Shown here piece by piece: positions 1 to 64,000 of a stretch of 64,000 bases of DNA. This DNA comes from Takakia lepidozioides. Taxonomy: Eukaryota > Plantae > Bryophyta. The DNA lies in NCBI GenBank assembly GCA_030704615.1, contig CM060734.1, forward strand, positions 58,032,001 through 58,096,000, in the 5' to 3' direction. Made by a program: the position numbers and the translations under genes. Within the stretch, counting starts at the first letter, position 1. Each line of letters starts with the position of its first letter. The notes below the pieces were generated by a model, which had not been told where the DNA came from, did not search any database, and was given only the letters and a program-made list of their open reading frames with translations.

Positions 1-572
1 GGAGCGGTAAAATCTTGGACTTGCTTAAAGTTGGAGAAAATCAAAAATCCGGCAAATGGTATTTGCTAAGTATTCAGCTCTTCGTTCTTGACTCAAATGA
101 TTTATAGGTCCCTGCAACCATCGATAGTGTCCAACACCTTGAACTTGGGACCACGCAGTGATTTGAGCATTTTGATTTTCAAAGCTGCCTTCAAACATGA
201 TTTCGTTGCCTTCTAGATCCGAAGCCTTAACCTCCAACAAAATTATCAGACTTCGAGTAGGCTCCACTTGCCGTCGTACGGGGTCCAGACGAGGAAGTAC
301 GCGTCGCATTGGTGGCCCATCGTCTCGAGAGCGTTGGCGTGAGGTCGTGAGAGTCGGAACGGCTGATCTGGTAGTTGGATAAGCGACAACTCCAATGTAT
401 CTGGTTCTTGTGACTTCATGCTGCCAATACAAGATGCAAGAGTGTTGGAAATGTTGGAGTGTAGCTATATATACTGATGTGTGGTGCTCCTCCCTCCTTA
501 ACGTGTATCAGGTACTTTAAATGTGGAGTCTTCACCTTGAAGCTAACTTGCTTACATCATCGTTGTGACGTC

Positions 573-3500
573 TTATTGACGTGTAGCTCGGGGCTTAGCT
601 GGATATCGTTGATGAAACTCTTGGACTTTGTCAGATACATTGGCGAGGTTGGATGAAGGTTCTCACGTTCGTTCGCTGATGTCATAGCATTCCCAATGTA
701 TGAAATACTCAAGACGTTTATACTTGATGCGAGAACCTAGGACTTCGTCGACTTCATACTCAATTTCCTGATTGACTTCGATTGGTGGAGGTGGTACGGA
801 GACTCTCTCTGGAATATTCGATGAATAATACAACTCTAATAATGAAACATGAAAGACTGCATGGATGTGCATACTTCGTGGGAGTTCAAGCCGAAAATTG
901 ACCGGATTTATTTGTCGAATAATTTTGAATGGTCCCAGACGTTGATAATCCAACTTCCTTGATGGTCGCGAGGTTTGTATGTCCCGTCGAAGAAGCCACA
1001 CACGATCTCCGATCTTGAACTGGGGTTGGAGTTGACGACGTTGATCTGCATACTCCTTGTATTGTTTTTGAGCTTCTACAAGGTGAAATGTAAGCTCATT
1101 ATAAATCGTAGCGAGATGAGTAGCAAGTTTTCTACAGCATGGCTTCCAACAGGCTTCATGTGGAAAAGATTTGCTCGAGGATGATTACCATAATTGGAGA
1201 AAAATTGAGTTTGTTTGGTCGAAGAATGTATGGTGTTGTTGTAGGCAAACTCAGCCAATGATAGAAAATCCGTCCAATTATCTTGGTGATAATTTATCGT
1301 ACAGCGAAGATATTGCTCCAAAATTTGGTTTACACGTTCGGTTTGACCATCGGTCTGTGGATGATTAGCTATAGAGAGGTTGATCTTAGTATCCAATATG
1401 TGAAATAATCCCCTCCAGTAATTTGATATGAACTGTGGTCCTCGATCAGATACGATGTCCTTCGGGAGTCCATGAATGCGGTAGATATTATTGAGGAAGG
1501 GTCTTGCAGTTTCCTCGCCGGTAACCGTCTTATTACATGGAATGAAATGTGTCATCTCCGTAAAACGATCTACAATAACAATGATTGAATCTGTGGTCTT
1601 GAAAATTGGAAGGTCTGTAATAAAGTCCATAGACACGGACGACCATGGACCCTTGGGAATGGGTAATGGTTGAAGAAGGCTGTAAGGTCGATGTCGTGGT
1701 CCCTTTGCTCTAGCACACGTGTCGCAAGATTTTATAAAAAAATTCACGAGTTTCCACATCTGTGGCCACCAATAGTCATTGGATATCAATTACATTGTTT
1801 TATTGAAGCCGAAATGTCCTACAGCCGGAATATCATGACATGTTTGAAGAATTCGAAGTCGTGTAGGTCCTAGAGGTACATAGAGAAGTCTTTTGAAATA
1901 AAGTAAGTCATCTTTGAATTCGAAGTCGTTTGTAACATGTGGGTTGTCTCGAGGTCGATTTAGTTGACTTCGTAGTGTCGTGGCAAATTGGTCGCTCTTC
2001 AGTGCTTCCTGGATCTCTTTTATGATCTCTACATCGTCATAGGTGGACATGGATAGCATATTCACTTGGAGATTTGCTGGTTTCAAGATGATGGATTTCT
2101 GTTGGTCAAAAGCTGCATCCCCTTCTTTTGGCGCAAGATACGATCGTTGAGAAAGAGCATCTGGTTTTCCATGAAGATGTCAGAGACGGTAAGTAATAAC
2201 AAAATCAAACCTTGCTAGTGACATACTTCATTTCGCTTGACGTCGATTCAAAACACGAGCACTCATAAAATACTCGAGGTTTTTGTGATCGGTATAGACA
2301 GTGACCTGATGTTTAGCTCCCACCAATAGATAACGTCACTCCTCAAAAGCATCAATAATCGCTAGAAGTTCTTTGTCATGGATTTCATAATTGATCTCCG
2401 CAGCGGAAAATTTGCGAGAACGAAAACCAACAGGATGAAGTCGGCCATCTGTACCGTATTGAAAGAGTACCGCGCCAAGTACAAAGTCCGATGCATCTGC
2501 TTCCAAAAAGAATGGTTTAGATAGGTCTACATGTACCAGTATTGGAGCCGTTGTAAATGTCTGCTTCAGCTTTTCAAATGTTTGGTCGGCCTTCTCGACT
2601 CATACAAATTTGTCTTTCCATGTGAGTCGTGTCAATGGTGCAACAATTTTGGAGTAGTCCTTGATGTAGATTCTATAGAAATTTATAAATCCTAGAAAAC
2701 ATTGTACATCTCGGACCGAAGTTCGTTTAATCCACTCAATGATGGTTTGTATTTTCTTCTGATCCATAAAGACTCATTTGTCGAAAATAATGTAGTCCAA
2801 AAATTCAACTTCAGATTGGTGGAAAAGATATTTTTCCAACTTGGCATATAGTCATTTTTTCCTCAATTTATCAAAGACAAGGCGTACATGGTGACCATGT
2901 TCTTCTTCATTCTGTGAAAAGATCAAAATGTCGTCCAAATAGATGACTACAAAGTCATCTAAAAATTCTCGAAAGATGTCATTTATCATGTGTTGAAAAA
3001 TTGCTAGAGCATTTGTATGACCAAAAGGCATAACACTGTATTCGAAATGTCCGCACCTTGTGCAAAAAGCAGTCTTCCATTCGTCTCCTTCTTTTATTCG
3101 TACAAGGTTGTAAGCTCATCTCAAGTCGATCTTTGTGAAAAAATTTGTTCGTCCAAGTTGTTCGAGGAGTCCGGAAATCAGCGGTAGTGGGTAACGATTT
3201 TTTATAGTGACTTTGTTGAGCCGATAGTCCACACACATGCGTAACGATCCATCATTCTTCTTCACAAATAAAATAGTGCTCCCGCGGGTGATTTCGAATG
3301 TCGAATGAAATTCTTTGACAAATTTTCATCAATGTATTCGCGTAAAGCAGCCAACTCCGTCTGAGATAAATTGTAGATCGGGTCGAATGGTGGTTGAGCT
3401 CATTCTTGCAACTCAATTGCACAATCATAAGGTCGATGTTCTGGCAACATGTCTGCATTTTTCTTCTCGAAAACATCATTGAAATCTTGATATTGAGTGG

Positions 3501-5115
3501 GTAATGTCGAAGTACCTTGGTCTATTGTGGTTTTGATCGGAGTCGCATAAAGTGCAAATGTCGCGTTTTTCTTCGTAGCTCTCATGAAGGTTCTAGCTCC
3601 AAGAAACAAGGGTTGAATACCTTTGGTACTTTTGTATTTTTGTCTTGCCGAAATTTTCGTGATCGCCAGTCGAAGTCAGGATTATGAAGTACAAATCAGG
3701 GAAGTCCAAGGATCATAGGATTCGTTGGAGACTGGATGACATTGAAAACAATCTGTGATGCTTGATTTTTAAGCTTCACTTCAAGGGGTTGAGTTTCATG
3801 GTCAATATAACCTAATGCTAACGGTCGTCCATCGATGACTTCAATAGGGGCAGAGAATTTCTTTCTTACGAGCGTTAAATTGTGTTGCTTCGCAAAGTCT
3901 TTGTTAATAAAACATGCTGAAGCGCTCGAGTCCAAAAGTGCTTCTACGGAGATATCTTGATTTTGCATCCTGATCTTTATTGGAACTGTGAAACAAGGTA
4001 CATGGTCTGGAGGTAGAAAAAGACCTTTTTTTTTTTAGGAGTTTGGGGTGTCCAGCCGCATGATCCTTACTATGACTTGACATCTTCGATTTTCAACCTC
4101 CTCGTATCGAACACTTGAGTTGTGCCCCGAGCTTTGAATCTTCTCTTGTTGGGACAGTTTAATGCTATGTGATCATCTTCTCCACAATAAAAGCATAATC
4201 CATTTGAGCGCCGTCTTTGTTTTTCTTGTGGCGTCAATGGTTTGAATCGAACAGCATCAATCTGCATAGGATCATTACCGGATGTCTCTTGGATCGTTGT
4301 GTTTGGTGCCGTAATAGCAGCGACATGGTGCATCATCGATCATCCAGATCGCTTTTCTTGACATCTTTCGAACAAACGATTATCGCATGCAATGACTTGG
4401 GTGATGAATCCGCTCAGTGTACTCACGTTTGGCATTGTCAGCAAGAAATCTTTTACATCCTCTTAAGGCTACATCGAAACTGACTAATGAGACTCTTCTC
4501 ATTCCAGTCGAGGTCGCACGCAAGTTGTCGAAATTTGGCAGTATAAACGGAAGCTGGACGTGCTCCTTGTTGAAGATTTTGCATTTTTGTCTTTGCAACT
4601 CTCTCTCTATCACTCTCTCCAAATGTTGCAGTGAACTCGGACATGAACGCTTCAAAATTGTATAGTAAATGCGAATTTTTCTCTAATAGCGGTGCAAACC
4701 AAGATAGGGCAGTGCCGGATAGAAGGGTGCCCACAAATCTCACTTGAATACCTTCATCAGAGTAGCGTTGTGGATGTAGTCGTATGAACAATCGTACTTG
4801 TTGAAAACAAAACCGCGAAATCTTGATCTCGTCCCATCAAATTTTTTGGGCATGCTAATCTTTGGTTCATTTGTAATCTGTTGAAGATTTGGAGGAACCG
4901 TTGCAGTATGATTTGTTGTAGTAGGGACTCGTAAGGTTGAAGATCCATTGTTCGACTCTTTCAACTCTGAAATTTGTTGTTGCAAATTGTCGAGAGTGTT
5001 GCCGAAGATCTTGAGACTGACCAGCTTGTAGTTGGGTAGTAGAGACACGAAGTTCTTGCATTTGGAGCTGAAGACTCTGCAATATGACGACCATTTCCAC
5101 AAATGTGTCTTCCAT
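573..5115 (-). pseudogene. gag-pol of the Tcn1-like element, with many stops and frameshifts
   Basis: Broken over ORFs 4867-5115, 4740-5102, 4453-4791, 4070-4336, 3696-3968, 3400-3609, 1790-2086, 1076-1789 and 663-1001, in Gypsy order PR-RT-RH-IN-CHD. Confidence 0.93.
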
Positions 5116-5136
5116 CTTAATTAACTAAGGAACAAA

Positions 5137-5153
5137 CTTCAGTCTCGCCAAAC
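5137..5153 (-). promoter_or_regulatory. Self-priming-type primer binding site
   Basis: cttcagtctcgccaa (5137-5151) is the exact reverse complement of ttggcgagactgaag (5429-5443) inside the LTR. Confidence 0.8.
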
Positions 5154-5762
5154 TGTCAAAGACGAGAACATGACTGAACACAAACAAGAGATCAGACTAG
5201 AGGTACAAGACTAGGCAAGAAGTCAAGGTCGGCGTGGCCGTATGCACAATAAGTAAATAGGAATCAAGGCGATCTTTATAACAACTTGGGTACAAGATAT
5301 TGGAACACAACTTGAATACTAGAATGCTGGAAACTGGACTGGTGTACCAGATACTGGAAACTGGGCTAGGGTACTGGGAACTGGACTGGAGTACTGGGAC
5401 TTAGAAACAAGAGTAGCTTAAACTGGTGTTGGCGAGACTGAAGAGTGTCCAGTCTCGCCTCTTATATATACTGGCTACTAAGAAGCTTCCCTAAGAAGCT
5501 TCCCTAAGAAGCTTCCCTATGGAGGTTTCTAGCTATAGAAGTTTCCAAAACTAAACAAAGGTTTCTTGATGGAGAAGCTTCCTGAGCAGTTTCCCAAGTT
5601 ACTCTTGGTAATTTGGTAAACTCCCGGTAACTTGGTAAGTAATGGTAAATCATGGTAGATCATGGTAAATCATGGTAAGTCATGGTAACTTCCGGTAACA
5701 TGATAACTTGGTAACTTATGATATTTACTCATGGTAAGTTCATCTGGGCTATGTCCGTGACA
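5154..5762 (-). repeat. 5' LTR of Tcn1-like element 1
   Basis: TGTCA...TGACA termini; homologous to 6583-7607; TATA-like cttatatata at 5461-5470; internal tandem motifs (aagaagcttccct x3, catggtaa-type repeats). Confidence 0.9.
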
Positions 5763-6544
5763 GTAGCAGCGGCATGGTGCGTCGTTGATCATCCAGATCG
5801 CTTCTCTTGACGTCTTTCGAAGAAACGATTATCGCATGTAGTGACTTGGGTGATGAATTCGCTCAATGTACTCATGTTTGACATTGTCAGCAACAAATCT
5901 TTTACATCATCTTTCAAGCCACATCGAAACTGACTAATGAGGCTCTTCTCATTCCAGTCGAGGTCGCACGCAAGTTGTCGAAATTCGGCAGCATAAACAG
6001 AAGCTGGACGTGCTCCTTGTCGAAGATTTTGTATCTCTGTCTCTGCAACTCTCTCTCTATCATTCTCTTCAAACGTTGCAGTGAACTTGGACATGAATGC
6101 TTCAAAATTGTATAGTAAATGCGAATTTTTCTCTAATAGCGGTGCAAACCAAGATAGAGCAGTGCTTGATAGAAAGGTGCCCACGAATCCCACTTGAATA
6201 CCTTCATCAGGGTAGCGTTGTGGATATACTTGTTGAACAAAACCACGAAATATTGATCTCGTCCCATCAAATTTTACAGGCATGCGGACCTTTGGTTCCT
6301 TTGTAATCTGTTGAAGATTTTGAGGAATTGTTGCAGTATGATTTGTTGTAGTAGGGACTCGTAAGGTTGAAGATCCATTACTCGACTCCTTCAACTCTGA
6401 AATTTGTTGTTGCAAATTGTTGAGAGCGTTGTCAAGATCTTGAGACTGATCAGCTTGTAGTTCGGCAGTAGATGCACGAAGTTCTTGCATCTGGAGCTAA
6501 AGACTCTGCAATGTGACGACCATTTCCGCAAATGTGCCTTCCAT
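5763..6544 (-). pseudogene. gag (Ty3-type capsid) of a second, closely related Tcn1-like element, interrupted by element 1
   Basis: ORF 5789-6490 is a close paralogue of the 4330-5115 gag; sequence right after 5762 matches the gag sequence near 4315. Confidence 0.9.
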
Positions 6545-6582
6545 CTTAACTAACTAAGGGACAAACTTCAGTCTCGCCAAAC

Positions 6583-7607
6583 TGTCAAGGACGAGAACAT
6601 GATTGAACACAAACAAGAGATCAAACTAGAGGTACAAGACTAGACAAGAAGACAAGGTCGGTGTGGCCGAATACATGGTGGGTAAACATGAATCAAGATG
6701 ATATTTATAACAATGGACAAGAGTATAAGATACTGGGATTCGACTCGAATACTGGAATGCTGAAAACTGGACTGACGTACCAGATACTGGAAACTGGACT
6801 AGAGTACTGGAAGCTGGACTGGAGTACTGGGATTGGGAACAAGAGTAGCTTGAACTTGTGTTGGCGAAGTAAACTCTTGTAGGGGTTGGCTTGTTAGTTC
6901 CTCCTAGTTAGAGTTTCAAGAAATCGTGTTTTGATTCATTATAGATTTTAAACCAGAGTCCTCAAAAGTTTTAGGGTTTAGGGTACTTCACCCTAAACCC
7001 GCCATTTCGATTCAGCATTGAAGCAATATCTTTGTTTTTCATAAACTTAGTGAAATTTTTAGCATTTGAAATTTATAGCATGAAACAACGTTGTTGTCAA
7101 ATTGAAAGTATTGCTCTATAAACAGCCTCTGGTTTCATATACAATGAAGTGTCTTTCTCTTTTCTTGTTTTGTTCCGAGGAATAATAATGACACATCAAC
7201 AATAATGAATACCTTGTTTACTCGAGCGAAAACTGAAACAAAAGTTTTAGTTTTGTCTTTATCACATCTACGTTATCTGATGGAAAGCTAAGCTTGAAGA
7301 GTGAACTGTGAGTTCAACATGGAATCACGATTACACGGGAAGCCCAGAAACAGGGATGTTATCAGAATTGGTGAAACCACCTATGCAGTTGCGGAGGTCA
7401 AATCCTGCCTCAATGGCAACATTCAACACGACGTGCCTGAGAACAAGATAAGAGTGCATCAAGGGATTGCTGACTCGAATTCGAATGCAGGATTCTAGGG
7501 ACTAGAGTGTCCAGTCTCGCCTCCTATATATACTGGCTACTAAGAAGTTCCCTAAGAAGCTTCCCCTATGGAGGTTGCTCGATGGGAAGTTTCCAAGATT
7601 AAACAAA
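6583..7607 (-). repeat. 5' LTR of element 2, interrupted by a 632-bp insert (6868-7499) and by the CACTA at 7608; remainder at ~25141-25340 in inverted orientation
   Basis: 6583-6867 and 7500-7607 align to LTR 5154-5559; ~25141-25340 is the reverse complement of LTR sequence from 5557 onward. Confidence 0.85.
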
Positions 7608-8347
7608 CACTAGAAGAAAAACGTGGAATAACCACTCTATTAACCACTCATTATGAGTGGTAAAAGACACTAAACCACTCTGGCCCCAGAGTGATGAAGA
7701 ACCAGTGGATTATGACAAGTGAGTGGTAAAAGACATTACGTGGCACTAGTGGTTAAGGACAGTGGTTCGAACCACTCACGTCCGGGTCCACCTGTTAATT
7801 GACGTGTCACAGTGGTAAATTAACCACTGTGACATATCAATGACGTGTCACAGAGGTAAACTAACCACTTATTATGTGTCACAATGGTAAACTGACGTGT
7901 CATAGTGGTAAAGTAATGACTTCCGTTTTGCAGTGGACACGTGGAAGCCGGAGGTCCGTGGCTGATATTGGAGATTATGTCGACACATGGCGACACTCTC
8001 AGCATGGACACGTGTCATGTGTCAGTGCTACAAAATGGATGGAGTGAAAAATTCAATGACTTCCGAAACCACTCATTGAATGATCACGAAATGACTCATA
8101 TAGTCATTCTATGAAAACTAAGAATATACAATATCATTCACATCGTGGTTATGTGAGTGGATGACGTCTCTCAGCAGGTCATTGGAATGATTACCCACAA
8201 AGTGGTATGTAAGCTGTTTGAGTCATCCATGGTGTCTCTCTGAGTGGGAACTATGGATTGGAGTGATTACTAATAGAGTGGTGTGTAAGTGATTATGAAT
8301 ACCACTGGAGGAATCCATACCACTAATTTAGTAATATATATGTGATT

Positions 8348-8694
8348 TGTCAAGTTAAATAAGCACAGTGTGAAAACAGCTAGAATAAAACTAGTTATTT
8401 GTATTTAACACTTGGATTTAGGTCAAGTGTTAAATCAGGTGTCAAGTTTAGTTTGACACCTGGTCTGTCTTATCTTCACGAGAGCGGCAGTCGCGCAGCT
8501 CATCTCTCTCGAGTTGAGCCTGCGCGACCGAGCTCCTTCATGCGTTTAGATCTGAGTGTGCTTATGATGGGAGTGTAGGTTGTTGTGGGGTGGAGTCCCC
8601 ATAGCTTGGGGTGCCCCTGGCTCAACTTCTATTTCTAAGAGTGATGGTTTGGTTTTCATGCTTTGCATCGTGTGTGTCTTTAGCTTGCTTATCA
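8348..8694 (+). repeat. Repeat A1 (5' partial LTR, 347 bp)
   Basis: Matches 19176-19522 with 2 mismatches by eye; contains three stem-loops (8403-8435, 8436-8462, 8490-8528). Confidence 0.95.
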
Positions 8695-8708
8695 CTCGAG
8701 AGAGATGA
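8694..8708 (+). promoter_or_regulatory. Self-priming-type PBS of the MTase-Gypsy
   Basis: actcgagagagatga is the exact reverse complement of tcatctctctcgagt (8500-8514) in repeat A; no TGG-type tRNA PBS here. Confidence 0.8.
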
Positions 8709-10231
8709 CCTCTTATCTGTGAGTGCAAGGTAGGAGTTAAGGGTTAGCACTTGTATGATTACCTGTGTGTAAGTAGTGCTTAGTTTGAGAAGCTTTAAAA
8801 AAAAAAACAAAAAAAATATGCAGGTTTCGATCAGCGTTGGTTCTGGCATGAGGCCGCCGGGCATGATGGAGCTACACTGCATGGAAGCAGCCTTCGTTTT
8901 GGTCGGTGAGGAGACATCGTGAGGCAGTACGCAGGCTGGTGGAGTGCATGGGTGAAGGATGCCAGAGCTGCGTAGTGGAGTGCGCCAACCCCGCTCTCCA
9001 CCACAGGTGCCAGCAGTAGCTGCTGCATACCCTGAGGCCGCTCCCACCAGATGAGCCACTCCCCGGTGGCGCACAGTTGGTGCAACAGAGGAGGTTGCTC
9101 CAGTGCGAGATCATGTCAGAACGCGCGCTGCGAAGAGGCAGTGGTTGTTGTGACTAGGGTTGGGAGTTGAGGTAAGGGTACTGGGAGTGGGCGTGCCGCA
9201 AAGCAGACTCGGAATACAAAGGCTGTTGCTCAACCCAGGGCAGCCCCTGCACCAAAGCAGAGGGACTTAGGGAGGGCCAAGCAGGTTTCGTCCAAATCTC
9301 ACTCCTCGGAGCAGCGGCGGTCTCAAGATCATTGTATTGCTGAAGACGACGTTGAAGCAGACTTAGATCTAGAGGAGAATAGAGCAGAGGAGTAGCAGGG
9401 GAGAAGTGTGATGCAGGCTTTCAACGCTGTCGGTGCCCATCAGCTTGCGAATTGCTGCTTCGGCCTCTGCTTGTGGAAGCAGTGCTGGTGTGAATGGGGG
9501 CTGCTAAGTGCTTTTACTGCAGGAATCTGAAGCATTTCATGCCTATGGTGAGGCCTTACGAAGATTTTGCAGCCTGATTCCAGGCCTAATTGCCATGTGC
9601 ATTGGCGGCTATGTCTTCACACTGGAAATGTGGCTGGAATTGAATGAATCCAGGGTGTTTTGATGCTTCTGGACCTGCACATTGAGGGCTGTGCACCCTG
9701 GCATCTGAAATTTAGGCCTGATTACCAGGCTTTTCATGCGCAAGTGCGGCTGGTTTCCCTTACCTTTGGACTGGATCCCCAGATGTAAGGGGGCTGGTGA
9801 TGAAGCCATTCCAGCTCCTCCTGATGCTGAGTCGACTGATGAAGAAGAGGCTGTGGGCAGCCCTGCTCCTTCCACTTGCTTCCTAGTTCTCTGCAGCTCC
9901 ATTCGGTGGTTCCAATCTCCCACACCGAACCAAGGGCTAGCGAAATAGAGGCAGCGACTGGGAAGGGCTGAGCAGAACCAGGAGCTGGTAGGAGCTGACG
10001 GGCATCTCTGCTGCATGGTTTTGGAGATTGACGAGCATGCAAGCTGCTCATGTGCAACCCTTTGATCAGAAAGGGGAAATCTACCTACCTAGACCTGGTT
10101 TCTGTTTTTGGGACTCTGCTAAAAATCTATGGAATTTTTAGAGTGTGAGTGTGCCATAAAATATCCACAATCCTGTTTCTAGAACCTGTGCTGGCCTATA
10201 TGAGAGACAAACCTGTGGATGTACTCCCTGT

Positions 10232-10966
10232 ATGGCTGGGGGAAATGAGGACGTAATTGAAGGGCATGTCTCTTCTCTTAGCCTGTGCACACAAGGGGAC
10301 AGGATCTATGTTTCCCAAGGAACTCAGACTGATTTGAGTGGAGAACAGTTGGACGAGTTGATTGCATACTGGGAGTCAGGCATTAGCAGTAGACAACAGA
10401 CTGCTGTAGTTGGCATTGAGGGCCTCAATATCGCCTTGGACAGTCAGAACTCTGTTGGAGCCAGCAGTTCTGCAGCTGTAGGTGAAATACCAAAGTGGGT
10501 GAAAGCTAGGCTTGGAACACAGCCAAAGACAGCTCCGGGGACCAAGGTGTTCAGCCACAAGGCCGTGGTGTACTGGAGCAGAGGAGCAGGAGCTGCACAA
10601 GTTTGTGCAATTAGACAGTGTTGCAGACGGACACGCTCTGCACAAGGCAACCACGAACGGGGGTTCATTAGCGAGGACAAGTTTGTTCTGTTTGAAGGCG
10701 ATGCAGTCATCCGCAATGAAGACACCCGCAACCGTCTCAAAGCTTTTGAGTTGAGAGACTATCAGACCCTACCTTTGTTTTCTTTAGTGTTCAGTGAGCG
10801 GGAGATAGGGGAGTACTGCTTTGTCTCTACCTGGCAGAAAGAGGAGGAGGGTTGGTTAGAGCGAGCTACTGTAGCTTGGGACAAGGTTAGTGGCAGGTTT
10901 CTGGACATAGATATACCTCCTACACCTTACCATCAAGCAGAGCGAGGCACTTTGAGAGAAGTCTAG
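10232..10966 (+). CDS. Extra 244-aa ORF of unknown function upstream of gag, inside the retrotransposon
   Basis: ATG-initiated intact ORF between the PBS and gag; no domain recognised. Confidence 0.5.
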   Translation: MAGGNEDVIEGHVSSLSLCTQGDRIYVSQGTQTDLSGEQLDELIAYWESGISSRQQTAVVGIEGLNIALDSQNSVGASSSAAVGEIPKWVKARLGTQPKTAPGTKVFSHKAVVYWSRGAGAAQVCAIRQCCRRTRSAQGNHERGFISEDKFVLFEGDAVIRNEDTRNRLKAFELRDYQTLPLFSLVFSEREIGEYCFVSTWQKEEEGWLERATVAWDKVSGRFLDIDIPPTPYHQAERGTLREV

Positions 10967-11500
10967 AAGTTGATAGCATAGATCAGGATTAGATCTTGCT
11001 TGGGCGGGCTTCTATTCTTCCCCTCCATCTCTGTACTATTTTCATTACCTTGTACTTGTAGTTGCCAAAGCCTCTCTTGGTGGAGGCCAGTCAGTCCGGG
11101 GTTTTGGGCTGGGATATTCTGCAGGATCAACATTGCAGCTGGATTTTGGTGTGGGGGTGTTGATGTTTTGATTTCTTGTGTTTGGATCCCCCCCAACACC
11201 TGCATGCTTGACTGTGCGCCATGTTGGTTTTGTGTGGGCGCTTGCTTTCATAGGGATTAGGCCGGATTTGATCACCGCTCAATCCTAGAGTATGCTGTCG
11301 GTGTTGAGGCTGGAGTGATGACCAGCAAGACCACCAGTGTTTCTTCTATGGTGAGGCTGGGTTGATGACCAGCCAACCATAGGAGTTCTTGCGGTGGATG
11401 CAGGTGCAGGTGCCCTGAGCCATTGGGATATGACCCTTAGACTGCAACAGGTGCCCACCCGTGTCACTATTAGATTAGTACTAGAGCCTTATAGTGTCAC

Positions 11501-12966
11501 GTGGAGGAGGTGCACATTGTGAGTGTCATTACGGAGTTACCCAAGGGTTTTGAGGGGAGTACGGCTACAAGCAGTGACAGTGAGAGTGGGTTCACAAGAC
11601 GAGGTATTCGGTTCAGACCACCTTCACCGCCACCCTCAACTACTGTAGCGTCAGACACAGACTCGGAGGCTTCATCAACAGGTGTGCACTTTCATTCGCC
11701 ATTGTTGTGGGACGACATGGAGGAGATGTATGGAGCTACCAAGGGGCCTCGTAGGTACTCTGGAGCTGTGGGCACAATCGAGTTGGATGACTTTATCCAG
11801 GAGTTCGACAGCTGGTGTGATTTGCAGCAGATGCGCAATCCACAGCTATTCACCCCATTCATGGCGTGGAAGGGACTGTTCCAGCATTTGGAAGGCCCGC
11901 CTATGGACATTACCACGAGTTCAGGCGAGGACATGAAGCAGAGATTGAGGAGTGGAGGATGTATTGGTCACCTGACTACGTCTCCATTACTCGAGGCACG
12001 ACGCGACCAGTAGCTGCATCAGTACCAATAGCTCCCACTGCCAGCACTAGTAGTGGAGCAAGTAGTGCTGGTACTTCTGAAGGTGGTACCAGTTCAAAAG
12101 GTGCTTCTCCTGCCACGACTACAACACATTTGCCAAGATTCAACCCGGTGGTGGAGTTCTTCCAGGAGTTGCGGAGGAACTACCAAGGTGTACGGACAGA
12201 GAAGCTGCGAAGTTTGCAAGACTTCCAGCGCAAACCCAGTGAGAGCCTGCGAGAGGCGTACACTCGTATGAGGCGCTTGATAAGTGTGACCCAAGGGGTT
12301 ACTGAAGCTCAGGCAATCCAGTTTTGGTATGGAATTCTGGACAAGGAGCTCAAGAGAAGGGTGCGAGATGCAACCCTGTTACAAGCAGCCCAACCCACAT
12401 TAGCAGATGTGTTTCTGCTGGCTGAGCGGATTGAGCTCAACATGGTGGAGGAGCGAGTTGTTACAATTGGATTTGGTAAGGACATGCCTGTACGGGGCAC
12501 AGCTGTCAGCCCACAAGCACAAGGGACTGCCCAACAGCGTGGTCAGGGGGGCAAGGTTGCCCAGCCCAAGTTCCATGGAGCTTACAGGGGACCTCAGGTG
12601 CAGAGGCCCGTGGCATCTTTTGCAGGCCAACAGCAACCAGGGGTGATATGTTGGACATGTGGAGGACCCCATGTCAAGAGAGATTGCCCAGAGAGTGGCA
12701 GAAGGCCGGCACAAGCACAGCCTGCACAGTTGCAGTGTGGGCATTGTGGCAAGTATGGGCATGGAGATGCCCAGTGTTATGACTTGCATCCTGAGTTGCG
12801 CCCAGGCCAGTTCCAAGGGAACAATGGTGGCCGGGGGCGAGGTGGACCAGCCCAAAGAGGACGAGGTGGTCGGGCACGAGGTGCAGGCCAAGGCAACCTC
12901 CACATGGCCAAGGACGCGGAGGTCAGGGTGTTGACCAAGGCATGGCCAATCGGCTTCAGCAGCTAG
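11501..12966 (+). pseudogene. gag with two zinc knuckles (frameshift ~11905)
   Basis: Gag-like core (QRKPSESLREAYTRM); knuckles CWTCGGPHVKRDC and CGHCGKYGHGDAQC; RGG-rich tail. Confidence 0.85.
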
Positions 12967-13051
12967 AGCAGAGGCTCGCTGCCATGGCTATAGCTCAGGC
13001 GTACCGGCTCCCAGGCGGGATGGCCCACCTCCTGCTCCTGAGGGAGGAGAT

Positions 13052-15693
13052 ATGGGCGGAATGGGATTCATGTGCGGAGCAGCACTACCATTAGAGCAGG
13101 TGGAGTCTGCTGCAGCCGTGACTCGAGGAGCAACACGAGTTCCTGAGCCACGAGGTGCAGAGGTGGAGTTGGATCCACAACGTGGGGAGGCAAGCCGTCA
13201 GGCAAGGCTGCCTCAGTCATTCACCTTGGCGGAGACAGTGTCAACGCCATCCATGGCACCTAGTTCTCGCCCGACTGTTAACGAGGCGGAGGTTACTATG
13301 CCATTGGGAAGAGCTACCCGTGCAGCACTGACACCTACTACCAAGGCTAGTGCAGCCGGTGTGTTATTGGGAGCAGCCACCTCTGTGTGTCAAGCCCCAC
13401 TGTTCTCGGCGACCATGATTGCGACGCCGGGAGTGAGACCAGCTGCAGTGTTCAGACTAGCAGCAACACTCTGCGAGAGTGGAGAGGTCACTTCATCTTC
13501 TGCGGAGTTAGTGGAAGGTGTAGTGGCAGAGGGATCCTCGGATTTGAGGGTCAAGACTGCCACGGCAGCGCCCTGGCAAGCTGCAGCTGCCAGATTGACG
13601 GAGCTGCCAGCTAGGCCAGCCTTTGAGCGCGCCATGGTGACACCTGGAGTTGTCTTGTTAGACAACCAGGGAGGCATTTTCACTTTGAGTGGACCGGCAG
13701 GCAAGAAGTACCGGCCACTGCGGGTCTTGTTGGACTCAGGAGCTCAGCCACTGATGTTGGGCAGAGCTGCTATTGCAGGTTTGGGCCTCATGGAGGCGGA
13801 TATGGAGCCTTGTCCTTTCCAGATACAGACATCTCTGGGAGGATCAGAGCAGGCTCGCGGCATGACACGGCATCAGTTGGCTATTAGACTGCAGCCGGAT
13901 CATCCTGTAGATGGCTCAGTGATGCGAGCCAAGGCCATTGTGACAGACGCGGTCTCTTACGATGTCCTCGTTGGTGGGGCAGTGTTATACCCCATGGGCT
14001 TCACCCTGGATTTCTGGGAGGAGTCAGCATCCTACAGGCCTGGATGGCAGTCAGGGGATGGTCGCCGTGCACAGCTCCCTGTGACATTCATTGGGGGTAT
14101 TGCAGCTGCTCAGCGGGGCAAGATGCCAACACTAGCCGCCTTCACAGCTGCAGTCAGCTGGCCTGGAGAGTTGCTGGAAGGCAATGCCCATGCAGAGGAT
14201 GTGCCACCTCCAGCAGAGCAGGATGACATGCATGGTACGGCGGAGTTGCCTGCCATGGTTGCTCACACTCCGTTGTGGGGTACGAGCAAGGATTTGCAGC
14301 ACGCTGCTGATGGACGGGTGCAACAAGCTTGGGTAGAAGCTTTTGTACCGTCAGGAGAGGAGGAGAGTGCGGTGATTGTACCAGGGCCACCTCAGTTGTC
14401 GCCATTGGACACCACACCTCTTGTGTGGCAGCGACCGGATGAAGGCATATGCCTTCTGGACTTATTTGGCGGGATCAGCACTGGATTGGCTGCAGTGCTG
14501 CAGGCAGGTGTACGAGTTCGACGTTACCTGTATGTGGAGAGGGATGAGACTGCACGACGCGTCTCACTGCGCCATGTTGCTCAGATGGTGCAGCAGCACC
14601 CTGAGTTGTTGCCGGTGTCTGCAGTTCGTGGATATCAGCAGGCCTTGCCAGCAGACATTTCGTTGCTGGGGGCGCAGGATTTGGAGCGGGTTGGCTCCAT
14701 TGATCTGGTAGTGGCAGGTTGGCCCTGCCAAGGGCATTCATCAGCCGGGCATGGCAATGGATTGCGAGACTCGAGGACGGGTCTGTTTTGGGAGATGGTG
14801 CGGATTTTGCGCCACTTGCAGCTTCATCAGGCTGTATCTCCGGCATACATCTTGGAGAATGTGCCACTGATGGGTGATTCTCGGGCCAGGGTGATGGCCA
14901 GTGTGCATCAAGTCCGGTCGTGGCTTGGGTCAGCAGTATTGCTGGATGCAGCTGCAGTGGGGTCACGGGCTCATCGTCCACGACTATGGTGGACTAACTT
15001 GATGCCACCCGCACTGCTCAAGCGTGCATTTGATGGGGTGCAGCGGCCAGCACACCTCACCGTGGATGGCATTTTGGACACAGGAAGGCAGTCTCAACGT
15101 GTGAGACACGATGACCGTTCGCCTTTGGCAGTGGTCAACAGAGTGGGTCAACCACGAGCAGCATTACCTACACTGCTCAGCTTCCCAGGATCCCATGCTT
15201 TTCGGGATGGTGGACCTGGCCTCCTGTGGGATGCTCAGTTGCAGCAGTTAGTGGAGCCTAATGCCGACGAGCGAGAGCGGGCTATGGGGTTTTCCACTGG
15301 GACCACGGCGGTGCCTTCCTTTCTGAGGCATCACGTCGTCAGGTGTTGGGGCAAGCAATGGATCTCAATTGCTTGACCTGGATTGTCAGCTTGGCTATGG
15401 CTGAGCAACGTAGAGTGCGGAGTGCACTTCCCTTGATGGTCTCTCTGCCTACCGAGACGGTACAGGCAGCGAGTGGGGGCGAGCCGGTGAGGACCACGAG
15501 GTGTAGACATCCATGGCACATGTGGGAGGTGCTCGAGGTTCAGAGGGAGTTGGCAGCGAAGGCAGCTGTGATGGATGAGGTTGGGGATTCTTCTCGGGAT
15601 GAGGAGGTTCTCAATGATGAGATGATGGGGCAGGATGAGGCCTTGTCATTGACTGAGCAGGAAGGGGGTACTGCTCAAGAGGTTGCAGCATAG
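13052..15693 (+). CDS. Polyprotein segment: aspartic protease plus DNMT3-like C5 cytosine methyltransferase (MTase ~14441-15390; 1-nt frameshift ~15320)
   Basis: Protease VLLDSGA (DSG 13733-13741). MTase motif I LDLFGGI, II YVE, IV GWPCQG (PCQ 14723-14731), VI LENV (ENV 14855-14863), VIII AHRPRLWWTNL, IX ERERAMGF, X RRQVLGQAM in the next frame. Confidence 0.93.
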
Positions 15694-18600
15694 CAACCAC
15701 GGGACGCGTCCTCTACCTCTAAGCCCACTGGACTTAAGGTTGCAGTTACGGAGGACAATTGGGAGCCTGATATTGGACCCATTGTCACCGGAGGAGAGAG
15801 ACGACGTATACGGCGGTTCCTGAGGGCTTACAGGAATTGCTTTGCCTTCAGTTTGAAGGACTTGGGAGCACTGAAGGGTCAAGAGATCCGTATTGAGTTG
15901 GCCACTGACACGCCAATCTTTCGGAGACCCTATAGATACAGTGACATGGAGAGGTCTTTGATTCAGATGAGGACTCAAGATCTCTGGGAGGCAGGTTTGG
16001 TGGAGCTCTCTGGTGGAGAGTATGCTTCAGCCACAGTGATGCCAGCTAAGAAGGATGTCTATGGCAATTGGACGGAGAGACGTATGTGCGGTGATTACCG
16101 GCCTGTAAATCGTCAGACCAAGTCCGATAGGTATGCCATGCCAACACCAGAGGAGATCTTTGATGCCATTGGGCATTCCAAGGTCTTTAGCACGTTGGAT
16201 TTACGATCCGGATATCACCAGTTGCCGATCAAGGAGGCGGATAAGCAAAAGACGGCATTCTGGGGGATCAATGAGCACGGGAAGGATTGCCTATACCAGT
16301 GGCGGTTCTTACCATTTGGGCTTAAAAACGCTCCCGCTGAGTTTCAAAGAGTCATGGACAGGATTCTAGCAGGGGTGGAGTTTGCTCGGTGCTACATAGA
16401 TGACATCATCATCTTTAGTGCTACGGTGGAGGAGCATGAGAGACACCTTCAGGGGGTATTTGAGCGCTTGAGGACGCACGGATTGAAGTTACATCCGGGC
16501 AAGTGCAAGTTTTTCCACAACCAGATTGAGTATCTGGGTCACATGATATATCCTGGAGGATTGGGGGTACAGCAGACTAAGGTAGAGTCCATTGCACAGG
16601 TTCCACGCCCCACGGATGTGAGCCGAGTTCGAGCTTTCATGGGGTTAGCAAACTATTACAGACGGTTTGTTAAGGGATTTAGTGCCATTGCAAAGGCTCT
16701 AACCAAGCTGACCAAGGTGGACCAGGAGTGGCAGTGGGAAGATGAGCAAGAACAAGCTTTTCAAGAGCTCAAGGCGAGGTTGACCTCGGCGCCCATCTTG
16801 AGACGACCTATCAGGGGGCGTCCTTTTCAGCTGCATACAGATTGGAGCATGCTGGGGCTTGGAGCGGTGCTCACACAGGTGGATGATGAGGGAAGAGAGT
16901 TCGTAGTGGCTTATGCTAGCCGCTCGAACAATGCTGCAGAGTCTAAGTATAGCTCATATGAGGGAGAATGCTTAGCTGCAGTGTGGGCCGTGGCACACTT
17001 CAGGTGCTATTTATACGGCAATCTCTTCACCCTTGTCACGGATCACCAACCACTCAAGTGGTTGATGGAGTCAGACAAGCTTACGGGGAAGCTTGCACGG
17101 TGGGCACTCATCCTTCAAGAGTATGACTTTCAGGTGGTGCATCGACCGGGTTTGGTCAATCGAAATGCAGATGGGTTGAGTCGCAATCCATGCACGAGCC
17201 AACAGGATGACACTGGAGCTCGGTGGCATGGTGAGACGGACGAGGAGATGGTGCCCGGATGGCATGCATCTGCATTTCTGTGTATCTTGGCAGCGGAAGG
17301 CCAGGTTGGACCTACAACAGGGATGACTGTAGATCAAGTGTCTGAGGACCCTGAGGCCAGCAATGAGCAGGGTGGCGCCAAAGATATACATGAGGATTCA
17401 GTTGTGTTGGACTACCTCCGCAGTGGAGACACGGCAGCCACTATGACTGCCAAGGAGAGGGATCGGATCCTACAACGAGCCAAGAGGTTCAGGTGGGAGG
17501 GGACACACCTGCTCCGAGTGTGGGAGGATGGTCGAGTGAGGATTGTGCCTCACCCAACACAGCGGGCACGGTTAGTGCGGCATGCCCATGAGGAGTTGGG
17601 GCATTTTGGGGTGCGACGCACTCATAGTCTACTGCAGGGGCAGTATTGGTGGCGTGGTATGCACACAGAGGTACAACACTTTGTGGCTAGGTGCATGGTG
17701 TGTGACAGGGTGCGTGCTTCATTCAACGCCCCTACTCCACAATTGCACCCTCTTCCGATCATGGGATTGGGCTACAGGTGGAGTCTTGACTTCGCAGGGC
17801 CGTTGCCACTGACCATGCGCCACAACAAGTACGTGTTGGTGATGGTGGAGCACTTCTCCAAGTGGATTGAATTGGTTCCATTGCCTGATAAGGCTAGTGA
17901 GGGAGCTGCGTATGCATTCCTGGATTGTGTGCTTAGCCGATTCGGTGCTCCAGCTGAGGTACTCACGGACCAAGGGAGAGAGTTCTTGGGGGAGTTTCAG
18001 GCTTTGTGTGACAAGGCCTTGATAGACCACCGCACCACTTCTCGGGATCATCCTGAAGCCGATGGCTTGGCAGAGAGAGTTGTTCAGACAGTAAAGAGAG
18101 GTTTGCGCAAGTATGGCTTGCAGAAGGGACACCTAGGAGATTGGGACCTTCAGTTACCCTGGTTAGCCATGGGCTACAGGTTCAGCAAGCAAGCATCACT
18201 TGCCTCCTTCTCACCATACTTTCTTCTCTTTGGCCGAGAGCCGGATTTGCCTACATCCATTCGCAGAGAAGCTGCTACAGTTCTTAACCTTGACGATCCG
18301 GACGTGTGGGCACGTGCATGTGAGCAGCGTGCAGAGTTGTTCAAGAGAGTCATGCCTATGGCTTTCGAGAACCTTGCCATTGCACAACACCGTGATACGT
18401 TGAGGTATGCTACCATACGTGGTGGGGGCTATCGTCCTGGGGTTCGGAGATTCAACCCTGGTGACTATGTCTATCTGCAGCAGACTGCTCCTACGACCCT
18501 GGATGTGACTGCAGGACGTGTTATTTTGAGGGTTCGAGAGGTCTTGCCCTCAGGCGTCTTGGTCTTGGAGGGTCGGGATGGCATCACTTGGAAGGACCAT

Positions 18601-18828
18601 GTGCGTAATTGTGCGCCATGTCACCTTCCGAATGTCGATGGCAGGATTGACCCAAACCTGGCAGTGGTATCTGCAGGTTTGAGGTGCATGTTGTGTGGGT
18701 CTGCTAAAGGGGCAGCCACCATGCTGGTATGTGATCGGTGCTCTAGAGGTTGGCATATGGGATGCTTGACTCCACCTCTTGAGATGGTTCCGGATGGGGA
18801 TTGGTTCTGTCCACATTGCATTGGATAG
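15694..18828 (+). CDS. Pol: reverse transcriptase, RNase H, DDE integrase, C-terminal PHD finger
   Basis: RT (LDLRSGYHQ, LPFGLKNAP, YIDD); RNase H (LHTDWS, EGECLA, TDH); integrase HHCC and SLDF/LTDQG/AER; PHD C4HC3 CMLC...CDRC...HMGC...WFCPHC at 18685-18819; uninterrupted frame. Confidence 0.96.
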   Translation, partial: QPRDASSTSKPTGLKVAVTEDNWEPDIGPIVTGGERRRIRRFLRAYRNCFAFSLKDLGALKGQEIRIELATDTPIFRRPYRYSDMERSLIQMRTQDLWEAGLVELSGGEYASATVMPAKKDVYGNWTERRMCGDYRPVNRQTKSDRYAMPTPEEIFDAIGHSKVFSTLDLRSGYHQLPIKEADKQKTAFWGINEHGKDCLYQWRFLPFGLKNAPAEFQRVMDRILAGVEFARCYIDDIIIFSATVEEHERHLQGVFERLRTHGLKLHPGKCKFFHNQIEYLGHMIYPGGLGVQQTKVESIAQVPRPTDVSRVRAFMGLANYYRRFVKGFSAIAKALTKLTKVDQEWQWEDEQEQAFQELKARLTSAPILRRPIRGRPFQLHTDWSMLGLGAVLTQVDDEGREFVVAYASRSNNAAESKYSSYEGECLAAVWAVAHFRCYLYGNLFTLVTDHQPLKWLMESDKLTGKLARWALILQEYDFQVVHRPGLVNRNADGLSRNPCTSQQDDTGARWHGETDEEMVPGWHASAFLCILAAEGQVGPTTGMTVDQVSEDPEASNEQGGAKDIHEDSVVLDYLRSGDTAATMTAKERDRILQRAKRFRWEGTHLLRVWEDGRVRIVPHPTQRARLVRHAHEELGHFGVRRTHSLLQGQYWWRGMHTEVQHFVARCMVCDRVRASFNAPTPQLHPLPIMGLGYRWSLDFAGPLPLTMRHNKYVLVMVEHFSKWIELVPLPDKASEGAAYAFLDCVLSRFGAPAEVLTDQGREFLGEFQALCDKALIDHRTTSRDHPEADGLAERVVQTVKRGLRKYGLQKGHLGDWDLQLPWLAMGYRFSKQASLASFSPYFLLFGREPDLPTSIRREAATVLNLDDPDVWARACEQRAELFKRVMPMAFENLAIAQHRDTLRYATIRGGGYRPGVRRFNPGDYVYLQQTAPTTLDVTAGRVILRVREVLPSGVLVLEGRDGITWKDHVRNCAPCHLPNVDGRIDPNLAVVSAGLRCMLCGSAKGAATMLVCDRCSRGWHMGCLTPPLEMVPDGDWFCPHCIG

Positions 18829-19077
18829 TGGGAGTGGATACAACCATGGGAGGCTAACAAGAAACGCAAGGCCCAGCTACTAGGAGACCTTGAACACACG
18901 AGATCTTGGCTCAAGTTCATAGATTGCAAGACGGCGACTAACGATGGGGCTACTCTTGTACCCGGCCTCTTGGTTGATAGAGTTTGAGCACGATAAAGAC
19001 AGTGATAGAGGACTTAGTACGGCTGTGGCTATTACATCTTGTAGCTATCTGGAGGTAGATGGACCTATCCACCAGCT

Positions 19078-19087
19078 AGGGGGGCGA
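19078..19087 (+). promoter_or_regulatory. Polypurine tract
   Basis: aggggggcga immediately before repeat B1. Confidence 0.7.
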
Positions 19088-19608
19088 TTGTGCTAGACTA
19101 CTTTATTGTGCATATATGTGTGGTGTGGTCTGGACAGCGATGTAGTTGTGTAGCGATATGTATGCGCACGACAGCTGTCAAGTTAAATAAGCACAGTGTG
19201 AAAACAGCTAGAATAAAACTAGTTATTTGTATTTAACACTTGGATTTAGGTCAAGTGTTAAATCAGGTGTCAAGTTTAGTTTGACACCTGGTCTGTCTTA
19301 TCTTCACGAGAGCGGCAGTCGCGCAGCTCATCTCTCTCGAGTTGAGCTTGCGCGACCGAGCTCCTTCATGCGTTTAGATCTGAGTGTGCTTATGATGGGA
19401 GTGTAGGTTGTTGTGGGGTGGAGTCCCCATAGCTTGGGGTGCCCCTGGCTCGACTTCTATTTCTAAGAGTGATGGTTTGGTTTTCATGCTTTGCATCGTG
19501 TGTGTCTTTAGCTTGCTTATCATTGTGCTAGACTACTTTATTGTGCATATATGTGTGGTGTGGTCTGGACAGCGATGTAGTTGTGTAGCGATATGTATGC
19601 GCACGACA
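19088..19608 (+). repeat. 3' repeat block B1-GC-A2-B2 (complete LTR = B-GC-A, followed by a second B)
   Basis: B1 19088-19173 is identical to B2 19523-19608 (86 bp); A2 19176-19522; junction palindrome GACAGCTGTC at 19170-19179. Confidence 0.95.
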
Positions 19609-19856
19609 GATTACTTATACCACTATATGAATAGTAATGTGGGCAATTGTGTGCATTTGGCTACTACCACAATTTTAAATTATACCACTATTACAATGAT
19701 GTGCAAGTAATTAGGAACATGACTAGAGAAACACATACCACTAGTGTAGTAAAAGAACTACCATTGGGGATTCAAGCTCCACAAAATATAATAGAATCCC
19801 AGAGAGTAAGTGCTGGAACACTGTCAACAAAATCCAGCCATGATAAAAGTCTGAGC

Positions 19857-20212
19857 CTAACTTCTACATGGCGTCTTTGCATGCATGCTAGGAACACTGA
19901 ACTGCTTTCCTGCCTTCTTCTCATTGCCAACAATGTCTACGCCCGGGCGAATGAAATTCGAAGCCCTCTTCATGTTCTTCTCTGGCCAAAGACAATTCAG
20001 ACCGACCACATCCTCCAACATTGTTTGCGGTGGGACCTCTTCCTCATTAGGGTGAGGCAAGACACAATTGGCAATATAGATATCATTCACCTCAACCCGC
20101 CACAATCCTTCAGGTATAACACGACAATGATATGTGTCTTTGCCAGACACACCAGTGACAATTCCACTAGCAGCCCTGTGTCGTGGTAAATGAGGATCAT
20201 ACAGGCTGATTT
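19857..20212 (-). pseudogene. CACTA TnpA/Tnp1-like accessory gene, terminal exon (probably spliced to pieces up to ~21.7 kb)
   Basis: AASGIV...YHCRVIPEGLWRVEVNDI...LPHP...LEDVVG...LWPE resembles the En/Spm TnpA-type C-terminal domain; lies inside the CACTA. Confidence 0.6.
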
Positions 20213-21913
20213 TGTCCTTCAACTTAAACTGCACACATCACCCACCATAAAACCCACATTAATCAACCCATATAGATTTACATGTACATTGAAAACTAGA
20301 TAATGAGGACCGTCCAGTATAAGCAATCACTCAAAGTGTAGAGTACTTTTGGTAGCATAAGAATATCTGCCACCGTGGTAGGGGGTTGATATTTGGGGGT
20401 TGCCTTTGAAGGCGCCGTAGTTGGTGCACTGTCGGTGACAATATCAAGAGTGGTTTTCTCAGCCTGCAAACATCATGCCCAACACCCCTTAGCAGTTACA
20501 TTAGCAATGCATCTACTAATAGTTTGAAGTATCCAACATGTAAATGGCCACATTGTACATAATTGATAGCCAACAGGTGCATGCATGCTCACCTCTAGTA
20601 CGGAAACTAGTGCATGGAGAGGTGCCTCCTAAAGGCCCACCTGACTCTTACTCCCGCTAGAACTTGGTGTTATGTCACCATTTGCATCAGTCAAGGACTT
20701 TGTGCCTTTGGCAGCAGTGGCTCTGGTTACACGCTCTCCTTTTCGCATGTACTTCTTCTCAGCTCCCTTCACGATGGCTAGGGTAGGTCCTCTGCTTTAG
20801 TGCCTTTCTACATGCCAACAAAACAACAAGGTATAGTACATGAGTACGTCTTACCATACTTGATGCATAGAATTCATGGCACACACCAATAAATAGATCA
20901 TTCATGAAATATATTCAGAGTAAAAAAACAGAAAGCCCAAGGACAGGAACCAAGATAAAGTCTTTGAGGGCGTACCTCTTTCTGTGGGGAAGTTGGCTTC
21001 ACATGCTGATCTGCCAACCCCCTACTGTCACCCTTACCAGCACTCTCGGTGGAGCAGACGTCCTCACCAGCAGCCAATATTGTTGTCCCGCCAGCTCCAC
21101 CTCCCTTCTTACGTGGCAATTTATCAGGAATTCCCTTGCGCCCCAATTTTACTTGGGTCACCACAAGGTCCTCAATGGCAGACGACTTTGGCTTTTCCCC
21201 AACCTCAAGAGGTTCTTCCTGCACCCAAGCAAAACATACTAGAGCAGCAAACTTCAAAGTCAACTAACACTAAATGGATGACAACCACAAAAGTAAGTTG
21301 GGGTGAAGGTGCGTAGCAGTCTTGCCTCCCAAGCCCGCATCGGAATCGCAAGGTTCAATAACAGTACATATTGGGATAGTAGTTGGAGGAGGGGCGGTCG
21401 CTGACATTCCCAACATCATTGCCATCAATGCATCCAGTTGCAGCCTAACACAAGCCCCTCCACCCCACAAAGTTAGCAATTATGGAAAATAAGGTCAACC
21501 GGGCAACGAGCAAGTTCGGCAGTTCGTGAACGCATACAAACCTTGGTCCAACGTGCCAAGAAAAGTTTGGCATCCAATGGCGTGAATGCATGGACATGCT
21601 CTGGCGCCCTAGCAATGTCCCACATCCATTCAGTATTAAAACCCTAACACATGTTCTAACCCTTTGAAATTTAATCCATGGGTCAAGCCATACATAGTCC
21701 GATTCGTAAGCCATTCATCTTTCTAACAAGGTTTCCAGGTTATTCACATTTAGGAAAGAACCTTGGTTTGATATATAACATTTACCACCATATATGCAGA
21801 TTTTCATCATAAAAGCAGATTGCAGGTCTGGAGATAAATCTCCGGAACCAAGCTCAAAGCATATCAGGTTCGAAATGAAACAATCAGCCACTCATGTCTT
21901 AAGCTCATGAAGT

Positions 21914-24005
21914 TTTTGCCTCGATTGTCCCACCATTGACTGGGGTCAGAAAAGTATTCATTCCACAACTTCTCCTCGTCTCAGCTGTTACCTGTTTCTG
22001 GATACTTCCCTGTTGTCACATTGGCAGTACCATGTCAAAGTCGCTCCAAACTATCAAAGGCTCACTCAACCAGCTAACTTGCAAAATTCAACATGAACAT
22101 TTAGGGCCGATTCTGATAAGAGGGAAAAACAGGGTGAAATGTGTTGAAGAAGGTGCCTTCATTACCAGTGCCTGAGTTTATAATTGTGTCGCTGCTGCTG
22201 CGGCTTCTAGTTGACCATCTACCCATGTAGGTTTCTTGTAGCTATTGATCCATCTGGTATATTTCCAGCTTTGGTGATGCAACCATGCACCTCCGATGCC
22301 ATTTTCTAGGGCTGTCAAGCTTGCACACGCACTGTAAACGCACACAAACATGATGTAGTCGAACTTCACCCCTTCCCCCATCATTTGCTTTCAGGTTTCC
22401 AAAGCCCCATACAGCGCTCCTGCTCTGCACACCCTGCAAGCATCACATTCCACAACACCACATCTCATTCAGCCATAGTGTTGAACACTCCCTTGGCATC
22501 CTCAATGCTACCATATTTGGCATACATGGCCACTAGAGCAGTGTTCAGGATGACATCTGGAACAATTGCAGATTTGATCATGTCACCAGGGATCTCTTTG
22601 CCCTTTTCCAGGGCTGCCAGACACACTGCAAACACACACAAACCTTATGTTGGCGGGCTTCACCCTTTCCCCCATCATTTGCTCATAGGTTGGAGCCTCC
22701 ATCCCGCACCCCTACTGTGCATACCCCGCAAGCATCGCACTCCACGACACCACATCTCGTTCAGCCATAGTGTTGAACACTCCCTTGGCATCCTCAATGC
22801 ACCCACATTTGGCATACATGGCCACCAGGGCAAGAGCAATGTTCAGAGCGACATCTGGTAATCTGACAAACATTCTCCTTTTAGAATTGTTCCAGCAAAT
22901 GCCCCAACCCTACTGACTTAGAGGCTGTAGTACCCAAAGCCATGTCCGTTTCCAGAAAATTGTCTGATGAAAAAGAAGTTAGGCATAAAACTTCCCTGGA
23001 CTTATTTCCAGTCTGTGACATGGGGGAGGATATCATGGATGACCTCAAGGGTCTACCCACTCTCGGCACCACACTGGAATTTAAACTAATGGCAGGAATC
23101 CTACCTTTGAATAGCAAATAGAAGCAGAGAGGAAAAGGAGAGTGCAATTGCACCCAACTCAACTTATCACACTAGTTCCTATGGTCGATTGCATCTGCTA
23201 CACTCTGTAATCTGACAGGCATTCACCTTTTAGCCTCGGTTGTCCCAACAGTTACTGGGGTCAGAAAAGTATTCATCCCATAGCTTCTTCTCATATCTGT
23301 TACCTATTTTTGGATACTTAGGGACGACTCTGATAGCAGGGAAATTCAGGGTAAAATATGTTGAAGAAGGTACCTTCATTAGCAGTGGGCCTTGTTCTAT
23401 CAATTGCGCTGCTGCCATTACTGTTTCCAGTTGACCATCTACCCACTCGTAGCCGTTGTGCTATTGAAGAAGGTGCCCCCCCTTCCCCCATCATTTGCTC
23501 ATAGCTCTCCAAAGCCTCCATCCCACGTCCCTGCCGTGCATACCATGCAAGCATCGCACTCCACGACACCACATCTCGTTCAGCCATAGTGTCAAACACT
23601 CCCTTTGCATCCTAGATGCACCCACATTTTGCAAACATGTTCACCAGGGTTTTGTTCAGAATGACATCTGGTATAATTCCAACTCTGAAGATGTCGCCAT
23701 GGACCTCTTTCCCCTAAGCTGCCAGGGCAATTTCAGCTTTGATGATATCCCCATGTACCTCTCGCCCTTCTCCAGGCCGGCTGCCAGGCTTGCACAAGCA
23801 CTGCAAATGCACACAAACATGATGTGCTTCCCCCATCATTTGTTCATAGCTCTCCAAAGCCTCCATCCCACGTCCCTGCCGTGCATACCCTGCAAGCATC
23901 GCACTCCACGACACCACATCTCGTTCAGCCATAGTGTCGAACACTCCTTTGCATCCTAGATGCACCCACATTTTGCAAACATGTTCACCAGGGTATCATT
24001 CAGAA
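21914..24005 (-). pseudogene. Degenerate PLS-class PPR gene fragments interleaved with two OSB/PDF-like WWDNR motifs
   Basis: Repeated ...LVNMFAKCG...VFDTMAERDVVSWSAML.GYA.QG.G.EAL..YEQM..EG...CACASL.ALE.GKEVH; LWNEYFSDPSQWWDNRGK (~21914-21977) and LWDEYFSDPSNCWDNRG (~23230-23290). Confidence 0.85.
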
Positions 24006-24399
24006 AACTCTTCAACTCAGATATTTTTACTGCTACAATATCCTGGTTGACCGGAACAATTGCCTGCACACTGGCTTGTTTCTCTCCATATTCTATCCTT
24101 ACAGTCCCTCGTTTTTTGTGTGGAGGCGATTTCCCTACATCCAAATCAGTACCATCATAGCTTCCAAGCTGATCTTCAAAGTTCCACTCCTCAGATTTAT
24201 TAGAAGTCTGTTTTGTACCAAAATCCTGCACCGCAACCTCAAGTATAGATTTGTCCATTACCAATTACATTTTTCTACAATAAAAACATTACAATAATTC
24301 AATCACTTTCTGAGACCAGCGATTTAAAATGTAACAAAAACTCGGTACAAACCATCATCACGATACTAAGTTGCAGCAACTAATAATTTGTTAAATTAT

Positions 24400-24925
24400 T
24401 TATGGACGCAACCCTTGATGCCGATTCGGACACGCTTCATCTTTGAAGTAAGGTTTCAAAAAGGAAACGTAGAATACTGGATGCACCTTGCTGTTTGCCG
24501 GCAGCTCCAACTCATACACATCCTCATTTATAACCTTCCGGATGCGAAAAGGCCCCGCATACGGAGGTACAAACTTCGGACTCACTTCCGGAGGTAGTTG
24601 AAAATTCTTGATGTTCAACCAGACCTCCGTGCCTACCTCAAACTTAACTTCCCTCCGCTTCCAATTTGTCTGCCATTCATACCGTTTCTTAGCTTTGGCA
24701 ATGTTGTACTTTGCGAGCTCCACAAACGCTCGCGTTCTTTCATTACCGCTGCTGCTGCTGGCTCCTCACCGTCTTGGGTAGCCCAACTTGTCGGCACCAG
24801 AGATGTTTTTCCCTTTGAACCCACTCCAGCTCAAGGTTTCTGGGTTTTAGGCGTTTCTGCCACCATTGTTGAGCATAGCCCCTCAAATAGGTGGGAACCA
24901 CTTCCACCCGATCCTCGTCACTCAA
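24400..24925 (-). pseudogene. Gypsy fragments (integrase GPF/SH3-like tail and gag piece)
   Basis: FEVGTEVWL...YAGPFRIRKVI...YELELP...VHPVFYVSFLKPY; YLRGYAQQWWQ. Confidence 0.8.
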
Positions 24926-25340
24926 CTTGGCTGCGCGGAAATACTGCTCTAGCTCAGATTTCCAACTCTTCTATCTTGGAGTTTCCACCTTGGATAGCTG
25001 AGGGATTGGTGAGTAAAAGCCGCTCAACATTTGGCGACCATACTGGGGAACTAAGTCAAGAACAACAAGATGTGACATGCATCTGGTGGGATCATGGAGG
25101 ATGGAGAATCAAAGAATTCAGAGGAACTTATCAGGAGTAATACTAGAAGTTACCATGTTATCGAAAGTTATCATGATCTACCACGATCTACCATGATTTA
25201 TCATTAGTTACCAAGTTATCGGGAGTTTACCAAATTACCGAGAGTAACTTGGGAAACTGCTCAGGAAGCTTCATTTGGAGGAAAGTTCTCCATCAAGATA
25301 CCTCTTTTGTTTACGGAAGTTTCTCCATCAAGAAACCTTT

Positions 25341-26000
25341 CACTAGAGGAAAAACGCGGAATAACCACTGGCCCTTTAACCACTACTGTCTTTTTCCACT
25401 CTATAAACCACTAGTAACCACTTGCCAGTGGTTAATCCCAATGAAATGCCACGGTGGCATCACAGACAATGGTTGGAAGTGGTTTCAACCACTCAGTAGT
25501 CCACGTGTAATAATTTGTTTTTATTTATTATTATTTATTTGGTAATATATTTTAATTAATAAATATAATATTCCACGTGGACGAGTGCAGTGGTATATTG
25601 TGAGTGGTTATAGACACCTCAGTGATGGGAAGTGGTTGAAACCACTTGCTACTCCACGTGTAATAATTCAAATTTTATTTGTGATTTATGATTTGGAAAT
25701 ATATTTTAATTCATAAATATAATATTCCACGTGGACGGGGACAGTGCACGTTGATCTTGAGTGGTTAAAGACACCTCATTGATTTTGTACCACTTTGACA
25801 GTGAGTGGGTGGTGAAAGATACTACAGTAATTGGAACCACTATTCTAATGGTCGCTCATGAGTGGTTGTCTACACAACAGTGATTGGTACCACTTTTTGG
25901 GTGATACATGAAAAACTTTAAGTGGTTTGTGCAGCTGTGACAGACTTTGAAAAACAGACAAGTGGCCAGACCATTGTGGGATGATGCTAGTGAACAAATG
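25341..26000. repeat. Second CACTA terminus with subterminal repeats
   Basis: CACTAG TIR, ACCACT/AGTGGT motifs, ~150-bp-period duplication at ~25480-25740. Confidence 0.85.
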
Positions 26001-26541
26001 GTTCCAATAATAAATTTTATTCTGAATCTGAAACATATTCGTCACCTTCTAAATCACTTTGCTCAACTGGAATAGCGGTTGGTTGCACAAATGCCGCTTG
26101 AATGGTAGCCACCATAGGCAGGTCTTCTTTATTTAGAGCCGTGGGACCATCTAATGACCTAGGTATTGGTTGATCTGATAAGGTAGACGTCGATTGACAC
26201 CCCACTCATCACCACATGCCTCTCTGTCTTCTGTGAACTGTGCCTTCTCTTTTGCATATTTTTTTGTCACAAAATGGCAACAAGAATGACACATGTTAGC
26301 AATGAAGTATTGCATTACTTAGCAAAAAATACCTAGCATGAATGATACTTTTCAAACCACTGTTTCAAACCACTGGAGGAGTGAGCAGAATGACTTGTAA
26401 ATGAACATGCTCTTCCAACAAGTCACTCACTCAAACATTCCGTTACTACAGCATTGGTTATAATCAGGATGAACCACTAACATTTGTGACTTTGTGGGTG
26501 GTTTGAACTTGATATGAATAAGGTGCAATGAAAAGAAGTAC

Positions 26542-26895
26542 TCACCACACCCAAGGAGCCATGACATTGGTATTGTTCAGCACATACAAAATTTGTATTG
26601 CATCTCTCCCAGTTCCAGTCATGTCCTGCTTTTTGCCGACACCTTCGAAGACCTCGTCCTCAACCCCTTCCTCCGCATTTGCATCCCAAGTCCGCCGTTG
26701 AGTTGCATCAAATGATTGCATATACTCAGTCATGAACCCCATGGCCTCATCCAAAACATACCCTGCAGCTGTACTCCCTTTTGGCTTTGCGTAATTCCTA
26801 ACGTATTCCTTAAGATCTTTCATGTAACGCTCCATGGGATACATCCACCGTGAAGACACTGGATGAACAGTTTTGTTTATCTCCATGGAAGACAT
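26542..26895 (-). pseudogene. CACTA TnpD transposase fragment (DUF4218-like)
   Basis: PVSSRWMYPMERYMKDLKEYVRNYAKPKGS..GY..DEAMGF..EY. Confidence 0.88.
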
Positions 26896-28039
26896 CTATG
26901 TGCTCACTTGTAACCACTAAAATAATTTTTTCTTAAAAAAATCAAAGTGCAAAAGTTTAAAAAAAAACACATCGGCTCGTAAGTGCAGAGTGTGTCGCCC
27001 TGGTGGTTCAGGGTTCAAACCCGCTGCATTACCCCATGTGTGGGATTGTTTGTGACGACGGTATGTCTGGGCGTTGATCCTCCTGTAGGTCTCATGGCCC
27101 ATAAATGAAAGGGGGTTAATTTTCCCCCCTCCTCAAGGGCCTGAGGTTTCCTTTAAAATTTATTAAGGAAAAAAAAACAAAAAGTTGCTTACAGGGTTTG
27201 TAAAAAAGTTAAAAAACTTAAAGAGTTGCCCATCATGTATGTACAATATATACATACTTTTGGGGGTAAATTTCAAATGTGAGCATGTAGCGTACTAGTA
27301 AGGGCTCTTCGTGCGTGTCCCGGGGTCACGGGTTCAAACTCCTCACGTTGTTTTTTTTCTCCTCATGCACTAAGCCCCACTAAGCCCTATCGTTGCTGTG
27401 CACATTAAGTCCTTGTGCAGGTTGGTCTAAGCAGGTCGCGTTTCAATCTCTGCTCGCTTAGCTGCACCATGGTGGTTCTCATGGACAATCCGACATTACC
27501 TGACTACAGACACAAGCAACACACACAAGAGGCCCGTTTGGGTTCATGGTCTGTCAAATCCTCCATGGGTCATGACACAAGGTCGACGACAATGTGGTTA
27601 GGGCACCTTCTTCTTCGACCTATTTCAGCTTGTTTTGCTCTCTCATCAGACTCGGCCCTGAATTTGCAGCACGGAGCAGAGCTCGCATGAGTTTTTTACA
27701 GATCCTTCATGATGGTGGGACAATCGCAATCGCAAGGTGTGGCTTTTTCTTAATGTAGGATGTGAAGAAGTTTGTCCATCCTGCAAATGTGGGCTTTTGA
27801 CTCCTGTTAGTACCATGATTTGGTATTCTTCCTGATGTTTACAAGGTTTTTGGGAGAGTCAGCTTGGTCTTAGCAGGTCGTGTTTCAATCTCTGCTCGCT
27901 TAGCTGCACCATGGTGGTTCTCATGGACCAATGCGATGTTTTTTTTTTCCCTCAAGCACTAAGCCCCACTAAGCCCTATCGTTGTTGCGCACTTAAGTCC
28001 TCGCTGATGTTTACAAGGTTCTTGGGAGAGTCAGCTTGG

Positions 28040-29602
28040 TCCAGGGTATGCACAGCAGGGACGTGGGATGGAGGCTTTGGAGACCTATGAGCAAATGATG
28101 GGGGAAGCACATCGTGTTTGTGTGCATTTGCAATGCTTGTGCAAGCCTGGCAGCCCTGGAGAAGGGCAAGAGGTGCATGGGGATATCATCAAAGCTGGAA
28201 TTGTGCCAAATGTCAATCTGAACACTGCCCTGACAACTTTGGAAAAGGGGAAAGAGGTCCATGGCGTCATCTTCAAAGCTCGAATTGTATCAGATGTCAT
28301 TCTGAACAATACCCTGGTGAACATGTTTGCAAAATGTGGGTGTGTCTAGGATGCAAAGGGAGTGTTCGACACTATGGCTGAACGAGATGTGGTGTCGTGG
28401 AGTGCGATGCTTGCAAGATATGCACGACAGGGACGTGGGATGGAGGCTTTGGAGACCTATGAGCAAAGGATGGGGGAAGCACATCATGTTTGTGTGCATT
28501 TGCAATTCTTGTGCAAGCTTGGCAGCCCTGGAGAAGGGCAAGAGGATATCATCAAAGCTGGAATTGTGCCAAATGTCAATCTGAACACTGCCCTAGCAGC
28601 TTTGGAAATGGGGAAAGAGGTGCATGACGACATCTTCAGAGCTGGAATTGTACCAGATGACATTCTGAACAATACCCTGGTGGACATGTTTGCAAAATAT
28701 TGGTGCATCTAGGATGCAAAGGGAGTGTTCGACACTATGGCTGAACGACATGTGGTGTCGTGGAGTGCAATATGATGTGCTTGCAGGGTATGCACAACAG
28801 GGATGTGGAATGGAGGCTTTGGAGAGCTATGAGCAAATGATGGGGGAAGCACATCATGTTTGTGTGCATTTGCAATGCTTGTGCAAGCCTGGCAGCTGGC
28901 CTGGAGAAGGGCAAAGAGGTGCATGGGGATATCATCAAAGCTGGAATTGTACCAAATGTGAATCTGAACACTGCCTTGGCAGCTTTGGAAAAGGGGAAAG
29001 AGGTCCATGGCGACATCTTCAGAGCTGGAATTGTACCAAATGTCATTCTGAACCATACCCTGGTGGACATGTATGCGAAATGTGGGTGCATTGAGCCTGG
29101 ACGAGGGCAAAGCGATGCATGGGGTATCATCAAAGTTGGAATTGTACCAAATGTCATTATGAACACTGCCGTGGCAGCTCTGGAAAAAAGGGAAAGAGGT
29201 CCATGGCGACATCTTTAGAGCTCGAATTGTACCAAATGTCATTCTGAACCATACCCTGGTGGACATGTTTGCAAAATGTGGGTGCAAAGGGAGTGTTCGA
29301 CACTATGGCTGAACGAGATGTGGTATCGTGGAGTGCGATGCTTGCAAGGTATGCGCGGCAGGGACGTGGGATGGAGGCTTTGGAGACCTATGAGCAAAGG
29401 ATGGGGGAAGCACATCATGTTTGTGTGCATTTGCAATTCTTGTGCAAGCCTGGCAGCCCTGGAGAAGGGCAAGAGGTGCATGGGGATATCATCAAAGCTG
29501 GAATTGTGCCAAATGTCAATCTGAACACTGCCCTAGCAGCTTTGGAAAAGGGGAAAGAGGTCCATGGCGACATCTTCAGAGTTGGAATTGTACCAGATGT
29601 CA
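28040..29602 (+). pseudogene. Tandem array of degenerate PLS-type PPR units
   Basis: About 4-5 similar ~300-400-bp units with shared frameshifts; same unit as 23480-24005 on the opposite strand. Confidence 0.88.
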
Positions 29603-32600
29603 GACCTAGAGTTCCTGAATTCTCAAGAGGTGAGAATGTCTTTGCAAACATCAAATTCAAAGCACACCATTCCAGGAGTTCGTCAAAACAAGTTTCAAGA
29701 GGTGTTGGTGCAGGTATTGGTGCAGACGTCCTGAAAACGTTCTCGAGCTCGGAGCAGAAGATGTAATCACGTGACAATATAAGCTAGAATCATTGAATTG
29801 ACATTGTAAATTTGTATACATGGGGTCTGTGAATACTTCTATACGTTTTGGCCTACAGATGTTTATCATGATTTACGATTACTCTCAACTCATTTTGTAG
29901 CACCTATAATACTCATCACTGATCAATAATATTACACTGATCAATTGTGTATAGTTTTTATACACCAGCATTCCTAGTGACTTGGATTCAAAAGGAATCG
30001 CATTGATTTTCCCAAAAGAAACATTAAGGCCATTGGTCTGTAATTTTTCTATACAAATCTCAATAAAAAGATATTGACTTAGATGTATTTGTGGTTTCTT
30101 TTTGTCTACAATGATCATCAATAAATTTTAAAAATCATCAAAAAAATCATTGGTCGGTTTTATATAATCACAGATTATGGCGATAAGCCCATGGGCTTCA
30201 CCCCGTAACCATGAACACCCTGGGAAATTATGAAATTCAAGGCCCTCCAAGAATACACTAGAAAGATATTTGGAGGTTTTTAAGTTTTTTTAATGGTTTC
30301 TTATAAGACATAGGAATGTTTTGGCATATTTTAGTCATCTCTGTTGTTCGTTGATAATGCTAGTGCTACAAATGTGAAGATGAGGAGCAAAGAGATGAAA
30401 GAAAATATACCATCAATATCATAATTTATAAATTCGTTTTTTATTTCTATATACATTTTGCAATATTTGGAGCGAGCCGTCAGATTGCATTTGAAGAATT
30501 TCTTCCTTGCCTTGTGATGATCCAGTTGGGTCCACCCTGCCATTCCAAGCATGGGAAACTGGAAAGATAAAGAGAAATTTTCTATCATTCCGGGGATAAC
30601 TTTTTAATAGAAAAATATTTTTTCTTAAAGAAAGGGAAAAATCTTGATAAGTGAGTAGACCATGATCTACACTCTGTCAGATCATATAGAGCATGAGAAA
30701 TAATATGCTGCCATTTATCCACAGTAGTACATATTTCAATTGGGGTCAATGGCACAGTCAACCAATTTGTGCCTACTCTACAATTTGTTTTTGTTTTTCT
30801 GACAAAAGGCAGAATCTTATAATCAGAAATTTAAAAAATAAAATAAAATAAAATAATAATTAATCGAAAGGTCAAATTTTAACTACTCCCCAAAATGCTA
30901 CACCTAAATTGAACCTGACCTATTTGAAGCCCGAATCATATCCCCAGATTTGATAATCCTCTCTGGATAATTATGGAAGTAAATAGGTACATAATATGAC
31001 GTGTCTTGTTAGTACGGTAAACCCACATATTGCTATGGATAATGACAACCTCGGACCATCCGATCGTGGATCGGATTGTTGGGGCCTTCACTGTAAGCTG
31101 CTCTTCATAATCCACCGGATAACCACCGGAAAATATTCCGGACTGACTCATACCCTGATAATTGACCCATCACCCACAAGGTGGAATAAGGGAATAAACC
31201 CACATTGGATCCCTACCTACTCCACGAAATATACCACAAAACACTATTTAATAGCCTATATTAGGATATCCACGTGGCGATCCCACACGCCTACTGTCAG
31301 AGCCTTATCCAACCTAGAGCTTGTACATCTCCACAACCACCTGGCGGATCTTGCGACGTTCGATCCATAGCAGTCAACGCATCCCAACCAGTCAACGAAA
31401 ACAGTAGATCATGTACGTTGAAGATACCCTAAACCAGATAGGATTGACAGTCATCATCGGTCGCACAGCACTGACTCATCCATTCATCCACCTGGAGGCT
31501 ACATCGTGCACAGTCGGATGACATTGTTCATTAGGTCGGATTTATTGTTGATTTTCCTTTAATGGAGCTAGGGGTAATACCGAGTAAATGAGATTTGCAC
31601 GGACCCACCGGTAGTCCTTATTTATTTATTTTTAACTGTAGTATGTAACAAAGAGATGTGCGGATGGTGAGGAAAGTGGTCCCGGTTCCGGCACCTGGGT
31701 CAAGCTTATCAAGCTTATTGTGGAATCAAGCTTATTGCGGAATGCCGGATCGGGCATCGCAATGCATGGGATAAATAGATAAGCTGAGTGAGGTGGGGCG
31801 CCGAAAAGTATGGGAGTATGCAGATGAGGGTCAACATTGCGAATTTCTCAAAAATGTCCGGAACCAATAATAACGGGTGCTAGGTCACATCCGCCCCGGT
31901 TGTGGGATGTGCTAAATAAATCGGTCGATCGGCCGATTGCGATAAGCATGTCCTTATCACCGCCCTTATCCTGTGTGATGCCACTCAGCTATCCCTATCC
32001 AGTTAAGACCTTCATTTTCTATTAAATTTTAAGGGTTCCTCTCAGGGTTGTTGATTGATGCTACTACCACATGTTAACTTGCGACATGTGACCATTATGC
32101 GATGTAATGAAAATGTCACGGCCGGACTTACATCTCTTCTGTCCGGATTCTGCTGGGAACATTAGCGAACTAAATTGTACTCCATATTGTCTCATATAAA
32201 TATGTATTTTTTCATATTTTATTATTTCATTTTTATAAAAAGTAGAACACCTGGAAGCACACAAATAAATTGTTTGTTTCCCTGTCTTTAAAAAAAAGAA
32301 AATAGTCAAACTCATTGGTCATCTTGAGTGGCCCGGTGCCTAACTAATTATTTATTTGTTTTTGAATAAATAAGGGGATAGACTCAGCCCAAAAATCAGA
32401 TCTAATCTCCAGAGTAAGCAATTTGGGACTGGTCACTGGAACACTTATGGCCAAATATTGATTTTTGGAATTACTTTTATAGAAAAATAGTAGATAAGTG
32501 GTAGCCGCTTTCTCCCAAAAAAATAATAAAAAAATCTGGAGAATTCCTTAGCAAAGATATAAGTATATACCATAAAAGATAGAGACCAACTCCATACAGG

Positions 32601-34169
32601 CACGATTCCAAGCATCATGTAGGTATTATTTACTATATAATTATGAACTACTTAACACCAAGAAACTGCTTCTGTATTTATAGAACACGATTAAAGTCAA
32701 TATAAGCGGTGGACACGGTAAAAAATAGTAACACGCCGTTTCCATTTTTGCATTTAAAAATTAAAACAAAGAATAAACGGAAAAGAAAAACACATAAACC
32801 CAGATGAAATGAAAACTCCGCGGCGGCGATTGCCGCGTAGCAGTTCTGTCGACCGTACCATATTTGATTTCAAATTGACCAAAACAATTCTGAAAATCAC
32901 AAAATTCAGAAAATGAGGGCTCGCAGGGAGGGCGTGGAGGCGTCCGCCAGAGGTGGGGCGGGTCGTGGCAGGCGGCCATTGGTCCAGATGCGTGCGCAGG
33001 ACGAGTTTCTGGTCGGCGATTGGCGGAGGCGGCGGCAAGGGGGGTAGAGGGCGCATGCAGAGCAGGGGGGGTACACATCAGCTCTGCTCTTATCCAGACT
33101 CTCTCTCCTCTCTCTCTCTCTCTCCTTGTGGGCTTTGTCTTGTTGTATGCATCTCTGTCTGTCTCTCTGGGTCTCTAGACCCGCTTCGCTTCGCTGCTTG
33201 CATGCTTGCCTTGCTGCTCTAGCTCTTGCTCTTGCTCGCTCCTAGCGGATCAACCACGGGGTGGAGGTGGAGGGGGGAGGCAGCCATACCTTGTTCGGCG
33301 GAGGAGCTTCTTCGGCGGCTTCGCTCTTGCTGCGGCGTCTGGGAGAGCGATTTGAGGGCTGTGTTGTCTCAAGCAGGAGTGTGTTTGTGTCCACCATTCC
33401 ATCTTTTCGCTGCTGTCTGTGGCTCTCGACTGGGAGTTTTCGTCTTTTCGAGCCTTTCTTTCACGGGAGTTTGAAGTTAGGTGTGGTTACAGTTTTTGGT
33501 GCTCTTGATCGGGGCCCTCGCTTGCTGCCTCTTCCTCTGTCTGTTGGTTGGGGTGGTTGTGCCGTTCCTGTGCATAGCGGGGTGATCCTGAGGCTACTCG
33601 GCGTTCTGGTTGTGCGTTACAAGCAGAGGTGTGTAAATTTGGTGGACGTGAAGCAAGCTTAATCTTTCTGTTATCTCGCTTTTTCTCGCTGCTGTCGTCC
33701 CCCTTCCGACAGAGGAGGGCGTGATAGTTGGGGCGAGGCCCGTTTGTTTTCGGGGTGCTTTCTGATCTAGATAGCATCGGTAATTCAGCGAGTTCTGCGT
33801 GGGCACACCGGTGGCTTTGCTTCTGTAGGTTTGGGGGCGTTATTACTCCCACCAGTTGTTCCTAATACTTTCTTTGAAACCAAGACTTGCCAATCTATCT
33901 CGGGCGCTTACATTTTCTCGAGCGAGCGAGTGAGCGAGCGAGAGAAGCCCCCTCCGCCTCCTGGCTGACAGACAGTTGTGTTCTTTATTCCGAGCAGTTG
34001 TCAGATTGTGTTACAAACAGTTCCCGTATCTGCATGGCACCAGTTCCTTCAGGCGAACACTCTGTAGTCCATTTGATGTGGAGAGAGCGGTCGTAACAAT
34101 GACAGTAGCCCCTGCGAGCCATGTGAGCTGAGTATTGAGCAAGTTAGAGTGCAGTAAAATCAAGGCACA

Positions 34170-37100
34170 ATGCTGTCACAGTCGTGTAACAACCTTCTGG
34201 ATCTCTCCGGGGACTCTACCATCTCCGCGGAGCCCCTGGCATCCATGCGTAGCCGTGGGGGGCGCATGTCGCGGATCGCAACAGTGACTGGCATCTGCAG
34301 CGAAAGCCGTGATGAGGATAAGTCAACACAACATGATGAGAGCGTCACTACGGAGGTTTCTTCTCTGTCGGAGGAGAATCGCATGCTTGTTGTGGCCCAC
34401 ATGTTGCCCCTCAATGCTAAGCTGGCTCCGAATGGCACGAGCTGGACCTTTGAGTGGGACAAGGATTCGCTGCTGTGGCAGCTCAAGGATGGCCTGCCGG
34501 AAGAGATGGAGATCCTGTATATAGGTTGCTTGAAGGTGGATGTCGATGTCAGTGAGCAAGATGAGGTAGCGGCCACCCTGCTGGAGAACTTCAATTGCGT
34601 GCCTGCGTTTCTTCCTCAAGAACTAAAGAGTCGGTTCTACCACGGCTTTTGCAAGCAGGTTTTATGGCCGCTCTTTCACTACTTGTTGCCCCTCAGCCCA
34701 GATCACGGGGGGCGCTTTAATCGCTCATTTTGGCAAGCCTATGTATCGGTCAACAAGATCTTCGCTGATAAGGTGATGGAGGTGATAAGCCCTGATGATG
34801 ACTACGTGTGGGTTCATGATTACCATCTCATGGTCCTCCCGACCTTCCTGCGGAAGCGCTTCAACAAGGTCAAGCTGGGTTTCTTCCTGCACAGCCCCTT
34901 TCCATCATCCGAGATTTACCGCACCCTACCTGTACGTGATGAGATCCTAAGGGCGCTGTTGAATGCGGATTTGATCGGCTTCCACACCTTCGACTATGCA
35001 AGGCATTTTTTGTCTTGTTGCAGTCGAATGCTGGGGCTAGAATATGAGTCAAAGAGGGGGTACATTGGATTAGAGTATTATGGGCGGACAGTGGGAATCA
35101 AGATTATGCCTGTTGGAATACATTTGGGTCGATTTGATGCCAGCTTGAGGCTTCATGATACCAAGTGGCGCATTGGGGAGCTAAAATCTGAGTTTGAGGG
35201 GAAGACTGTACTTCTCGGGGTGGATGACATGGACATCTTCAAGGGCATTGGTCTGAAGCTACTGGCTCTGGAGGAGCTGCTAAAGCAGCATCCTCAATGG
35301 AAGGGCAAGGTGGTCCTGGTGCAAATTGCCAACCCCGCCAGAGGGATAGGCAAGGATATCCAGGAGGCTCAGGAGGAGGCCCACTCAATAGCTGATAGGA
35401 TAAATGACGAATTTGGATGGGCTGGGTACAAGCCGGTGGTTTTACTGGAGAGGAGCGTGCCTCTGTATGAGAGGATTGCTTTCTACACCATAGCAGAATG
35501 CTGTGTGGTAACTGCAGTCCGTGATGGTATGAATCTCATTCCCTATGAGTACATCGCATGCAGAGAGGGTAGCTCTCAATTGGAAGGCACCAAGGACCGT
35601 CCTAAAGTGCCCACACTGACGAGGAGTATGCTGATCGTGTCTGAGTTCATTGGGTGCTCCCCTTCGCTCAGTGGAGCAATCCGGGTGAATCCATGGAACA
35701 TTGACATGGTTGCAGAGGCAATGAATACCGCCATCACCATGAAGGAGCCTGAGCAGCATATGCGGCATGAAAAGCATTACAAGTATGTCGAAACCCATGA
35801 TGTGTCCTACTGGGCACGCAGTTCCCTGCAGGATTTGGAAAGGACGTGCCGTGATCATACCCGCCGACGATGTTATGGGATTGGGTTTGGCCTGGGCTTT
35901 CGCGTGGTGGCTTTGGACCCAAGCTTCAAGAAGCTTCGGACTGAGCTCATCGTGTCGGCATACAAGAAGAACTCAAGCCGGGCTATCCTCTTGGATTACG
36001 ATGGCACCATGATGCCCACCTCACACAAGGAGAGTCCCAGCCCTGAAATACTGTCCTTGCTAAACACCCTTTGTAGTGATCCCAAGAATGTGGTGTTCAT
36101 TGTGAGTGGGCGACCTCGCAGCAAACTGAGCGAATGGTTTGCCCCATGTGAGAAGCTGGGCCTTGCAGCTGAGCATGGCTTCTTCTACAGGTACTTTACA
36201 TGACATCCAATGTATAATCTATGAGATGTTTGTGGTTTTGCTCTCGTAGAGGAGTAAGAGCATCCTGCAAGTTGTGGGAGCAACCCTCCATGTAATTTAC
36301 ATGACTCCAAACATGATGTCCATTGGAATGGTGAAGTGATGAATTTTTGGTTGTAACTTTTACACCACGTGCTATGTCATGAAGCACCCCATTTTTGTCA
36401 ATCTGATACTTGAAAATCTGTATGAGCCCCTTGCAGGTGGCAAAGAGACTTGGACTGGGCGACATGCAGGTGGCAGAATGCATCAGAATGGGACCGCCAT
36501 AGTGCATCAGAGCGCGACATGCCCGTCATGAACTTTGAATGGAAACTGGTGGCAGAACCAGTGATGTTGCTCTACACTGAAAGCACGGATGGTTCCTATA
36601 TAGAGTACAAGGAGAGTGCACTGGTGTGGCATTACCGCTATGCAGACCCAGACTTTGGGGCATGGCAGGCTAAGGAGCTGCAAGATCACCTTGAGAGTGT
36701 TCTGACCAATGAGCCCGTTACTGTTAAGAGTGGTGCACAGATTGTGGAGGTCACACCCCAGGTACAGATTCTGAAAAGTTCTGGTATCAAGTCTTTGTAG
36801 TATATAAGGCCAACTTGCGGGCCATAGGCATGGATCACACGCAGTCTGCCCCTGCACCATGGACAGAATGGTTGGTTTGTCATGTAGTTGCGAAGGCATT
36901 CTGAAGTTAACCAGGTGTTCAGGAAGCCTTTCCTGGTTTTGAGTAGGTGAATCTCTCTCATTTGGCTAATGTGTGTGCTATGTATGGGCAGGGAGTGAGC
37001 AAGGGGGTCGTTGTGGATAAGCTGCTGTTAATGATGGAGAGAGAGCGTGGCTCTTTGCCAGGCTTTGTGTTATGTGTTGGAGATGATCGGTCGGATGAAG

Positions 37101-37312
37101 ATATGTTTGAGAGTATTGAGGCACTGATGAACGATGCTCCTAGTGCTGAGGTGTTTGCATGTACAGTGGGGCAAAAACCAAGCAAGGCCAAGTATTATTT
37201 GGACGATACGGTGGAAGTGATCAAAATGCTTCAAGGCTTGGCATCTGCCTCTGATCCATCGTCTGCCCCTTCTTTGCCTCATTTCACAAATGAAACCTCA
37301 CTTCACATTTAG
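34170..37312 (+). CDS. TPS: Class II trehalose-6-phosphate synthase/phosphatase (GT20 + HAD); exons 34170-36190, 36437-36761, 36992-37312
   Basis: N-terminus MLSQSCNNLLDL; FYHGFCKQ.LWPLFHY, WVHDYHL, GFFLHSPFPSSE, GVDDMDIFKGI, RDGMNL, LDYDGT, GDDRSDEDMF; GT-AG introns at the two usual class II positions. Confidence 0.96.
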
Positions 37313-39978
37313 GTAATGGGCTTCCCATTGTCTTGTAGTATGTTCAAAACTTCTCTAGTTAAATACACTTCATCATGCAGACAGCCAGAGGCAAGGTGTA
37401 GGAGCTTATTTACTTGAGTTTCCATTGAGAGCCACTCACAGTGAGTCTCCATGATTTTAACGAGATTACTGTGGGTTGATTAATCCCCTGGGCGTTGGCC
37501 CGGGAGGGGTGCCACCCCCCAGAGGTGATCTTAACGACATAAATGGGCAAGTTGACTGAGATATGGAAACCATCATTGGCGCCGAATTATTGGAAAGGTG
37601 CCATAGTCTCTGCACCAATGTTATACGAGGATGTTCCATGTTTACTTTACTTTGCTTAGGGATGTTCCATGTTCCATGTTGCCCTCAGTTTTTTGCCTTT
37701 GTTCAGGTAGTGGACCAGCTGGGTGGATTAAGGCAATCTTTCTCCAACTTGTAGCTTTTTCAGGTGCCTGCTTAGGAGCTCCAGGAAAGAAAGTAGGACT
37801 AACTCAATGCAACAGACATGGGGACTGTGTGCGTACAATCCTGGATCGGCACTGTCAGGCCACCGACTTCATTCCAGGTATTTTGTCCATGTGTTATTTG
37901 CATAATGCAATGAATGAGTGCAGTGGTGTAAGTTTTGTTCTGGCAGATTGGACAGTTATTTGAGGTCTGACTTGTTGGCTTGGTTGCATGTGGCAGGATA
38001 GTCGGAGCACTGTAATGCAACCGGGTTTTGAGGAAAGTGTAGAGTGCACGTTGATGGCGCCTAGGTTAGTAACTCTCAATGAGAGGACTGCCTGGCCCAC
38101 TCAAGTTGATAGCATAAGCAGAATTGGTTTGTTGGATTTGGTGTGGGGTACCGCAAGTGCCATCACACGATTCTTTGCACAGACTTACACCTAAAGTAGT
38201 CAGTCAGTGTTCACATACTGCTCATAAAGTGTGCCCTTTCCTGGGGACAGCATGAGGGCGGATCATCACCCGCCTTTGCAACAACACAGAGCACGGTACC
38301 TCTCAGCTGTGATGTGATGTGTTTTGGGCCTTGTCTGTGGTATGCTGCACCAAGTGCCCGCCACATAGTGTTGGGACAGGGCCTCTCCTTTTAGACAAAG
38401 ACAACATGCAAGTGCAGTAAAAACCATGCATTCATTCCCCTGTCAAGCATCGGCGCTCTCTCTTGCAAAACATTCTGGGACTTGTTTTCGTTGTCCACTG
38501 TGTATGGCTGGAAAGGTTTCATGAAGCTAACAGTTCTTGTGGTCACCATGTTATGTTGAGCTGGTAAGTCCTAACTCTGGTGGGAACCCATACTCCACAT
38601 AATTGGAATTGAAGCTGTGGCTGAACGATAATATGAAGGCTAGGAGGTTCCGTGGATGTTTTTGGCCCCTGAGGGGCAAAACACCTGACACTCCTTTCAT
38701 GGTGGGCTGGATGGCTAGGAGTAAGAACCAGTTACTGGGCTGACACTACCTAGTTCTGTGATTGCAGCCCCTTTCGAGAGATGAGCATTTTGACCATGAG
38801 AGTTCGATAAAGTGCTGGGAACGCCCAGTTTGGGGCAGTCTGTGGGACTCATGCTACCAATGTGCTTGGGTCTTTGAAAGCTTGAGTGTATGTGTGGCCT
38901 GAAGTTTGGTGGAAATGCTTGAACCGACAGCTGCATTCTGTCCATAGTAATCCTGGGTGCAGTTTATCCGTCCTTTGGCTGTTGGGCTGTGCATAGAGCA
39001 GTAGGCTTTGTAAACTCGTTGCAGGATTAGCATCATCTATGCCACATCATTTGCAGCTGCATGTAAATGAGAGTGGTGGTGGAACCAAAAGAGGAACCAA
39101 AACAGTTTGGGTGGGTAGTTATGACAACTTTGTAGTGCCCAGTAAGTCTGATATCAATTCTCAAGTAGTTTTATATGCTGCATGACAGAGTGTGGATATG
39201 CACTTGCAGGTTGTGTTTCAAGTCACTCCTCTGGAATGACTAGCTTGTTTGGCTGCCTTAGCAGGCTGATGCTTGTCTAGTCCATGCTCTTTGCTGATCA
39301 CAGGCGGGAGGTGGCATGGCATCGTTAGGAAGGTGATTTGTGCTTCACTGCGAACTCGAAGTCATTCTATGTACAAGCACGTCTGCACACTCTGACGCAC
39401 AGAGTAACTGCAGCATCTGTAATGTCACTGGTGTCTCTTGAAGTGGTATTGTTGGTACAAATCCAGCGAGTGTGCATGCACGGAACTGTTTTGTTTTGAT
39501 AGGAAACCTTAGTACTTGGTCAAGAAATCTCCCACCAGCTTCTTTTCCTCCTGTGTCAGTTTCGTACCGACCTCCACGCCACATAGCTTTGCATGTTGTG
39601 ATCGTCTCTTTCGTACAAGAAATCATCGCATACTAAAGCACAAATGATCAAAGCAGAAAAGTCGCGGCGTCGTGTAGTGTAGAACGACTATGATGGTGAG
39701 ACCGGCACCACTGCAGAAGCAGCCAATGATCATCAATACAAAATTAAATGCTTAGTATCAAAACGGGAATTGGGAACTCGTTTATAGGAATTGGAGCTTT
39801 CTCTTGTGCAGCAAGCCAAGAACGTAGACAGCGTGCCGAGGGAGAGAGACGAGATCCGCACACAGAGCTCGGGCCTAAGCTCGACATGCACGAAGCAGCC
39901 AAGTTCACGCAATTTTCAGAGAATATTTTTATCTCCCCTTTTCCTCCCATTGTTAGCTTCTCCTTTCGGTTCACTCTC

Positions 39979-42900
39979 ATGCGTTCTGTAGCCTTCTCTT
40001 CGTATTGTGCACGTCTGCCCTCAAGAGCAGCCCTCACTGGATGCAAATCGCTAAGGGGCCGAGGGAGCGAGAGACACTTGCAAATGTTGTTGGGTTCACG
40101 GAGGTCCTCTTCTTTCAGACGCAATGTCGGACATATGCTTGCTACAGGTTCTCTCTCTCTCTCTCTCATTGGACGATCTCAGTCTGTCATTCTGTGCGTC
40201 ATGGTACGTATTGGTTAGTTGGCAACTCAGTGTAATGGCACTTCTCAAAAGTGCAGGTGGGCAAATAAACAACCTCGGTGACATTGCTTCCACACCTTAG
40301 TTTTCCAATCCAGCAGTAGATACTGTGCGTTGCGCAGCATAATGACCCGAAGTAGAGCACATTTGCATTACAATTACAAGGGTATATGGTTTTGAGCCCA
40401 CTCATTGTAAATGCCTCAGTGACAATACTATGGGAGATTGGGTTGCTGACGTGCACACTTCTTGTGGTAGCCGTACTGCAGAGGAGCAAATTGAAGGTCT
40501 GGAAGGGATGCTTTCTTCAGGGCCTTCGTCACTAGGCTTAAACCCTAAACCCTGCATGCTGGCAGACCGGTTAGAATAGCCTTCAGGGTTTAGGCCTCAC
40601 GTTTTTCCCGATGGGTGACAGTCCCCTTAAGAGATCTCCATTGCTCTCCTGAGATGGGTGGAGGAGGCTGGAACCTTGAGCAACTTTTGTGTGAATTGGT
40701 TAAAATGCAGCTTCGCAGGAGAACAACAGAGCATGGGCTTCACAAGTGGGGCAAGTTGCTGAAAATGATTCACATAAGAGAAAATTGCAAGTAGTGTTGG
40801 TGTCACCGCAGGTATTCCAATCCTGTTTCGTTCTACCACTTGTAGTGTTCATAAGCACTGGCTAGGAAGGACAAGGACATTCACTGCCTTTCTAGCAACC
40901 ATACTTTCACAGACATGCAATGGTCTGAGAACCTTGGTTTGACAGCAAGAAGCAACTAACTATTGCATGATCTGGACCACAGATTCCTGGAAATACAGGG
41001 TGTATTGCAAGGACCTGTGCTGCCACTGGTGTTGGCTTGCACCTGATTGAGGTAATAGTGGTGTTATCCCGGTCCTTGCTGCTCGGTTCAGGCTATGAAA
41101 AATGGGGTGAGAAGTTTGCAAAGTCCTCTGCTTTGGCAGCTGAGTTTTAGTGTACTGTATCTTTGACATCAACCTCCTAGGAGGTCTGGAAGTATGATAG
41201 GGAAGCTATATCGTTTCTATTGTTCATGTGGGTGTGGGGGTTTAGGATACATGGTTTCATGTTAGCCAGGTTTTTGGTTTGCAGCCACTCGGCTTCCAGA
41301 TTGACGATACCAAGTTGAAGCGTGCCGGCTTAGACTATTGGCCGTATCCTCCTCATTGGTAGTCTTTGATTCGGATGCATGTTGGGAGTTGTTTCAGCTC
41401 CATTGTAGACAACCCAATGGGTATCATCAATAGAGTTCAGCAATCTGCAGTGCCCTGTACTGTACCATGTGTGTTGGGATTTCAGACTTTTGTAGGGACC
41501 CCAAAATGAGGGTGTGAACTGAACTTAGTGCTGATGCTCCTGGAGAGGGAAATTGCAAGAGAGAGAGGAGCACATTGAAGGAAGTGGAGCCATAGGTTCT
41601 GGGTTATGTTTGTGCTGGTGGACTGCTTTATTGAATTGCTACAGGCCTGGATGGGTTTTCCCTTTTCAAGATCAAGGTCTGCAGATATGTAGTGGTCAAA
41701 GTGCATAGCTCTTGGACGGATTTTTTTGCCTACTTCCAGCAGCAGGTTAGTTCTAACCCTTTCCACACTTGCCGTGGCCCCTAATTGGTCATGTTCTCTT
41801 TCTCCTTATGATGACGTGTACTTTTGTGTGTACGGAAATATGTTGTGTGATCTGTGAACATTTCTCCGTCATTCATTAGGAAAGAGGGTCATAGGGTTGT
41901 GGTTGTTACACTCCTGATTTGATTTTGCAGAATGCTTTTATTGTGGGTTACATTTGCAGGAGGGTGAGAAACGGCTGCTCGCTTTCACCAAAAAGGGCAG
42001 CCAGTTCCATACGGTTTTTCTCTCCTTCTCTGTGTCTTTCCATGTTGATCTAGTTGCAACTCTTTTTTGGCAAGGCTTCATGTGCTCATGTACAGAGGCA
42101 GAGGGCCTCACTCCAGTATGGTGTTGCACACGCAATGTGGGTGGTGTTAGTATGGGGGGCAATCCTCGACAGGACTCCGCCTACATCATCACACTACTCA
42201 CTTCAACACTGGTTGAATTTGGGTACGCTATGGAGGGGGCAGGGCCAGCATGCCATAGTCATGAGTGGCCCAATCTATGCTGGAAACATTGGAAAGGTTC
42301 AGTTATGTCTTTTATAGACTACATTGTTGTGGGAGATAAAAATTGTTGAAGTAAATAATCTGCAAATATTGTTACTGCTGCATGCACAGGCTTGCTACCA
42401 AGCAGTTATAGATTTTGGGGAATCTGCCCTGCATTTTTTTGTTCTACTTGCAGTGCCAATTCCCAATCTCTTCCTGGCTACGTCTTGGTGGCTTGGGGAT
42501 ATCATTCCACAAATGATGGAACATCCTTTATTGAAAGTTAATTTACCTCCAAGCACTATATTGTGCAAAACTCTTGTTCAAAAGATAAGTTGTACTCTTT
42601 AGATGTTGTTGGCTGTAGCCTTGTGTCTCTCTCCGGTAGTGGGACTTACCTTGGTATAGACAGTTAGTTAGATTGTCAATTATCAAAATCTATAAGGTTG
42701 ATGACATGTAGATTGGCAAGGAGGATTGAAGTGGATGGATTTGTGGATGGGTGCAGGAGGTGAAGTATAAGGCAGGGGACTGGCTCTTGTTCGGCTCTGA
42801 GACTGATGGTCTTGCTCCTGCTGTCTTGGATGAGTGTACTGATGGCATGCATGCGGGGGGGACTGTACGCCTTCCAATGAATGAGACCTATGTTCGGTCT

Positions 42901-43062
42901 TTGAATCTCTCAGTTTCTGCAGGTATTGGTGTGTATGAAGCTCTCAGGCAACTTGACGCCCTACATAGTTACAGTAGTTTAGGTATTACTTGGAAGCACC
43001 CTGGAGACGAAGGCATTTTGACTTCTATGGATAAGTCTGAGTGTAACAATGGGTTCCCTTAA
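39979..43062 (+). CDS. trmL: SpoU-family tRNA (cytidine/uridine-34 2'-O)-methyltransferase, TrmL-like, with probable transit peptide; exons ~39979-40147, 40711-40811, 40983-41051, 41285-41343, 41685-41745, 41960-42013, 42757-43062
   Basis: Spliced product contains VVLVSPQIPGNTGCIARTCA, LKRAGLDYW, LFGSETDGL, VRSLNLSVSAGIGVYEALRQ; GT-AG and frame-consistent; first exon is the least certain. Confidence 0.88.
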
Positions 43063-45558
43063 CAGTATCAGTCAGAGATTTGTAGGCTTAACTCATGCTA
43101 GGAAATTGTTTCAAGCTATCATATCATACCGATGGGCAAAGAAGCATCATCTAAACATCACCAGGAGTGTAGACCTGCAGATCTGCCAGATTGCCTATAT
43201 TTATTAAAGTAAAGAGTACATTGGGTTCCTGGCACATCTTCTTGCAGATGACCATGATGGATTTCTAGGCATTGTCCAGTTTGATACATCTGTGAGTTAG
43301 AACGCAGTCTGGTTGCAAGAGTAGTGATGGCAACCTAACAAACTGTCTTCTCAGACTCCATTCCTCGTGAGGGGTAAATAATTAACACATATGTCCAGAT
43401 CTAATGGAGAGGGGACATTCATTTCTTCACTCATTTTGTGCAAATAAGAGTGACAAATTGTTTAAGCCTTCTCCATTGCCAGTGCAATGTGCATAAATAA
43501 GCCTGAAGAGCTTCGTACTTCTCAACAAGCATTGCCATCTCAATGCAACAATTTCAAGATAGGGTCTTTTGTAGGTTCACTCAATTTGGTTTTGGTATTG
43601 CCCTACATGCAGATAGACCAATCATAGGGGTAAAAGTCAACTAGGAGGTTGTAGCATCACGATTTGGTAATGGCAAAATTTGAGGGATGCCACTCTTAAG
43701 ACTATTTGAATGAATGGGGAAATTCACTTTCATGGTCCAGGTTGTGCCCAACTGATATGAAGGCTGGTTTCGGGCTGTAGCATATATATATAGTATCAAA
43801 GGAGCAAGAACAATCAGATCTCTAGCTTCCCATGGTAGGAATCGCCTACACCCAAGCTGTTTGCAAAGGCGACAAGTTCAGTGGTAGCGTACCTCTTGAA
43901 GACGGCTTTGAGTGAACCTTTGGCTAACTCAATGTGCACGGCTAGCCTGCATACAGTGCCCGATCATACTCCCTGCCATGATCTACAATAGCAATAGGCT
44001 GGTGACATCACTCCAGTCTTCCATCACTTTTTCTCCTGGCCATGTTTGTGGGATGCAGCACAAGTCTCCTGCAGAGTAACAGCCTGTGAAGAGGGTAAGC
44101 AGCTGGTGTCGGGTCTATAGAAGAGAAGGACAGAAGGCACCTCTGACTTCACCAACAGAGGATTTGACTGCCATTCCAACCTTGGGACCTTTTTCATATG
44201 CTTGTGTTTGAAGCTTGGGAATTTGGTCTCCTTCTGTGAGAACACAACAAACGTAGCCATTCAAGCTACAATGATCATCACAGACAGACTAGGTTACAAC
44301 CAGAGACCAAAGCCTACCAAGGGTCTTCCAAAACACAGGGCACCCAACATTGGACAACCAGCTTCACCAGTCATCCAGGATCTAACAACAAACAGATGCA
44401 CTACAGGAAAAAAAATCATCCTTGTCGGGTTGGTCCGAAAGGACCCTTATTATTTTTTTTGGGTTTTTTTGCCCTTTCCAGGGGTGGGAGCAGGAGGTGG
44501 TTTTCAAGCACACCTGTTGCCCCTTGTAGCCAAGGTCATTCTTCGCACCGGAATGAGGGACCCCTTGTGAGGCTCTCCCAAACATGCAAGGATGTGGCCA
44601 CTTCCAATTCTTTGGATGCAATCTGAAATGATGCCATCGTCTGCGAGGCATTCGTCAGTGTCATGTCCATGGACGCCAACACATCGGAAGCCCGCTTCAG
44701 TAGGGCATCAAACCGTGCAAACAACTCCAACGCCCCTCTCAATGCAACATCAAGCACGTCCTTGTGAGCAACACTTGAGGTCATTTCCGAAGAGCGCAAG
44801 AGATTAGTGGGGCCACCAAGGCCTCCCCTCTTTTTATATGGATGGATGGCTGAAAAGACTATTCGTCTAGCAGACTAGACCCTAAACCCGCGTCTTCATT
44901 CCCAAAGATTGGCATGGAGGAAGAGAACTCTAGCGAGGGTGATCTGACCATCTTTTTTTTCCTGCGTGGGAGCTAAGGACGGTGAATCATGGAATCTCCA
45001 GAAGTCGAGGAATATATAGCAACTCGAGCATGAACAAAACCCTTGTCCTACTCAATCAGCTCCTTCAGGATTAAGAGGTAGCATCAATTGGAGCTTAGTT
45101 GACGTGAGTATGTAAGGCCGCCGGAATTTCTATGAAAAGCTCGAGTAGCATTGATTTGATGATTTCACATCAATGATCACATCTTTCGGAGTTGGTAGGA
45201 GCTTTTGGAACTGAGTGTGTAGAGGTGAAGTTTCAGCGGATAGGGGATTGTTTGATGTTCTTAGAAGACCTCTCTCTTGTTGAGGAGAGAACCGATTGTC
45301 ATGAGGAAAACATTATTCTCACCATAAATTGGTTATGTAGTTCCCCTCTCCTCAGCTGGAGTAGTTCAGTGTAGAGAGGTAGGCAGCCTACTGAGTTGTG
45401 ACTTCAGTCCTGACGAGGGGAGGCCCTTATATTCAGTAAAGATTCCGAACAATCTCAGCGTAGATTTGTGCAGATTTATACATCGTCCAATACGGCCCCA
45501 GGTCCCTCTCCACACTTCTGTCTCGGCCTTTTCTCATACCCTACCTCGTGTGCTCTTG

Positions 45559-48500
45559 ATGTACTCACATTGGAGGCCTGTATGGCCATATTTTAGAACC
45601 TGCCAAGGAGCAACATATCCCAGGGGAGATTTTCGACCTCTCTCGACTCCTTCGATTGAGTTCCCTATCCGTGTACCTCGCAGGCAGAGTTCTCCAAGTG
45701 GTCTGATTCAAGCAAGCATGACAGTGTCATTGGAGAGCCAGGGTGATGTTCCTAGGAGGGTTCCGCAGGTTCTCTCAGTTGCAGGGTCGGATTCTGGGGG
45801 GGGTGCTGGAATTCAAGCAGACATAAAAGCTTGTGCAGCCCTTGGTGTTTATTGTACGACAGTAATCACAGCGGTTACAGCGCAAAATACAGCTGGTGTG
45901 CAGGTGCTTTTCTTGATCTCCTTGGATGGATGCGGGCAACTTAATTAATCTAGTTGTTTAAAGGGTGTTGATTAGTAATATAGTTTGTACCTACTTCAAG
46001 TTGATGGTAGGATGCCTCTTCGGGTCCCGGTCACAGTCTATGAGCATTGTAGAAACTCCTATCACAAAACTGAGACCCCTTATACTGGGCCTCTATATGT
46101 CGACTAATTTCCTTAAGAAAGGGAGAGAGAAAGAGAAAGAGAGCCGGAGCATGGATGGAACGGTTTAGGTTGGGGGTATGGGCTCGAAGTTGATGAAGGC
46201 GCAGTGCAGGGTATCCACAGACTCCCAGCAGACTTTGTAGACACACAGCTGCAATCGGTGCTGTCTGACATTGGTGCTGATGTGGTGAGAGCAAATTCTT
46301 TCCTTCTGCATCTATTTTGGTTTCTATCCTCTTTTATGTTCTCTTTCACCAACTTTTGAAGATCTTGAGGCTGAGCCTAAAGCCCTGGCCCTGTTGGGGT
46401 CCATTTCCTGGGCAGCCCACACACAGCAAGTTGATGTGTGTGTGAAGGGCTCTCTAGAGGATATCTGGAAAACCCGAACTAATTGTCATTATAATGATAT
46501 GTCACACTGCTGTAGTGAGCCCCTCACAAAGGTAGTGTGCGCAGGGTCTATGGCCACAATGCTACTACAAACGTCTTAGGAGTCCATACTGTCGGCTCTG
46601 AGAGCAGCTTGCATGAGGCACTTCGTCCGGGGCTTTGTTTGTTGTTTTTGAAGTGTCCCATGGGTCCTCAGGGGCCCCGTGGACGTTGTAAAGTTGCTGT
46701 TGCTTTTACTTTTTCTATTGCAGTCTCTCTGTTTCTTGCTCTTTTGACTCTGGCTCATCTGGACTCTCTGCTGCAATTATTCAGGCTAAAGCATCTTTAG
46801 CACTGGCACAAACTGTGAGGCATCAAGATACGCCTTGACCAAGAAGAGATTTGGTCAAGGTCACCTACTGTAAGATGCTAGAATAAGGCAAGAATGGTGT
46901 ATATCAGGCTCCAGGCTAGAGATCTCAGTCTTCGAGTTTATTACTGCCCCATACAAGCTATTTCTTTGGTTGTTCTATACAGCTGAGTGAGGGGCCAAAG
47001 CTATTTCTTAAACATGAAGTATTGTTTGGACAAAATTGCACACAGTATTTGAGGATTGGTAAATGGTTTGACTGGGAGAGGTGGGATAAATGCAGGTAAA
47101 GACAGGCATGTTGCCAACAGTGGACATAATAATGTGTCTCTGCGCTGTGCTCAAGAGCCATCCTGTCAAAGGTCGTCATGTGCTGCTCACAAAGCTTCTT
47201 TTTGTCAATATGGGTGCAAGATGGCAGCTCTCTTTGCTGTAAGTTTGTGCTTATCGTAATCAAATAAGTTGAATGTACAACAGTAAAGGAAAAAACTCTG
47301 ATAATCTGACTCTGGAGATTGGTGTGGCGGAGGGCATGGCAGCGCTAGTGGTGGATCCAGTTATGGTGGCCACAAGTGGTGACGAGCTAGGGGAGCCAGC
47401 TATTCTTGGTGCCCTTCGGTATGTTGTGGCATGAGCTATTGTATTTGTAAACGGTTACTTCTACTGAAGTCTTTCTGATAAGAGGTTCTGATAACTTTTC
47501 TCAGTTGACGTTTAGCTGCTTGGCTAGGTTGTTCTAGTATGTTTTCTCTTTCCTCGTGAAGAGACAGAGAGGTCAACTAAACCTCTATGTGATGAATGAT
47601 TCTTCAGTTTGGATCATTATGTGCCTTCTTCTTTGTAGGGGAAAACTCTTTCCATTGGCAGACCTGGTGACCCCAAACATACCTCAGGCATCAGCCTTGC
47701 TTGGAGGAGAGTGTGTGAGAAATATCTCTGACATGCGTACAGCTGCAGCTGCCATTCACCGCCTGGGGCCTCAGTTAGTTTTCTCTTCATCTTCTTGTGT
47801 TGCAGTACATTTGCACCCACTGTAGGGAGGTGATGAAGTTGGAGGGGAGCACAAGGCTGTAGTCATAATTACTGTTAGTTGTTGTGTGATGCTTTCTATA
47901 GGGGTCCTCTATTTTTGCCGGATATATGGTCTATCTTTCCTATTGATTTTGCCATTGAACTGTCTGGATTCTCCTTTACATGTACATGGATGTATAGATT
48001 GCAGTCAGGATCAAATTGGCAGTCTGTTGCAGACCAGATAGTTATTGATTTGAATTAGCAATGGTTGGTGGCTGTTTACAGTTACGTTTTGGTCAAGGGT
48101 GGGCATTTACCGGGTCCAGGCGACATTGTCGATGTTCTATATGATGGTATTATCACTTTTGCTTCTAGAAACTCCTCTACAAAATTTTCTGGATAGCTGT
48201 TGAGTAGACCATTCTCATCCTGAAATAAATAGATATCTTGGTTATTGGATGAAGGCATTCCTGGCATAATGGGTTGTGGGACTTACATGTTGCAAATTTA
48301 TGTTTTCTGCTAAGGGCTGAATATAGATGCACAAGTTCAAGACATATTTATCCTACCTTCTCAGGCAGTTGGATTGGAGTACTCCTGCTTAGTGGGTAAC
48401 CCAATATAGGGTTTCCAGTATAGTGTACATTATCAAACCCTTGCCTTATTGAGGTCAGGCTTTTGTACCATTGATGAAGATTCTCTTGATGGACAGGCAA

Positions 48501-51335
48501 GGAATGGCATGAGCTCCCTGGGCCTCGCATTGAGACGCGGAATACACATGGCACAGGCTGCACATTGGCATCTGCAATAGCGGCTGAACTAGCCAAAGGA
48601 AACCCTATGCTTCCTGCCATTCTGGTATTTATTCGAAATATCATAATTTCATTTTATTGTTCCAGGCCTATGGATCCTGAGACACTCTGAGAAGAGAACA
48701 AGTGGTAGTTGCGTAGTGGCTCCTGTTGATACCATCTATGTTGTTTTTTGTATAGCAGAGAACATTATAAAAGTCAACTGAGAAGAAATGAGCTTATGGG
48801 TCAGAAAAAAAGAGGAAACGAACACCGATGGAATCCCGGCAATCAGCCACCACAACCATAACTAACTAGTCCATATCAAGTTATTCTCCAAGGTGGAAAG
48901 TTCACATAAATATGCTCTTGAGCCTCAATCTCTAGTCTCTCAGATTTTGAGTGCCCTATGTAGAGTAGTTGTTTTGGAGAACAAGATGAAACCTTCAGTC
49001 CTGAGGGATGTTAAGGGATAATACTAGAGGGGGACCTTGACATCCATAGAACTTGATATGTGAAGGATAATCGAGTTTGTGGGTAAGATGTGGATACTAC
49101 TACTGGACTGAAAAGGGGAAATTGTGGTCGGTTGGTAATGTTGGTTACCGAAAAGCATATGGAGATGACTAGGAAATATCTTTATAGAGATGAAGATAAC
49201 GACTGTTTACCATTCAAGAAATTTACAGGGCCTACTACTGCAAGCATAGCCCATCAAGGGGCTAATGGTCTTGATGAATGACATAATATTAATGGATGAT
49301 GAGTATCAACCACAAGGTAAGGGTTGAACCAAGGAAGGTGGATCTGTTAATGGAAACACTGACTGGGGAAGTTACAATGAAGATGAAATGGTTTTGACAC
49401 TGTTACATGGTCTCCTCCCGAGGGAGGAGCCCATAAAGATGTCTACTTAAGAATTCACCCAGAAACAACGGAATTACAGTCAGGCTTTCCCACCCAGTCT
49501 CAACAGATCATTCACCAGGCGCATGGTTACGAATGTGCAGCTTGATTTAAAGACCGGTCCCTCTCCTCCTGAAGGAAGACTGAAGGAAGACTGAAGGGTA
49601 GCTCAATGCAAGTACCTTCTGACAAAGTTTTTTGTCTCTGCCCTTGGGGCCAAATCACAGGCAGCAAAACAGTACATATCAGAGGCGCTTGAAAGGAGTG
49701 TGGGGCTGTCCATAGGGAAAGGGGCGCAAGGTCCTCTTAACCACCTCTTCAGGTTGACTGACTGGGAGAGCAAATCAGCGTTCCAGCCTGAGTCTCTTCT
49801 CCTGTATGCAGTCACGGATGTGGCAATGAACAAACGTTGGGGCCGTTCCACTCCAGAGGCAGTTAGGGGGGCTATTGAAGGAGGGGCTACTATCATCCAA
49901 ATCAGGTGCCATTTTCTTTATTCAATTTCTTTCTGCTCTCCATGTGTTTTCCTTCCTAGTGGTCTTGTAGGCTTATGAGGCTGTTGCATCTTCCTTGAAA
50001 TAAGAGGTCCTTAAGGTACGCTATAGATACTGAAGGGCTTTTTAATATGTCATAGGCATTTTGTTATCTAATCATCATTTCATCTGTCTTTATTCCTCCT
50101 TTTGACATCTTCCCTTCAGCTATTAAGTAAGTGAGTATTTTTGGGGGTGGAGTCTTTTTAGCATTCCAAAAATTAGATTACTACTGAAAGAAATAATGGA
50201 TATGCAGAGAGAAGGAGGCCGAGACTGGCGAGTTTCTTCATGTTAGTTTCCATGCTCATATCAACTCATGTTCTTTCAAATTTAGTTTATGTTTCTTCTC
50301 TGTGATTAAGTATGTTTATTGCTTCTGTTTGCAAACAATGAACAGCACAGGTACAGATAGATGAGAGGGGACTGAGTTGCAGAGCACAGGTAGATGGAGA
50401 CATTTGTGATTGGACAGATCCATCTTTTTGTTTCAGTGTAGGCTTGAGGGCTTAATCCCTGCAGGATACTATTGCTTTGAGCACATCAGGGTAGGAAACT
50501 GATCCCAAATGCAGGTTAGGCTTTGTGAGAAGGCCACAGGGAAACGTGCTTTGTCGAGTACTGTTGCACATCCAAGATCCATCGGGTCAGAGGGTTGCTT
50601 GTGTGACCAATGAAGTGCTGGCACTGACATCGTGCTAGAGCACATGCCGTGCATTCCAGCATTAATACACAGTGTGACACTTGAAAGTGGTGCACTGTCA
50701 ATCACACTGGTGAGGGAAGGGCAAAAGAGGGTGATTAGAGAGAGAGAGCAAGGTCTTTATGTACAGCAAACTATGGAGAGCAAGGTTAATGCTCTGAACC
50801 AGTTTACATGCACTGAATGCAGGAAGCTGAAGCCTCACTGAAAATAGCACGAGAACATGGGGTCCCCCTCTTGATCAATGATCGCATTGACATAGCCCTA
50901 GTCTGCAATGCAGATGGTGTCCACTTGGGGCAAACAGACTTACCGGTTGCACGGGCACGTTCGCTCTTAGGACCCAACAAGATAATTGGGGTCTCTTGTA
51001 AGACCCCTGAACAAGCAAAGATGGCCTGGAAGGAAGGTGCAGATTACATAGGCTCTGGAGGTGTATTCCCAACCAACACCAAAGAGAACAACAAAACTAT
51101 AGGGCTTGATGGTTTGAGACTTGTCTGTGAGGGAAGCCCACTTCCAGTAGTGGCAATTGGTGGAATATCAGCTGCCAATGTAGTTGCTGTTATGCAGGGA
51201 CCCCGGCCGGCAAACCTGAAGGGGGTGGCTGTTGTCTCGGCGTTGTTTGACCAGTATGACGTCAAGGAGGCAACACACAATTTGCGGGAACTTTTGGTGA
51301 ATACTGTTGATGGCTCAATCTCTTTCAGATCTTGA
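45559..51335 (+). CDS. TH1: Bifunctional HMP(-P) kinase / thiamine-phosphate synthase (ThiD-ThiE); exons ~45559-45903, 46210-46284, 47096-47171, 47343-47418, 47639-47773, 48082-48147, 48497-48624, 49661-49905, 50208-50241, 50823-51335
   Basis: [58 protein letters not shown]...[21 protein letters not shown]; start codon uncertain. Confidence 0.93.
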
Positions 51336-54300
51336 AGGATGCTGGTTTCCTCTTCGTTCTATTCAAAGATTCAAGGAGAGATGGAGCTCAATGTGGATCG
51401 TGACAGATCTGGCATAGCATGTTGAGGTGTTCATCTCATTACCCTTGAAAAGGTGACCGTGCCCACCAAGTTTTGCCCAGGAAGTGATGGTCCAGCATTA
51501 CTGGTCTGGTGCATGCTTGTTAAGGGATCATTGTGCAGGATATGTTGACAGCAGGTTGTTTGTAGCAAAGATAGGGGCTGTTGGCACACATGAATAATTG
51601 CACGAGGAGTTGTTAGAGGAGTTCATGTAAAATTGTCCACTAGGACATGTGGATCTGGAATATGGAAGGATGGATAAATTTTTGTATAGTACAAGGTTCA
51701 CAAGGGCCACTTTGTCATTCGCAGTTACTATTGAGTAGTGTCCAGGGCTTGTCTCTTGCAAGATTTGTCTGAAATGCATGGCGTGCATCCACTGAATATG
51801 GATCAATCCCGGCTCTCATATTGTTATTTGACAGACTACAGGCATCCAGCGATGGCCTCACCGGAAACCTGAGGAGGAAAGAAAAGAAAAATCAAGGAGA
51901 GAAGAGCAAAAACACCACAGGGACAGACAAACCAGTTGGGACACGGAGCCGAGAGGAAGTTTTCTGGTTCTGAGTTACATTCTTCGACATTCTGTTTACT
52001 CGTTGGGATAATGTCTTCAATGCCACCATTTTTGTCTGTCTTGGCAATGCAGGTATCAAAACCTCATCTCGTTCAAGATCGACATAGTCTACGAGCTCAG
52101 GTATGGAGACCGCTTGAGTTCCACACGAAAAAAAGACAACAATGCCGAACTGAGAACTTCAATGAGGACCCTGGACTGGCGTACCTTCCTTCCCTCAGTC
52201 TTCGACATCTGATGCATGTGACGCACTTCATTCAGTCCACCAACTGAAGATCCCATGGAACTAAAGACCGCCAAGACAGGAACAAGGATAGAAAGGAAGC
52301 AGTCCCAGAAGCACTCACAATGGACTTCAACTCAAAAATCGTATCAACGGCAATCAGATCCAACTGAAAACGGTCAGGAGATACCACTTCCAATCAGATC
52401 AAAACAGCAGAGAGCTATCAGAAATCAGATCAACATGGAAGAAAGCTGATAGAGTCAATCATATCAAATGAAACAGTCGCACTACGGCATTATGAACACT
52501 TCGATCATTTTCCGTCGCATCACAATGGAAATCAAACACAAATACAAAAGACAAGAAAAGATCAACATATTCGACACTGTTTTTTTTTGCGCGAAATTTT
52601 GCCACTTTTCGATGAAGAAATTGGCCTCATGAAATCTACAAAGGAATTATGGGTTAAAATATGGCACTGTTTCGCATTACTGCCCTCCCTAATGCCATCA
52701 TGTCGCTGCAATGGGGACGTTGCCTGTACAGCTGTCGCACAAGGAAAGAGACACATGCCATCCAAATGATCTTGCCTATTGATTTCTAGAAACCCTACCA
52801 CCCTGCCAGCCTTGGGTTCGAACTCTTCCCGCTTTCGCCAAGGGGTCGAGCTATGGATCAGGGAACTTTCATTTAGGTTTCGCTTACCCGCCTAGTATCC
52901 GTGTCATGCACCAGACTTGCACCGCCTCTTGCATTGGCATTGGCATACGAGGCTTTGAGCAAAGTTGTTGATCTTGGACAAGATTAGTCATATTTGTTAA
53001 TGGATTGTATCCATGTGACAGAGTTGTGCTAGGCTGGTTGCCTTTGTTTCCATAGCTTCTTTGCTTTGTTTTGATCTGCACGAAACTCTTAAGGCGTTCC
53101 GGGTGTTTTTTTCATTTATGTTTGTTAGTACACTAACATGATTTGTTTGTGTAGGTCCCCCCCTGTGCTGCAGTGGGCATGGCTGAGGTTCAATTCCTCT
53201 AGAGGGCATTTTCGCTCAACTACATGCTTTGCAATATGCAGTGTTGAGAAAAAGTTACCTCCCTTGTCGCTCCCACAAACCGAACATTACATGAGTTGAG
53301 TTCGCATAAAACTCATCAAACATTCTTGTCAGTAGCCACCAGTTCGAGATCACATACCACGAGATCACATACCACAAAGTTGCCAATTGATCTTCCTCAT
53401 AGGCCAGCCAGGAGCCAACGTGGTTTAAGTTCTTAAATGAAAAAAAAAAAAAAAAAACGTTGATATTGGTTGAGCACAGTGACAGCTAGGGTGCAGGAGG
53501 CCAAGATCACAAGGTAGGCGCGCGGGGGACCACCATGGCCGACCACCTCCATGGAAGACACAGTTCCGGGTCGCTCGTTGTCTCGTCGGCCCGGCCGACC
53601 TGTCGGCTCGCTCCTTCCTAACTCTATTATTATTGAATTGTTTTTTATTTCATTTCGGGCAGCAGAACAAAACAAAAGGATCGATATATGAATTTGATCG
53701 CGCGATGTAGGAGCTCTGTGGTTTGCGGTGAGAGTGAGCCCCCAACGGTCTCTTCGTCTCCCTCCCAGGCCTCTCCATCGCTTACATCGGCTACCTCCCT
53801 ATCGTTTGGGGGAAATACCAATAGCATAACCCAAACCTCAGGAGCTTCTGCTACGTTGGATACTAACTTTATTGATAACTTCTCAGTCCGGATCGCAGAA
53901 ATTCAAGTTTCCCATTTTGCAAGCCCACCATCATCACCTCTTCATCCTGGATCTCTCTCTTAACTCTCCCACAAGAAAGCGGCACATTTCATCCGTATTG
54001 GGATTCCAAAGCCCCTGCAGTCGCCGTCAACTTCATGACGCTTAACTTCGCCCCTGCCACCTAGTCGAGCCCCCCAGTGGCTGAAACCAGCTACCCCAAA
54101 CCCCCTCCACACTCTCACTATCGCTTCTCACCCACTCTCTAAGTCATCCCGTCTCAGCTCTTATCTCTCCAAACTTTATTCACTGCCCTCACTGCGAACA
54201 GTCTTGTTTTCGTGTCGTCTTCTTAACTCTCCTTCCTAAGTTTCTCTTCTCCCCGATATGGGTTCTCTCAATGCCGCGCAACACCGTCGCAACTCCAACT

Positions 54301-54628
54301 CCTAGAAACGGTGCCATCCGCCCATCCAGAACCCCGCTGATCACCCGACCCCAACCATCCTCAGGAACAGGATTCTTCCTAGCCCACCAGGCTCAGGCAA
54401 TCCTTCCACATCAGCTCCAGGCCAGGAGGTCAGACTCCCCCATGCTCGCGTCACACCATCTACAGACCAGGAGGCCGGGAACCCCCATATGCAAGATACA
54501 GCCCGCACATCAGCAAGTACAAGCTCGTCAGGGGGAAATCGCTCCAACCATGGACAATACACCCCTGGACGAACATGCCTTTCTGTTGAAAGAAGATTGG
54601 GAAGAACAAGAGGCGGGATCTTATCTCC

Positions 54629-56992
54629 ATGAATGTACCTCAGATGCGTAAGAGAGTGGTATCTCTGGAAGAAAGAGGCATCCTAGCCCACTTTCCAGGG
54701 AGAAAAGTTGGCCGAGCATATGTCCGAGAATGGGCGACTCGCCACTTTGGGGGAGCAGAGGAGCTAAAGCAGCACTTCTGCCACTACAAGGGTAGGGGTT
54801 TTTTCTCAATTGCATTTGAAAACCAGGCAGCTGCAGCACAAGCCCTCAATTTTAATCCTCACCTATATGGGTTCAATGTCAATATCTTCCCTTGGTCACC
54901 CAACATGGGCAACCGGAATGGCAAATTGTGGGGACCAAGAATTGTATCAGTCCCATTCATTCCAAATCAATATCTACCCAACCTCCCTGATATAGCCAAC
55001 CACTTTGGATTTTATCTGGGCTGCATCTCAGTATTCGACCTCTTCATGTGTATGGACAATATCAGGAACGATCTGGCTTGGAGAGCCACCACCATTGCCT
55101 CAAGAGTGAATAACTCGGGTAGTGCAAAATTTGTTTTAATGATGCCCAATGAGGCTGTCCTTCCGCCCTATATCAGGCTACCAATTGACGAGGAAGGTAA
55201 CTACTTCACCATCAGGCTTATTGAGGATACATCATCACAAGCGTGCTTCAACTGTGGAAAGCTGGGCCACATCAAAGCACAATGCAAAGCACAGAAAAGG
55301 AGAAGATCCGGTGTCAAAAACCATCTTACAACCCCCCAATCGGCCAACAGGTATGATGCAAACACACCACCAAGGCAGTCTGCAAGCTTTGTAAGGAGGG
55401 AACAGACAAAGGGCCTTTCCCCAACTGATCTGCTGCAGATGCATGGGCTTGCCGAGGAGAAAGCAACAAAGCACCAGCCCCTTACCCAGAGTAAACAAAA
55501 AGCTAAGACAACATGATGACCCTATGCGAGCGGAAGCATCACCAAAAAAGGCTTCTTGGAACTCCAAAGGGAAATGGATCCCAATGCAGAATGCACTGCC
55601 TTCTCCAACTCCACCTTTGGCGGACACAAGTATTCTCCCCAACGTGCCTCCGCCAAAAACCACAATCCTCACTGGGATTGCTAGCCACTCCGCAATTGCA
55701 AAAAATTTCAGAGGTATCAAATCCTTCCCACACCTCGCTCTTAATTGCTCCTCTACAATCAACACCGATGACATCCCCAAGGCCTCATGCATAACCCCGT
55801 TAGTGTTCAGGAAAGGACCCCCACAGTCCCTTCTTGTCACAGAATCGGCATGGGAGGATTTTGCTTCCTTGTGGATTACTGTTCAGGAAGTTCAAAACTT
55901 CATTGCCAATTGTCCACCCAGCACATGTCAAGAAAATATGCTCAGAAAGAAAATTCAGGACTTCTTGCTGGCTTTCCTACCTCACTATCACATGGCAGGG
56001 ACCACAAAAATATTTTGGGACTCCTTTCTGGAAAACTTCCCTGGGCTCAATTGCAATCCAACAGTGCATGTCCTCGCTTTGTTAGAGGAAGCTGACATTT
56101 ACATCACCCCGCCACCCGCGGGGGCAATCTGGGTCAAGAAAAGCATCCTGGCAGAGCCAAGAGGAGCCACTAGACTCAAACCCAGATTCAGGGACACACT
56201 CGCAAATGCATTCTCCATCCTTGAGGCCATCATGGAAGCGGATATTGATGAAGAAAACCACAGAGGAGACCTGCAGAGAACAAGAGACCACTTGTATGGT
56301 GTACAAGTGCAGTCCACATCCTCCTCATCGAGTGTTTCGGGAAGTTCGGACTGCCCAAAGGAGGCCGCATAGGATCAGGAGCTATTTGCCAACGCAATTC
56401 AGGGACTCACTAGTCAGCCCCAGCTTTCTTCAGACACTTCTCCACAGGAAGGATCAACCCAGGGACAACACGCACCTCTATCTGGCCCATCTTCGGAGGA
56501 GCAATGCAACACACTGGGCCAGGTTTTTCTTCCTCCCGCTCCCTGTTTTATCTTCTACCTAGACAGACTCAATTCCAAAAGATTTGGTTGCTTTGTTGCA
56601 AGGGAGTTAAACAGGCTTGCAGGAAAATCCCGACAATTTCTTTGCCTCAAACGCTAGCTTTACCTTATACACATGTCTCTAGTCCTAAATTTCCCAAACC
56701 ACCACTTCTGTTACATCCGCCCACAAAATTCCTACAAAAAGCAGGCAATCTTATTTCTATCTCAGCTCTCCAGCCACACCAAGGCCAATTTACTGCCACA
56801 ATCCCGCCAAACCTTATTCACACTGTCGTCATGGTGATGATCAAAAAACAAACCCCCAAGCCTCCCACAGGTTTTCAATGGGTAAACACCCTGCTCCCCA
56901 TAGACAAAAGGGTCAAATTCTATTTTGATCACCCTGGGCCATCAAATGTGAGTAATACTCTAGCCCTAGAAGTCCCTCTTCATATTGATTAG
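54629..56992 (+). pseudogene. LINE (L1-like) ORF1 region, frameshifted
   Basis: DUF4283-like segment (KGRGFFSIAFEN...AL...PH...NIFPWSP) and CCHC knuckle CFNCGKLGHIKAQC; continues in ORFs 55443-56372 and 56504-56992. Confidence 0.75.
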
Positions 56993-57082
56993 GAATATTT
57001 GGGGTCTGGGCTAGGGGCCAGACTCCCTTAAAAGAGTCAGGCTTCGATCTTGGCTCAGCCCTATGCTGCAGCAAGACGCCAT

Positions 57083-60000
57083 CACTACAGCAAATGGGGG
57101 GGTTTGCGACGCCAGCCGCACCCCCACGCCCCGCGCGGCGCCGAGCATGCAACGCCAACCCCGCGGAGCGTGTTTGCGACGCCGGGCCGTCGCAGCCAAA
57201 CCCCGTGAGAGTGAAACCTAGCCCCAGGGCCAGGCGGCGACACCTGGCCGTCGCATGGAGTGATGAAGGGAAAATGGCAGCCCTTCCGTGCAACGCCCAC
57301 GCGTCGCCCCAGCGAAGGGCAGAAGGCAGCCCTTTCTGGCGACGGCCGGTCGTCGCACGCCGGGAAAAAAAAACACCATTTCTTGCCTTCTCTTTCATTG
57401 CAGCCCTTTCTTGCGATGCCCGGCCTTCACATGGTGGCATGAAGGGCAAAAGGCCCCTGCGACGGCCAGGCGTTGCAAACTGCCCGGCTGCCCTATTCTT
57501 ACAAAACAAAAAAACATGTCACAGTTTGCGACGGCTGGCCGTCGCCGTTTGCGACCCCCGGCCTCATAAATCCAAGAAAACGCGTCGCAGTTTGCGACGC
57601 GTAGGGGTCGCATGCGGCGACGGCAAGGCTTTCTAGGTTTAGGGTTAGGGCCTTTGGGGGTTCTTAGTTTTTTTTTTTTTTTTCATATGGTACTGGGGTA
57701 GGGTGTTTGTTTTTCTTTATGGTTTAGCTTGTTGTTGTGGACCTTCTTGTAGATTGTGACATTCATTTTGATAATTCTCTTGATACCACATCTGTATGTG
57801 TTGCTCCAACATATTCATTGTCTCTGCCTTCTTTCTTGAAAGACTACCAACCACAGTCATATTTGATGAATTATAGAAATAAAGTACAATATGCATGTAC
57901 ATGTACAATCAATCGAATGGATGGGTCCAGTTCGGTGCAAGAATTGTTATGTAGCTTTGATTTTGTGTCTAATCAACTTGAACTTCATCATCCGGAGCCT
58001 GTTCATCCTTATCAAGCTGCAAGTCTTCTTCGTCATCGGAGTCATCGTCATAAATGGCCCGGCTCTCAAAAGGCACCTCCGAATCATCCTCCACCTTGTT
58101 GTCAATGTCTGTGTCTTTGTCTCCTTCTCCAACATCCGTATCTTCTAGAACTTCATCATATAGGGTCCAGGATGCATTGTCTGGGGCGTCATCATCCTTT
58201 TCTACCCCCTCTACCCAACCTCCATCTTCAGCATCATTATGACCAGTCTCTCCATCCACCGCAATTGCCTCACCCCATGGAGATCCGAGACCATGATAGA
58301 TACGTCTTTTTCTTGGCTGAGCATGCACAACCACCTTCCAATTCCCCCCTCTTGTTTTGTCATCGGAGAAGAAAACTTGCTCCATGTCTGAAGGCCGTGA
58401 AAAATGCTCATCGGAGGGACGATAAGTAGGGTTGAGCCTATCTGCATTGACGTGCATGAAACCACAATCATCTTGCACTAGTGTTGCGGAGGGCCCCACA
58501 AGATATGGCTGGAACCACCTTCCCTTGAAGAGAAGAGGCCGGTACCTTGTATACTGAAGTTGGAGTATGCTCTCAAGCTCTCCAATGTACTCAAGTTTGC
58601 TCATAGTAGGTCGTGTATCTCCCTTGCCCCACACGGAGTCTTGCCAATATGTGGCACACAAGCCAGAATCAAAGGTTGTTTTGCGCTTCATGTCAAGAGC
58701 ACGAATGCGGAAATGATGACCGTGAACCCAAACCGCCGTGTATGAGGTCGCGAATTGAGAGGGGCCCATTGCAATGTCTTGCACCAAATCTGAAACCACC
58801 TCTCCTTGATCAACGGCGTCATAAACTGAAGTCCAAAGCCACTGTTGGAATGAACTTAGAGGCTGCAATTCCATGGGCAAATTTTGTGAAGGAACATTCC
58901 GGCGCCCGCTCCTCGTCGTGGGCGTCTAGTAACCGGCCTTGGATGGTTCCGCCTCCATGCAAGCGTCTCCTCCTCTCGTTGCTGAACAAGATTATTGTAT
59001 CTTGCCTCCCACTCATGTATGGATGTGGTTTTCTTCAGTATGAAGTCATGCGCTTGCTCACTCACCAAGGTCGGCAATTTTACCCTCTTCGATTTTTTGG
59101 GCAAAACGACGTCTTTGGTTCGTGCATCCTCCGCTTCCTTCCACATCCAAGGGGATTCCTCATCCACCCTTGCCATGTACTCCGTGCAATAGAACATAGC
59201 TTCTTGCAATGTATATCCATCCGTCATGCTACCCTCCGGGTGCGCCATTTGTCTTACAAATCCTTTCAAAGTCTTCATATAACACTCAAGGAAGTACAAC
59301 TACCGAGAATGAACGGGGCCGGCAATCGAAGCCTCTTCCACTAAGTGCACTACCAAGTGCACTTGGATGTCAAAGAAGGAGGGAGGAAGGAGGGAGGAAG
59401 GTGCATCTCCAACATACACATTACCTCCGCCGCCTCCTTCTTCATGCGTGGAAAATCTGCTTCTTCCAACTCTTTGGAGCAAATCCACCGGAACAAGCCT
59501 CGCAATCTATAGATTGTCTCACGAACCTCGGGAGTCAATGTCCTACGTACTGCAATGGGCAAGATGTCTTGCAATAGATTGTGGTAGTCATGAGACTTCA
59601 AACCATGGACCCCGTCTTCTTCGCTGAACTTCGTACGGAGGGATGACCTATAACCAGTTGGTGTTCGGACAGCACTTATGGTGGCTATCACTTTCTTGTA
59701 TTCCTCCTTTGTCCATTGCCAAGGTGCACGCCTATACTTCCACCGTACAACACCCTTTGGGTCCACACCATTTTGTTCGGCCCATAGATGGCGCATGCGA
59801 CCCTGCTTCTCAAGCTCATTTCTAACACCGAGAGAATCTCCTTTTGCAGCCACTCCCTTCTTTGCCGGCGTGCCATGAAGAACCCGAAAAAGGGACGAGC
59901 AGACATTCTCCTCAATATGCATAGGATCTAGAAGATGGCGAATCTTTAGGTCTTACATATATCCTCACCCACAAAGACTTACACAAATTTTTTTACGTGA

Positions 60001-61490
60001 AAGTGACAATGCAACGCATACCAAATGTGCAATATCACATGCATGCATATGGATATTGATGGTGTTTTTGTGGCTTATGTACCGCCCAATATGACAACTC
60101 GTAGAAGATTGAAAGTCGTTTCATGCCGGACACGTCCACTTCACCGTCCGTGCCCACATGGGACTCATTCCATTGGTCCTCCCAAAACTGCCCGGACGGT
60201 GTCATAGGAGGGGGACGTACTTCCTCTTTGTCACATGAAATGAGTACACTCACATGGCACAATGGCAGCCAACATGATATGGTCTTTTTTAATTGAAATA
60301 TAAGAAGGGATGTTGTAATTCACCATGGTCACCGGCCAAGTGGAATGACTACATGACTGGACAGAGAATGGATTGACCCCATCCGAGGAGAAGTCGAGGT
60401 GGACATGACGTGGGTCCTCCAAGAGAAAAGGCCACATCTCTTCAATATGCCTCCATGCTTGTGAATCTTGTGGCCCGCACATCTTTCCTGGGGGGCTCCG
60501 ATGCGAGGCATGTCATCTCATGAGTCTGTCCAATTCGGGGCTTCGGTATTGTGCCCTCAATCACGGGATGATCGGAAAGTAATGCATTTTCTAGGATGAA
60601 ATACCCCACGCCCCCCACATGTAATCATCCCATTAGCACACATAATACAACACCCTTATGTCTTTCCCTTTATGCAGCCTCTCCCTCATTTGGGTGTGAA
60701 TGGTCAAAACCAAACGTCGCTCCTTCCACTCCTCACTCACCTCTTCCAAAACCACAATCAGATCTTGCATGAGTACTACTCTCTAATAATCTCCATGCGA
60801 GGGGGAATGATGCTTATACCTTGCGTGGTATTTTTTTCCCTTGGATATCATCCCGATATCGGTCTTTTTTGCGCTTTGGGCACTTGGTGAGATGTGAATC
60901 CTCTCCATAGTATAAGGTTTTATCACATGGACATGCATGAAAAATCTTATAGCCCATCCCCACAGAGTCCAAGACTTCGCGCGCCTCTTTCCGCGACCGT
61001 GACATCTTGGGTTTCAAGTGTGGGACAAGGATATAGTCTGCAATAGTTCGCATTATGGCAGACATCCCAACATTACTTATGCCAAATCGAATTTGAAGAT
61101 TGAGCAAAAGTAAGATTGTTGAAAGTCGACTCACTTTCGCCCCATCGTACAAGGGAGTTCTCGCCTCCTTCTCCATATCATTTGAGGGGGCCATTTCAGG
61201 ATCATTGATTGGCCGGGTTCCCTCTTCATGGGATGCATCAGCGCCCACATGATGCATTAAGAGATCCTCCATGGCTTGCACATCCTCCTGGTTAATTCCA
61301 TGCTCATTGTTGTTGTCACTGTCACTATCACTGTCATCGTCATCATCGTCCGGTACCTTGGGGGCGGTGTCTCGCCCACGGCTCCCGCCTGATGTACTTG
61401 GGTTGTTTTCGGATGGGGTGCCAAGAGAAAAGATCGGGAAGGGATGGACAAAGTCCTGATATGAACAAATGAACATAGGGACATATATTA
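57083..61490 (-). mobile_element. One-ended CACTA element with spliced, decayed TnpD transposase
   Basis: CACTACAGCAAAT terminus at 57083; GCGACG/CGTCGC subterminal repeats to ~57640; IFHACPCDKTLY, DFSSDGVNPF..HSTWPV...YNIP, MHIEENVC, GLKSHDYH, FFDIQVHLVVHL, MYFLECYMKTLKGFVRQMAHPEGS, YIGELESILQL...LFKGRWF...QVFFSDD. Confidence 0.9.
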
Positions 61491-61494
61491 TAAT

Positions 61495-63050
61495 GTGTCC
61501 TTGCCCAAGCTGAAAATGGGAGGCCTAGGGATCCTAGACCCAGCAGATACACAGATAAAAGCATTGTTGGGTAAATGGTTGCCAAGATACTTAGGCCCGG
61601 AAGGAGGTTGGTGGAAGCTCATGGTAGCCCCTTCCATATCCATTTCCTCCCCCCTGCAGACCACCTCTTGGGCATCTTCCAGTAGATGGATAGTCCAAGG
61701 CTTTAATCACAAAAACCCTGGGTCTCCTCAAAGTCTTCCATTTGGGGTGCTTGGAAATCCATCAAGCCCTTTCTAAGGAAACATGAGCCTTCCAACTTTC
61801 ATGAATGCTTGAGGCAACACCTCTTCCTTAACATTCCAAATCCATCCCTCGACGAAAAAAGTATGGCCAGGAAATGGGCTGCATGGGAGTCTTGTGGCAT
61901 CTCCATTGTCAAGCACCTCTAGGAGAGCACCCCACAATCTCTCCAGGCTGCTTTAGGAGCCCGACGACTACGATCAAGCATCTCACATATCATTTGTTCT
62001 ATTCCAGATTCTTGGAAGCTGTTGCTCAAAGAGCTCCTCCTCCCCCCCCTCCCCCCCCCCCTCCCCCCGTTTCACACCTGATGATTTCTCTGGAACCCTC
62101 AGGTCAACTTCCCAACATATTGACTCTTTCCCGTCAGCTGTTGCCTCCCCAGCCCGGGTCTATCAGTGGTCTGCCAAAACGAAGCTCCCCAGTCCTATAC
62201 TTAGCTCCAAGAGACTCGCCCATTCTTCCCTGACTACAACAAAACATGTTTGTTCTCATTGGGGGCTCCGGCATCTCTTCCCTGCAACTAGACCAGGCGG
62301 AATGGAAATGGGCCTTCGGGGGTAGGGTTTTTCCCTTCTTCTCTTACTCTGCCAAGAGGCCAGATTATAGGGCTCAACTGAATGCCACACCGCTTCACGC
62401 CAAATGGAATGATAGATAATCGCATTTCTTTGGCAGATAGCCAACAAGGTCTTGAAGGTTGATCAATTTCTAAACTTCGGGGAGACACTACTTTGCCAAT
62501 GTTGCTTCATTGGAACAATTGAGTCAATTGAGCATTGTCTCCTATACTGTTCAGGCCCTCAGGCTATATGGCCGCTGGTGAGAGTTTTTACAGATCATGG
62601 AGCCTCATGCCCTCTACCTCATTGGTCATCCTTCTCAACTATGATCAAGAGACCAAAAACAAAGCCTTTGACTGTCGAGTGTTTGAGACCCTTAGAAGTT
62701 CCACTCTATGGAACCTCTGGAAAGGCAGGTGCGATTGGACCCTCAAATATGAGAACACATCCCCTACTGCTCTCCTGACTATGGTCTTTTTTGATCTTAC
62801 AGTAGCAGCTAAAAAAACTTGGGCGTCACTGTGCAGAGGTCGCCAAGAAGCCTGAGCGCAAGCCTGTCCTCCTCAATACCTTCCGAGCAACGTGGGGGAA
62901 GTGTGGGATCCTTTGTCGCTGCGCTGATGATCTCACCTATGTTTGGGCAGACAGAATTCCACACTGCTGGCAGAGACACATAGCTAGGCTCTTCGGCATC
63001 CCCGGAGTTCGACAGATCTGAAATTAACCGGAGGCACATCAGGCCTTCCT
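61495..63050 (+). pseudogene. 3' part of LINE ORF2 (post-RT region, zf-RVT-like), decayed
   Basis: LPKLKMGGLGI.D....KALLGKW; C..C...ESIEHCL..C....IW; LWNLWKGRC. Confidence 0.8.
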
Positions 63051-63609
63051 CATGAACAAGGCTCCATTTCCATAGATAGGATTATTTTATCTTCTGCTTG
63101 ATCTTCCCTCCCTCCGATCCATACCCCCCTCCGCTCTATCCCTCCTTCCTCCATACTTTCATCTTCCCAGGGTTCTCCGTACTTCCGTTCTGCCACTGTT
63201 ACATGTCCAGGGCCCACCGAGGCTCTACTGCCGTTACGGCCTGCTGTGATCCTCCATGCTAGGGTGGTCGCTGTTCTGAGGCAGGTGCCTCAGGTTTATT
63301 TTTCGGGGTGTTCCCACCTTCATGTTATTGTTTCACTATCGGAAGGCTTCTCCCTTCCATACCTGGTCTAGGTAATTGTTCGTTCTCAGTTATCCGCCAT
63401 GGTCGACCATCATGCGAACATGCCTTATGGCAGCCCTCGGGCACCGTGCCAGCTCAATGGCGATCGAAATTCTTCACGATGGTGAAAATAGAAAGAGCAA
63501 GTGAAGGAGAGTGCAAAGCGTTGGCTGTGTTCTGGACACTTGGCCCTCTCCATCCCAGACTGCTGTAGTTGGGTGGCTAATGAAGGTGAAACGCTCGACA
63601 AGTGTGTGA

Positions 63610-64000
<391 letters not shown>

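Follow-up and report, generated by a model that had tools for sequence, protein, structure and literature searches.

Circular forms of the reverse-transcribed DNA of LTR elements are treated in textbooks as dead ends or, at best, as a reserve substrate when HIV is blocked by drugs, and an early circle-junction model for retroviral integration was proposed and later dropped. According to the accessible text of two reports (PMC1905944, PMC4372172), HIV integrase acts in vitro on the palindrome where the circle ends meet, cutting each strand 3' of CA, foamy-virus integrase also cuts palindromic circle junctions, and two-LTR circles are able to integrate in cells; this route is a back-up that uses a freshly ligated end-to-end joint and yields a colinear provirus. 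The insertion sequences IS3, IS30, IS21 and IS256 insert from minicircle junctions, in which inverted ends are abutted across a short spacer. In the available part of that source (PMC3299598), both 3' ends are cut, a target duplication is generated, and the transposase builds the junction afresh in every cycle, taking the spacer (1-2 bp in IS2) from host DNA. Split direct repeats in the order A1-internal-B1-A2-B2 are described for Ngaro, PAT-like and VIPER elements, which use a tyrosine recombinase (PMC6681497, available portion). Among elements with Gypsy domains, KnitGypsy-Dnmt3 of Klebsormidium nitens has DIRS-like repeats in the order A-coding-B-A-B (de Mendoza et al. 2018, PMC5890265). 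This layout is noted in one 2018 figure legend, and its mechanism is apparently undescribed; the accessible text of the description mentions no target duplication, palindrome, primer site or integration mechanism. The literature searched, which included few subscription journals, theses or Repbase entries, yielded no description of an LTR retrotransposon with an internal att palindrome.

The element studied here lies in a 64-kb window, which is the whole stretch of DNA that was analysed. It is a Gypsy element spanning 8348-19608 (11.3 kb), in which a 347-bp repeat A and an 86-bp repeat B are arranged in the order A-internal-B-A-B. The features are listed below with their strands and the basis of each assignment.

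8344-8347, no strand: left copy of the target-site duplication, GATT (sequence).
8348-8694, plus strand: repeat A1 at the left end, beginning with the att right arm TGTC (345/347 identical to A2).
8500-8514, plus strand: predicted RNA 5' end, complementary to the primer-binding site (14-nt exact complement; fold; like arrangement in relatives).
8695-8708, plus strand: primer-binding site adjoining A1, complementary to 8500-8513 (sequence; relatives).
10160-10966, plus strand: 268-aa open frame upstream of gag, without a Pfam match (open frames, Pfam).
11495-12966, plus strand: gag region, split over several frames (Retrotrans_gag E 0.0018, weak and under the Pfam cut-off).
12935-15376, plus strand: frame with a C5 cytosine methyltransferase domain (PF00145 E 8.8e-13) and a DSG motif that we take to be aspartic-protease-like (protease without a Pfam match).
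15694-18828, plus strand: RT, RNase H, integrase (HHCC and D,D(35)E) and PHD finger (Pfam).
19078-19086, plus strand: polypurine tract adjoining B1 (sequence; G-run at the equivalent place in relatives).
19088-19173, plus strand: repeat B1, ending in GACA (86/86 identical to B2).
19167-19182, no strand: proposed internal att site CACGACA-GC-TGTCAAG, holding the 10-bp palindrome and its 2-bp spacer (sequence, conservation).
19176-19522, plus strand: repeat A2 (repeat comparison).
19520-19526, plus strand: A2/B2 joint, the putative ligation point of two reverse-transcribed cDNA ends (variable length among sibling copies in relatives).
19523-19608, plus strand: repeat B2 at the right end, ending with the att left arm GACA (repeat comparison).
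19609-19612, no strand: right copy of the target-site duplication, GATT (sequence).

The sequence GACAGCTGTC at 19170-19179 is a perfect 10-bp palindrome composed of the end of B1 (GACA), the dinucleotide GC (19174-19175) and the start of A2 (TGTC). The element begins with TGTC at 8348 and finishes with GACA at 19605-19608, and the GC spacer is found at neither inserted end; the initial annotation, which had described a palindrome made of the right end, a spacer and the left end with GC absent from the termini, was thus correct on this point. Palindrome symmetry alone means little, because 65 perfect 10-mer palindromes were seen in the 64-kb window against about 62 expected at 1/1024. A bare 10-bp palindrome is not above chance; its position as the B1/A2 seam and its conservation exceed chance. 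Two short inverted repeats are also present within A (8404-8414/8424-8434 and 8436-8445/8453-8462, covering 8404-8462, and again at 19232-19290), and TGTCAAGTT (8440-8448), in the second of them, repeats the 9 bases found at the element's left end.

RT, RT_RNaseH, Integrase_H2C2 and rve were matched by Pfam in Gypsy order, and the integrase catalytic residues are conserved among the aligned proteins (D699 in 31/31, D759 in 31/31 and E794 in 30/31). A search of 34 frames of at least 90 aa gave no match to a tyrosine recombinase. The Gypsy domain order, the D,D(35)E integrase, the TG...CA termini and the 4-bp target duplication are all those of Ty3/Gypsy elements, and two complete terminal LTRs bounded by a primer site and a purine tract are missing; the element is Gypsy by enzymes and insertion chemistry and falls outside the two-terminal-LTR definition. 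A PHD finger is also carried by Chlamydomonas Gypsy-7a_cRei, and the repeat layout is absent from the available part of its description. The 268-aa frame upstream of gag (10160-10966) is well covered by host contigs and likely belongs to the family. The repeats are 99-100% identical, as in a young insertion, yet the coding region within 8348-19608 holds several frameshifts and stops; the window copy either is non-autonomous or contains assembly errors.

In Tf1 of fission yeast, the primer site pairs with the element's own predicted RNA 5' end, not with a tRNA. The present element appears to prime itself in a Tf1-like manner, as judged from the complement of the primer site within A, which reaches 10-12 of 12 nt in 10/14 copies with an A1 end, a level attained by at most 1/50 control 12-mers per copy, and is weak (9/12) in 4/14 copies. 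A TATA-like motif is located about 30 nt upstream of the complement in several relatives, and the RNA-fold z-score is inflated, as the fold start was chosen by the already known complement. Tf1 likewise has a self-complementary primer site but, to our knowledge, integrates with ordinary LTR ends. Because the primer site adjoins A and the purine tract adjoins B, the reverse-transcribed LTR would be B-GC-A, in which B would correspond to proximal U3 and A to distal U3, R and U5. As the LTR is set in this way by the two sites, the inserted ends would fall inside it, and the inserted copy reads as (B-GC-A)-internal-(B-GC-A) that has been circularly permuted, with the break lying at the GC of the LTR that comes first. 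The ends TGTGCT/TTATCA, which had earlier been taken as the true LTR ends, are inexact; B begins at 19087/19088 (ATTG or TTGT), 1-2 bases before the TG at 19089. The primer-defined ends were also considered as att and rejected, as they do not form a matched inverted pair in any family; some families retain CA or TG near the A2/B2 joint, perhaps as vestiges.

The A2/B2 joint differs between siblings. In a first family (n = 7), 5/7 joints are plain, one contains an extra purine-tract base, and one contains a 17-nt filler, which resembles part of A, together with two purine-tract bases. In a second family (n = 7), 3/7 joints are plain, and the remaining 4/7 deviate by -2, -2, -1 and +1 nt. Because siblings differ and joints carry primer remnants, the joint is not inherited via RNA. 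The seam is fixed while the joint varies, suggesting that the seam is inherited and that the joint is likely remade by end-joining. The consulted part of the HIV report (PMC1905944) gives about 52-58% as the share of precise joints among two-LTR circles.

Relatives were collected as 86 loci from three scans, most of which represent two families from one plant metagenome set and are not independent lineages. B-A-B after pol was found in 24/86 loci, corresponding to 17 distinct insertions; the seam was present and B2 was not found in 7 loci (L004, L005, L026, L033, L045, L081 and L083), of which L081 is a collapsed circular assembly, L045 is rearranged, and the others are unexplained or too short. 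Single-B endings occurred in 19 loci (18 mapped, being 14 distinct, plus L007); A-internal-B accounts for 15/33 distinct clear 3' ends. A further 36/86 loci, L086 among them, were left out because they were too short or truncated or because the part downstream of pol was disrupted. In L045, inverted same-family pieces follow A2 in place of B2 (4846-5305), as in a rearranged or nested copy. Among viral contigs, the scans gave one distant locus (L080), which is without the repeat layout. L081-L086 are plant or algal retrotransposons within bacterial genome bins, likely as eukaryotic contamination.

The consensus of the seam in relatives, the integrases of which are 51-82% identical to that of the window, is CAYGACA-GC-TGTCAYG. 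All 18 clear B-A-B ends, including that of the window, have a 2-nt spacer (GC 9, AC 5, AT 2, GT 1, TC 1), which is GC or its decay product in 17/18. C>T or G>A changes make up 23/24 deviations from the 10-mer at 24 junctions picked by a motif pattern that permitted only such changes in the arms, which leaves the spacer counts as the unbiased part. These changes are as expected for decay of methylated CHG/CG sites after insertion. A second B-A-B element in L069, missed by the pattern, has an AC spacer, a changed left arm and a more decayed seam. The 16-bp core shows 85% pairwise identity, against 33% and 27% for the 30-nt flanks, among 8 lineage representatives that were selected by the seam motif itself. 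The seam is best preserved in distant members, by comparison of L026, L083, L033 and L086 (58%, 54%, 51% and 49% integrase identity to the window's, respectively): the perfect 16-bp palindrome CGTGACA-GC-TGTCACG occurs in L026 and L083, both arms are changed in step in L033 (compensatory GGCA-GC-TGCC), and the contig of L086 stops inside the seam (CACGACA-GC-TG). The initial annotation had suggested, as checks, the conservation of CA-NN-TG and the inverted flanking bases across related families and a search for sub-elements ending at the site; both speak in its favour, the sub-elements being the A-internal-B copies. An ACGA motif 10-13 nt upstream of the seam (67-96% per column at the 24 junctions) and, in one family (L027, L032, L064 and kin), tandem 15-nt units with CACGACA before the seam are possible sub-terminal integrase binding sites.

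Both ends were available for 11 elements including the window, comprising six complete A-internal-B-A-B (window, L001, L017, L036, L056 and L060) and five complete A-internal-B (L002, L024, L035, L073 and L011). Exact 4-bp target duplications, each of a different sequence, flank 10/11 of them. The exception is the A-internal-B copy L011, which has no 4-bp duplication and shows a decayed 8-bp one (5/8) at 4141-4148 and 13214-13221; its target is a contiguous host repeat, and the copy is possibly an aberrant insertion. Each of the 32 distinct right ends, which were located through their homology to B, finishes in CA, and none continues with GC. The 13 distinct clear left ends all start at TGTCA, one of them decayed to TATCA, and B precedes none of the 13. 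The mirror product A-B-A-internal-B, which would also be expected from a two-LTR circle with its two identical sites, was likewise found at 0/13 distinct left ends, as against 6 complete A-internal-B-A-B, and an outcome of 0 versus 6 has a chance of 1 in 64 if both circle sites are equal. The initial annotation also proposed re-cleavage of the integrated element at the intact seam, which is unsupported because a second chromosomal cut would leave unmatched flanks, and none was seen: of the five complete A-internal-B copies, four are flanked by matching 4-bp duplications and one lies in a contiguous target. Re-cleavage of integrated copies was accordingly rejected as the source of A-internal-B. 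This class fits one-LTR circles and can alternatively come from B1-B2 recombination.

Taken from these inserted copies, from which all the enzymatic steps below are deduced, the palindrome is the conserved seam of the LTR halves, matches both inserted ends and probably serves as a ready-made att site, which integrase would nick after CA on both strands on circular cDNA. RNA would begin near 8500 in A1, finish at the equivalent place in A2 and be self-primed at 8695-8708, and plus-strand priming at the purine tract would give a linear cDNA with the LTR B-GC-A at both ends. Host end-joining, as the variable joints suggest, would then link the two cDNA ends into a two-LTR circle, and one-LTR circles would be formed too. 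Nicking after CA on each strand by the DDE integrase would produce two CA-3'OH ends with 2-nt 5' overhangs, a geometry shared with processed retroviral ends, which the initial annotation proposed and which follows from the sequence of the site. The CA-3'OH ends would be inserted 4 bp apart, and repair would discard 2 nt (GC) and yield the 4-bp duplication. A two-LTR circle opened at the 5'-LTR site would give A-internal-B-A-B, and a one-LTR circle would give A-internal-B; both inserted products were observed directly, with 4-bp duplications except in L011. Of the two, only A-internal-B-A-B, with two copies of A, could make a new full RNA. Given the absence of the mirror product, the circle model would need an extra assumption, namely that the 5'-LTR site is always opened; our guess is that this site becomes double-stranded first in reverse transcription and captures the integrase. 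The earlier proposal that the site behaves as a joined pair of att ends is well supported by the conserved seam, the mapped ends and the sub-elements. On a wider scale, we lean towards the view that an old Gypsy clade, with members in land plants, liverworts included, and as far away as chlorophyte-like algae, moved att from the cDNA ends to one fixed LTR palindrome and integrates obligately from end-joined circles.

The same att site could serve without an obligatory circle if integrase opened the seam in the 5' LTR while the cDNA was still linear, kept the short B piece and the long piece together in one complex and inserted both, after which the host would join the free ends in the chromosome. 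The products A-internal-B-A-B, the 4-bp duplication and a variable joint would all be the same. This order of events is unlikely: it requires a chromosome break at every insertion, yet the joints are mostly precise or 1-2 nt off, and it gives no A-internal-B (15/33 distinct clear 3' ends) unless all of these come from B1-B2 recombination. It is less probable still that the seam is a fixed remnant, never cut, and that an unusual reverse transcription through B2 gives linear cDNA already bounded by TGTCA/GACA plus 2 nt. Such cDNA would need no more than ordinary end processing, and the single permutation seen would be accounted for; on the other hand, no primer site adjoins the B end or the A start, the purine tract and primer site set the other permutation, the A2/B2 joint with its primer remnants is not RNA-inherited, and the internal spacer remains GC across distant lineages.

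Staggered DDE strand transfer, and not recombinase exchange, gives unrelated target duplications and spacer loss, and we know of no tyrosine-recombinase retrotransposon that makes a target duplication. Both points bear on the idea that a tyrosine recombinase, own or borrowed, integrates the circle at the seam as in Ngaro, PAT and VIPER elements. The repeat order equals that of these groups in the text available (PMC6681497), but the element has no recombinase match, its DDE catalytic residues are conserved, and the 10/11 unrelated 4-bp duplications together with the spacer loss fit staggered DDE strand transfer; this reading, already largely refuted, is very improbable. A chance palindrome or an assembly artefact has a negligible probability. 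The 65 perfect 10-mers in the window would speak for chance, but the seam and the layout are conserved in independent assemblies, where the repeats share no more than 86-95% identity, and host contigs leave the match at 19173 and enter other DNA.

Regarding the host's own runs, the element family is abundant, and the depth of assembled contigs drops at both element ends. None of the 16 variant places listed for 19060-19535 from host contigs falls within 19170-19179, and the contigs that leave at 19173 are two that match B to that point and then run on for 266 and 169 other bases. A second subfamily in the host contigs has the first 10 bases of A in common and diverges right after them (window 19185). 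Among proteins, the named close relatives are from liverworts (77-78% over part of the length), and more distant ones are from Klebsormidium, Closterium and Tetraselmis. In an RT-RH tree, which omits four loci and five proteins (outgroup or short ones) for lack of length and in which deep nodes are weakly supported, L033 is sister to the Klebsormidium protein P0059, and a Tetrabaena protein forms a group with L083 and L086 (support 0.998). Three Klebsormidium proteins fall among the seam-bearing loci, with a FastTree support of 0.93 for the clade that includes both them and the window, and none is labelled KnitGypsy-Dnmt3. The methyltransferase domain had no match in the scanned Klebsormidium proteins P0059, P0085 and P0086. 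P0061, P0069 and P0077, annotated in Marchantia polymorpha and Closterium, have the same methyltransferase and RT arrangement, and methyltransferase-bearing Gypsy elements are therefore not confined to Klebsormidium.

Compared with the described systems, the element resembles canonical Ty3/Gypsy elements and retroviruses in gag-PR-RT-RH-INT, the DDE chemistry, CA-3' ends, a short duplication, the purine tract and the loss of 2 nt per end; it differs in that the putative att site is a joined pair inside the LTR and that inserted copies are circularly permuted. KnitGypsy-Dnmt3 shares the Gypsy domains, a cytosine methyltransferase in the pol region and the DIRS-like repeats, as far as its accessible description goes (PMC5890265), and no compared sequence bears that label. 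As in the two-LTR circle route of HIV-1 and foamy virus, a DDE integrase would nick a palindromic junction and the opened circle would integrate. In contrast to the joint described in the consulted parts of those reports, the site here is fixed, with a 2-nt spacer, in U3 and apart from the ligated joint, and its use is apparently the normal route. The parallel to IS3/IS30-type circle junctions drawn in the initial annotation holds for the insertion step, in which abutted inverted ends across a short spacer would be cut at both 3' ends with a target duplication. It fails for the origin of the junction, which here is a fixed part of the LTR, inherited via RNA with its GC spacer, and the circle would be closed elsewhere, at the A2/B2 joint that is likely remade. 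Unlike Ngaro, PAT-like and VIPER elements as portrayed in the available text (PMC6681497), the split repeats are here combined with a DDE integrase and 4-bp duplications, implying that such a layout can arise without a tyrosine recombinase. If the proposed route is true, nature would offer an example of a retroelement whose regular life cycle includes DDE integration from circles, and retroviral integrases could be connected with the way in which IS3/IS30-type elements paste themselves in. Copies of this kind would likely be missed or mis-bounded by search tools that expect two flanking LTRs. The 16-bp site and its enzyme are directly testable, and relatives are annotated in the laboratory plant Marchantia polymorpha (P0061, P0069).

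Elsewhere in the window, related coding-like repeats form two arrays in opposite orientations, at 22300-24000 and 28040-29600, which presumably resemble plant PPR genes. Other transposon remains are probably present at 54590-58925, where frames contain a zinc knuckle and match DUF4216 weakly, and a long unbroken trehalose-6-phosphate synthase/phosphatase frame (Pfam) is located at 34158-36203.
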